64,000 nt of DNA, from contig JBITNC010000001.1 of assembly GCA_050084985.1 (NCBI GenBank), forward strand, positions 135,470,001 to 135,534,000, given 5' to 3'. Every line of letters starts with the position of its first letter. Positions within the stretch are counted from its first letter, which is position 1. The notes beneath the pieces are model-generated. The model had not been told where the DNA came from, made no database searches, and saw only the letters and a list, made by a program, of their open reading frames with translations. Source of the stretch: Nageia nagi. Its lineage: Eukaryota; Plantae; Pinophyta. A program made the position numbers and the translations under genes. This document shows positions 1 to 64,000 of this stretch, piece by piece.

Positions 1-2012
1 GAAGAAAAAGATTATTAGTGCACCTATGTTAGCAATTCCTAATTTATAGAAGCCATTTGAAGTGGAGACTGATTTAAGTGACTATACCATGGGAGCCATT
101 TTGTTACAAGAAGATAAACTAATTTGCTATCATTCTAAAAAAATTAGTAAGGCTATTTTGAATTATCTTATGATAAAAAAATGTATGCATTGGTTCAAGC
201 CATTAAAAAGTGAAAACATTACTTAATGGAGAAAGAAACCATCATTCATACTCATCATAAACCATTAAATTATTTACAAACTCAATCAAAATTGCAACAA
301 ACTAGACACTATAGATGGATTGGTTTTTTGCAATAATTCCACCTAGTGATCAAGTATAAGAAAGGAACATAGAATAAGGTTGCTAACATGCTTTATAGAC
401 CACTTGTAACTATAAATTGCATGCCATTAGTGGTGTATAGTATTTATTGAGTAATTAACAATGTCCAAATAGGATCCAATGAGTTCCCTCTCAATGTTGA
501 ATTTTTTTCCTTTTTTGTCTGAGTCATTTTCAAAGGCATATGTGCATGATCCTGAATTCAAAGAGGTGTATGAGCAATTTTCTTCATTTATTTCCATGTA
601 TGAGGGTTTAGATGATTTTAATTTAAAAAATGGAATTCTTTATTATTGTAATGCATTATGTACACCTCTAGGTGAAAGGATTGGAATGATTAGAGAAGCA
701 CATACTTCAAATATTGCAAGACATTTTGGGGTTGAAAAGATATTGTACAATTTGCAAAGGTATGTATATTAGCTAAAGATGCAAGATAAAGTTACCAAGT
801 ACATAAATGGGTGTTCTTTTTGTTTCACTAGTAAGTCAAGTAATAGGAAATTAGGTTTGTATCACCCACTTCTAGTATCTTCACATTCATGGGAGTGTAT
901 ATCAATGGATTTTGTGGGAGGGTAGCCTATGACTAAAAGGGGTCATGACTATTTACTTTTTGTTGTGGATAGATTTAGCAAGATGTTTATTTTTATTTCA
1001 TGTAAAAAGACTATAACAAGATAATATGCTACAAATTTGTTCTTTTCCCATGTTTGGGTTCATTTTGGATTACCTAATTCTATTATTTCAGATAGAGATA
1101 GTAGGTTTTTGTGCAAGTTTTAGACATATTTAGGGAAAAATATGGACACAAGTTTGAAGAGGAGTACTACCTTTAATCCTTAAATGGATGGACACACTAA
1201 GGTGGTGAATAGAATAGTGGTTCAACTATTAAGGGGTTATTGTGGAAAGCATCCTAATTCTTGGGATGAACATCTTGAATATATCCAACATTCATACAAT
1301 AGGGCAATTCATTCTTCCATTAATAAGAGTCCTTTTGAGACTTGTTTTGCTTACTTACCACTTTCAAATTTTGATTATGTGTTTGGAAAGCAAAATGATG
1401 AAGAATATTCACTTGAGAAAGAGGAAAAGAAAGCTGAAAAAATTTGTTGAAAAGATTGGGCAAATTCATTTGAAATTCCAAAAGTAACTTGAGACAAGAT
1501 AAGACAAGTACAAGATGAGACATGAAATACATAGAGTTGACCATAAGTTTCATGTGGGGGGCTATATTTGGTTTCATATTAGTAAGGAGAGGTTGCAAGG
1601 GCTAGTTAAGAAGTTAAATCCTATAAGGTATGGACCATTTGAGATTATGGAGAAAGTAAGTGAGAATGCCTTTAGATTGAATCTACCAGAATATACAAAC
1701 ATCTATTCAGTTGTAAATGTTGAGCATTAGAAAATATGTGAGCCATCTATGTTGACTAAAGATGAAGTAGGTTCATATTAGATTTTTCTATATCTTGATA
1801 ATTTAACTTCTAATACTATGGATGAACTCAAGGAGGATTCCATATTGCAAAAGAAGATTTGTGCTATAAGGAGAGGTGAGACAAAGCTTTGGTTGGTTGG
1901 ATTAAAAGGATAGAAGCCTAACAAATCCAAGTGGATGGATAGGTCCAAAGTTGGGAAGTTGTATCCTCATCTATGCATTTATGGGACCAAGTGCTTTCCC
2001 ATTAGGGAGGTG
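1..2012 (+). mobile_element. Ty3/gypsy chromovirus-type retrotransposon, decayed pol 3' part (RT connection/RNase H, integrase, chromodomain) and PPT; continues left of the window
   Basis: Translation with stops/frameshifts gives RNase H (FEVETDLSDYTMGAILLQ), integrase HHCC (EAHTSNIARHFG...CSFC), core (WECISMDFVGG; VVDRFSKM; IISDRDSRF), GPF motif (RYGPFEI) and a chromodomain-like end (LWLVGLKG*KPNKSKWM...LYPHL). Purine tract AGGGAGG at 2004-2010. Confidence 0.93.
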
Positions 2013-2730
2013 TGATCTGAATTGGATCATGTTAGGTTATCTTTGTAGGAGAATACTCATTCCGTAGGTATTTATGCTTGGAGATAGATTGAGGACTAAA
2101 ATCTAGAGTTGTTTGGTGTACAAAACCATGCTTCCATTGGCATGCTATAATATAACTATGATGTTAACATGCCCCTTAATGAGTTAATAGGGTAAGTTTA
2201 AAGGACATCAATGTTTTGGGAAGCTAAGAAGTTCAGTGTCTTTAATCGATGTCTTAGATATGATTCCAAGCTTATTTAAGGGGCATGCTACTCTTGATTT
2301 CATAAAAGGGAGTTGTAAAGAGTTTTTAGGATTTTAGGATTATAAGATTTGAAGGAAGACCAAGAGTTATTCTAGAATTTTGTAGTTTTGAGATTATTTT
2401 TCTTCTTGCTATAGGAGATTGTAGTAAGTGTATAAGGTTGTATTACCATTATGTTGATAGTATATCTATATGCATGTAACATTATAATTTCTATAGACAA
2501 TGAGAAGAGAAGGCTCCAATTCCATGCTAGATTAGCCCACATTATATGAACCAGGGTAAATCATTATGTTGATCTTGTTGTATATGTTTGAGATTGCTAG
2601 TTTTGTATTTTTACATTGTACAAATTTCAAATTTTATATGCAATGTATGATCTCACTATGGTGAATATATTTTTTTGAATTTGTAAGTGAGGATCCAAGT
2701 ATTCTTTAAGCATCTAGTGATTATAGATCA
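2013..2730 (+). repeat. 3' LTR of the chromovirus element (718 bp)
   Basis: Starts TGATCT just after the PPT and ends AGATCA (6-bp inverted termini). Unrelated minus-strand RNase H sequence begins abruptly at 2731. Confidence 0.82.
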
Positions 2731-3395
2731 CATACTCAACTAAGAACCCCATCCATCTCCTTTTATTGATATTTAGATTTGGTTGAGGGAATAAATACTT
2801 CAAAATTTTATGATTTTTCTCATGTTTGAAGGGATTTCCTAGAAGATAGTGTCTCTACATATTAAGTGCATGGAATACAACTACCAATTCAATATCATAA
2901 GTTACATAATTCATCTCATGAGTTCTCAATTTTCTAGATTCATATGCTATAGGTTTTCCATTTCATGACAACACACCACCCAAAGCTTCTAGTGAAGCAT
3001 TTGTGCATACTAAAAAATTATCATGTGGCTTAGGGATGGTGATAACAGGTGTTAAAGTAAGCCTTTCTTTCAAGGTTGCAAAAGCTTTCTCACATTTTTT
3101 ATCCACTTTAACACCTTATTCATTTTTTGAATGCTAGTGATGGGATTGGCTATTTTTGAGAAATATTTGATGAATCTTCAATAATATCCATCTAACCCCA
3201 TAAAACTTTTTACCTTAGTCACATTTGTTGATGTAGGCTAACTCATTATTTCTTCCACTTTCTTAGGATCAACTAAGATTCTATTTGTAGAAATGATATA
3301 GCCTAGATACTAAATTTATGGAACATAAAATTCATATTTTGATAATTTTCCATACAATTTATTTCTCCTCAACACTTTTAGAGCCAATATCATAT
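2731..3395 (-). pseudogene. Ty3/gypsy RT C-terminus/RNase H fragment, cut by the element at 1-2730
   Basis: Minus strand reads LYGKLSK.EF...YLGYIIS...VDPKKV...VKSFMGL.GYY*RFI...CEKAFATLKERLT...LVCTNASLEALGGVL...IAYESRKL..HEMNY.TYDIEL...RHYLLG...RRWMGFLVEY and stops at the LTR edge. Confidence 0.9.
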
Positions 3396-3399
3396 TTAT

Positions 3400-4622
3400 T
3401 TTAGAACTATATGATGCCTTAAATAATTTTTGATATATCTTAGAGAAGAAGATTCAAACTATAGGAATTGAAGTTTTTGATGATTGATGACCATCTTTAT
3501 AGAAAAAATTTTGATCAAACCCTTTTAAGATGTGTAACTCAAGATGAAGCTCAAAGGATCTTGAATGAGTTTCACTATGGATTATCTATAAGACACTATA
3601 ATGGTCCTACTACAGTAGCAAAAATATTACAAGCAAGCTATTATTGTCCTATTGTATTCCAAGATTCTTTCAAGATAGCTTAGGAATGTGACAAGTGTAG
3701 CAGGTATGTGGAAAAAAGAATACAAGTTTCCATGCCTCTAAAACTTATGGTAATTAAAGAACCTTTCCAATAATGTGGTTTAGATTTCATTAGTGTTATA
3801 AATCTAAATTTTTCAATGGGTTATAATTTTATCCTAACTACAACAGACTACTTCACAAGAAGGTCTAAAATTATGCTATGTAAAAATGTAGATCAAGTGG
3901 CAATAACAGAGATGATAAATAGACTGATCACTTATTTTGGCATCCCATAGACCATTATATCAGATAATAATTTTGCATTCATTGATACTAATTTATCAAA
4001 TTTTATTATTGAGTACATGATCTATTACCTATTCTCTTCAAACTATTACCTGTAAGAGAATAGGTTGGTTGAATCAACAAATAAAAACTTAACCTAGATT
4101 ATTCAAAGAACTATTTAAGGGAATCCCATGCAATGGCACACAAATTTAGAATATGCATTATGGTTTGATAAAATTAGTATCACATCAAATATCAAAACAT
4201 TACCCTATGCATTAGTTTATGATAAAATACTAGTACTTGTTGTCCATCTAGAGTTGCCTACATTGAAAATCCTACAAGAGTTCAAAGATTATGATTTTGA
4301 ACCATTACAAGTTAGATTCAGTTAGTTGGTCAAGCTGGAAGAAGATATAAATAAAGATTATTTGGATTTGTAGAATAGGAAAAAAATTGTTAAAAATTGG
4401 TTCGATAAAAAGAAGTCTTCTTGAGTGAAGTTTGAAGTTGGATATATAGTCCCAAAATGGGATGAGGAAAGAGAAAAGCCTAGAAGGCACCAAAACTTGG
4501 ATTCATTATGGAGTGGGCCTTATATCATCATTGAAGCCTTACAGAATAACACATTTAAATTGAAGGATATTTTTAGTTCTCAAGATCTACCTACATTACT
4601 GAGTACTCGAGTGATTTCATAA
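3400..4622 (+). pseudogene. Non-chromovirus (Tat/Ogre/Athila-type) gypsy integrase, decayed
   Basis: LYRKNFDQTLLRCV..DEAQRILNEFHYG...HYNGPTTVAKILQASYY...CDKC; GLDFI; TDYFTR; IISDN; VESTNK; ALW; LWSGPY. No chromodomain. Includes ORFs 3468-3683, 4128-4325 and 4425-4622. Confidence 0.88.
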
Positions 4623-5166
4623 CACCCATCAGGTGTGTACATTGTAAATAGCTCCTATTTTTATATCTCAAAAAAAGTGTATATATTATATTTACCACTA
4701 GTACACTTCCCATGGAGTTAGATAGCTATTAATGGTAGCATTTATTAGGAATGGTGGTGGTTAAGTTTGAATTCCACTAAACATCTCATCAAAGGATTGG
4801 CCTTCCAATGTTGGATTGCCTTGAAAATCCCTCCTAGCCTATAACTCACATCCCAATTTAAATTGGCATGGTTGAATTTAATGCTGCTACCTATAAAATC
4901 TAACAAGATCTCTTTGTACAAATCCTAACATTCCAAATGCATTAATTTTCATTGATAGGTGGGATTCAAAATCCCAAAAAAAATAAAAACAAATTCCAAA
5001 CTTTATCATTCTTCACTTAGTGAATTCGAAAGGCCAAGTTTTTTAGTGTTGTAGAGCTATACTATTCTCAAAGCTTTCAATGCTAGGGTGTGAAGGAGTT
5101 TTATTTGTGACATAGTTAAAGGGAAGTTTATTATTTACTAGAGCTACTCAAATATTATTTAACATA

Positions 5167-8100
5167 ATGGCTAAACTAGAGCACATTATGGTCATTTCAA
5201 TTGAGGGATTCGAGGAGCTATCGAAGATCCATGAAGAATACTTGAAAAATACCCACGAAGTGAACTGGACTAAGAGGGATTACTTAATCATATGGTTACC
5301 TAGCAAACAAATATAGAAAGGCCATTGTTCCAACATAATATTCCAAATGTATTTGGAAAAGGAAAGATGAGGGTAACAAGGAATAATGTCATGATTAACT
5401 AGGGTGTAATATACTTTATGTCATATGATTTGTTCACCTACCCAAAATTCTTCACCACCATTACATTAAGGCATAGCCCATAGGGCTACATCATAAGGGA
5501 ATACAAGGAGAAAAAAAAGGGTGAGGAAGAGTCAAAATATCAGCTAGATATCTTCCTAGATTACTCCCTTGTCACCATTCTCAATGCATTGGTAGTTCTA
5601 GATGATTGGAGCTTTCACATTAAAAAGCAAGTTGATCTAAAAAAGGAAAAGTGAGAATTTTATCAATATGAGGATGACATGATCAACTAGATCGATGAGA
5701 GGTATAATGGAAATACCATCAAGTTCAATTAGAGCTACTATGTTACATTATTTTCCAAATCTTGAGAAAAATAGATCCTAAAAGATCTAGTAATGATCTT
5801 TAGGCATGTGACCCAAATTGAAGTTGATGAGGCCATGATCAAAATGGCCTACAATATTGTTAAAAATTTAGTTTGTTATGAATTATCTACCTTTTTATTG
5901 AATGAGAAAAAAAAATAATCTAATCAATATCGATAAGGGATATTTTAGGCATTCTTCTTATTTGTGATGGTTGATAGTCCACCAAAATTTGCAATCTTTA
6001 GAAAAGGGAGGATTATCTATAGTGTCAACAACCACCTCCATAACACCTAAAGCAATAAACATGAGGGTTCTAGTACTCACAAAATTTCATGGCTCTTACT
6101 ATGAGTTCATGGAGAAATATTTTTCCCTTTTCATGAAGATTCTCATGGGGAGAACTGTACATAGGTTGCACCAAACAATACAAGAAGAGCTACAAGGTGG
6201 CAATAAAATTGAAGACTGGTACTTTTTGAAGGAAAGGATAGTAATTCTAAGGTATGGGTATTTTGAAACTCCTTTCTTAATACCTAAGTTTGTTACCTTA
6301 CAATTATATTCTTTAGATATGGGTAGACAAATATGTGCCATAAAAACCAAATATGGGTTAGGTGATAATTTCAAGCCCATAATCAAAATGTTAGCTATAG
6401 CAACAAGTTTTACACTATTAAAAGTGGGTTGTAAAGAAGAATTGTTAGATTTTATAGTTCAAAATTTTAATTTAGAAAAGATATAGTACCCATGTATGTA
6501 TGACCTCATAGTGGAATGTACAAAAATTATAAAAGCAAACAAAAAATGATCGACATTTGATCATGAATCCTAACCTTATATCAAGAATTTTACAAATCAA
6601 ATTGAGTAAGAAATTGAGGCATGTCTAGAATGGGAATTTATCATTTTGGATAAGGCATGGATGGCCTTACAAGGGTTGAAAAAGTATATATTATGGGAAA
6701 CCAAAAGGAAGGAATTTGCCTTGAACTCGAAGATCATTGCCCAATTATAGGATGAATTAAAATGAGGTCTAGATAAAATTGAATATTTCATAAAATATAG
6801 ACTTGAGTATACCACCAAGGTAGGACATGTGAAAAATAAGCCTTTTGGTGAGTTTAAGCATGATTAGTACTATCTTGCACAATATCTAAAAGACCTAATT
6901 CTAGAGAAGGGGCAACCTTTACCAACCAATTTTCAAGGCAAGGCATCACAAGATGATCAACCATTGGCACAGCAAGTAGAAGAGCATAAAGAGCTAAGAA
7001 AAAGAAAACTTGAATAATGTTCTAGCTCACATCATCCCCTAAAGAAGAAAAAGGAGACATAAGTATTGATGGTTGTTGCTTTTGAGGAGTCTTCCCCTAA
7101 TAAATAAAGAAAAATTAAGTTAATAATCAAAGGACTAGCTGGTGGGTAGTAGAACCATGAGAAAAAGAAACCTACAAAGAAGCCACTTATACTTGAGAAA
7201 GTCCAGGTCTCATCCCCATGGATGCAAGAAGAAGATCCATAACCAAGCATAAGAGATATGGAACTATTGGATGTTGAGACCCATAAATCCCAAACCATGG
7301 ATATGGTATTATTTTAAGATGCATAAGAAGAAGTCAAGGATGAAGTGAAACAAGGGGGGGGAATATGCTTAGAGCATGTTACATAATAATAATAGTAGGA
7401 GAAGTGGGTAGAGATGTTGATGTTAATGATGATGATCCCAATAATAAAAAATACTCTATACCAATAGATAAGGAAGAAGAGAAAGAATAAGCCATTGCTA
7501 AAGAAGAAGAACAACAACAAAAAAAACCCACTATAGAGATAGTAAAAGAGATTCCTACTCTAGAAACACCTACATCAACTTCTAAGAAAGGTACATCATA
7601 GAATTCTTTAATTCCTTATTCAACCACCTTAGGCATGGAAATATAAATAATTTTTTCTATTCAAGTATTAGATCCCATTGATTGGATAATATTATTAATA
7701 AACCCCCTATACTCTTAGAGCAACAAGGTAGATTTTTAAGTAGAGTGATGGATATAGGGGATATTAGAATTGCATAGATACCCTTCAAGGATGGGAAGTT
7801 AGATAAAACCCCTACCTCCATTATGGATGTGAAGATATAGAGTGCCCTAGCAATTGATCAATCCATGTTTTTAGTGAATAATTCCTTGGAAGTAGGAAAA
7901 AGTCTCCATTCTATAGAAAATAAAATAGAGAAATTAAATAAAAATATTAAGTAGCTCAAATGAGATTGCTCGTAAAAAGATAAAATGATGGTCAAATTAT
8001 AGAATCAAAATAAAGAATTAATTGAAAAGTTGGCCAAGAAAAAATCTTAGCATGATAAGAGCCTACAAGAGGCTAAGGCAAAACTTGAGAAATTAAAGAA

Positions 8101-8860
8101 ACAAATCAAAGAGCTAAAGTCTCAATCTAATGTAATTGATAAGGAAAAAGCTCAAAAAATAAAGGAAGAGCTTAAAAAGACTATGGTAGCTAATAAAATT
8201 TTAAATGATGATAATGTAAATCTATTGCAGATCATTAAAGATTACAAAATTTAGTGGAGCATATTGGAGAAAGAATGGTTAGCCTATCTAAACTATATTA
8301 TTTGAAAAATCAAGAAGAATAGGATGTACTTTAGTATAATGTCTAGGCTACACTCTAATAGTTGGTCCTAGAAGCCTTGAGAGAAAAGATTGAGAAAATG
8401 TAGAGTTGCCTCAGAGTCATAGCAGAAAAGGATTTAGTCACTATAACTCTAATGCCAAGATAAACAATTTTGAGGAGAATCAAGGATGTTTGTGATTTGA
8501 AAGATTTGGCATTAGCCTTAGACCTAGAGAAAGATTAGTTAAAAGTAGAAATTAGTTTTGTAAATATGTATTTCAATTCTTTGATTCAATTGAAAGCTCT
8601 CAAATTGTAAGAAGAATTATATATCCAATGTAGTGATCACCATTGTATGGAAAATATAAAATCATTCTTTGATCAAGATGTCATAATAAACTTCCCTAAA
8701 AATCAACTCTCAAACCTACAAGAAATAAATAAGAAATCTCAAGAAGCAATTGTAAGATTTTTGGTTGGAAAGTATTTTGATGGGCTTTAGAGTAAATATT
8801 ACAAAATTTGAAGCATGCCCCATCTTGTCATAAGTAGATGATAAGGATATTTATGACCTA
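5167..8860 (+). pseudogene. Long decayed additional ORF downstream of the integrase (unknown function; C-terminal K/E-rich, coiled-coil-like)
   Basis: ATG at 5167 and coding-like sequence broken by stops. Open stretch 5971-6486 (DWYFLKE..VI..YG...PFLIPKFVT.QLYSLDMGRQ), low-complexity E/K/P middle, and heptad-like K/E/L region ~7900-8600. The end coordinate is approximate. Confidence 0.6.
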
Positions 8861-9046
8861 TATAAGAAACCTCTATCTTTTTTACTAATAGAATTAATTC
8901 CACAACAATAGGCCCCACTAAAGAATACATTTGGCCAAGCAAGTGGGAGTGGTCATTGAGGGTTCTATTCTCTAGTAGGATGAAGACCCCAAATAGCTAC
9001 CAAAAGATTGTTATTCTTGCATAATCACACTCTCAAGGGGTAATAT

Positions 9047-11041
9047 TATTTATATCTATTCATTATTTCATTCATTCTTCTTTCCTAATAAAATTTTCTT
9101 CTATATTTCCTATTTCTTATTTCCCTTTCTTTCTCAGTTGTAAATACTTGTACAAAATTTAGTCCTAAGTTTACATTATATATACTTAGTCTTTTTCCAA
9201 GAGTCTTATGCTATAAGTACCATTAGTTAGGGCTTGGTTTTGTTTAAGGTATTTTTAGGTCATGTTCATATGGTCGGGTCTTAGTTAGTAAAAAGCTATT
9301 TCAAAAATATTATTTTATTATAAGGTGGGAGTTGTTTGTACAAAGTCATGTGAGTCATGTCCGAGTGGAGTTTAAAAGTTATATGTAGAGAAGATTCCAT
9401 TCTATGAAAATCAGCTAAGTCATTTTCAAAAAGTATTGTATAGATTCTATGTATTTGTCTAAGTCAAGTTCGGGACCTATCTCGAGTCAAGTTACTTAAA
9501 AATTTTGGTCTTACATAGTCAAGGGGTTATTTTTGGGCCCTATTGTACATAGTTGTTGATCTATGTTAAGTCAATTTTGGGCCCTATTGGGAGTCAAATT
9601 AATTATATTTTCATCTAGTATAGTCTGGGTATTATTTCTAGGCCTTGTATGTAAGTGTTGGTTTTTAGTTAATTCATATAGTAGGTGTTGTCATAAGAGT
9701 CAAGTGAAGTAGGTCCTATGAAAATTCAATGATGATATCATAATTCTCAACAAAAATTAGTAGATGTTATATAGCTTCATCAGTGGGTAGTCCAAAAGTA
9801 GTGGTAGATGTTCATAACTTTATATTTAATAGACACCATCAATTTTGAGTGATGACATCACATTTTTTATGAGAAATCAATGGGTGATAAGCTCCATAGG
9901 TATTCAAAAATACACATTGAGATAAAATAAGACCCTCCAAGAATAAGTAAATACTATAAGAGGAGGTGAACACCCAGGTCCACCTAATTGAGGGTTTATG
10001 ACCCTTGGTACTCTATCAACATGTGGACTATGACTTATTTCCATGTGGAAGTAGTAGTTCACTCTCAGATTTGAATGATTACATATTCCTTCACCCTTAT
10101 AGTATTTTGATCCTAGAGTTATAGATAGAAGCATTTAATGGTTGTAGAGAATTAGGAGGCCATCGACTACTAGAATGGCTTGATTGTACTAAAGAAAGTA
10201 GTAGACCATACCTCATAAATGTAGAAATAGTTCTAGATTCACCATGTTCAATACATAGATATGATTGATTATGGATAGATAGGTACAATATTGAAGATCT
10301 ATAGACTCCAATAATTGATGTCACATCTGGACAATGCTTCTTAATTAGTTGCAATCATAGAATCTTCTATAAATACTATAAATATTTAAGTTTATACTAT
10401 TGTTACTCAAAGAGGTAGTTGTATTCATTAATGTGGAAAAACACCCATTTTGTAAAGGAAATATTATAAATAGTGGATTCTTTGAATTCCATAAGGTCGA
10501 ATATTTTAGCAAAGTTGCCCAGTGTAAGAACTATTTTCATATATGATAATGTAATACTATGGTATTTTACCCTTTGCATTCTGTGGCTATTATATTTTCT
10601 ATAATTGTTATGTATGAAGATTTTTCTAAATTTTGGTTATGTATTTCAATTATGAGACCCCAAGAGTGAGGTAGTTGTGCTACTCTTAGTCTTGGATATG
10701 GATTACTATCTTTGCAGTGATTCCTAGGTTGACTAGTTTAGTTTGGTTTCCTATTATTTGCTTTCCTTATTTAGTTGTTAGGTTTTTATCTCTTTCTTAT
10801 TACTTTTGACCTTTTTCATAGATAGGATTTGACCTATAACCCAAAGATTGAGCATAAAACCCTACAAGCACACTATCCTACCACCTTCTACACATTCAAG
10901 AACGCTACTATTATCAAGGAATAGAGAACTCACCAGACCAAACCCTTAGGTTGAATTATTCTAATAAATATAAATACATAATAAAAAAACTCAAATTCAT
11001 TAATTAGCATTCATTAGTTTTTGAACAATATATTATCAACC
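9047..11041 (+). repeat. Candidate 3' LTR of the Tat-type element
   Basis: Follows AAGGGG (9035-9040). Degenerate termini TATTTATA...TATCAACC resemble TGTTGATA...TATCAACA. TATA-like CTATAAATA near 10367. No second copy in the window. Confidence 0.38.
9440..9720. repeat. Degenerate tandem repeats inside the candidate LTR
   Basis: Recurrent AGTCAAGTT / TTTTGGGCCCTAT / ATAGTC motifs. Confidence 0.5.
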
Positions 11042-11930
11042 ATGTTTTCTCTAGGACACAGTCCAAAAAAGGAAAAAATGTAGAAACCTAAAATAATCAC
11101 ATTTATGCTAAGCATAATAACATTGAAATGTGTGAAATGCTACCTAAGAAAATGAAAAATATGATCTAATATAGAATCCAAAATCATAACCCAAATTCAC
11201 ACATTAATTTGAAACAATGAAAAAGAATAAATGAAATAGAAAAATAAGGTAAAAAAATATTTATATCAGATTACACATGCTCATAGTATAAGAATGCAGG
11301 AAATTAATTATGAATTCATCCAATCTCAATAAATCACATGTAATTGAAAATAATCTAAAAAATAAGTTTGAATATATATTTTCATCCACTTGATGGTTCC
11401 ACCAAAATAGTTTATGAAACACTATGTTGGATTTTCCATGAGAAAAAGCAAAAAGTAGTGAGTTCCCTTAGGATATTTTAGATAAATACTAAGATATTTG
11501 TTCATGCATGAGTTAACTAAGTGATCTATATTAATCCATGAATTTCAAAAGGATAATATCTTCATCTTGTGATAACTACAAGAAGAACATAATAATTAAC
11601 TCATGAAAAAGAACACATGCAAATTAGGAAATTAAAATAATATCTAAATCCTAATTTCTATATGCTTTTCCATATGTACAAGTACTAATGCATTATTTTA
11701 TCTCTCTCCTCAAATCATATAGTTTTATGTTGTTGAAATTTTAATTTAAGTCTACAAAGTTATAATATGTGTGAGTTTGTTGTCATATGTGCTTGGTTTT
11801 ATGTTACAAAAAATGCAAAAATGATTATTTTCATATGAGTAAGTTAGTTTAATGTATTTATTACTTCCATGTTTGTAGGTTGTTAATTTGATTATTTATG
11901 TATAGGATAATTATGAGGAAGGATAAATAA

Positions 11931-13308
11931 TGATTTGTAAATCTTACTTTGAGATTTAATTTGGATCTTCACACTTTGTTCATTTTAGTGCTTGCAGAAA
12001 AAAATGCACACCAAATCAAAAAAACACAAAATGATGCACACATATAGTTACCTTGCTTCATTTAATTTGGTATACATACAAAAAAAAATTCATTATTTTA
12101 GATTCCATTTTACAATGTCAATTGTATGATCCTTCTTTCATCACTCTTTTGTTCATCAAAGTCAAATCACATGATTACTATAGGTTCTCCACTGAATCCC
12201 ATTCTTAAAGAAGACTCTATTTTAAATGAAATTCCTTGAGCATAGTTCCATGTATCTTATCTTGGGATGACATATTTAGAACTAATATTTGTATTTGTTT
12301 CTTTTCATCATGGCAATTATGTCATCCACTTCTTTCTACATGGCAATAATCTTGACCATGTCCTTTTTTCTTGTTCTATGCAAGCTTGAAATATGCCTCC
12401 AATATTACTCTCATGATTTTGTTTTTTTCCATGGATTTTAAAATTAAATATATTCTTATACATTCTTTTCAAACCTACACTAACTCACTCCCTTTAAGAG
12501 GAAATCCACACTAAAGGACTTAACTTTTTTTTATACTCCATGTTCCCTTTTATAACATTAAGGGATTACAAATATGGAGTTTATGGTTACATGTTGGTAA
12601 GATAATATTTGTTATTTTTTATCCTTTACAATATGCTCTTTCATCCTCACAACAATAATCTCCCTCATTTGTATTCATGTAGCATTGATTTGGCCTCATA
12701 TGATTATATTCTCCTATCTTTTTAGATTTTGCAAAATTGTCAAAATTGCTTCTAGTGCCATTTTTTCATGACCATAAATCTAAATGTCACAAAATTCCAT
12801 CTTTATTTTCTTGGATATATGTAGCTTAATTCGTCCAAATTTCATGCTTTAAATCCTTATTGGTATATCCAAGCATCTTCATCAAGTTGGCCTCCAATGC
12901 AAATTTGCACCTCACAGCTATTAAAATTGACTATCATGAATGCATAATAATAATTTACTATTTTGTGGGTGCCATAAATTTAAATTATTTAATCTAAATG
13001 AATTCAAATTTTAACCACATGTTTATCATAATATAAGGTACTAATGATTCAAATTGCAAGTTATGAATCCACACGAACTACTTATGTTCAATCCATTGAT
13101 AGAGCCTTCCATGCATATTTTGCATTTTTTTATATTTAACTCCAAATTTTGAAAAGCCATAGCTTACAAACCATAGCTCCATTTTATTTTCCATTTGAAG
13201 CATTGAAATCATGGAATAGAGATCTTTAATATGGAAGAGAACAATCAACAAAATTAACAACTTGAAAAAATCACCTTTTTCTAAGACTTTGAAATCCATT
13301 TCAGATCA
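11931..13308 (-). repeat. 3' LTR (LTR family A, copy 1)
   Basis: Colinear with 13812-15163 and 42228-43619. Preceded on the minus strand by AAAATGGGACAAG (PPT-like). Confidence 0.9.
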
Positions 13309-13793
13309 CTTGTCCCATTTTATAAGCTTTTGGACCCATAAAAGCCTTAGGATCAAAATAAAAATAAAAATAATCTTCACACAAATATATATTTACCCCT
13401 TCTTGTAATCACCTTCTCTAATTTGCTCCTATGTCTAAATTTGCATGGTATTTTTAGGTACATCACTTCGTATTCTCGATGAATTAAGAGCAAAACAATA
13501 TTCGCTTCCAACACAACAACCTTAATCATCAAAACTATTGAGAATATGGGTCCTTATCCTCCCAATATAATTCATGTAGATATAATTTTATGATGGAAAT
13601 ATTTCATCAAAAGCTAATGAAAATTGCTAACTATGAAAATGAAAATTTACCTCAACCTTGTATTCTTTCAATTCGTGAATCCAATCCATTAGATTAGGTT
13701 ATATTGACTCTAAATTAGGCATAAAACTGAACTTTACACACAAATCACTCATTATTTTTCTTTGAATAAGCTCCATTAGCTCCCAATAAAATA

Positions 13794-13809
13794 GCTTTTT
13801 TGATACCGA
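13794..13809 (-). other. Degenerate primer binding site (tRNA-iMet type)
   Basis: Minus strand CGGTATCAAAAAAGC, versus canonical TGGTATCAGAGC, 2-3 nt after the LTR end. Confidence 0.6.
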
Positions 13810-13811
13810 CT

Positions 13812-15163
13812 TGATATGAAACCCTACTTTAGGATTTAATTTGGATCTTCACACTTTATCCATTTTAGTGCTTACAAAAATAAAAATGCATACAAAATTA
13901 TGTACACATATATTTACCTTGATTCAAATAATTTGGTATACATCTAGCAAACAACAATCCATTATTATAGAGTCCATTTTACAATGTCAATTGTATGATC
14001 CTTCTTACTTCACTCTTTTATTTATCAAAGTTGAATCACACAATCACTGTAGGCTCTCCATTGAATCCCTTTCTTGAATATGACTCTCTTTTCAATTAAA
14101 TTCCTTTAGCATAGTTCCACATCTCTTTTCTCTTGATGACATATTTATAAACTACTCTTTTTCTTTTTTCTTTCCATCATGGCGATTATGTCATCCACAT
14201 CTTTCTACATGGCAATAATCTTGTCCATGTTCTTTTTCCTTCTTCTATGTAAGCTTGAAATGTACCTCCAATATTACTCTCATGGTTTTGTTATTTTTCA
14301 TGGAGTTTATAATAAAATATATTCTTATACATTATTTTCAAACCTACACTAACTCACTTCCTTTGAGAGGAAATCCACACTAAAGGACTTAACTTTTTTT
14401 ATACTCCATGTTCCCTTTTATAACATTAAGGGATTACAAATATGGAGTTTATGGTTACATAGTGATAAGATAATATTTATTATTTTTCCTCCTTTAAAAT
14501 ATTATATCTCATCCTCACAATAATAATCTCCCTCATTTGTATTCATGTAGCATTTTTTGGCCTCATATGGTTATATTCTCTTATCTTTTTGGATTTTGCA
14601 AAATTGTCAAAACTATTTCTAGTGCCATTTTGGAAAGACCACACTTTCATGACCATAATTCTAAATGTAACTAAATTTCAACAAGGTTTTTTTTTATATA
14701 TGTAGCTTAACTGATTAATTTCCATACTTTAAATCCTTATTAGTAGCTCCAAGCATCATCATCAAGTTGGCATCCAATGCAGATTTGCACCTGGCAGTTG
14801 TCAAAATTTTAACCAAGTCATGAATGCCATAAATTTCAATTATTTAATCCAAATTTCTTCAAATTTTAATACCATGTTAATAATAATACAAGTTACCAAT
14901 TATTCAAATTTCAATCTATAAATCCACTTGATATGCTTCTGGTCAATTCATCAATAAAGCTTTCCATGCATATTTTACATTTTTTGTATATTTAACTCCA
15001 AATTTTGAAAAGCCATAACTTACAAATCATAGCTTCATTTTATTATCCATTTGAAGCATTGGAATAATGGAATAGAGCTTTTTAATATGGAATATAGCAA
15101 TCAACAAAATTAAGAACTTGAAAAAATAACTTTTTTTAAGACTCCAAAATCCATTTTAGATCA
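13812..15163 (-). repeat. 5' LTR (LTR family A, copy 2)
   Basis: Colinear with the other two copies; the adjacent PBS sets the orientation. Confidence 0.9.
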
Positions 15164-17329
15164 AAGAATCATAAATATTGAAGCAAAAAAGATCACCTAA
15201 AAATTATAATTTAAAACATTTTTAATTTGTATATACTCCATAATTCCTATGGGAAATCATAAAAGTAAAAATACATGAATAATTTTTTTATGATTTAAGG
15301 TACATCAAAGGATGGTGTGTGTTTGTAGGTATTTTGTTTTATACTTTATCGGATAAATGTGACCATTATTTTCCTAGTGTACATTTATAAGACAAAGATG
15401 GGTTCACCAATATGTAGATATTTCAAATAAATATATAATTAAATAAAATAAATTTTTATCATGAAATAAAGAGCATAAATGTTAATAAAACATATAACAA
15501 TAGAGTATATACTAACAATATTGATATAGTAAAAGTAAATTATGCCCTAGTTATTGGATTTAATTTAAAAACTATGAGAAAGAGATGTAAGAGAATGTAT
15601 CAACCACCTTTCCTAGATGAGTGATTATATGCATATACCTAAACTTACCTTAAAAGTATGATCTTTGGATGTGGAACTCAATAATGATGATAGTGCAACA
15701 TAAGAGAATGGACATTAAGAACAATGTGGATGCTATAGAAAATACCAAGGCTACTCCCTCTATAGAGTTGTCCATTTAAGTAACATCCCATGTAGTATAA
15801 TAATTATAACAAGCCAAATCTATCATTTAATTAAATATGAATTATATATGCTCATGTGAATAGCATATCCTAATCTCAATAGGTAGTGTAGAGATACACC
15901 TTAGCTTTTTTATATTTAAGCTTGACTATCAAGACTAAAATTTTATAGTCTTCTCATGTTACCTTACCTCCTTTTATAGGCATAATAACCACCATAACCC
16001 ATGCCTATAGAAGAGAACTAATGCTAGGGTTCTTGAACACAAAAAGAGAAACAACATGATAAGAATAAATAAGTTGTCTTAAATGATAATAATATGAGAT
16101 ATAGTATTAAAATAAACTATATTACCCATTAAGTAATACAATAAATAATTAAGAACAAAAGCTTTCCAAATTAGGTGTCAACAATGATACATATAATCTT
16201 TCATGTATCCCAATATGTCTTCTACTTATATATCAAAATATGAAGATTTATTACCTATTCAATTTCAAAGAGTACATAAATAAAATCAAGTTAAATAAGG
16301 ATAAAATAATAGTTAATATGATAAAAAATAATATTTTTGATTCAAAGTAAATTTAACTCATGTTGTTAAATTCTATACTAATAATTGGACCTATTCTCAA
16401 CAAGTCATATCCCTATTCTTGGTGTAAACACCCCCACTCTTTTACAACCACTTCTCAAACCTTATTTTTCTTATGAGAATCCATAATAGCTATAATTATT
16501 GGTGTATTCAAAAATATTAAAAACTATTCATTTTAAAATACATCTTATAATATCTATAAACAAATTCTAGATTTAGTATTTCTTAATTGGTTAATGTTAT
16601 CAAATAACCATCTCTAAGAGATGGGGTATGATGACTCTTTATGGACTCTAGAATCTACAAAGAATGATTAAGGTAATCAAAGGCTTCCCAAACTATCTTA
16701 GTGTTAATTAGGTCATTTTGGAAATGTGAGGACACCTCTTATGAAATTGTTGGGTAAATATATTTGAGATTAAATAAAATATTAAGGTGTCAAAGAAAAA
16801 AAATGGTTGAATCATTTATTTTAGGAGCTCTAGACTTGTAAGATAATTTAAGGTAAGGCTCTCTTTCTCAGTGGGGGGAAATACACACAACCTTAGATTC
16901 ATTAAGTTTGTGACATCATTTATAATTTTCCATGTCTATGGGATAAGAAATTTAAAAGGACCCAATCCCAAGCCCTTATGTAGTTGAAATCATCATCTTA
17001 CACACTAGTAAGTTTAAAAGCATCAATTCTCGACCATGTTTTGACTATAATATTACTAATGAAAGTGAGTTCCCCCAATAACACAAAAAATACTAATTAT
17101 TGTTCCATGAAATTATATGATATTAGAGTTTCAAACTTTAACTCTAGTAAGCTTATTGCTATACCTTTCCCACATTTGATGTCATCAATTATGATCTTAG
17201 TACTAAGTGAAAATAGATGTTGAAATAAGACCAAATGACATCATCAAAACAAAGCCTCACTCCAGCCAACATATTCTCACGTTAGGAGAACATTGACATC
17301 ACCTTAAGTAATAACATTTTGCATGAGGA

Positions 17330-18760
17330 AAGGCACATAAATGTTTAATGGAATTCCTTATCAATGTGGCCTCCTAAGCTATAGTAATCTAAAGATATGT
17401 ATGAAATGATTTTTGGGAAAGGCTCTAGAAACTCTTAAGCAAGTGTAATTATCAAATATAAAGCCAAATTATGTAATCCTTGCTAGTATATTCCACTATG
17501 GAAGCTCATAAATAAGGTATGGAAATGCATCAATAATTAGTTCAAAATGTCTTCATCAAATATTATTATCATGAATGCAATTATAGACATGTACAAAAAA
17601 TGTAGGAGAATAAACTAGGAACACACATTACTTGATGTAATGCTTTATCAAAATGTAGTATCATATATTACATTAATTGCATGATGTGTATAAAATATGT
17701 TGCTAAAAAAGGCTCTAAATATTTTAAGATGATGCAATTGATAGATGTAAAGAAAAAATGTCAGCATTATTCTAGTGCATGCCACCATGGGAACTAAAGT
17801 AACATGATAAAGCCTAAGAATTGTTTGACATAGTGCTTCATCAAAATGTCATCATATGTATTGCAATGATCTTATAATATGTATATAATGGGTTTTTAGA
17901 AATGTTATGGAAACTTTTGAGCAACCATAATTATCAAATACAAAGCATAACTATGCAACCTAGGTCACATTTCTTCCTAGCATATGCCATCATTGAAGCT
18001 CATAAACAAGGTATGGAAATCCACTAAGGAGTATTTCAAAATAGTTCATTAGATATCATGGTTGAGAATTACACTATAGACATATAGACAACATTTATAA
18101 TAATAAACTAGGACCAATAATTATTTGACAAGGCACGTAATGCATACTCAATATCATAGAATGAAATGATTAGAGAATACATAATTCATGGCTACAACAA
18201 GGATGCTCTTTGACTATCCAATCTGATGAACCATTCAAAAATCATAAAAACTATCCCAAGCCTTCTCAATCACTGATTTCATCGATAACATTGATCAATC
18301 TCAGTAAAAACATTCTTAAGTTCTCCCATCACATGATGTTAACCAAAACTTAAAACATGCTTAGGAAGACATGAATGCGAAATTATAAGGCATGAGAATT
18401 TCTTGATATAATATATAATACAAACATTATTTCTAGGAATGAAATGATCACATGATATGCATAAAATGAAAATAAAGGAAGGGCTCATTAATTATTTTAT
18501 ACAGTGCCTTATCAAATGCAATTGCATGGATAGTAGTAACCATAGGATATTTATGAAATGGGTCCTAAGAAAAGACTCTAGAAACTTTTAAGAAGGTGTA
18601 ATTATCAAATTCAAAGTGAAACTATGTAACTTGTGTCATATTTCTTTCCACCATATACCACCATAGAAGCTCATGAGAAGGAATTAAGATCCATCAATGA
18701 GTAGTTGGGAATAGTTTTCATCAAATATTATGGCTATTAATGCTTGAGAGGACACATATG
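17330..18760 (+). pseudogene. PLS-class pentatricopeptide repeat (PPR) gene fragments, copy 1
   Basis: KALETLKQV*LSNIKPNYVILASI; GMEMHQ; SSNIIIMNAIIDMYKKCRRI; QNVVSY; HGYNKDAL. These match P/L/S motif consensus (NALVDMYAKCG; NVVSW..MI.GY). Many stops and deletions. Confidence 0.88.
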
Positions 18761-20519
18761 GTGGGATAATAGAACAAATACATAAATAAAATAACAAGAT
18801 ACAAATTCAAACTCAATTTTGTTTACTACAATAGGCACAATATGGAAAAGTAGGCTCCTGATAGCATAAATAAGTGAATACGTGTGAACATCGATAATAG
18901 AGAGTTACTTCCCCATGAACATAGCTAAAGTTGGTAATTATATTCTAGTTGTTAAATAATTCCCTATGACTATTATTTGAGCTATGAAAGACCATAAAGT
19001 ATGCATTTACCTCCATGTTATAATCAAATTTATATTTCAAGTTATTGTACTTTGCAATTGACACTTATTAACCTTCAAAGGTGTTGAATAGAGATCATGA
19101 GAAGTAGTTGTAGACCTCCTAGAAGTTAAAAAAATTACAAAATAAAGGATCAACATCATGATATATTTAATAGGTGGAATTAAAATTATTTTTACAACAA
19201 ATTATGATATCTTCATCAATCCAATTTGTAGTTTTATACCTATATTAATATTTCTTATAGCAACAATGCCAACAAGTAAAAGTTTAACTCCCAATAACAC
19301 TACAAAGTGATAATGGCAATCCCACTTGACATGCATAGTTCTTGGACTTGAATTTCATTTATTTAATAATTATCACAAATAAATTCCATGCACAATACAT
19401 GTTGTTACAATTTTGAACATAGACTTTAATCTAGAGATGAAGGTTGTGCATGATGAGAATAGTCTAAGTTAATCAAATCATGCATGAAGCATGAAGGGTT
19501 CCACTCTAGTGGCCTATAAGTAATCTTAGATAACAATTTAGGTTTATTAAAATTTATTTTCTTATTGTAAATAACATGATTACCTATTTTTGTAGTAGAA
19601 CTAGAGGTAGTGTAGAAATAGGAGTAGTTCAGGATTAGATGTTTATTTTTAGGTAACCAACTCATCTATTATAAATAGATTCTAAAATGTAATAAAGGGG
19701 AATTTGATTACTTAGAATTTATCCTTTATTAATGGAAAATTTATTATTTATATTTAAATTGAGTGTGGATGTGTTTACCCTTTTATTTCAATGTTTGTGT
19801 TTTATGATGCTTAAATGGTTGAATCTGGAAGATTCTTCCTATATCCCAAATAGTGGTGGTTGATATTATATTGGTTGTTGTGCCTCTCTCTCTTGTTTTA
19901 GATAGGTGGGTTTATGTTAATTCATGGCTATTATCTAGGTATTCTTCCCATGGTTTTGATTTTATCTACTAGAAGCTTGGGTTGGTCCTATTCTCCACCA
20001 TTTCCTATTCCTTAATTATATCCCTACACTTCTCTAAGTAGTAGAATCTTTATGATGTCTTTTTCCTCTCTTTCTTGTATCTCCTAACCTTGACCAAAAG
20101 GCTCTCTATGCCCATTAGAGTAGACATCAACCTAACAAAATCATAATTGAACTATGAATCCCTAATCCAAGGAAAATTTTATCCATGAATCTTCGCTTAT
20201 AAGTGAATCTTTGAATTATCAAAACACATTTTTAGCAATATTTTTCACCACAAGCTACCATGAAGTCATAAAAAAATTACAAAATTTTCAAAATATTAAA
20301 GTCATCTCACCAAATAATTATATGCCTTAAATAGATTTTAATATTCATTTGATGATAGGATGACTAAGATTATAGAGAGAATCATCAAATATTTATACCC
20401 TTTTTATGTATCCTAAAATCAAATTGCCAAACATCCATGCAATAGTGATCCATTCGATATTTTTCATCATTTTGATATTAGTTATATATCAACTTTTGGA
20501 TGCATTCTATGGTTTCTTA

Positions 20520-20650
20520 TAATTGTTTGATTGTATGATGCAACAATTCAATTACATTTTATAATCATTTGTAACCATTTGATTGTAGCATGCAACCATT
20601 TGATTGCATGCTGCAACCATTTGGTTGCATGATTCCATTGAATAGTTACA
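20520..20650. repeat. 21-bp palindromic subterminal array of hAT1 (TGCAACCA motif)
   Basis: Units like TGCAACCATTTGATTGCATGC; perfect arms TGCAACCA-TT-TGGTTGCA at 20612-20629. Confidence 0.8.
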
Positions 20651-20763
20651 AGTTTTAGTCTCTACAATCTATTATATATGAATTTTGAAGTAGCTATTGT
20701 GATTTGATGTAAGATTTTCATTTTTAAGGTGCTTGAAAAATTTAAAATTCTCAAAAAGGTTTT

Positions 20764-22606
20764 ATGGAATCAAACAAATGTGAAAATAATGGTTGCAGCA
20801 AATCAAAGAAAAATATATTATCATATTTGGACAAAATAAATTGATCTTCAATCCTCATCAAATTTGAAAATTGTAGGTACATCATCTTATATTTATTTTG
20901 AAAGGTGAATGATCTATAGTATTTCCATTTTCATTTACTAATTGTGTTTATGTTTCACTTATAGATTATGAAGCTCCCCAATCTTTTCCATCCTTAGAAG
21001 TCATAAATATGATATATAAAGAAGATGGAATTGATGATGATTTGTAAATTCCACCATCAAAATATGCTCTTAACAATGAAAAAATTGGATATTCTAGTGA
21101 TTACCTTGATGCTTCAGGTTCAAAGGTCCATACATCATAAAATTATCACTAACAAGAACTGACAATTTGCAAAATCCTAAAGGTATTGATCCTAATGAAA
21201 AGTATGGTCAAGAAATAAAACATCAAAAAAGAAGTATATGGACATTAAAAGGATGTTTTTGCTTTGATTTGCCTATAAAATATCCTTTCATTGAACCCAT
21301 AATAATAGAATATGGTAGTGAACTAACTAAATGTAGGTGCAAAATATGTAGTTGAAAACTTTGAAGAGAGCATCAAATGCAATTAAAGATAGGCATAATT
21401 GATAAACATTGCAAAAATGTATACTACACATGAAAAATATAAAGATGGTAATGAAGTGAAGAAAATGAGAATGAAAATTGAGAAAGAGTGCAATCATTTA
21501 AAGTATAAATTTGAATATAAAAGTTTTTTCAAATAACAAGAATGACTTCATGACAAGTGTGCAACTATTTCTGCCCAAACTAAAAAATTAATAGACACTC
21601 AATTGATAGCCAAAAGAGTACAATTTTGCATTGTATTACATATATTGAAAAATGGAAAACCGATGGTAGATTATTCAAACTATAGAATTCTATATCAAAA
21701 AATTGGTATTAAAATCATTCCATAATCCCACTGGTCTAAATCAAGCGATTGGGAAATTGTAAATTATTTGGCAATGATTGAGAAGGAATATTTTAAATAA
21801 AATGTTAAAAAGAAAAATTTATTTCACTTTCTATTGATGAGGTTACAACAATATATAACACATCATGGATTTGTATGCATGTTTACATATTTGATAGTCA
21901 GACAAGGTAGACATATTTATGTTTTATAGATACTATGAAAGAAAAATGTAATATAGAAAAAATATATAAATTAGTCATTTCCAATTTAAAAATATTGTAA
22001 AAATGAATGATCTTTCAATTTCTTCAAAACTAATATGTGTATGTGCTAATGGTGCAACTATAATGCAAGGAAGTCAAAAAGGTCTTTGTGTAAGACTACA
22101 AATAATAATTTCTCCTTATATGATGATTGCCATGCATTGCATGGCTCATAGAATGAATCTAGAAAATAAAATTCTTAGCACTAATGATCACATTGCAAAT
22201 GTTAAAGATCTAATTCAAGATTTTTATGCTTATATATCAAATAGTCCTAACCAATACCAAGAATTTCAATATTTTTTCTAAGGCATAAAAAATGAAAAAA
22301 ATAACTAAAATATGTTGAAACTATATGGATTTCACTTTATAAACTTGCATGTAGAGTGTTGGAAGAGTATCAATCACTGACTGGGTTTGTATTTAAACAA
22401 AGATGATAAGTTGACAAAGCAAAAAGATCTATTAGAATGTTTAACATATTTAGAAATAAATAACTTCATTATTTCATAAATATATGGAAACTTTTATCAA
22501 ATATTTCTATCAAACTGTTAATATCAATGGAGCTAAACTAGACAATATTCTCCAAAAGGATTTATTAGTTAAATAATCTACTCATTTTGTAATTACAATG
22601 AGTGAT
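20764..22606 (+). pseudogene. hAT transposase (ZNF862/ZMYM-like type), decayed, internally deleted and cut by an LTR at 22607
   Basis: KYPFIEP...CRCKIC zinc-finger-like start; FISLSIDEVT (first catalytic D); CANGATIMQG (second D position); HCMAHRMNL (CxxH); probable GT-AG intron near 20905-20964. Confidence 0.88.
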
Positions 22607-23343
22607 TGTATATGGCTAAGTATGATTTATTATTTATTTAATAAATCATATTTAGACTTCCTAAATGAGCTAATGCAATATTCCATATGTCAAGTTGATA
22701 TTACAATGTAATGCCATGCATTATATTAAATGCTATATCATTTATCATGGTTTATATTTTAAACTATCTTGAATATAACAAAGTTTATATTATTACTAAA
22801 GGTTGGCCTTCACTCCTTTTTATATCCTTCCATGCTATATAAGTGAGTGGAATAGGTACACCTCCATAAATATGAACTCTTTGATATGATAAGAACTTTG
22901 ATAGGTGGTTTTCAACCACAATCTTCATCAAGCTATGGTATCTTTAGATTCCACCTATCATGAGAAATTGTTATACTCTAGGCTCTAAACTTTCTATCTT
23001 TTATGTATAATATAATTTGGCATATCTCATGTAGTCAACAGTGTGCTTCTCTTATGACAATGATAGTGTGTGCTTTCTAGATCAAGAGTTCCAAATTTCA
23101 ATGGTCGAGCTATTGATTTATGTACATGAAGATCTATCATGAGCTCACCATGGATTTGATCCCAATCCTTCAAATATTCATTATTACTTATTATTGAGGA
23201 TTGCACATACACTTCATATTAGGTTCATGTATTTCATGTATATTTGTTATAATTTGATATATTGTATATTATTTATTCCTCCATATATTAGAGATCATTT
23301 ATTTATTATGTATATTCATATTTAACATAATTTGAGGTATATA
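22607..23343 (+). repeat. 5' LTR of a nested non-chromovirus gypsy element
   Basis: Begins TGTATA where transposase homology stops and ends TATATA (TATACA with C>T), 3 nt before a PBS. Internal hairpin at 22616-22655. Confidence 0.75.
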
Positions 23344-23346
23344 TTT

Positions 23347-23359
23347 TGGTGAACCCGAC
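23347..23359 (+). other. Primer binding site complementary to the tRNA-Trp 3' end
   Basis: TGGTGAACCCGAC is the reverse complement of ...GUCGGGUUCACCA, the plant cytosolic tRNA-Trp(CCA) 3' end as I recall it. Confidence 0.75.
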
Positions 23360-23629
23360 ATTCTTACATACCTAGATCCTGATCTAGGGCATCCCTACTA
23401 TAGATTCATGAATCCATTTTCATTATTATCTCTTCCCTTACCTAAGGTACTTAGAGTAATACCTAGAGAAAATGATAAAACTAGGGTTTATTCTACCTAT
23501 GTTTCAAAGATAGATCTAAAATAAGAATAACCTAGGGTTTCTAAAAGTAAGCTTCATTTTAATGATATCAAGAGAATTCTTAGGGTTAACCCTGATTTAC
23601 CTCTACAAGAACCTAATATTAATGATAGA

Positions 23630-25670
23630 ATGGATACTAATAAATATAGTGATATTGAATCTCTAAGTTCTAGTAAAAAGATAGATATTATTGGACAAAC
23701 TCCTAATAGGCTTAATGTGTCTATAGATGACTATGATTTTGAAAATGTAAGTTTGAGAAGCCATAATGATACTTCTAATAGTGATGTTGAAATTAAAGAG
23801 CTAGATAGAATTCTTAATCATGTTAGATTAATAAAGGAATTTCTATCTAATAAAGAAAAGTTGGAATATTATCTTACTAATAATGCAAAAAATATTATTG
23901 ATATTCTAACCAAGTATGAGTTATTAGAAGCATATTCTACAACTTCAAAGTCCTTGGATAGCTTATTCCCTTATGAAAATACAATTTCTACAAAAAGGAG
24001 GGTTTCTACTATCAATAAAGATGTCACCAATGACATACAATACTATATACATGCTGCTAGCAACATGGAGGAAGAGAATACTAAACCTCAAGATGAAGTA
24101 ACCATTGAAGATGTTGATGAGGAAGGTGAAGATGAATTCACATACCTAACTATCAACCTTGTAAATCATACTATAGGTATGCTTCTTGATAAAGGTAAGG
24201 GCATTGGGATTAATGAGGAAATTATAGTAGATATTGCTAAACAACTTTCTACTATCATTAATAATGCTTATGAGCATAATCCTAGATGGTCAAAAGAAGA
24301 ACACGAAATAAAACTGGATGCTCTTTTTGATAATCAATATGATGATTGTTTTCAAAAAGCTAATGAAGAACAACAACTAGAATTTATGCTAAAATTGGTT
24401 GACAAACTTGAACATGAAAAGCTACATAGAATTAGGCCATTTTTACAACTAAAAGAAGTTGAATTTAGAAAGGAAAAATCAAATACAATTCCACTCAAAT
24501 TAACACTATACCACCATAAACCCCTCAACCACCCCTGAAGGATAATATACCTATAGTTCAAAACTAGCAACCAACACAAACTTTTGTAGTATCAAATAAA
24601 GGAAAAATACTAAATGAACAAATTGCGAAATTATAATAATTACTTAATGATGATGAAGATGATTTCTTATTTTGTTTAAAACATTTGTTGACTGGTAGAA
24701 TTGTTTCTAAATTGCTTGTTGGTAAAAAAAATGTCAAATTTACAAAATTTGATGGTTTGCAAAATCCAAAAATGGATGTTAGAAAATTTTAGGATGAAGC
24801 TATGGAATATATTCATGATAAAGATATTCTTGAAAAATTATTTTCAAGTAGTTTAAAAGATGATGCACTAAATGGTATTTTACTCTTCCTAAAAAGAGTA
24901 TTGATAAATAGGAAGATTTGATACATCAATTTTTGTGAAATTTCATATATAATATTGCAAAAAAATTTCAATTCAAAGACTTATACAAAATTAAGCAATT
25001 GCCTAAACAATCTTTATCTGATTTTGTAAAAATATGGAAACAAACTACAAATAAGATTACTATGCCTAAGAAAGATTTAAAGGACACTTTTGAAAATTCT
25101 TTATTACATATGTATAAATTATTGGTTATCTCTAACCATGATTTGACATTAACTAAAATGATAGATATTTTATTTAAAAAGGAAGATTGAATGAAGAAAC
25201 TTTATAATATACACTTGAAAAAATCTCAAGTGCATGAAAAGAAAGATAAATATTAAATGTATGAAAAGAAAGCTAAACCTTAGTTATATGAAAAGAAACC
25301 AAAAATTGCTACACCTAACATTGAGAGAAGAAATAATAGACCACAAAGTTTACAAGGCTAATCGATATTGTTGATAATATTCTCAATGTGTTATTAAAAT
25401 AGGAACTTATTGACCTTCCATTAATGGTTTAGAATCACTTTCCTAATGATGTTCCTAAAAATTATAGGTATGAGGAATTTTGTAATTATCATAAGATACC
25501 AAGGCATCTAATAAGAAATTGTAGGGTCTTAAGGAATATCATTTAGGATTTTATTAACAAGAAAGCAATTTGGATGGATGATCATACTATACCAAATGAT
25601 GGGCCTATACACCCTAATAATGAATAATTAGAGATAATTACAAATCCATTACCAAGAAAAACCCAACAAC
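23630..25670 (+). pseudogene. Tat/Ogre-type gag, truncated (open N-terminal 302 aa at 23630-24538, decayed capsid and zinc knuckle)
   Basis: Downstream of the LTR and PBS. KLFSSSLKDDAL.WYFTLPKKSIDK*EDLIHQF capsid motif; FCNYHKIPRHLIRNCRVLRNII*DFINK knuckle. No pol follows. Confidence 0.82.
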
Positions 25671-26551
25671 TAAGGGGATTCATTAGTTTGGTAAGTCATT
25701 CACTATGTATATGTTATTATTTCTCTCATAAGGATGGATGTAGGAAATAGTGGCAACAAATTAAATAGAGCCAACACAAAACAAAAAATGGAAAGGACTA
25801 TGAAAAAAATGTTGCTAATGATGTGCATGCATGTTTGCACGTAGCCAATGGTGTGACATACACTACCAAGAAGGCACTTCTTTTTGTGCTTGCATCTACA
25901 AACTATGTCTGGGTTGTAAAACCTTCCTAGATACCCAAAGTCATTACTTAAAGTATAATAAAATTCAAATGGTAGTGTTTATTAGATAGGTTTTTATTAG
26001 AGATGAAACATGTATTGTTTAAGATCAAAAGAGATAATTCATTAGTTTATTGGTCTTCCAGTTATACTCTAAAACCCACACCATTGATAGCATACAATCT
26101 GATTATACACTGCTAACAATGTGCATTTCCTAGACTAGAATAAAAATGAATAGTATATTATTTATCCTAAATTTCTATTGAAGTGTTTTAAAAGTGTACA
26201 TCAAGTTTTAGGTTGGCTAAAAAGAAAAAAACTTGTTTGTGTTCATTATTGCAATATTAACAATTTATTCATTTTCTAGTTAAACTCTAACATTAAGTAT
26301 TACTTATACATCATTATGGATATATTAGTGAGGTTTAATGAATAGGTAACTTCAGGTCATTTTGTTCATTAAATATGAGTTACAAGATATGTATGGTTTA
26401 TTGTTAATAACTTTTATATTTATTCTTTGATATTTAAATTACAAATTACAAAAGTATAAATCTGACACAACTAGATCATCCATCCATAATATAAAGCATA
26501 AACTTAAAACATACATCCAAAATTGTAAACAAGAAATGGATCCAAAAAGAA

Positions 26552-26555
<4 letters not shown>

Positions 26556-26600
<45 letters not shown>
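26556..26600. repeat. (TA)n microsatellite
   Basis: 45-bp perfect run. Confidence 0.98.
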
Positions 26601-26603
<3 letters not shown>

Positions 26604-28500
26604 AAAAGGATGGATCTGTGTCCATGGTACATTCTATTAGTGAGCACTATTACCACTACTTCTAGCCTCACTAATCCAAAGTATGCTCCTATGACCACTA
26701 CTTTATCCATAAAAGGACACACCACCCAATATATCACTCCCACTAATCCCATGTGAGGCCATAAAGGCCTTAGCCCTCTCATATTTACTCCTAAGTAATA
26801 GAATTTCATTATCCATCTTCTCTATTTTATTCATCAAACTTTGAATGAAAGCCCACTATTCATTGGGTGGATGCATATCCATCCTCTCATGTAGCTTCTT
26901 CATGGATTGATCCATGGAGGCTATATGTGCATTTCTCACTACAAGTGTGGACTATAGGGTGAATAGCTGTAATTGTAATCCTAAAATCATGGTCTCGAAA
27001 GGCTTCAAGCTCTAAATATCCACCTCTAGGGTAGCAACTTAAGTAGAGGTGTCTCCTACAAATACATAGTTGTCATAAGTTAGTTTATTTTAAATAGAAT
27101 GCTAACATAAAATAATAAAAATACTTTTAAATTATTGAGTATATTGTACAGTATTACATGTTGCCACAAGTGGCACTGCCTCAACCAATGTATATAGACT
27201 CAATGCTTGTATATAAGGTTGCTCTTATACTATGATATTATGCATGGGGTTGTCTACATTTTATGGTTCTTCATTTTAGGACCCCTCTGAGCTAAGACCA
27301 TCTCTTCATATTCCTCCTCATCCTCCTACATATCCAATGGGTTCAGTCAAACTGTAACCCACCATGCTATGTATCCATGTGTAGTACCTAGGGCCATAGA
27401 TATATGCTCTATGGAGTACATTGTATATGTCTCCTCTCATGTGGTCCTCCAAGATGGTATAATCTCTCCCTCTTGGGCGAGATCCCTTTTAATCATTTGT
27501 TTGATATAGTAAATGGGAGAAGGTGGAATATCTTATTGTATCCCAAATTGCCTTAACACTCATTATGGAAAATAAGGCTCTACAAGCTTTCTCATGGTTT
27601 AGATAAAGCATGGTTACCATACCCATGCAAGTTGATATGCATCTTCCTCCCACACATTATCAACATAAGATACCCAAACTAGGTCCTCTAGGTATAGCCC
27701 ATCAATCTCATATCTACTAGACTCTAATGTCTATGGGCACCTATACCCATGCATCTTGGATATCCAACAAGTAAAGGTAATGTATGAAGGGTCCTACCTT
27801 ACTCTCTATATCCCAAATGGTCATATCATAACTATCTTCTCGTATGCCCACACTTGAAACAAGCCAAAGTGAGCAATAGTGATGTTAAACTTATGTACAC
27901 AAATAAAATTATACAAATACCTATAAAGTTTTGCTAACACAAAAGGATACCATGCATACCTTGTATGCCTAGCACAAATATTTTGCATAATCCACACCAT
28001 ACCTAATTGAAAGGATGAATTGCTCTTGTCTAGGCATAGGTAGGTGCATATGATGGAGATAATCAACAACCTCAAATGCTTACCTAGAGAAGCAAACTTG
28101 CATGCCTTTAATAAATGGGAGTACCTATGCTCCCAATCATGGTCTCCCTCCCCTATCAACCATTCTTCTAGGGTCTGATGGTCTTCATTGCTCCTAATAT
28201 CTTTAAGCTACAGTAATCATCCTTGAATGGGGATTTCCCATATCTTGTACACATCTAGAAGAATGATGGTTATTTCACCTAGGTAAAGGTGAGATATGTT
28301 GGTGTCTTGATCCCACCTCTTTTCTAAAGTAGTCAAAAGAGGTAATTCATGTTGGATGTGACCGACCACCTCTAATTCATTCAAGCAAGATCTCATGAGG
28401 ATATCATCCTCATGGTTTATTTTGGACCACCTCTTGGCCTTATCTAATGTTGTAGTCAACATGGATCCACCTCTGATCATTATTTTCTGATCGTTCAAGA
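26600..28500 (-). pseudogene. Plant mobile domain (PMD, MAIN/MAIL-like, PF10536) pseudogene with an intron
   Basis: LLTTLEKRWDQDTNISHLYLGEITIILLDVYKIWEIPIQG; YAWYPFVLAKLYRYL; LFQVWAYEKI; EPYFP**VLRQFGIQ*DIPP; TTHGYIAWW; GT-AG intron ~27057-27157. Confidence 0.9.
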
Positions 28501-30589
28501 TAAAAAAAATCCAAACATCATAAGAAAATCTACCTATAATTAATTATGAAATAAAAGGGAAAAATGGTACAAATTAAACAAGTAAAATGGTGGAAAATAA
28601 TGAAATGGACATCGCTAGGGGAAAATAAAAATTGAAATAGTATAACTCAATGAAGTCCTATTATTTCTAAATAAGGCAAACTAAAAATACAAAATAGAAG
28701 AGAATAAAAACATGAATGATACCCATTGCATGATCAAATACTAGGCTATGCAGATACTCCACAACATGTCCCTTATGTCATGTCATGGGCCTCTCAATAC
28801 TATGCCAATCTTGATTTGCCATGTCACTAAGCTAGCTCAAGTCCCTAAATGGCTAAGGCAAAGTTAACCACATAAGAAATCATCGATAGCCAAGCTCAAA
28901 AGTACTACCATGATGGACAAAATAGAGCCATAGTCTTCACCAACAATCACCAAGTACATGCAAAGTGCTAGACAACAAAAAGATAAAAGAGCAAATGGTA
29001 AACATGTAAACAAAATTTCTATATTTATTCAATTTTTACCCTAAGCCTAGATCAAACATGTGCATCTTTGAATGTCAATTTTCATGAATCAAACACGATT
29101 TATTATGTAGGAAAAATGAAGGAAAATATATTACTCAATAGTAACCTCTTTTTCAAAAACTAATTTTGCTGCATTCATGCTGCAAGTGGTGTATGAAAAG
29201 TAAAATTGTGGCTCAATCATTGCATGCTGGTGAAAAATGGTAGAAATGGTAAATTTGAATGTTTAAATCATGCATTAATGGTTAAATAATTGATATTGCA
29301 TTTTTACTATTTATTAATATTAAATGCACACTGCTAGAGGCATGATTTTTATAAAATTCAAAATGATTCCAATTTTATATTTAAATTCTAGTTTTGTTAA
29401 ATGCAAATTGATGATTAAATTGGATAATACCTGATATGAACAAGGAGAGTTTAAATCATAAAATATGATTTAATTAAATGCAAATATCAAATTTTAATTT
29501 TTACATTTTTGCATAATTTTGAGATGGTAAATACATGAATAATTATTGTTCAATGCCAATTGAACATGCTATCTTATAAGATGATCTAATCCATCATCTT
29601 CATGTAGTTAACGACATGAAAGAGGTAAAATTATGGGTTCCTTAATGTATGAATCACATTATCATAGTCTTAATTAATCAAATTCATTACTATCATGGTC
29701 ATATGGTTGCTAAATCGATAAGGTGTGTATCAAGTCTAAATTATCCAAGTTATTGTTTACATTCAAAATATTATGCAATACAAAAATATTATTTTTTGAT
29801 TTTATAAGGCAAAATATTATTTCTTATTTTCAATTGAACATCATTAAAGTTTTTAGATCTAATATGACTATTTCTACATTGCTACTGGTGTGTGTTTATT
29901 ATGATTACATTGTAAATGGTGCATGTTATAAATACTCAAATATTTTCTTAAAAATATCATTATTTCACAAATATGCATTGATATAGATCTGATTAACAAA
30001 GTTGTAAAAGACATGATTGTCAAATTCTATGCAAATCATGTTGTCAACAAAGTGAGTTTACTTTGAAAATAAATGAAATCAAGAAATTTAATATGATCAA
30101 ACATGTAATTTTGATATGAAAGGCCACTAAATACTTGAATATCTAGTTTATGTATGAGAATCAAATGATATTATTCAATGATATGATCAAACATGTACTC
30201 TCATTGTCTCAACCTTTACACATATGAGATTAATGTATTTTGAATACTTTTGAGTCATGTCTCCCTAATTAAATGATCAATTATAAATTATACATTATCT
30301 ATACCCTCCTCATTTTGGAAAAAAAATTTAGGATAAACTTGAGAAGGTCCATGACACATTTCTCTCACAATAGTCCGAGTACCCATCCCAGTACTCTAAA
30401 TGATCTCATGTGGTTGAAAAAATTCATAAGGAGTGGGAGTGTTTTAAATTACCAAATAATCTTCATCTAACTCAATATGTTGCAATTCAACCTTTCTTAT
30501 GCTTCAAACATTCTCAATATTTAAAGTTGGAAACACTAAACACAAAATATCAAATGTCTACTTAGGTTGATCCCTAGCATTAATTATGC

Positions 30590-32269
30590 TAATTATCTTT
30601 CCTCTCCTTTTGAATTATCCTAGTGATGGTATTAATGGTGGTGACATGGAAGTTATTCTTGTAGACACTATTCAATGAAAAATATAAAAAAATTGTAAGC
30701 CATTTGATTTTAACAAAATGTTCAACAAAATCATTGGTAGCAAGGTGCACTCGATCAGTTGCATGATGCATCTAATTGATAATAGGGTGTACCTAATCAA
30801 GTGTACCCTACTACTGATTGGGTGCATCATGCAATAAATTAGGTGCACTCTACTATTGGTTAGATGCTTCCATGAGGATACATTTACCTTGGGTTTCTTG
30901 AATGCCTTGTTAGGGTATCTAAATGACTACCCAGGTGGGTATCATTGTGGTTGCATGAGAGGATGTCCTAGTAGTTGGTTGAATAAAATATTAGTGTTTT
31001 GAAGTGTGATTTCTTGACTAATTGACTATGTGAATTATTGCATGTGTAGTTTCATATGTGCTTATTTAATTAGAATCATGTTTCAAAGATATCCTACATG
31101 TGCATTTAACATATATAGTGAAATTACGCATTGTAATAAAAAATAATCATAAGATTTATTTGTTGCATTTAATCTCTTTACCTACAATTAAAATTGTAGG
31201 AAATTGAGTTATTTTTGGTGTAATTAAATTATTAATTTTTTATTTTTTCAATATCATAAGGGGCTTTGTGTCCTTGTTATGCACATTAAAGTCTACCCCA
31301 CCTTTGGCTTTATGATCTTTCAAAGTCATCTCCCTCTTCTTTGCACTTGTAGATGCTCGAATCTGTATATGATAGAACTTTTATTTAGGCTTAATAATAT
31401 ATGCATCTTAAACATAATAATAAATATAGAAAGGAATAAATACCTAAATTTGTTCTAATGATAAAGATATTTGATTCATGCTTTGTGCCAGACATGTTGG
31501 TGGTGGTGCATTCATTAAATCATAAAAAGCTTCAAAGTAAAACTCTAAAATAAAATTAATTTGTGGTGATAATATTGGTGTTGTTAGCAAACACATCTCT
31601 TAAATATTTCCATATTCTCTCCAAAATATGATTGAAAAAATCAAATTTGGCTCCACTGAGCACATGAATAACATATATGCAAGCCCATTATGGAAGCTAC
31701 CTCAATCACCCCTATAGAACCACATATGTAAAAAAGATATCCATCATGGAATTGAGGTAATTGTTGGAAAAAGTATTGTAAAGCACACCTCTACTTGACC
31801 GCAACTCTAAAAATAGCCAAATAGAAAACATAGATTCATAATTATGAAAAAATTAAAATAAAATGACTCATGATTCATGAATATACAAAAGGTTAGAAGT
31901 TTACCTGGTTCATCGAAGGATACATTGTAATGGGACTTGAGGTACTTCTTCTCATCATCTCTAAAAATAGCCTTCAAATTTATTGCGTAAGTATTACCTT
32001 CTTTATTTGGTATATGAGTCAACCATTTCACATTTGATGTCGACTTGCCATAAACCAACATTTTTGAGGATAACTTGACTATGGAAATACTTTTTTATTG
32101 ATTGTAACTTGATAACAATATGTTTAGAAGCCTTGAATATATCTTAAACTAGGGCATTAAATAAGTCCTTAAAGACTTGACTTATCCATACAATTTATGT
32201 ACGTGTCTAGTTTTGTAAGCTCCAGTTAGGGTAAGTAACATTTTTGAAGGAAACCTTACTAGAATCCAT
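30590..32269 (-). pseudogene. hAT1 accessory gene (spliced, convergent with the transposase; 3' part lost)
   Basis: ATG at 32269. GT-AG introns 31807-31904, 31363-31443 and 30668-30887. Translated exons align with the hAT2 accessory gene. Confidence 0.8.
30720..30870. repeat. ~21-bp motif array in an intron of the hAT1 accessory gene
   Basis: Repeated GGTGCAC / GTTGCATGATGCA / GATTGGGTGCATCATGCA motifs, related to 20520-20650. Confidence 0.65.
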
Positions 32270-32469
32270 GATTGAACTAAGAAAACAATAGTCAAGAACA
32301 TAGATGGATGGTGGACTAGATTGAAAAATGATTAGAATGAATAGGAAAGGAGGGAACTCAGAAGGAATCAATAGAAGAGAAGAGTTGTGAGAAAATAAGG
32401 TTATGAAAATATATGTAAAAATGACTATTCATGATTATTTATAAACTTCCACACATGTTGCATTAATTT

Positions 32470-32730
32470 AATTGTACAATGGATGTCCTATGGATCAGTA
32501 GCAAGGTGCAACTGGTTGGTTATAACATGGAACATGATGATGATGGCACTTGCAACCAAACTATTGTACTTGTAATTGGAAGGTTTCAGAGTGCACCCAA
32601 CTATTTACATGATATGATCTTATGATATCAAATGCAATTGTAACCAAATGATTACATTTTCCACCATCTAGTTGCATCATACAATCGATCAGGTATAAAT
32701 GCAATCATCTGGTTGCATTTATTACCATCA
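32470..32730. repeat. Right subterminal motif array of hAT1
   Basis: Repeated TGCAACCA / TGGTTGCA variants (TGCAACCAAAC, CTAGTTGCATC, CTGGTTGCAT). Confidence 0.7.
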
Positions 32731-34649
32731 ATAATGTATGGTGGATAAATTAATGGAAAAAAATTCCTTACATTTTCATAAAATTTATATTCACCATTTT
32801 TTCATGCAATTTCATAGGAAAACTACCAATCATCGAATATCGAGAAAAATAATTTATCAAGCATTTGAAAAAAAATAATTATCTTAAAATTTACCTTACC
32901 CTCATCCTACAATATGCATCTTTATCTATGAATTAGCATCCTCATGTGATTCACCATTACATCTATGTTTGGTTGTCTTAGTATTAGTAGGGTCATTTTC
33001 ATCTAAAGAGGCAACTAGGTTATCTATGAGTAAATTTATTCATGGGATTTATTACTTTTTCCTTGATATTATAGTTCCCAACTTGATCAGTTCATTTAGG
33101 TACTGACCTATAGAATCAAAGTTTGTACCTTATGCATCTAGTATTGACTCATGTGATTCTATCTTGTGCATCTTGCATCATGTAGGTAAATAATTTTAGC
33201 ATACCTAATGGGACTCATCTCATGCACTTCAAGGTACATCTGGTGACTTGTTGCATATACCTATAAATGTTTTCTATATCTTATGTAATTCTTGTACAAA
33301 TACAAATTATTTTAGCCTCTTCTATGCAAGAATTCCCAAAACCTATTAAGAGGTAAATATGTATGTACCATAGCAACAATACATGAAAAGGAGTACCATA
33401 TTCATCTACACTTCATTTTACTTCACCCTAGCCAACCCCTAGCTAGCATCTAAGATTCATGATAGATCATTAGCATTAAGGGCTTGGGATGTAAGTATTA
33501 TGTATATTTATTATAAAATAGAATAAATATTTATAGATCCTAGTGCTTGAACATATCTTCCCAAAGTTTGAAGGCTTCTCCTTTATTTGGTGTTGCAATA
33601 ATATCATCCCTAGAGAATTCATTTCTAACTCATAATGGAGTTGTATCAATAAATAATTATGTACTAGGGGCATCAAGTGTAATACTTATAATGAAGACCA
33701 TATTGTTTGCCTCCCTACCTAGCCCTACTAAGATTTTCCCAACAAAAAGGGGCCATCATTCCATAAATAGCATGTTAGAAGAACCATCAATTGAATATAG
33801 TGATAATAAGTTTGAAAATTTATTATTTTATCTTTACCATAATATCGAGCCCTACTCACACCTATAATTGAAGGTGATTTTCCAATTGTTCACTAAGCAC
33901 TTTAGCTATACTAAGTAAAGGGGGTAAAAATGTTATTAAAATCATCATCTCTAGGAATTGGTGGCATGATGGCTCTTTATGGCCTTTAGACTCTGCCAAT
34001 AATAATTAAGGTAATCAAAGGCTTCTTGAATTTTCTTAATGCTAATGAGGCCATTTTGAAAATGTGAATATACCTCTTGGGAAATTATTAGGTAAACATA
34101 TTCAATATTAAATTAGATATGGAGGTACCAAGTGAAGAAGATTATAGAATTATTTATTTTAGGATCTCCATACTTGTAATATCATTTAAGGCAAGGCTCT
34201 CTTTCCCAATGGGGGAAAATACACATAGCCCTACATTCATTAAGTTCATGATTCCAATTGCAATTTTCTACATCCTATGGATAAGAAATTTAAAATGACC
34301 CAATCTTGAGCTCTTATGTAGTAGTAAGTTCAAAATCATCCATTCCCATCCATATTTTTACTATGACACCACCAATGAAAGTGAGTTCCCTCAACAACAC
34401 AAAAAAGAGTAAATCTTTTGCCTTGAAAGTATATGATGTTAGTGTTTCAAACTTCAAATTTGGTAATCTTATTTATGGATCTTTTCCACCTTTAATGATA
34501 TCAATTATGATATTTAATCCCATAAGAAAATATAAATTGAAGTAATACCAAATGATGTCATCAAAACAAAGCCTTGCCCCATCTAATGCATTGCAAGGCT
34601 AGGAGAATATATGACATCACCCTAAGAAATAACATTTTCTGAGAAGGAA

Positions 34650-36080
34650 GGTATGTGAATGTTTTATGGAATGCCTCATTGAAATTTGGCCTCTCAAGCT
34701 TAAGTAATATTAGGATATGTATAAAATTATTCTTGAGAAAGGCTCTAGAAACTCTTAAGCAAGTATAATTATCATATGTAAATCCAAACTATGTACTCTT
34801 TTCTAGTATATTCCATTATGGAATCTCATGAAGAAGGTATGGGAATACATCAATGAGTAGTCAAAAATTATTTTCATCAAATATTATGGTCATGAATGCA
34901 ATTATATACATTTACATAAAATGTATAAGGATAAACCAAGAACACACATTATTTGATGTAATGCTTCATTAAGATGTAGTTTTCCATATTGCAATAATTT
35001 CATAATGTGTATAAAATGGGTAATCCAAGAAGAATATAAAATTTTTTAGATGATGCAATTGATAGATGTAAAGATAAAATTCCAACATTCTTCTAGTGTG
35101 TGCCACCACAAGAACTAAAATAACACAATGGAGATTGAGAATTGTTTAATATAATACTTCACCAAAATTTAATCATATAGATTGCAATGATATCAAAATA
35201 TGTATAGAATGGATTTTTGGAAAGGTTATGGAAACTTTTAAGCAACTCCAATCATCAAATGCAAAGCAAAACTATGCAACCTAGGTCATCTTTATTCCCA
35301 ACATATGCCTTCATTGAATCTCATAAAGAAGGTTTGGAAATACACCAAGGAGGAGTTCAAAATGGTTCATATAATATTGTGGTTAAGAATGCCATTGTAG
35401 ATGTATATGTAAAATATGAAATAATAAACTAGGTCCAATAATTTTTTGATAAGATGTGTGATGCAAACATAGTATAGTATAATTAAATGATTAGAGAATA
35501 TATAATTCATGGCTACAATAAGGATTCCCTTTGACTATTTGACCCAATGAAGCATTCAAAAACTATAAAAACTTTCCCAGGACTTCTTAGTAACTGATGT
35601 CATCGATAACATTGATCAATATTGGTAAACATGTTCTTAGGTCCTCCCATCAAATGACATCAACCAAAACTTAAAACATGCTTGAGAATACATGTATGGA
35701 AAATCCTAAATCCTAAGAATCATTTGGTATAACATATAATGTAAACATATTTTTTAGGACTACAATGAGCACATGATATGCATAAAATAGAAAAAAAAGA
35801 TCATGAATTATTTTTATATACCTTATTAAAATACAATCACATGGACTATAATAATCATAGGATATTTATGAAATGGGTCCCAAGAAAAGGCTTTATAAAC
35901 TTTTAAGCAAGTGAAATTATCAAATGCAAAGCCAAACTATGCAACATGCGTCAGCTTTCTTTCCACCATATGCCACCATAAAAGCTCACTAGAAGGAATG
36001 GAGATTCATTAATGAGTAGTTAAGAATAGTTTTAATCAAATATTATGGTTATAAAGTTTTGGGAAGACATGTATGGTGGG
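34650..36080 (+). pseudogene. PLS-class PPR fragments, copy 2
   Basis: Colinear with copy 1. ORF 35217-35432 contains GLEIHQGGVQNGSYNIVVKNAIVDVYVK. Confidence 0.88.
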
Positions 36081-37287
36081 ATAATAGAACAAGTAAGCAA
36101 ATAAGTTAACATGATACAAATGTAGACTAAGTTTCAATAAGTACAATATGCAAATGGAGGCTCCCAAGTACATAGAGAATTGAATACATGTGAAGGTTGG
36201 TAATAAAGAGTGACTTCCTCATCAACATAGCCAAATTTGGTAATTATGTTCTAGTTGTTAGAGAATTCTTTGGGATTGTTACTTGAGCTACAAAAAACCT
36301 TCAAGTGTACATTTATCACCATTTTATAATAAAGTTTATCTTATAGGTTATTATACAATATAATTGACATCCAAAATCCTCCAAAGGTATCCAATAGAGA
36401 TCATGAGTAGGAATTTCAAACCTCCCAAGAGTCAAAAACTAAAGAAATAAAGGCTCAACATCATGAGATATCTAAGAGATGGGATTTTTCCAACAACAAA
36501 CTATGATATCTTCATGATGCCAAGTTGTAATTTTAGAACTATTTTTAGATTTATTATAATATAAATACCAAGAAGTAAAATTTTAACTTCCAAAAACACT
36601 ACAGAGTGATAATCGTAATCCTTCTCAACATGCATAGTTCTTGTACTAGAAGTTCATTTATCTGGAAATGCTCACAAGGAATGCATATGCATAGAAGATG
36701 TTGTTGTGTTATTGAACATAGCCTTTAGTCTTAAGATTAAGGTTGTGCATGAAGATAAGAGTCTAAGTTAAACAAATCATGCATCAAGCATGAAGGGGTC
36801 CCTTCTAGTGACCCAATAGTAATCTCACATAGCAGTTTAGGTTTCTTGAAAGTTAATTTCTTATTGTAAATGGCATGATTTCCTATTTCTACAGTAGCCC
36901 CTAGAGGTAGTGTAGAAGTACAAGTAGTTAAGGATTAGTTATTTCTTTTTAGGTTACTACAGGGTTCATTTTAACCAAATATTCTTTAATAAAGTTACTG
37001 CAAGAGGTTGGGTCCACTTTATGGCCAAAAAGTGGAAGCCTTTTCCTAATTTTTAGGTTTGGTCACATTGATTTCAAAATTTGAAGCACTTAGACATAGA
37101 ATCTTGAAGAAGCAAATTAGGGGAAAATGTAGTGCTTTGAGTATAGTTTTAAACTGTATAATTTATTTCAATACCCAGATGATAAAAATTTATTTTTGAT
37201 ATGTATGAATGAGAACCATTATTTAAAAAATACTATTTTTGGACCATACCATGCATATGTCCATCACACATATTCTGATCTAAACTA

Positions 37288-37570
37288 AAGTATTTTTTTA
37301 AATTCTTTTGAATAAAGATAACTAAAATAATGAAGCTTGTCTTGGATATTTTTTCATAATTTTTTCATGCATATTATTTTTTTATGGATTGTGATTGTAT
37401 TTTTGAAATATAATCATGTCTATCATGCATAGTAAGTATTTTTTAAATCCTTATGGATAAAGATACTTAAAATAATAAATCTTGTCTTGAATATTTTTCA
37501 TAATTTTTTCATGAATATTATTTTTTTATGGATTATGATTTAAAAAATGCTCGTGTCTATCATGCATAAT
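37288..37570. repeat. ~148-bp tandem duplication in the hAT2 left subterminus
   Basis: AGTATTTTTT(T)AAAT..ATAAAGATA..AAAATAAT..CTTGTCTTG..TATTTTTCATAATTTTT occurs twice. Confidence 0.85.
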
Positions 37571-38130
37571 TTGACCTAAAGTTATCATTTTTTTAAACTT
37601 CTTTTTTTTAATTTTGTAGAGAATTATCTAAAGGTTATCCTCATATATTTTTTCCTCAAAATTCCTAAAAAATAAAAAATTTATTAAACAAAATTATTTT
37701 TGAAATTTTGTAAGTCATAAAACTTCCTCTTTATATGGATAAAAAGCTATTACACAAATTTTAGAAATTTTAAAAATGAAAATTGGTGAATTTTTGAAGT
37801 TACAACAATAGCCATGTCTCCAAAAAAAAATATTTTGACTCAAGTCACCAAGTCAAATTAAAATTTTAAATAAAAATTTTATTTTTTTATCAATGTTTTG
37901 AAATAATAAATAGCTAATTTCATGTTGAAATTATAAATTATTATTTATATTTCAACTAAATCACCCATTATAAATACCTTAATATAAATAGTAAATTTGA
38001 TACATCCATTGTTATTTTCTTATGGATCTCCTTAGAGCGAGCATATCAACATAAACTATAGGTCCTAAAAAGAGTTATGATAATTAGTGAGATCTTATTC
38101 CTAATCTTGTTATGTTTCATAATATTTGTA

Positions 38131-38615
38131 ATTTGTATCTTCCTTTGAATGGTAGCATATGCCTTTAGATGGTGGCATCTACCTTTGGATGGTAGCAAAT
38201 GCTTTTGAAAGGTGTCATCTACCTTTAAATGGCTACTCTTGATTCTAAATGATTGCATCAACTTTTGAATGATGGTACCTTCTCTTGAATAGTGGCATCT
38301 TCCTTCAAATGATGGTATATGCTTCATACGATGGAATAATACCTATGGATGATGCAATACTACCTCTAGATGATGTAATACTACCTTCGAATGGTAGCAT
38401 TATACCACCAAATAGTAGCATGCTTCTATATGGTAGCATCATGCTACCTCCTAGTAGCAAAGTTCTACCACTTGAAAGTAAAGCACTCCACCCAGTAGCA
38501 AAGTGCTACCACTTAGTATCAGATTGCTACCATTTGATGATAGGATTTTATTGTTCAATGACATGATGTTACTATTTAGAGACATATTGTTATCATCTAG
38601 TAGCATTCTACCTAC
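38131..38615. repeat. 20-bp then 21-bp minisatellite (ATGGTAGCA/TGCTACCA motif), upstream of the hAT2 transposase
   Basis: Exact 20-bp register 38141-38320 (CCTTTGAATGGTAGCATATG variants), then 21-bp units from 38341. Confidence 0.88.
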
Positions 38616-38707
38616 AAATAATGATAGCATCAGTCCAATGGATTTCTAATCTTCATCTTTTTGGTACAATATTAAAAAATTTGATTCAAATGTTAATTGC
38701 AAATACT

Positions 38708-40426
38708 ATGGACTCTAGTAAAAATATTAAAAGGGAGTAAAAAAAGGGTATATTATCTTATTTTTCTAATGGACAATTGCAAAATGATGTAACTCAACAG
38801 GCATCTTCAATTAATACAGGCACTTATCTTATCTATAATTTTTAATGTAAGAGTTGAAATTTTAAATGTATTATCTTCAATATATTGAAAATACAATGTG
38901 AATGTTGAATTATAAGAGATATCCTTTTATATTTGATATGCAGAAAACCCCAATAATCAAGTGCCACATGATAATATTTTTGTTGCAATTGATGTGCAAC
39001 CACTTTCAATTGAGTACCTTACAAATGGACCATCTTTGCATGATGATAATCCTAACCCATATATTGAAAAATATTAAAAAAAATATACATAAAAATATAC
39101 ATAAAAAAATAATCAAAATTTGAAAATAAAATGAAGTGCAAAATGGACTATTGGAAGAGTTTTTCAGGTCAATTGGGCAGAAAAATATCCATTCATTGAA
39201 CCAACTGACCCTAATGATGGAAATGATCCAATAGAATGCAAATGTAAAATATGTTTTTGGGCAACAAAAATATAACATCAAATGAATCTAAAAATAGACA
39301 TAATACAAAATATTATGGTAAATTATATTTTAAAAAATAGATAAAAATGGATAGACAATTAAGTGTTGCATTGATAAAATAGAAGATGAGTGCAATCACT
39401 TATAATATTAGGTAGAATATGAGAGGTACATGAAATAAAAATAAGATCTACAAAACAAAGGTGGAATACTAGAAACATATTTTGAAATAATTAGTGATGC
39501 AAAAAGGTTAGTAAAATTTACTCAATTTTGTACTATCTTTCATACTTGTAAATAGTGGACCTATTTCTAATTTTATAAATTTTAAAATTTTATATCAAAG
39601 AGTTGGATTATAGAATATATCACAAAAGCATTGGTCAGAGATAAGTGCTTGAGAAATGGAAAAATGTTTATCAATGGTTTAGATTGAGAATTTAAAGGAA
39701 AATGTTAAAACATTATAATTTATTTCACTTTCATTTGATGAAGTTGTAGCAGTGGACAATACTTCATGGGTTTGCATGCATGTATACACTTTTCAGAATA
39801 ATTGTAGGATACCACATCTATTGAATGTTCATAAAATGGATGAAAATTGAAATGCAAAAAACCTTTACAAATTAGTTGTTTCTACCTTAAAAGATTTTGT
39901 TGGAATGGATGATTGTGAAATTACTACAAAATAGATATATGTTGGATCAGATGGTGTATTAGTAATGTAAGGTAATCAAAATGGTATTTATGTTAGATTA
40001 CATACTACAGTAGCTCCATATATGATTCACATTCATTATATGGTGCATAGAATGAACCTTGCATATAGAATTAATAGCACTTTTATAAGCATATCAAAAG
40101 TGGAAGAGCTTAATCATGACTTACATGCATATATCGCAAGAAGCCCAAAAAGATATAGGGAGTTCAAAAATTTCTTTGTTGGAATAATTGGTGAAAATAA
40201 GCTTTTAAAAGATGTTGATACAAGATGGATTTCATTTTATGAACCAACAAAAAGAGTTTTTCTTGAATATCCATCATTAACTACTTCTTTGTATGAACAT
40301 CATAATGTAATTGATAAACCAAAATATTTACTATTCTATTTGATAGATTTTTAAATATTGTTGATATTATGCAAAATTATTCCAATGTTATAGGAAATCA
40401 ATACTTCAATGAAACATACTCAAGAA

Positions 40427-40473
<47 letters not shown>

Positions 40474-41456
40474 TTAATATCTTTGAGAAATAGGTATCTC
40501 AATCTTTGGATATGCTTTATACAGGTGAAGATAATTTTAAAGGTCCTTTATTTCAAAGATGGTAAACTTTGATAAATGTTAAAGATCCAAACAATTTTTT
40601 GAAATTTAATATCACTGATCATCATTGTATATACATGAAAGGAAAGTTCATACCATTGCATATTAAAAATATTGGAAGGAATTTGGTTGGAGAAAAATAC
40701 AAAGATGAACCTATAAATCATCTTCTTTTTTATAATTATATTGATGACACATATATTAATTTGAGAAAGATTTGTACAACCTTAACCAATTAAATCTGTG
40801 AATAATTTCAATGAGATGATTTACTTGAATCAATGCTTATTGTGAACCCTAAATTTTGGAATATAGATAATGGTGAATAGTTAATTCATGATTTATTTCA
40901 CAAAAACATGGTAATTATTAGATCACATTTTGGTAAACCTATAGAAGTAAATGGACTAAAATTTGATGGTATTTTAAATAAAGAGTTGTTGACAAAACAA
41001 GCCAACCATTTTGGACTTTCTATGATTGATCAATACTCTCTACTATCAAAACCAACAAAAAATGGTGGTATTAAATATCTTTGGTTAAAATATTATCCAA
41101 ATATAGTTCTTTGAGATAATATTAATGAGTATTTAATATTATATGAATTATGTCAAATAATGATTTTGGATTTTGTTGAATACAAAACAGTATTCAACTC
41201 TTTATCTTTTATTAAATCCAAGGTTCAAAATAAATTGGATAAAAACTTGGATATATGTATTAGATTATACGTTTTCCCTTATAATGTGGATTCTTGTCGC
41301 ATATAAAGGGTAGTGGATCTTTGATTTGCTATTGCACAAAGGAGAGGTGTAGATAATTATGAAGAAAATGTTGCAACTAAAACTTGCACACCAACACCAA
41401 AAATGACCATAATAGAACAAGTTTTCAAAGGGTTTGAATTTGAAATACCTAACTAA
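38708..41456 (+). pseudogene. hAT transposase (ZNF862/ZMYM-like type), near full length, decayed
   Basis: WAEKYPFIEP...CKCKIC; FISLSFDEV; VGSDGV; IHYMVHRMNL; KLLKDVDTRWIS; C-terminal dimerisation-like LDFVEYKTVFNSLSFIKSKVQNKLDKNLDICIRLY. The start KKGILSY matches hAT1 KKNILSY. Confidence 0.92.
40429..40470. repeat. (AT)21 microsatellite inside the transposase frame
   Basis: 42-bp perfect run. Confidence 0.98.
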
Positions 41457-41702
41457 GATAGATTTTTGAAGAGTTTGAATTTTAAATAATTATAGTTATG
41501 TATCTTTCAATTTGCTAATCAAATTTGTTACATGTTATTATTGACTTATAATTTAAGTTAGTATTTTTACACTTTTGTGTAAAGTATTTGTTGCATATTA
41601 TTTTATGTAAAGTATTTTTTGATGAAATACTAAAATATTTATGAAAGCCATTTTAAATTAAACATTTGAATATCAACTATATAAATTTGAACAAACACAA
41701 TA

Positions 41703-41820
41703 TTTCAAACATAACAAAACATTCAACCATAACATAAAATTCAACTATAACATAACATTCAACCATTACATAAAATTTAATTATAACATAATATTCAACC
41801 ATAACATAACATTCAACTAT
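41703..41820. repeat. 18-bp tandem repeat (ATTCAACCATAACATAAC, ~6.5 copies) between the convergent genes
   Basis: Unit starts at 41721, 41739, 41757, 41775, 41793 and 41811. Confidence 0.9.
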
Positions 41821-42227
41821 TAAATTTACATATCAACTATTTAAATTTTAAATGAACACAATATTTCACATATTGAATAATATTCAACCACAACATTTTC
41901 ATATCAATAATTTAAATTTGAACAAACACATAATACCATCAAAGTAGTCTAAAACATCAAAATAGTCTTAAACCAAAGGACTTTAACCTACCAAAATACT
42001 TTAAACCATCAAAATGTCCAAATAAAAATAGTCTCAATAGTAAAAAATTAAATTAAGATTCCTCTCCCCCTTCTCCTCCTCCTAACCCCTCTATCTCATC
42101 TGATGAAAGACCAACAATAGTAACTGCTTCGGTAAGATTGCATAATATATCTCATTCTAATGTAGATGCATTATCTATTGAAAGTAAATTGGAATCTATA
42201 AAGGTTTTCTCTTTACATAATATATAT

Positions 42228-43619
42228 TGATCCATAAACCCTACTTTAGGATTTAATTTGTATCTTCACACTTTATTCACTTTAGTGCTTATAGAAATAA
42301 AAATGCACACCAAATCAAAAACACATAAAATGATGTACACACATAGTTATCCTAGTTCAACTAATGTGCTCTAAATCCAAAAAATATAAACCCATTATTG
42401 TAGAGTCCATTTTACAATGTCACTTGTATGATCCTCCTTGATTCACTCTTTTATTTATCAAAGCTGAACCACATGATCACTGTAGGCTTTCCACTGAATC
42501 TCTTTCTTGAAGATGACTCTCTTTTCAATGAAAGTCCTTGAGCATAGTTATGCATCTCTTATCTTAAGATGAAATATTTAGAACTAATATTTATCTATTT
42601 TTCTTTCCATCATGGTGATTATATCATCCACTTCTTTCTCCATGGAAATAAGCTTGTCCATATTCTTTTTTCTTTTTCTATGCAAGTTTGAAATGCACCT
42701 CCAATATTACTCTCATGGTTTTGTTATTTTTCATGGAGTTTAAATAAAATAGAGTTTTCTACATTATTTGCAAACCTACACTAACTCAATCCCTTTGGAA
42801 GGAAATCCACATTAAAGGACTTAACCTTCTTTTCATATTCCATGTTCCCTTTTATAACATTAAGGGATTACAAATTTGGAGTTTATGGTTACATGGTGAT
42901 AAGATAATATTTGTTATTTTTCCTCCTTTACAATATGCTCTCTCATCCTCACAACAATAATCTCCCTCATTTGTATTCATATAGCATTATTTTGGCCTCA
43001 TATGGTTATATTCTCCTATCTTTTTGGATTTTGCAAAACTATCAAAACTACTTCTAATGCTATTTTGTCATGACCATAACTTCATGAACATAATTCCAAA
43101 TGTCATTAAATTTGATATAGGTGTTATTGGATATATGTACCTTAAATGGTTTAAATTTAAATCTTAAAATCCTTATTGATAGCTCTTAGCATTTTCATCA
43201 AGTTGGCCTCCAACACACATTTACACCTAGCAGCTATCAAAGTTTTGATTGTCATGAATGTAGAATTATAATTTACCATTTTATGAGCACCATAAATTTC
43301 AATTAATCCAAATACCTTAAAATTTTAACCACATGTTCACTATAATATGAGGTACTAATTATTCAAAATTTAAGCTATGAATCAACTCGATCTACTCCTG
43401 GTGAGTTCATCAATAGAGCCTTCCATGCATGTTTTGCATTTTTTATATTTAACTTCAAATTTTGAAAAGCCATAACTTACAAACCATAGCTCTATTTTAT
43501 TTCTATTTAAAGCATTAGAATCATGGTGGAGAGCTCTTTCATATAGAAAATAATAATCAACAAAATTATAAACTTGAAAAATCACCATTTTCTAAGACTA
43601 AGAAATCCATTTTGGATCA
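42228..43619 (-). mobile_element. Solo LTR (LTR family A, copy 3)
   Basis: TGATCC...GGATCA termini, TSD TATAT/TATTT, colinear with 11931-13308, no adjacent PBS or PPT. Confidence 0.9.
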
Positions 43620-44899
43620 TATTTGAATCAAGATGATGCTCCTTGATTGTTAGAATAGAAGCATTATTCATTTTGCTTAATTAATCCATCTCATCCTTAA
43701 TTTTAATGGTCATATTGATACTTTTTTTTATAATTTTCAAATGAATATTAAACATTTGAACATCTTTTATCAATTTATTATACCTCACCTACAATCAAAT
43801 AACAAAATATAAATATTACAACTCAAAAAAAAATTATTTTTAAAACATAAACAAAATATATAAAAATTGGAAAGTACTTTGTTACCTCAGCTTGTTCCTT
43901 TTGGGCCTTTGCAATCTCTACTAAATTTTTGTCTCTTGACTAGAGGTCATAATAGGCTTGAGCTTTTGCATTTAAATTTTCCAAATGGTTACACATAATA
44001 CCCATTACATTATCATCATATCCTCTTTGCACGGTGATTGAACCTACTTTTTCTTGAGCCCTTAAACTTTCTATTTTAGTAGGTTTATTCTCAACCAATT
44101 TAAATAAAGAATCCTATTGAGAATGATTGTGATAATGGGTATTGATTTCCTTTATCAATGATTTGGTTCCCAAAATTTTTTCATATTTAAAGTATTGATG
44201 TTATATAGTATAATGTCATTTAGTTGTGCCAAAGTATCATCTAAAATAAGTGCATTTAATGAAAAGTATGTAAGTTCATCATTTGTTTTACCAAAAGTGT
44301 CCTGCATGTTTTATGGATATGGTGCAAAACTTATTTGTTGAGGATGATAAGGTTGAGAAATATTAACTTTATTCTAAATAATATTATGGGTGCTCATCTA
44401 AGGATTTGAACCATTGTGAATTCCCAAGTAATCCACATCTAATTATATATTTCACAAATCAAAAATGCTAACACTTTGTACATCCTCCAAATCAAAATCA
44501 AGAAAAGAAGAGATTCTCGATAAGTTAACCATTATGTTGCTCATAGAAGGATGATCCTACTATAAATTGATATGTTTTACTACTCTTTTTATGGATATTG
44601 GATGTGGAACAGGTTGTGGAGGCATGGGTGACCTTCTTTTTTGAGAACTTAACTTGCCACCTATATCAAAAAATTATGTATTATAAAATATGAGCTTATT
44701 TATATTGGATAACAAATTTGGATTAAAAAAATTAAAAAATATTTACTTGATGGAGGAGTAGATGATGTAGGTTAAATTAGTTGATTAGGTGAATCTACCA
44801 TATCTTGATATGAAATTGTGATAACTAGAATAAAAGTTGCATGGAAATATATATTTATATACTTAAAGTTAGGGTTATAAAGATGGAGAAATAAAATAT

Positions 44900-45105
44900 T
44901 CACATGATGGTATGGTGCTACCATACAGTGGAATAGTGCTACTAGGTGGTGGCATGTTGCTATTATGCAATGGATTAGTGATACTGGGAGGTGGCATGCT
45001 GCTACTATGTAATGGCATGGTATTGTTGAATGGTGGAACCATGCTACTATGTGGTAGCAACATGCCACCATGTGATAGCACCATGCTATCATAAGGTAGC
45101 ACCAT
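44900..45105. repeat. 21-bp motif array in an intron of the hAT2 accessory gene
   Basis: Units like GTGCTACTAGGTGGTGGCATG and ATGCTACTATGTGGTAGCAAC. Confidence 0.85.
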
Positions 45106-46724
45106 TACAATGCATAGGCATACATAAATAACAATTTTACCTCCTTATCCTATTGTACCTTCAACACCTTTGACTTCTTGTCCAAACTCAAAAGTTGAAA
45201 TCCTTTCAAGATAGCTCCTACTAGGAATAGAAACATTACCTTATCCTACAACCATAACAATATGTTAAAAAACTTAAATAATTAATATAATTAAATAAAA
45301 AATATATATCAACTATAGTAAAAAATATATGTATTCATTTAACTTTCACCAATAGTAGGAGGTGATACATTCCTTATCTTCCTAGTAGCCAATATTCTAA
45401 ATATTAACAAGATACTATTTTTTGCAGACTCAGTATCACCATTGCCTTCAAGACAAACTCCTCTAAGTTTTACTTCCCTTTTCTTTGATGTTTATTCTTC
45501 CTAATGCTAAAATAATATAATTTTTTAATATTTGTAAAATAATTATTCAAGTTCAAAAATTTTAGCTCAAAATATGAAATAATTATGATTTTTAGATACC
45601 TAAATTTCTTTAGTTAGTAAACCTATTATACTCATTTTTGAATGCAATACTATTGTAATTGGAGCTATATTTACTAAATTATGAAAAGATTCATAATAAA
45701 AAGCCAAAATATAATTTGTACATACCACATAACTATTATAATTCTAAAGGGCAAAGCTTAGATCATGTTTAATTCTATCTAAAATATATGAATACCAGTC
45801 AAAGTTTTGACCATTGAACAAACAAAGGATGTAAAATATAGACCATAATGGAATATTTGATGTTCTTCCTTGTAAAATAATTCTAGATTGAAAAAATTCA
45901 TAGATTGCTTTGAAGTAATCATTTTAGAAATTTTTGTACACAATTCTTCTTTTGTTTCGATACTCTGCATAAAATGAATGCAAACAATTAATAAAGTTTA
46001 AATTATAAATTAATATATAAAGTTAATGAAAATCAATTTTAAAAATAACATACCATTTGAGTCAATTTGAATCTAGTAAGTTTATCTAAATAGGTTTTAT
46101 CTTCTGGAGACAAGAGAGCTTTCTATTTAACTTCAATTACACCATCACCATGATGTAGTAAATTAGTCAACTAAGCTATGTTTGCAAGAGAAACACCAAA
46201 GGAAAAGCTCCTTGATTTTGTTACCATACAAAACCTTACTTATTTGGTATCATAACAAGACATAAGATAGTCCAATAAATTGGAATTTGTTTCAAATTAA
46301 GGCATAAAATAAGGCCTCCAAGCCTTATCTAGTCCACCCAATTTGAGTAACATTTTGGGGTAAAAAAGATAAAATATTAGGGCATGATAAATTTCTATAT
46401 AAAAATCGATGGTTGGTGGATGATGAGAGATGTAATTCTGTAGGAGTGTTAAACATGCTAGTAAAAAGTTAAAAACTATGGCTAAAAGTAAAATATTGCA
46501 GTAAAAGACAAAGAAAATGATATCTCTAAGAGGAAAGAATAATCTAAAAGTGCCACCTAAATATTATTTATTGAAAATGTAGACCACATGGCATCCTACT
46601 ATAGGTTGGAGATAAGATTTGAATAAAATTATAGAAAAAGATAGCTCTAGACAAGTGGACAAAATGATAGAATGAAAAAAATAAGTCACTTATTCCCTAT
46701 TTATAGATAATTAACATGTGGCAC

Positions 46725-46913
46725 CATGACTTGACATGTGTAGTGGTGGCAACAAGCTTTAGTATGCCATGTAGTAGCATTCCAACATCTACTACTAGGA
46801 AATAGTAGAGTACCACTATTATGAAGTGGTAGTTTACTACTACCCAATAGCATCCTGCTACCACCTGAAAATAGTTTGCTACCACCCCTACACCCGATAG
46901 AAGTCTGCTACCA
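46725..46913. repeat. Right subterminal ~21-bp motif array of hAT2
   Basis: Repeated (T)GCTACCA / TACTAC...ATAG. Confidence 0.75.
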
Positions 46914-49154
46914 TAAAAAAAAAAAAATGAATTTTAAAATTCATCATAAAAATTTATATTGCTTTTTCTCCAACTTCAAATTTACCTTTGTATTTTTGAA
47001 AACATTTCTTAAAATTACCTCAACTATGAATCTAATTTGCCAAAAAATTCTAAGTTACTTTTCAAAAAAAGCTCTTAAAATGAACCCTAGGTAATTAGCT
47101 TATCTATTATAAATAGAGTCTAATAATGTAATAGAGGGGGATTGGATTACTCAACATTTTTCCTTTAATAATGGAATATTGCTTATTTTTCTTTAAATTT
47201 AGTATGGATATATTTACCCTTTTATTTCAATGTTTGTGTTATATGATGCTTAAATGGTTAAATTTGGCAAATTCTTCTTATGTCCTAGATGGTGGTGGTT
47301 AAGGCATTAGTGGCTTTTGTGCCTCACATTTTTTTTTGCAGATAAGTGGTTTTATGTTAATTCATGGTTGTGAGCTAGGTTTCCTCCCTATGGTTCTTTT
47401 AATCTATCAAAATCCTTGGTTGGTCTCATGTTCCATCATTTCCCATTCATTTCCTATATTTGTATGCTTTTTTGAGTACCAAACTCTTTATGATATCTTT
47501 TTCATCTCTTTCTTACATCTTTTGGCCTTGACCAAAAGGCTTTTCATGCCCATTGGAGCAATCCGTGACAAAATTAGAATTGAACTGTGAATCCCCAATC
47601 CTATAGTGTGCATCTTTATCTATGAAGTGATATCCTCATAGGATTCACCACTTTGTCTATGAGTTGATTCTCTTAGGATTGGTAGGATCATTTTCTTCAT
47701 CTAAAGATGAAACTAGATTATTTACAAGTAAATTTCTTCATGGGATTTATTACTTTGTCCTTGAGATTATAGTTCCCAACTTGATCAATTCATCTAGGCA
47801 TAGACCTATAGAACTAGAGTTTCAACCACATCCATCCAATGTTGGCTCATGTCACTCTATCCTGGCACATCTTACATCGTACAAGTAAATAATTTTGGCA
47901 AACCTAATAGAACTCATCTTGTGCACTTTAAGTTACATATGGAAACTTATTATTGCATATACTTGTAAATTTTATCAATATCTTATGTAATTATTTACAA
48001 CTAGAATTACTTTGCCTCTTCTATGCAATAATACCAAAACCCTATTAAGAGATTAATATGTATGTATCATAGTAGCGATGGATGAAAAGGAGTCCTAGAT
48101 TCATCTACACTTCATTTTATTTCACCCCACTCAACCCCTACCTATCATCTAAGCTTCATGAAGGATCATTGGAATTAAGGGCTTGGGATATAATTATTGT
48201 GTCTATTTATTGTAAAATAGAATAGATATGTATAAAATAGAATAGAGATAAATAGGCCTTGGTGCTTGAACATAGATTACCAAATTTTTAAGGCTTCTCC
48301 TATATTTGGTATCACAAGAATATCATCAATGGAGGAGTCATTTGTAACTCACAATGGTGTTTTAATTATTCACTAAGCACTTCAACATGATTGAAATACT
48401 CAATGAAGGGGCCAAAAATGTTATCAAAATAACCATATCTAGAAGCTAGGGGCATGATGATTCTTTATGGCCTCTAAACTATGCAAATAATAATTGAGGT
48501 AATCAAAGGCTTTTTGGATTTTCTTAATTTTTGTCAAGCCATTCAAATAATGTGATGATACCTCTTAGGAAATTGCTAAGTAAACATATTTGATCTTAAA
48601 TCAAATATGGAGGTACTAAATGAAGAAGATGGTAGAATCATTTATTTTAACATCTCTAGACTTGTAAGATCATTTAAGGAAAGCCTCTCTTTCCTAGTAG
48701 GGGAAAATATACACACCTCAGATTCATTAAGTTCATGATGTCATTTGCAATTTTCCACATCTTGGGGATAAGCAAGTTAAAAGGACCCAATATTAGACCC
48801 TTATGTAGTTTATGTCAACATACTACATACTAGTAAGTTCAAAAGCATCCATTCCCATCCATATTTTGACTATGATGTCACCAATGAAAGTGAGTTCCCT
48901 TGGAAATATAAAAATACTAATTCTAATACCTTGAAATTATATAACATCAATATTTCAAACTTAACTCTGGCAAGCTTATTCTCAAATCTTTTCCACCTCT
49001 TACATCATCAATTATAATATTAGTTCTAATAACAAATATACATTAAAGTAAGACCAAATGATTTTATCAAAACAAATCCTCACCCCATCCAATGCATTAC
49101 CAAGCTAGGAGAATAGATGATATTACCCTATACAACAAAATTGTCTAGGAAGGA

Positions 49155-50540
49155 AGGTATATGAATGTTTGATAGAATGCCTCATTAAAAAATGGCCTCT
49201 TAAGCTACAATATTCTCAAGATATGTATGAAATTATTCCTAGGAAAGGCTTTAGAAACTCTTGAAAAAGTACAATTATTATATGTAAAGTCAAACTATGT
49301 AATCTTTTCTAATATATGCCACTATGGAAGCTCACAAAGAAGGTATGGAAATCTATCGATGAGTAGTTCAAAATGATTTTCATCAAAAATTATGATCATA
49401 AATGCAATCATAAACATATACACAAAATGTGACAGGATGAACCAAGCACACATATTGTTTGATGTAATGCTTCATTAAAATACAATTTCATATATTACAA
49501 TAATTGCATGATATGTATAAAATGGGTCACCAAAAAAATATCTAAAACTTTTGAGTAGATGCAATTGTCAAATGTAAATCCAAAATGCCAACAATTTTTA
49601 CATGACATAATGCTTCATCAAAATGTAGTCATATGGATTACAATGATCTTATTACATGTATAGAATTAGTTTTTGAAAAGGCTGTGGAAAATTTTAAGAA
49701 GGTGTAATTGTCAAATACAAAGAACAACTATGCAACTTACGTTAGCTTTCTTCCTAGCTTATGCCATCATTGAAAATTATAAAGAAGGTATGGAAATCCA
49801 CTAAGGAGTAATTCAAAATGGTTTTTCAAATATCATGGTTGAAAATTCCATTATATATGTATATGAAAAATGTAGGATAATAAACTAGGCCCAAAAATTA
49901 TTTGACAATACATGTAATGCAAACACATTGTTGTAGACTAAAATGATTGCATAATACATAGTTCATGACTACAACAAGGATACCCTTTGACTATCTAATC
50001 TAATGAAATATTTAGAAATCATAAAAAAATTCCTAGGCCTTCTCAATCACTAATTTCATTGATAACATTTATCAATCCTGGTAAATGTGTTCTTAGGTCC
50101 TTCCATCACATAACATTAGCCAAAAAATAAAATATATCTAGGAAGACATGTATGCAAAATCATAAGGACTAGGAATCATTTGATAGAACATATAACACAC
50201 ACATTATTTCTAGGATTTCAATGATCATATGATATGCACAAAATAGAAATAAAGGAAGGGCTCATAAATTATTTTATAGAGTTCCTTGTCAAAATTTAGT
50301 TGCATGCATAATAGGAATCATAGGATATTTATAAAATGGGTCCCATGAAAAGGCTCTAGAAACTTTTAAGCATGTGAAACTTTTAGATGCAAAGCTAATA
50401 TATGCAACCTGCATCAGCTTTCTTTCCACTATATACCACCACAAATGCTCAAAGAAGGAATGGAGATTCAAAAATGAGTAGTTGAGAACATATTTCATTG
50501 AATATTATGGATATGAATTCCTAGGAAGAGATATATGATG
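49155..50540 (+). pseudogene. PLS-class PPR fragments, copy 3
   Basis: Colinear with copies 1-2 (KALETLEK, GMEI, NAIINIYTKC, KALETFKH). Confidence 0.86.
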
Positions 50541-52249
50541 GGAGCGTAGAACAAGTACACAAATAAGTTGATAAGATATAAAAGTAAACCTAGTTTCATT
50601 TACTACAATGAGTGCAATATAGAAAAGGAGGATCCCAACAACATAAATAATTGAATACATATGGAGGTTGATAATAAAGAATTACTTCCCCATTAACATA
50701 GCCAATGTTGGTAATTATGTTCCAGTTCTTAAATAATTTCCTAGGATTGTTATTTAACCTATGAAAAACTTTCAATTGTGCATTGATCACCATGTTATAG
50801 TTAAGTTTTTCTTCCAAGTTATTGTACATTACAATTAACACCTATCATACTTCAAAGGTATCAAATAAAGATCATGAGCAGCATTTTCAAACCTCCTATA
50901 AGTTGAAAAATAAAAAAATAAATACTCAAAATCATGAGATATCTGAGAGGTAGGATTCTAATAATTTTTGCAATAAAGTATGATGTCATCATCAATACAA
51001 GTTACAATTTTAAACTTATTTTCATATTTCTTTGAGAAGCAATGTTAACAAGTAAAATTTTAACTCCCAGTAGCACTATAGAGTGATAATTGTGATATCA
51101 CTTGACATGCATAGCTCTCGAACTAGAATTTAATTTATATGGTGATGCTCATAAGGCAAGCACATGTGCATGAGATGTAGTTGTGATGTTGAAAATAGCC
51201 TTTATACTAAAGATGAAGGTTGTGAATTAAGAGAATATTCTAATTCAATCAAATCATGCACAAAGCATGAAGGGGAGCACTCTAATGGCTCGAAATTAGT
51301 CTTAGGAAATAGTTTAGGTTTCTTAAAAGTTAACTTCTTCTTGTAAACAATATGATTGCCTATTTTTGTAGTAGGACTAGAGGTAGTGTAATAGTAGGAG
51401 TAGTTCAATATTAGTTATTTATTTTTAGGTAACTAGCTCATTTATTATAAATAGAGATTTTGATAATGTAATAGAGGGGGATTGGATTACTTGGCATTTT
51501 CCCTTTAATAATGTAAAATCACTTATTTATCTTTAAATTAAGTGTGGATATGCTTTCCCTTTTGTTTCAATTATTGTGTTTCATGATCCATAATTAGTTG
51601 AATTTGGAAGATTATTCCTATATATTGGATGGTGTGGTTGAGGTATCAGTGGTTGTTGTGCCTTATCTCTTATTTTGGATAGGTGGTTTTTTGTTAATGC
51701 ATGGTTGTGAGGTAGGTTTCCTCCCCATGGTTTTGATTTGATATAATAAAAGCCCAAATTGGCCTCATTGTCTACCATTTCTAATTTTTTTTCTTGTATC
51801 TCTATGCTTCTCTAAGTACCAAACTCTTTCTAAAATATTTTTCCTCTCTTTCTTACATATTGTGGGTTCAACTGAAAGGCTCTCCATGACCATTAAAGCA
51901 ATCATCGACCTAACAAAATCAAAATTGAAATATGAATCATCAATATTGCATTATACATCTTTGTCTACTAAGCAACATCCTCACAAGATTAGCCACTCTA
52001 TCTGTGAGCTTGTTGTCTCAGGATTGGTAGGGTCATTTTTTTTATCTAAGGAGGAAACTAGCTTGTCTATGAGTTAGTTTCTTCATGGAATTTATTACTT
52101 TGTTCATGATATTATAGTTCCCATCTCGAGCAGTTCATCTAGGCACCAACCTAGAGAACGAAAGGTTGGATCTTGTCCATACAATAATTCCTCATGTGAT
52201 TATGGCCTAGTACATCTTACATCATGCAAGTAAATAGTTAATAATATTG

Positions 52250-54650
52250 CAAGATCTCACATATTTACAAAGTTTCACTTTTTGTTGTAATTGAACTGAC
52301 TAATATTGCAAGCCTTCCCCTTTTAACATGGGCATATATCTCATGATTAATTATGAATCCACATATGTTATCCATGAAACCTTAAATGATACTTATAGAT
52401 TGGTTCCCTTCTATTATCCCATCATTGATCAATTATTATATCTCATTCTTACAACTTTCACATTAGTTAGTTGTATGTCATTTAGTTTATAGTAAGAACA
52501 TGATTATTATGCCATGTCAATTTATCAATACTAGTATCATCTTGCATGTCCTTTCATAATTATATTATCAATTATTTTTTAAAGAAAATTTGCTAAGATG
52601 CACATTGGAGGAATTAGAAAACTAATAATTTTAACCTTTTGAGTTTGTGATCATATAAGAATAACTATTTTTCCATTTCAATTGAATTGATATCATTTCC
52701 TTTCTTGATTTTTGTTTATTATGATTTCTTCTTATTTTAATTTATGTTGTAATTCTAATATTTAATTAATTTCACATTAATGAGATATTATTTTCGTAAA
52801 GGATGGATATTCTTGTATTGCTAAATAATGCACTTGCAATCTCATATGCATAACATATGATACATTTAGGGAAAGTACTCTCAAATATCTTATTGATATA
52901 TTCCTCATTTAATTTGGTCAACATTCATTTATATACTTTTTTAAATATCTGTATAAAGTTACCCAACCTCTTATCATGGAGAGATATGATAATATAGCTA
53001 TTTTGTTGATATTATATATGTAATGGTCTACAATTGTTTTTTCACTTTTTCATAGGTAGTTAGATAATTTGAAGGAAACTCATAAAAAAATTATGATTCT
53101 TCCAATTTTACTCTCCTAGGTAAAAATGTGACCAATATTCTAATATCATATTGAAATTTGATGCTAAATTCCTATTAAATGTTAAGAAGTATTATCTATG
53201 GTCTCATTTCCCATTGACCATATAAAATTATAGTACCTTATAATCTGTAGGTAAATATACATTAAGAATATCTCATGATAGTATACTTTGGAATTTTCTA
53301 TCAAATAAATAAGCTATCTCATCTTTCTTTGATAAATTTGATATCATTGAGGCCTATATTTTGGTAAATTATTTTCAAAACTTTGTTATCCTTGAATCTA
53401 AACTATTGGGATTTGAAAATTTTTCATTGTCTATTCTAATTTCCATTTTTTTTAGAATTTTATTTTAAGTTATAAATTGTTTCTACATTCCATATTTTTT
53501 GAACTTAATTATTTTGTTAATGAATAAGTTTATCTCCTCAACAAACCCATTCTCATGTATGATACTTCTAATCATATTATAAGTTTACATTAATATTTTT
53601 ATTTTTCAATTTTAAAGCTATTTTTTGGGATCAATTGAAACACATTTAAACTAAATTTAGGATATGTGTTTATATTAGTGTAGTTCTCTAATATATTACT
53701 AGCAAAATGTAAAATTTATTAGACTGTATTATATCACATCATTGTACTTAATCAATTTCCATATCTTTTGTATCGATATAAAAAAACAAAGAGTATTAAA
53801 AGGACCTAATACCTTTTACATTTATCTTAGAAAAAATTCAACAAGTTTAGTATTAGATCAACAAAAATGAGAATATATAAAATAAAACCTATTCTAGTAC
53901 CTTTAGCTCTATATTTTTTTTGTTTAGATCTTCAACCTCTACTTTTTTTGTGCAACCTCTTCAAATTTGTTCTTCCAAAAAAAGCAATGGATTTTATCTC
54001 ATTTCATAAAATTATGGTCTTCATCCTCTATAAATCCATTTTTTATCTGATTTTTTATTATGAAGTAATATTTTTTAGATTGATATTTTGCATCCCTATC
54101 ATCTTTTACCTCTTCTCATACCTTACATATTTTTCTTTCTTGAGGCCTCATAGCCAATTATCTTTCCATCGGTTCTCTACCCTATTGGGTCAATATTTCT
54201 CTATTATTCTTACCTAGATCTCTTCTCATATATTATGAAGATTTAAAACCAAAGAAAATAATTGATTTCTCTATATATTTGGTGACTTCCACATTACCAA
54301 CAATGTTCAATGCTCTCATCTCTTAGGTCTCCAAAATCTTTAAATATATAGAGATCTTTACCTCTCTTTTTTCTATATGATCTCATGTTTCTTTCCAATA
54401 GTTGCATTATAATTCATTGGGATTATCTCTTGGAATACATCATGAGTTTGTCTCTTTTTACCTACAATTTGATTCACATTTAATATATTCCTCTCATTCT
54501 ATTGAGTTTCTCAAATACATTCCAAATGCTAACTTGGCTTATCCATTATCTAAGTTTCTAGGATTTTTTCTATCTCCTTTTCTAGATGAGCCACCACCTA
54601 GTGATCTTATTCAATGAGTTCTAATTGATTCAAAGGTATTTATTTAGTAG
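52250..54650 (-). mobile_element. Very degraded L1-like LINE remnant
   Basis: Minus-strand traces in LINE order: knuckle-like HCW*CGSH (~54300), INVKGIRS (endonuclease start, ~53810), NCRP (~53030) and DDT (~52540). The motifs are short and the boundaries approximate. Confidence 0.38.
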
Positions 54651-56959
54651 GTTTAATAATTCACATACTGCCCCTACTACTCTTTAGGTTTCACATTATT
54701 TCTATGGCATATTAGCTATGGGATAGCTCATACATCCACAAATAGTGCATGCTCTTGGCTTGAAATTGTATTAAATTTATTATTCATAAATTCCCAATTA
54801 TAAGACTAGGGTTATGGATTTTAAAAGGTTTACATAAATATCCACTTTCAAAGTAATCTAAACAAAGACTATATGGTTCTATTATTTGTGGCATTATCTG
54901 AGGGAAGTGAGATTCCAAAATGTTATATCAATACCCATTATCATATCCTCACACAAAACATGGATAGATAGTCTAGTTAACCTAATCCATAAATGAGTTA
55001 TATTGAATTTTTATGTGCTTGAATCAAAATTATGACCTCATCACTTAAAAATAAAAACCTAATTTTCTAAAGATCCATAGTCCTCAAAAGAGGATCTATT
55101 GCATGTCATATTCTTAATATGATTCACCAATAAGAAACCTTTGGTAAAGTTATGATATTAAAGGACCTTATGGGTCTCTAAATTTACCTAACACTTAGTT
55201 CAATTGAGGCAATCCAAAAAATTTCTAAGCCCAAAATATTTTTTGATAAAATAAAAAGCACTTTGATCCTACTTAAAAAAATGATGGATGGAGGAATAAT
55301 GAGATGCAAATCCATAATATCATTTAATTTACATTTTTTGGAATTCTTCTAGATAATTTACATTGATGATTTATTCCCTTGTGGTGTTTTGGTATTGTTC
55401 CCATCCTTGTTATGCTTCAAATGAGATCACATAGAGCCTACCCCTAACCTCAAAGGAACCCTTGGGATAGAAGGTCATTTAGTAACCTATGAGCTTCTAC
55501 CAATGCTTTGCAATCTTGTATCCTCCTCGCTCTCACCTTACAACCCAATATCCTCATCCTCTCCTCTATAACTAGAAGACTTCAAAACCCCTTGCTCCCT
55601 ATTTTCCCATTCTCAACTCTATTCCATATATTCACAACTTAGCTCTAAGGGTGCATATAGTCATGTTGTGATGACCCTCTCTTAAGCACACTTTTTCCAT
55701 TTAATTAATTTTTATGATGAATATGTTGTTCTTAGAACATGATTGTGAGATAATTAATTAAATGTGTATGTTTTCCTTTTTAGTATTATTTATTACATAT
55801 TATTTTTTGAATTTGATATTGCTTTTAATGGTGCAATTTGTAAGAACTAGTTTCCAAGGAAGTGGGTCATTGGATTGGATGTAATTGGAGATGATGATGA
55901 TGATGCCTTAGTCCACAAGGGATGTACAAATGTATTTAAGCATATTTTATTATGTTTGCATGGTTGAGAGCTAGGAGGTTATCTTAATGGGAAAGAGCTC
56001 TATTTCTTTCCCTTGTATTGCATGGTGTTATTTTTGTTTGGTTTATGATTTTAAATTTGGAAGTTTTTATGTTTTGGATGAACCTTCAAAATAAGACATA
56101 AATATAACTACAACCAATTAAATAAACTTATTTAAATAATAAAGAACTACAAATTAAGGTGTCTATAATTTGTAGCTTGGGAATTATTATTATTTAAAAA
56201 ATATAGTAATTAAATAATGAAAATGCTTTGAGGTAATATAACATTAGTTTTATTTTAAAATAATAATATGTCATTATTTGGAAGTTTCTCCCATATGCTT
56301 TTCAATGGTAGTTTTGAAACTACAACTATTGGTACTTCTGCAACCTCTATTATTCTCCTCTTTATATGCAAGCTTGATGCATGGTTTTGGGGTTTATTTT
56401 TGGCTAGCTCTAGGATTTTGGATTGCTTATATTCTTATGTGAAGTTGGAGAAGAAGTATTACAAAGAGGGCTTTTTCAATACTATGTGAATTCCATTAAC
56501 TAGTAAAAAAATATTGTTTTAGTTCACAATTAAAATCTGGATGTAGTTTACTTTTATTGTTGCATTACTATTCTCAAGAATGTTAAATTACTTCTAAAAT
56601 GGAAATGAATTTATGGAGAAATAGATTATTCAAATTTAGGATCTCATTAAAAGCCAAGAAAATCCTTTAGAAGTTAGAATAAAATGGGATGAAATTCTTG
56701 AAAAATACTCTCTCAAAAAAGAAAACAATTTGCTAAATTTATTCATGTTATTAGGAAAATAAAATCTATTTTTATATTTTTTTATTACCTTAAAAAAATT
56801 AAATTAATAAATTTAATTTAGTCTATATTTATTTATTTTAAATAAAAAATAGAGGGACTCAACTCAACCATGGTTGGTTGGCCCTGTGGCTTTAATGGGG
56901 GATGTGGCTTAGCTAGACTGGTTGGCCCCATTATATAACAAGGGAAGGGGAGGGGATAG

Positions 56960-59638
56960 TGTAACCTAGCTTGGTCATTTCCCCAACATATAGGCCATGA
57001 TAGCCTTAGGTTTTTTGGAATGTATAATGCATTATTGTAAGATTTTGTAAGGTTCTTGTAAATTCACCAATACTTAAAGGTATCCCTAAATACATTGAGT
57101 ATTTAAGTGAATAAAATAATGTAAATTCTCCTACACTCCTTCTCATGAGCATGCCCCATGGGTAAAATGGTGAAGCATTCATGTATTTGTACAATGGTTA
57201 AAAGGGTGATCCAAGGGAGGATTTTGGCCTATAAATAGAAGGCCCTCTTCTTAAGATCACACACCAAAAGTTGAAGCAAATTTATGCTCTAGGATTAGTG
57301 TTAGGAGAGGAAGAAAGAGGTCTTGTAAGAGAGTTGTCTTTCTCATTGAGAAAGATCTTAGTTAGTAGATGTACTCCCATGGTTGGAGGAACCATTTTAC
57401 ATTGGTTTCAATTTGTGAGATTGTTTATGCTTTGAGTATTATTCTTTTGAGAGAGCTTTCATATAATCTTTAGCATATAAGAATTGGGTATTTAGTCTTA
57501 TTTCATTTAGGGTTGGCCATTACTTCAATCCCCACTATATGTGGAGGAAGAAGGGGGGTTGGTGGTGGTGAAGCTTGTGCCCTAGCTGACCCCAAGGCAT
57601 AAGCTTGGGAAATTTATATATATATATATAATTATAATCAAAATATTTTATTTTATGTTAATAAATATTATTTATTTTCTAGTTGATAAAATTTAAATTT
57701 TATAATTTAGAAAAAAATAATAATGTTTATGAATATTTTTAAGAACTAGAATTTAAATTTAATATATAAATATATATTATTTTTAAATTTTGAGTTTGTG
57801 TTGTTGAATCTTCTAGAGTAATTTATAAAAAAAATTAGCAAAAATCATTCAATTATTAGTGGAATAAAAGGAGAAAGTTTATTTCAAGAAAATATTTGAT
57901 GATTGAGTTATTTAAAGAACTTGATCTACTACAAGTTTGATTTGGTGTTTATTATTCAATGAAACATTTGTGCATTATAACATCTGAGAATGAAAGGGAA
58001 GTTTTATTTTTTTAAAAAGTTAATTTTCGTATGTTATTTAAAATTCTTTTTTAAAAATGCATATTAGGAATAAAAAATATATGAAAATGCTTTTGGCATT
58101 CATAAAAGAGTTGATCTGATCCACATATTTTACATCCATGAAAGGTGACTCAACATTGTTAAAATGGAAGATAAAAGAGGACTACTTCAAGTTGACAATT
58201 TACAAGCTTTTGTAACCAATGCATATGATGTTGTATAATGATTTTTGAAGCATTTAAATATTTTATCATGAAGTGAAAGTGAAGATATAAAATCAAAAGT
58301 ATTGTATAGTTATGCAAGTTTTCATAAATAATAAAATGAATATGGTTTGTTGTTATTGCATCTTTTATATTTATATGTGCTTGATTATGATTAATGTAAA
58401 TGATGTGAATGGAGTTCATAAACTATTAGAGTTGATTGAGAATAAATGAATTATTATATTTATAACTATGTTTTTATTTATAAAATAAGACTAAAGCATG
58501 ATTAATAGAAAAGGTGAAACAATTTAAGTTAGTTATTTGATTTGCATGTATAACTTAAGTATTGAATTTAATTATGTTCATGCCCTTGGTGAATATAAAT
58601 AAAATCAATTTATTTTAATAAATCAAACATTTATTATTAAGAGCCATTAAAATAGTGACATCTTGAATAGGGATCATAAACTTAGAAAAATACTTATGTT
58701 GAAGAAAATATACATTATGTACTTATAAAACTTAGGAACCAAAAACTTGTACCTGAGAAATGATTGGGAAACATTTAACAATTTTAGGTTTGGAATCTTG
58801 GGAAATCCTATAATAGGATCTACATAAAGTGGATGATATTTTGACAAAAGTGAAAGATAAAAATTTTAAAAACAAATTAGGAAAGTTGTTGGTTGACCTT
58901 GATGATATAGAAAAAGAAACAAGTCTAATTTTGACCTAAGCTAAATTAAACTATAAACACCTAATGAAAGAATAATGGGTTAGGTTATTATGAAGCAAAA
59001 GTGGTATACCATGAAAGTTATGGGCAAGGTGGATACCATGGCTTAAGTGGTGGTATCTTATGGGAATTATAGGTAGGCAAGGGTATTTCATTCAACATCG
59101 GGTAGGATGTTGATGTTAAACTTATATAATGGGTTGGTTTTATGAGTTTAGTCCACTTAGATAAGCACTTAATTCACTTACATGGGATATCATGTACATG
59201 AAAGGATGTGCATACCACTTATTTGAAGTATGGGCCCTAAGAAGTAACCCATTATCATAATGAATTGAGGTTTCTTAAACATGGGAGATGTTTAAGAGAT
59301 AAGTTTTCAACTTGATTTAATTTAGTAGGAATTTATCACTCATATGCCTTCTTAAGGGTCATTTGCAATGATTAACTAAACTCAATATGGTTTCCTTAAC
59401 CCATGTTAAAATTTATAGGTGTTAAACTTGAATAGAAAAATAAATTTAAAAAACAAATTATCCTCATTTTTAGGTAGAATTAGAGGTTCATTTCACATGT
59501 ACCATATCTAGTTTGTTACATTCCATGTCACTTTATTTTGTAAATATGGATAGTATAATTTTTCTATATTGATTGTATAAATACCTACTATGTAACTTAA
59601 ATAGTATAAAACAAATTATTCTTTAACATGGTATTACA
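56960..59638 (+). repeat. Candidate LTR preceded by a polypurine tract
   Basis: AAGGGAAGGGGAGGGGATAG is followed by TGTAACC at 56960. CCTATAAATAG at ~57228. Possible ends GTTACA (59520) or GGTATTACA (59638). No partner LTR or pol seen. Confidence 0.42.
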
Positions 59639-60216
59639 TCAAGTGTATCCCATATAATCACTTGCATAGTTATTATTTATTATTTGTATTCTATTAAATG
59701 AACAATAGAATCTAATCTACTTAGCTAAAAGATTAATTTAAGAAAGACATCAAATAGCTTAAAATCTTTCTTTTGTATACTTCAATATCCTTTTTTATAC
59801 CAAAGTGTATTATGGTCATCATGTTATAGTAAAGGTGTACTCATCATGGAGTAATATAATGCTTAGAATTTGATCTTCATTAGAAATATTATTTATTAGG
59901 TTTCATAGATATTTTCAGTTATGGTTTAGATATTCAACATTTATACCTTGGACACTATTGACTTGAAAGTGGTGCTAGGTTGGTTTATTATAAGATGAAC
60001 ATAGAAAATATTCCACCAATATTATTTTAGTTATAGATAAATTATTTCAAAATCATTATGACCATTAGCTAAATTCCTATCCTTCCATGGTAATGAGTTG
60101 ATTTTTTTTATTAGATAACACACTATGAATACTATATTTTACATGTGATCTCAATCATCTTAAGTATTTACATAACATTCTCTTATGTTATGTTACCTAC
60201 ATCTATCATGATAAGC

Positions 60217-63200
60217 TAGAAAGAGAAATAGAAATAGAAATATATTTTAATATTCATGAGTGACCAAAAATAGGCAATGGGAATTAAAAGTATAATCTAA
60301 TTAAATAATAGAAAGCACTAGGGTTGAGAACCTTAGGTATTGACAAAAGAAAATACAAATAATAAAACTACATTATCAAGAGTGTTCGAGCTACAAGAGG
60401 GATCACTTGTAGAGAAATTAAAACAAGTGATATATAGCTATCATCCAAGTTGTGATTAGGTGGTGTTTATCTAAGATGCGATACAATTTCACATCAACCT
60501 AAGACTATGAGTATGCTAAAGAGTATTTTCTGGAAGCCATTTTCTAATAGTGGGATCTGAAGTAGGTTGGAAGAAAGAGTTGATCAATTTGGTGGGTGTG
60601 TGATCTGTATGGATCACTATAAAGATACTTTCTTAAAGAAGGTGATCTCTTGCAAGAATAATGTTAGGCATGTCTGGTCAAGATAATAAAAAAATATGGA
60701 CAAGGAGCCTTTGGACTCCCTATACAAGTAATAATGCCATCCTTAAATGTCATAGTAGATAGGATATCTAAAGATCAAGTGCTCTTCATTATCCACCTCC
60801 TGTGGAGGGCAGAGTCAACAAGTCCTCTCTGTATATGGAATCTAGTAGTCTATCTCAACACAAAGTTGATGTGAATAAACTCGTAGTTGGCTAAGGGAAA
60901 TCCTCAAGATGGGAGTCCATTGGTATTAGAGGTAGACAAGCATGATAATGGTGTCATCAGTGATCTACAATAAATGCTCTTCATAAAAATATAGTTTAGG
61001 GATAATAGGTTATGGAGGGGAGACCCAAGTAACTTGAATATATTAATGATAAATCTTCACTCTAATATATCTATGAAGCTCTACCTTTGAAAGTTGAAGA
61101 TGATGAGGAGTAGTCAATGAAATGTTGAAATATGGAGATTGATCAATAGAGATACTTGCATATTATATAAGTGGACTAGATTCAAAATACCAACAACACC
61201 TACACCTAGTGAATCCTAATAATGCAAGCCTCTTCAAAGAACATAAAGGAAGAAATTAATACCTCTTATGGCCCATGACTAAGTTACCAAACTATCAAAG
61301 TCTATGTAGAAAGGATGTGAGCTTGAATATGCTCTCAAGATGGAGTGGTTGTATGGAAAACTCACACTATATAATGCACTATGATAAAGTTAACTTACAA
61401 TTGATCATCCATTGAAGCATGATGGTCTAAACCCTCTCAATACATGACCACTTGATAGCTCTAGAACTAGGGTCCCAAACCTTCAAGCCATAGAGAACTA
61501 TGGGCTTAATAAGGGTATCAAAGAGAAATTTCCTTGAAGGGATATCTTGAAAATAAATCTAGAAGCACTAAAGTTCTAGAATAGAAAGTTAAATGTATCC
61601 CTTGCAAATATGTGATTATAAAGTCAGTTTCAAGCTAAAAGATGGCTTTAAAAATTTAACACTAGTTAGGTGTAAGTAGTAGAGATATCAATTATATCAC
61701 CTTTATAGTAAAATGGTATCTAGAGAGAGTGTATATAGAGGTATTAAATATCATGATCTTGTTTTTAATGATATTAACTATGATATGTTTCTAGCCATAG
61801 AAACTAGAAAGTGCATTCAATTATCTCTAAAGATCCTCAAGAGAGTGTGATAAGGCAATCACATCATCTACAAATAGAAGTATGGTAATTTCTATCTAAT
61901 GGAGAAAATAACTATCTTTTGTGTGAGTTTGTAGTTGAATAAATTCCTTAAGGTCATCAATATATACATGCCAAAGAGAGTGGGTGAAAGGGGGCACCCT
62001 TGCTTAACTCCAATGGTGCTAGTGATCGTGTTTAAAAAACCATTCATAATTTAGAATCAACCAACAACTAGCTCATAAAGTATCATGATGGTAGTAAAAA
62101 ATGTGTTAGATATACCAATAGTACACATATTTTTAAAAATTAAGTATCATGGGATAGTATCAAATACTTTACTAAAATCAACAAAGCAACAAAATATCTT
62201 AGATGATCTCTAGTGGGCCTCCTTGATGATAGCTTGAAGGATGAAGATATGATATATAGTCTACTAATCCCTCCTGAATCTAGTACTCCCTCTTTCCCAA
62301 AAGCTATTCTACTCCAAATGACCTAATAGCATCATGTCCAGAGTTATGGCATAAAGCTTGGAAAATGTATACCCAATCATGATGGTTATGTAATTATTAG
62401 GATTAGAAAAACCTTATAATTTATGAATGGGATGAATGATGTAATGTGACCATGAGGGTGGAAACCTTAAACACACAACCTCATTAAATAAAATAGTAAT
62501 AGGAGAGGTGAGTCACCACCATATTTTAAAAACTCAACTTGCAAGCCTTCACAATATGTTGCTTTAGTAGTACAAAGTTTTCTAATGGCTCTAAAAATAG
62601 CTTCTAGATAAGAAAGATGACAAGATAGGAGGTGATAAAATTGTGGAGTATGCTGAATAGGAATATCATAGAGTGAACTAGCATATGAGACCCAATATTA
62701 GGGTTTGGTGTCAAATGGAGATGGTTTCCTTGGGAGGAGGTTATGCCAAAAGGCTTTAGGAGAGTGATGGAGGGAGTCAATAAGAGAATTTCGAGTAGTG
62801 GTAAGAAAATGATGTTTCTTTCAATGAAGAAAACCATGATAAACTCTTAGAATGGAAAACATAGAGGAAGGATCATGGGAGAGAGCAAAGTAAATTCTCT
62901 TGTACATGGATTTACATTTTGCATGATACAAATGATTTCTAGGTTAGAAACTAGGATAGTAGGGTAAATGAAAATGATAGGTATTATGAGGAAAGGTATT
63001 AAATGATGCCTCCTAGAGCATATTAAATAAAAACTCATAGATGGTAGTGACACTCGAAGGGGTAGAGAGTAAATTAGTATTATTAGCTAGAAGTTACGAG
63101 AGGTAAGTGGTATATTGGTTGACATACTCATAGCTAAAAAGAACAATAAGATGACAAATTCTAAAAGTGTAGAAGAAGGGAGAAATTGGGGGATGGAGGT

Positions 63201-63410
63201 GTGTGGGGGGGATTTAATAAGAGAACAAAGGATAGAGTTGCATGGTTTGCAAGGGGAAGTTTATAAGAGATAATAAGATTATGAATGTGAGGAATAGAAT
63301 ATAAGCTAGCTAATACATAGTCCACCACACTCGCTCCTCCACTGTGAAGAAAAAAGGTGAATCTGCTAGAGCAAGGAAAGCATGAAATTCTATTAAGAAT
63401 AAATATTCTA
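60217..63410 (-). mobile_element. 5'-truncated LINE, RTE/RTEX-like (endonuclease C-terminus, RT, C-terminal CCHC), decayed
   Basis: HSGGASVVDYVLAS and PLANHA (endonuclease); NYITIMIGYTFSKLYA; FCCFVDFSKVFDTIP; GVKQGCPLSPTLFGMYIDD; ILLFVDDV; ERTC*LC...DNEEHLIFRYPIYYDI; (TTTCTA)n-like 3' tail at ~60217-60241. Confidence 0.88.
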
Positions 63411-64000
63411 TTTGACTTAGAAGCAAGTTAGCTTGGTGATAGTTAAATAATTTAGTTTTTGTAATAAGATAAAATAGTACTTTAAATGATTTATTAGATT
63501 ATTTTACACTATTCCTTGATATTTTATCTTATTACAACATATAAATTATTTAAATCTATCTTATAAACTTAAATAAATTTAATTATTTCATCAATTAGAG
63601 TCTAGTTATTCTTATTACATAGTAGAGAATATATAATTTTAGTTACCTACTTTTCAAGATGAATATATTTGATGCACTATTGAGGAGTCAAGTCATATAA
63701 GTTTAAGTTTATTTATTTCAAAGTTGAAAATAAGTCTTGTTTATATGAAAATATAAATATATAAATTAGAATTAAAGTCATGTTGTATTGAAAATCTATT
63801 TTTAAGAGTTATATAATTACTATTTTAATGAAAATTAATTGTAAGTTTAAAAATGTTAAAATATTAGTTGATTGAGTTAAAGTGAAAAATGTTAATGTGT
63901 TAATGGTTTTTTTTTCCCCAAGGGGACACCATGGTTTCAATGTGATTCAAATCAATGGGAGGAGGTCACAAGTTCAAATCCCCTTGTTGGATCCCTAGTG

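Follow-up and report, generated by a model that had tools for sequence, protein, structure and literature searches.

The question raised by this locus is whether a hAT transposon can possess a second gene of its own beside the transposase. In the window, the 64,000-nucleotide stretch of Nageia nagi DNA analyzed here, two decayed copies with the same gene point to a hAT lineage with an element-borne second gene, and we consider it probable that such a lineage in this AT-rich plant genome kept that gene as coding sequence; in both copies the gene is now dead. No description of a two-gene hAT or of a hAT accessory gene was found in the literature searched, which agrees with the first-pass annotation, where no description of the gene was known.

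Both elements are bounded hAT-like insertions with 8-bp TSDs, hAT1 spanning 20168-32898 and hAT2 spanning 36960-47089 (Table 1). The same tandem repeat hosts both, and its uninterrupted paralogous sites prove both insertions: a repeat unit near 47593-47600 with a single CCCCAATC for hAT1, and units with a single GGTAACTA at 51428-51435 and near 19650 for hAT2. The TIRs, TSDs and empty sites thus bear out the earlier proposal of two bounded elements, each with a second gene, and this gene lies on the strand opposite to the transposase, convergent with it as had been proposed. Its relative position and its orientation are the same in both elements. The elements were rightly described as divergent, since their TIRs differ, the half-sites of their motif arrays differ by one base (GTAGCA in hAT2, GTTGCA in hAT1) and their transposases are only about 43% identical. 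Each has three arrays; two of them border the accessory gene, one on either side, and the inner of these two sits internally, between transposase and accessory gene.

Table 1. Positions of the parts of hAT1 and hAT2 in the window.
Feature	Position	Strand	Remark
hAT1 left TSD CCCTAATC	20160..20167	.	single CCCCAATC in uninterrupted unit
hAT1 5' TIR CAAGGAAAATTTTA	20168..20181	+	
hAT1 motif array A, 21-bp period, TGCAACC...GGTTGCA	20555..20683	.	
hAT1 transposase remnant	21209..22708	+	about 43% amino-acid identity to hAT2 transposase
hAT1 motif array B, GGTGCA/TGCACC palindromes, downstream of accessory gene	30738..30870	.	
hAT1 accessory exon 2, 363 nt	31444..31806	-	terminal TAG 31446-31444
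hAT1 intron 1, GT...AG, 98 nt	31807..31904	-	
hAT1 accessory exon 1, ATG at 32241	31905..32241	-	
hAT1 motif cluster C, GTTGCA/TGCAAC, 3' subterminal	32401..32760	.	
hAT1 3' TIR TAAGGTAAATTTTA	32885..32898	-	
hAT1 right TSD CCCTCATC	32899..32906	.	
hAT2 left TSD GGTTACTA	36952..36959	.	single GGTAACTA in uninterrupted paralogues
hAT2 5' TIR CAGGGTTCATTTTA	36960..36973	+	window-wide exact match otherwise only at 3' end
hAT2 motif array A, 21-bp period, half-site GTAGCA/TGCTAC	38273..38650	.	
hAT2 transposase remnant, many stops	39114..41357	+	tblastx vs hAT1 and L006/L001
1.4-kb repeat within hAT2, unrelated to gene	42220..43619	.	83% identical copies 11923-13308, 13819-15163
hAT2 motif array B, internal, with eight 21-bp units, downstream of the transposase and the accessory gene	44772..45105	.	
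hAT2 accessory exon 2, 365 nt (363 nt from second AG)	45600..45964	-	terminal TAG 45602-45600
hAT2 intron 1, GT...AG, 89 nt	45965..46053	-	unalignable with hAT1 intron; low family pile-up depth
hAT2 accessory exon 1, ATG at 46353, 100 codons	46054..46353	-	in-frame stops at 46299, 46242, 46173, 46125
hAT2 conserved block just upstream of ATG, HHPP/HHPS in frame	46373..46426	-	weak tblastx match 32313-32212
hAT2 motif array C, 3' subterminal, upstream of accessory gene	46697..46913	.	
hAT2 3' TIR TAGGGTTCATTTTA	47076..47089	-	exact TIR matches
hAT2 right TSD GGTAATTA	47090..47097	.	

The limits of the gene had to be redrawn. The interval first given for hAT1 (30590-32269) holds only its accessory part; the transposase remnant lies about 8 kb away, with nested elements between, and has lost its C-terminal part through nested insertions. 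As ranges for the gene, this interval and its hAT2 counterpart (42055-46456) were too long, for both include motif arrays with a 21-bp period (30738-30870 and 44772-45105), and the latter includes the repeat at 42220-43619, which we rejected as part of the gene because it is unrelated, has copies elsewhere in the window and has no counterpart in hAT1. The gene measures about 0.75 kb (46353-45600 in hAT2, 32241-31444 in hAT1), not 4.4 kb, and its ATG is separated from the 3' end of the element by 736 bp in hAT2 and by 657 bp in hAT1. Of the proposed exon structure, the first two exons stood: exon 2 (365 vs 363 nt) runs from an AG to the boundary between a conserved ...AAATTTAG and GTAT, and intron 1 (89 vs 98 nt) lies at the homologous place in both copies. 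A third exon with a shared KKRE did not, as the best of nine frame pairs reached only z 3.3 and the reading frame of both copies ends at the same TAG, directly before GTAT, so that the coding sequence most likely ends with exon 2.

The homology of the two copies withstood the shuffled-control check that was run on it. With 500-1000 shuffles as controls, Smith-Waterman scores were 108 for exon 1 (z 20) and 132 (z 18) and 72 (z 11) for exon 2, and no shuffle reached any of these scores; tblastx aligned 45971-45771 with 31813-31613 (57 bits) and 45716-45627 with 31557-31468 (34.5 bits). Amino-acid identity is about 30%. Differences at codon positions 1, 2 and 3 number 86, 65 and 105 over 183 codons, so position 2 is the most conserved, and the transposase has the same pattern (170/115/195). 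In the introns and 300-bp flanks, by contrast, similarity between hAT1 and hAT2 is at the shuffled level; with these randomized and the exons alignable, the accessory gene appears to have been kept as coding sequence. The shared place, orientation, intron and stop, in elements with different TIRs, half-sites and transposases, further indicate that it was present in their common ancestor.

Both copies are nevertheless pseudogenes. The hAT2 copy has six internal stops (four in exon 1, two in exon 2), and the hAT1 copy has seven and a frameshift, with three in-frame stops and a 12-codon internal duplication in exon 1 and four stops and the frameshift in exon 2. In exon 1, one stop falls in the same column of both copies and another pair lies one codon apart, which makes the true start of the coding sequence uncertain; given a CpG o/e of 0.08, the shared columns can be explained by parallel C-to-T decay. 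The conserved block upstream of the hAT2 ATG may be either a promoter or 5'UTR, or a lost upstream start.

Relatives of the gene are numerous. A run search for the stretch gave one run, recorded as DNA, and none recorded as RNA. Of DNA run X1, 1,166 contigs map onto the accessory region at 80% identity or higher. Pile-up depth is 1086-2634 over exon 2 and 1312-1522 over exon 1 and the upstream block (1522 at the block itself, where the homology of many contigs stops at 46426), compared with 66-257 over the intron and flanks; the exons are therefore the best-conserved parts across the approximately 1,170 contigs of one DNA run. Open homologues of exon 2 exist as well, in Taxus chinensis (KAH9292251.1, residues 60-183, E 3e-9, z 37) and in the Logan proteins P0002 and P0005 from two Logan contigs. 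Over 58 residues, the hAT2 exon 2 and the Taxus protein (P0001) are 47% identical; for the entire exon, the figure is about 40%.

The accessory product could not be placed by standard searches. No Pfam family matched the accessory pieces or P0001, P0002 and P0005, and the window's own genuine PMD (27824-28543) gave an hhalign probability of 0.13 and nothing by BLASTP against the accessory protein. Since its AF2 model is poor (pLDDT 55) and returned nothing by Foldseek against the PDB, what we say of fold and function is inferred. Among the ESM Atlas structure neighbours of Taxus residues 60-183 are one cluster with 99% PF20167 Transposase_32 (TM 0.62 over 98 residues) and one of ATHILA ORF-1 (TM 0.39), and one feature-space neighbour carries PF20167. 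The listed hits have feature scores of 0.89-0.90, where the Atlas treats a score under 0.9 as a lead only, and the underlying Taxus model has a pLDDT of 0.57. A Transposase_32/ATHILA-ORF1/PMD-like fold is thus only a lead. It is possible that the protein belongs, as a distant relative, to this known TE-borne class, in which case the gene would be less unprecedented than the first-pass annotation implied.

These neighbours bear on the alternative that we take most seriously, although we consider it unlikely: an ancestral hAT would have captured, in Pack-type fashion, part of a host gene or of an accessory ORF from a retrotransposon (Athila ORF1/Transposase_32-like), which was inherited and never useful. 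Gene capture is known for hAT and other TIR elements, MULEs having captured PMD genes (PMC5418596); the closest structural neighbours are retrotransposon-borne proteins; both copies are dead; and the nearest intact transposase relatives fetched (the L006 group) have no accessory gene within 9 kb downstream. However, useless cargo should not keep its exons alignable, and most conserved at codon position 2, when intron and flanks in the same elements are randomized, nor retain intron, start region and stop across sublineages with so little transposase identity, nor have its exons best preserved across more than 1,000 contigs, and captures usually bring in gene fragments, not a whole unit of two exons that has a conserved block of its own upstream. 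The earlier view of an ancient, selected component therefore holds in part: ancestral presence and coding-type conservation support it, but the dead copies and the L006 group without the gene do not.

It is improbable that the elements belong to another group with 8-bp TSDs, which would make "two-gene hAT" a misnomer. Neither the transposase pieces nor the intact 874-aa relative (L006:408-3029) matched Pfam, hAT models included, or the PDB, and the AF2 model of that relative (pLDDT 38) is unusable. On the other hand, the elements combine 8-bp TSDs with short TIRs that start CAGGG (5') and TAGGG (3'), presumably as for Ac, and the conserved transposase blocks HCMAHRMNL, DTRWIS and C-terminal ...SVEDERMFSALSFLKSKLRNRL... 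are what we take to be classic hAT signatures. The hAT2 remnant, 85% DNA-identical to metagenome contig L001, retains them as HYMVHRMNL, DTRWIS and C-terminal ...FNSLSFIKSKVQNKLDKNLDICIRLY. By TSD, TIR and motifs, the superfamily is most consistent with hAT.

Very improbable is the reading of the exon-like blocks as cis-acting DNA of the element, for example sites bound by the transposase, a promoter or a non-coding RNA. The stops in the same or adjacent columns of exon 1, conservation reaching upstream of the ATG and one weak plus-strand tblastx match within exon 1 would suit it, but the accessory homology is otherwise confined to one minus-strand frame (the transposase matches in all frames), over the first 34 codons aligned in exon 1, position 2 has eight differences against 16 and 16 at the others, the exon 2 frame is open for more than 110 residues in Taxus and P0005, and amino-acid scores reach z 37. 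That a separate small mobile element entered two unrelated hATs at one and the same subterminal position is hardly credible either: arrays on both sides of the gene recall a non-autonomous element, but exact TIR matches occur only at the element ends, which means that the gene does not form a nested element with borders of its own, its inner border has no TIR copy or TSD, the flanking arrays use the half-site of their host element, and orientation and 3'-end distance are the same in both.

Considering all the above, we favour a hAT lineage with its own second gene. This gene has two exons, lies some hundreds of bp in from the 3' end and runs convergently to the transposase; it would have encoded a probably helical product of about 220-233 residues outside any Pfam family. 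The gene would have been maintained as coding sequence during most of the divergence of hAT1 and hAT2, after which both copies presumably died through C-to-T-type decay. That the protein acted in trans for the element is a minority reading, which we put forward as possible. It may have bound the family-specific 21-bp palindromic arrays flanking the gene, and may have helped the transposase at the ends or counteracted silencing; parallels would be TnpA of En/Spm, the Myb-like protein of Harbinger, VANC of VANDAL and PMD-C with palindromic motifs.

Among known systems, PIF/Harbinger (Myb-like ORF1), En/Spm-CACTA (TnpA), MuDR (MURB) and VANDAL (VANB/VANC) are likewise cut-and-paste transposons with a second, faster-evolving gene and with arrays of short family-specific motifs near their ends. 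Such end arrays are bound by the second-gene proteins in En/Spm, Harbinger and VANDAL (PMC12973397). The present elements differ from these in their superfamily, which TSD, TIR and motifs suggest to be hAT, and in a protein that, by negative Pfam scans, has no detectable sequence similarity to the Myb-like, TnpA, MURB or VANC/DUF1985 families.

The PMD (PF10536) of Gypsy and MULE elements and of the host proteins MAIN, MAIL1 and MAIL2 is likewise a plant TE-borne, mostly helical domain. By eye, the ...N(I/V)xWLTx(L/I)...G stretch of accessory exon 1 resembles its motif, for which the consensus is "...DVxxLLGLPxxG". Known DNA-transposon versions of PMD are fused to MULE transposases (PMC5418596), whereas here a separate spliced gene lies in a hAT. 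PMD-C proteins have been proposed to act with palindromic DNA motifs and to be similar to VANC (bioRxiv 10.1101/2024.09.27.615353), and TE-borne ones are suspected anti-silencing factors (bioRxiv 10.1101/2024.09.27.615353; PMC5418596). Transposase_32 (PF20167) and ATHILA ORF-1 (PF03078), the lead-level Atlas neighbours, occur in plant LTR retrotransposons, where they are TE accessory ORFs without an assigned function (PMC11728184), located in Gypsy rather than hAT elements.

Classical hATs (Ac, Tam3, hobo, Hermes and TTF/ZMYM1-type plant hATs) likewise have 8-bp TSDs, short imperfect TIRs (CAGGG... / ...CCCTA), subterminal arrays of short motifs and a transposase of about 870 residues, encoded by a single ORF, in which HCxAHxxNL, TRWxS and a C-terminal ER.FS occur. 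Unlike in these, the transposase here has diverged beyond what the Pfam hAT models recognize, and a second, convergent and spliced gene inside the 3' end, together with a third, internal array, sets the two elements apart from the classical single-gene hATs.

The two decayed hAT-type elements of the window, hAT1 and hAT2, are divergent, and inside the terminal inverted repeats (TIRs) of each a second, accessory gene lies at a fixed place, its ATG being 736 (hAT2) and 657 (hAT1) bp from the 3' end, with identical strand, intron position and stop. The first-pass annotation had described a spliced accessory gene of three exons, convergent with the transposase. In tblastx between the elements, the matches followed a single frame of the minus strand (45971-45771 vs 31813-31613, and 45716-45627 vs 31557-31468). 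The exons were aligned one by one, with X at stops, against 500-1000 shuffles, and the alignment scores were 108 for exon 1 (z 20) and 132 (z 18) and 72 (z 11) for the two halves of exon 2; no shuffle scored as high. The exon coordinates bore out the proposed exon 2 lengths of 365 vs 363 nt, and the intron was confirmed at the same place in both copies, where the alignment is broken at the matching position. The coordinates of both elements and their parts are collected in the table.

Features of the two elements and of the host repeat into which they are inserted (window positions)
Feature	Position	Strand	Details
Host tandem repeat	16593-20167; 32899-36959 + 47090-47597; 47598-~52236		unit ~4.56 kb; units 77-81% alike
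hAT1	20168-32898		12,731 bp; ends CAAGGAAAATTTTA and TAAGGTAAATTTTA
hAT1 transposase	21209-22708	+	decayed
hAT1 accessory gene	exon 1 32241-31905; intron 31904-31807; exon 2 31806-31444	-	
hAT1 motif arrays	20555-20683; 30738-30870; 32401-32760		21-bp-period palindromes, half-site GTTGCA or GGTGCA
hAT2	36960-47089		10,130 bp; ends CAGGGTTCATTTTA and, reverse-complemented, TAGGGTTCATTTTA
hAT2 transposase	39114-41357	+	decayed
hAT2 accessory gene	exon 1 46353-46054; intron 46053-45965; exon 2 45964-45600	-	
hAT2 motif arrays	38273-38650; 44772-45105; 46697-46913		21-bp-period palindromes, half-site GTAGCA

The two-gene observation was largely right, but the gene model needed trimming. For the third exon, the best of nine frame pairs reached only z 3.3, and at the position where a splice donor had been placed after exon 2, the conserved frame meets a TAG in both copies. 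Both exon 2 frames finish with ...ATT TAG followed by GTAT, and the homologue from Taxus stops there too. From the shared TAG and the unsupported exon 3, it follows that the accessory gene is about 0.75 kb long, with about 220 residues in hAT2 and 233 in hAT1 (with a 12-codon duplication).

Between the two copies, the differences at codon positions 1/2/3 of the accessory gene were 86/65/105, a pattern like that of the transposase (170/115/195), and those in the first 34 aligned codons of exon 1 were 16/8/16, while the similarity of the intron and of 300 bp on each side was at the shuffled level. Conservation is restricted to the exons and codon position 2 is the least different, a pattern that may reflect purifying selection. 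A conserved block also extends 20-70 bp upstream of the accessory ATG. Within this genome, an ancient, selected component of the elements is a reasonable reading.

Both accessory gene copies are dead: exon 1 is interrupted by four stops in hAT2 and three in hAT1, exon 2 by two internal stops in hAT2 and four in hAT1, and hAT1 additionally has a frameshift. The window has a G+C content of 29%, observed/expected ratios of 0.08 for CpG and 0.24 for CWG, and an excess of TpG+CpA (1.21); the DNA looks plant-like, with most of its methylatable cytosines gone, a composition reminiscent of Welwitschia-type gymnosperm genomes. The CpG and CWG depletion together with the TpG+CpA excess indicates heavy methylation-driven C-to-T decay, which accounts for the many stop codons across all transposable element genes of the window. 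One pair of exon 1 stops lies in the same column of both copies (46299-46297 / 32151-32149, TAA vs TAG), and a second pair lies in adjacent columns (46242 / 32097). Given the CpG depletion, parallel C-to-T changes in Gln, Arg or Trp codons could plausibly have produced the shared-column stops; alternatively, these stops may mark a real frame start farther downstream, and the ATGs given here are putative starts.

Both hAT1 and hAT2 are genuine insertions. They entered successive units (about 4.56 kb each) of a tandem repeat, and the uninterrupted units serve as empty sites. hAT2 is flanked by an 8-bp target site duplication (TSD; GGTTACTA/GGTAATTA), where two intact units of the repeat have GGTAACTA only once, and hAT1 likewise by CCCTAATC/CCCTCATC, with a single CCCCAATC in the uninterrupted paralogue. 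The TIRs of the two elements are 13/14 and 12/14 complementary, start with CAGGG/TAGGG and CAAGG/TAAGG, and fit the short (C/T)A(G/A)GG type of the hAT superfamily; both sets of ends presumably resemble those of Ac. That the accessory gene is a separately bounded nested element was rejected, with no further exact copies of the hAT1 or hAT2 end sequences elsewhere in the window. The 5' part of hAT2 holds a 109-bp direct duplication of 89% identity (37288-37396 and 37434-37540), upstream of the first motif array.

Foreign material was recognized in both elements. Nested material occupies hAT1 internally from 22.7 to 30.5 kb, including a 335-codon open frame (23531-24535, +) with adjacent pieces (24640-25187, +) that appear gag-like by eye, for which Pfam gave no retroelement match, and a genuine plant mobile domain (PMD) gene at 27824-28543 (within 27300-28543, -; PF10536, E 1.6e-8 and 1.6e-5). 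The gag-like frames and the PMD gene probably belong to a nested Gypsy-type element. In hAT2, a foreign 1.4-kb repeat (42220-43619) has 83% copies at 11923-13308 and 13819-15163; this repeat, with strong negative GC skew, thus has one copy in hAT2 and a tandem pair some 28 kb upstream.

The two transposases are 43% identical across 428 aligned residues, their DNA is 71% identical across 524 bp, and tblastx between them gave matches in all six frames. An alignment of 15 relatives, and this alignment alone, makes visible the hAT-like blocks HCMAHRMNL, DTRWIS and SVEDERMFSALSFLKSKLRNRL, and an intact 874-residue relative on a metagenome contig (L006:408-3029) has the C-terminal end ...SVEDERMFSALSFLKSKLRNRLDKNVETCLRLY; HCMAHRMNL, DTRWIS and the SVEDERMFSALSFLKSKLRNRLDKNVETCLRLY C-terminus are hallmarks of hAT transposases. 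Pfam and PDB sequence searches with the transposase pieces and the intact relative gave no match, hAT models (RNase-H-like core and C-terminal dimerisation domain, PF05699) included, and the AF2 model of the latter (pLDDT 38) was unusable; both elements are therefore filed as putative hAT on structural grounds, the 8-bp TSDs and the end sequences being in keeping with hAT.

Searches for relatives of the accessory protein used its exons one at a time and stop-free pieces. HMMER with a 59-residue open piece of exon 2 against 1.84 billion representatives recovered Taxus chinensis KAH9292251.1 (E 3e-9), a chimeric model in which an entire open exon 2 makes up residues 60-183, and one Logan protein; a profile search added a third relative. 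A homologue search with the Taxus domain alone and with an alignment gave nothing beyond these three proteins (P0001, P0002 and P0005, the last two encoded on Logan contigs). Among sequencing runs, the stretch was contained in one DNA run and in no RNA run. In that DNA run, 1,166 contigs at at least 80% identity map to the stretch. They cover the exon 2 core to a depth of 1086-2634 and exon 1, together with the upstream block, to 1312-1522; for the intron and flanks the depth is only 66-257. It follows that the family is highly repeated, its exons being better preserved than any other part.

When metagenomes were scanned with the transposase, 80 plant-like loci came up, none with a complete TIR/TSD pair and none with an accessory homologue; the positive control in the window passed, and only L006 had long downstream sequence. 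Plant-like contigs of the scan also bear intact single-ORF transposases of this family, 873-901 residues long (L003:2353-4983, L005:7363-9981, L006:408-3029 and L008:1130-3832), which Pfam assigned to no family. Their DNA is 80-85% similar, but only over a stretch that starts about 45-90 bp before the ATG and closes about 0.8 kb beyond the stop. Since homology among these contigs covers no more than the coding sequence and about 0.8 kb, the L006 group may represent either a compact element or a gene that has been domesticated. The scan bears little on the accessory gene either way, because the L006 group is perhaps compact or domesticated and the close relatives L001 and L002 (85% DNA identity) end short of the accessory gene region.

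As for the identity of the accessory protein, Pfam gave nothing relevant for 10 stop-free pieces or for the three relatives. Membership in the PMD family was considered and rejected: hmmscan gave no PF10536 match for any of these sequences, the window's real PMD scoring E 1.6e-8, and comparison of the accessory protein with that PMD gave an hhalign probability of 0.13 and a blank BLASTP. A stretch of exon 1, by eye, recalls the '...DVxxLLGLPxxG' motif of PMD. For Transposase_32 (PF20167) and ATHILA ORF-1 (PF03078), there was no hmmscan match at E up to 10. In the ESM Atlas, the Taxus domain, as a low-confidence model, adjoins plant proteins that include a 99% Transposase_32 cluster (TM 0.62) and an ATHILA ORF-1 cluster (TM 0.39), and exon 1 of hAT1 gave no usable match. 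The AF2 model of the Taxus homologue is helical (pLDDT 55), and at this confidence Foldseek against the PDB found nothing at E <= 0.001. Gypsy elements carry Transposase_32 and ATHILA ORF-1 as accessory ORFs, and the two are described as mutually related (PMC11728184). The PMD or Transposase_32 reading offers a lead rather than membership.

Subterminal motif arrays are ordinary in hAT. Each of the present elements has three: one close to the 5' end, an internal one that separates the convergent genes, and a third in the stretch from the accessory gene to the 3' end; in classical hAT, unlike these elements, an internal array and arrays bracketing a second gene are not usual. The half-sites of the two families are one base apart, GTAGCA in hAT2 vs GTTGCA/GGTGCA in hAT1. 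The second protein of En/Spm, Harbinger and VANDAL binds motifs of this kind (PMC12973397), and PMD-C proteins have been proposed to act via palindromic motifs, with a likeness to VANC (bioRxiv 10.1101/2024.09.27.615353). Because the arrays bracket the gene and because of these parallels, the likeliest role of the accessory protein, put forward tentatively by analogy, might be that of a trans-acting partner that recognises the arrays of its own family and so helps in end recognition or counters silencing. A fuller proposal, which we consider more doubtful still, is that the lineage carries a sequence-specific module of a small PMD/VANC-like helical protein and three co-evolving, family-specific arrays of 21-bp palindromes. 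The protein would bind the arrays of its own family (GTAGCA in one, GTTGCA in the other), and this binding would keep the element unsilenced or recruit the transposase. If true, hAT would gain its first accessory-protein system, and the module could explain the very high copy number of the family.

The second gene brings a new protein family together with paired family-specific motifs, so that co-evolution of protein plus motif is directly testable. Because Pfam recognizes neither, both genes of this abundant family are invisible to domain-based pipelines for transposable elements in large gymnosperm-type genomes. hAT is the textbook single-gene superfamily of eukaryotic DNA transposons, and we found no description of an accessory gene for it in the literature searched. 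TIR transposons that carry one are a known kind, and the present elements would extend it to hAT. In Harbinger, CACTA and Mutator/VANDAL, accessory proteins determine import into the nucleus, recognition of the ends or evasion of silencing, and a hAT lineage that has retained a spliced second gene across deep divergence would join these three as a fourth case.
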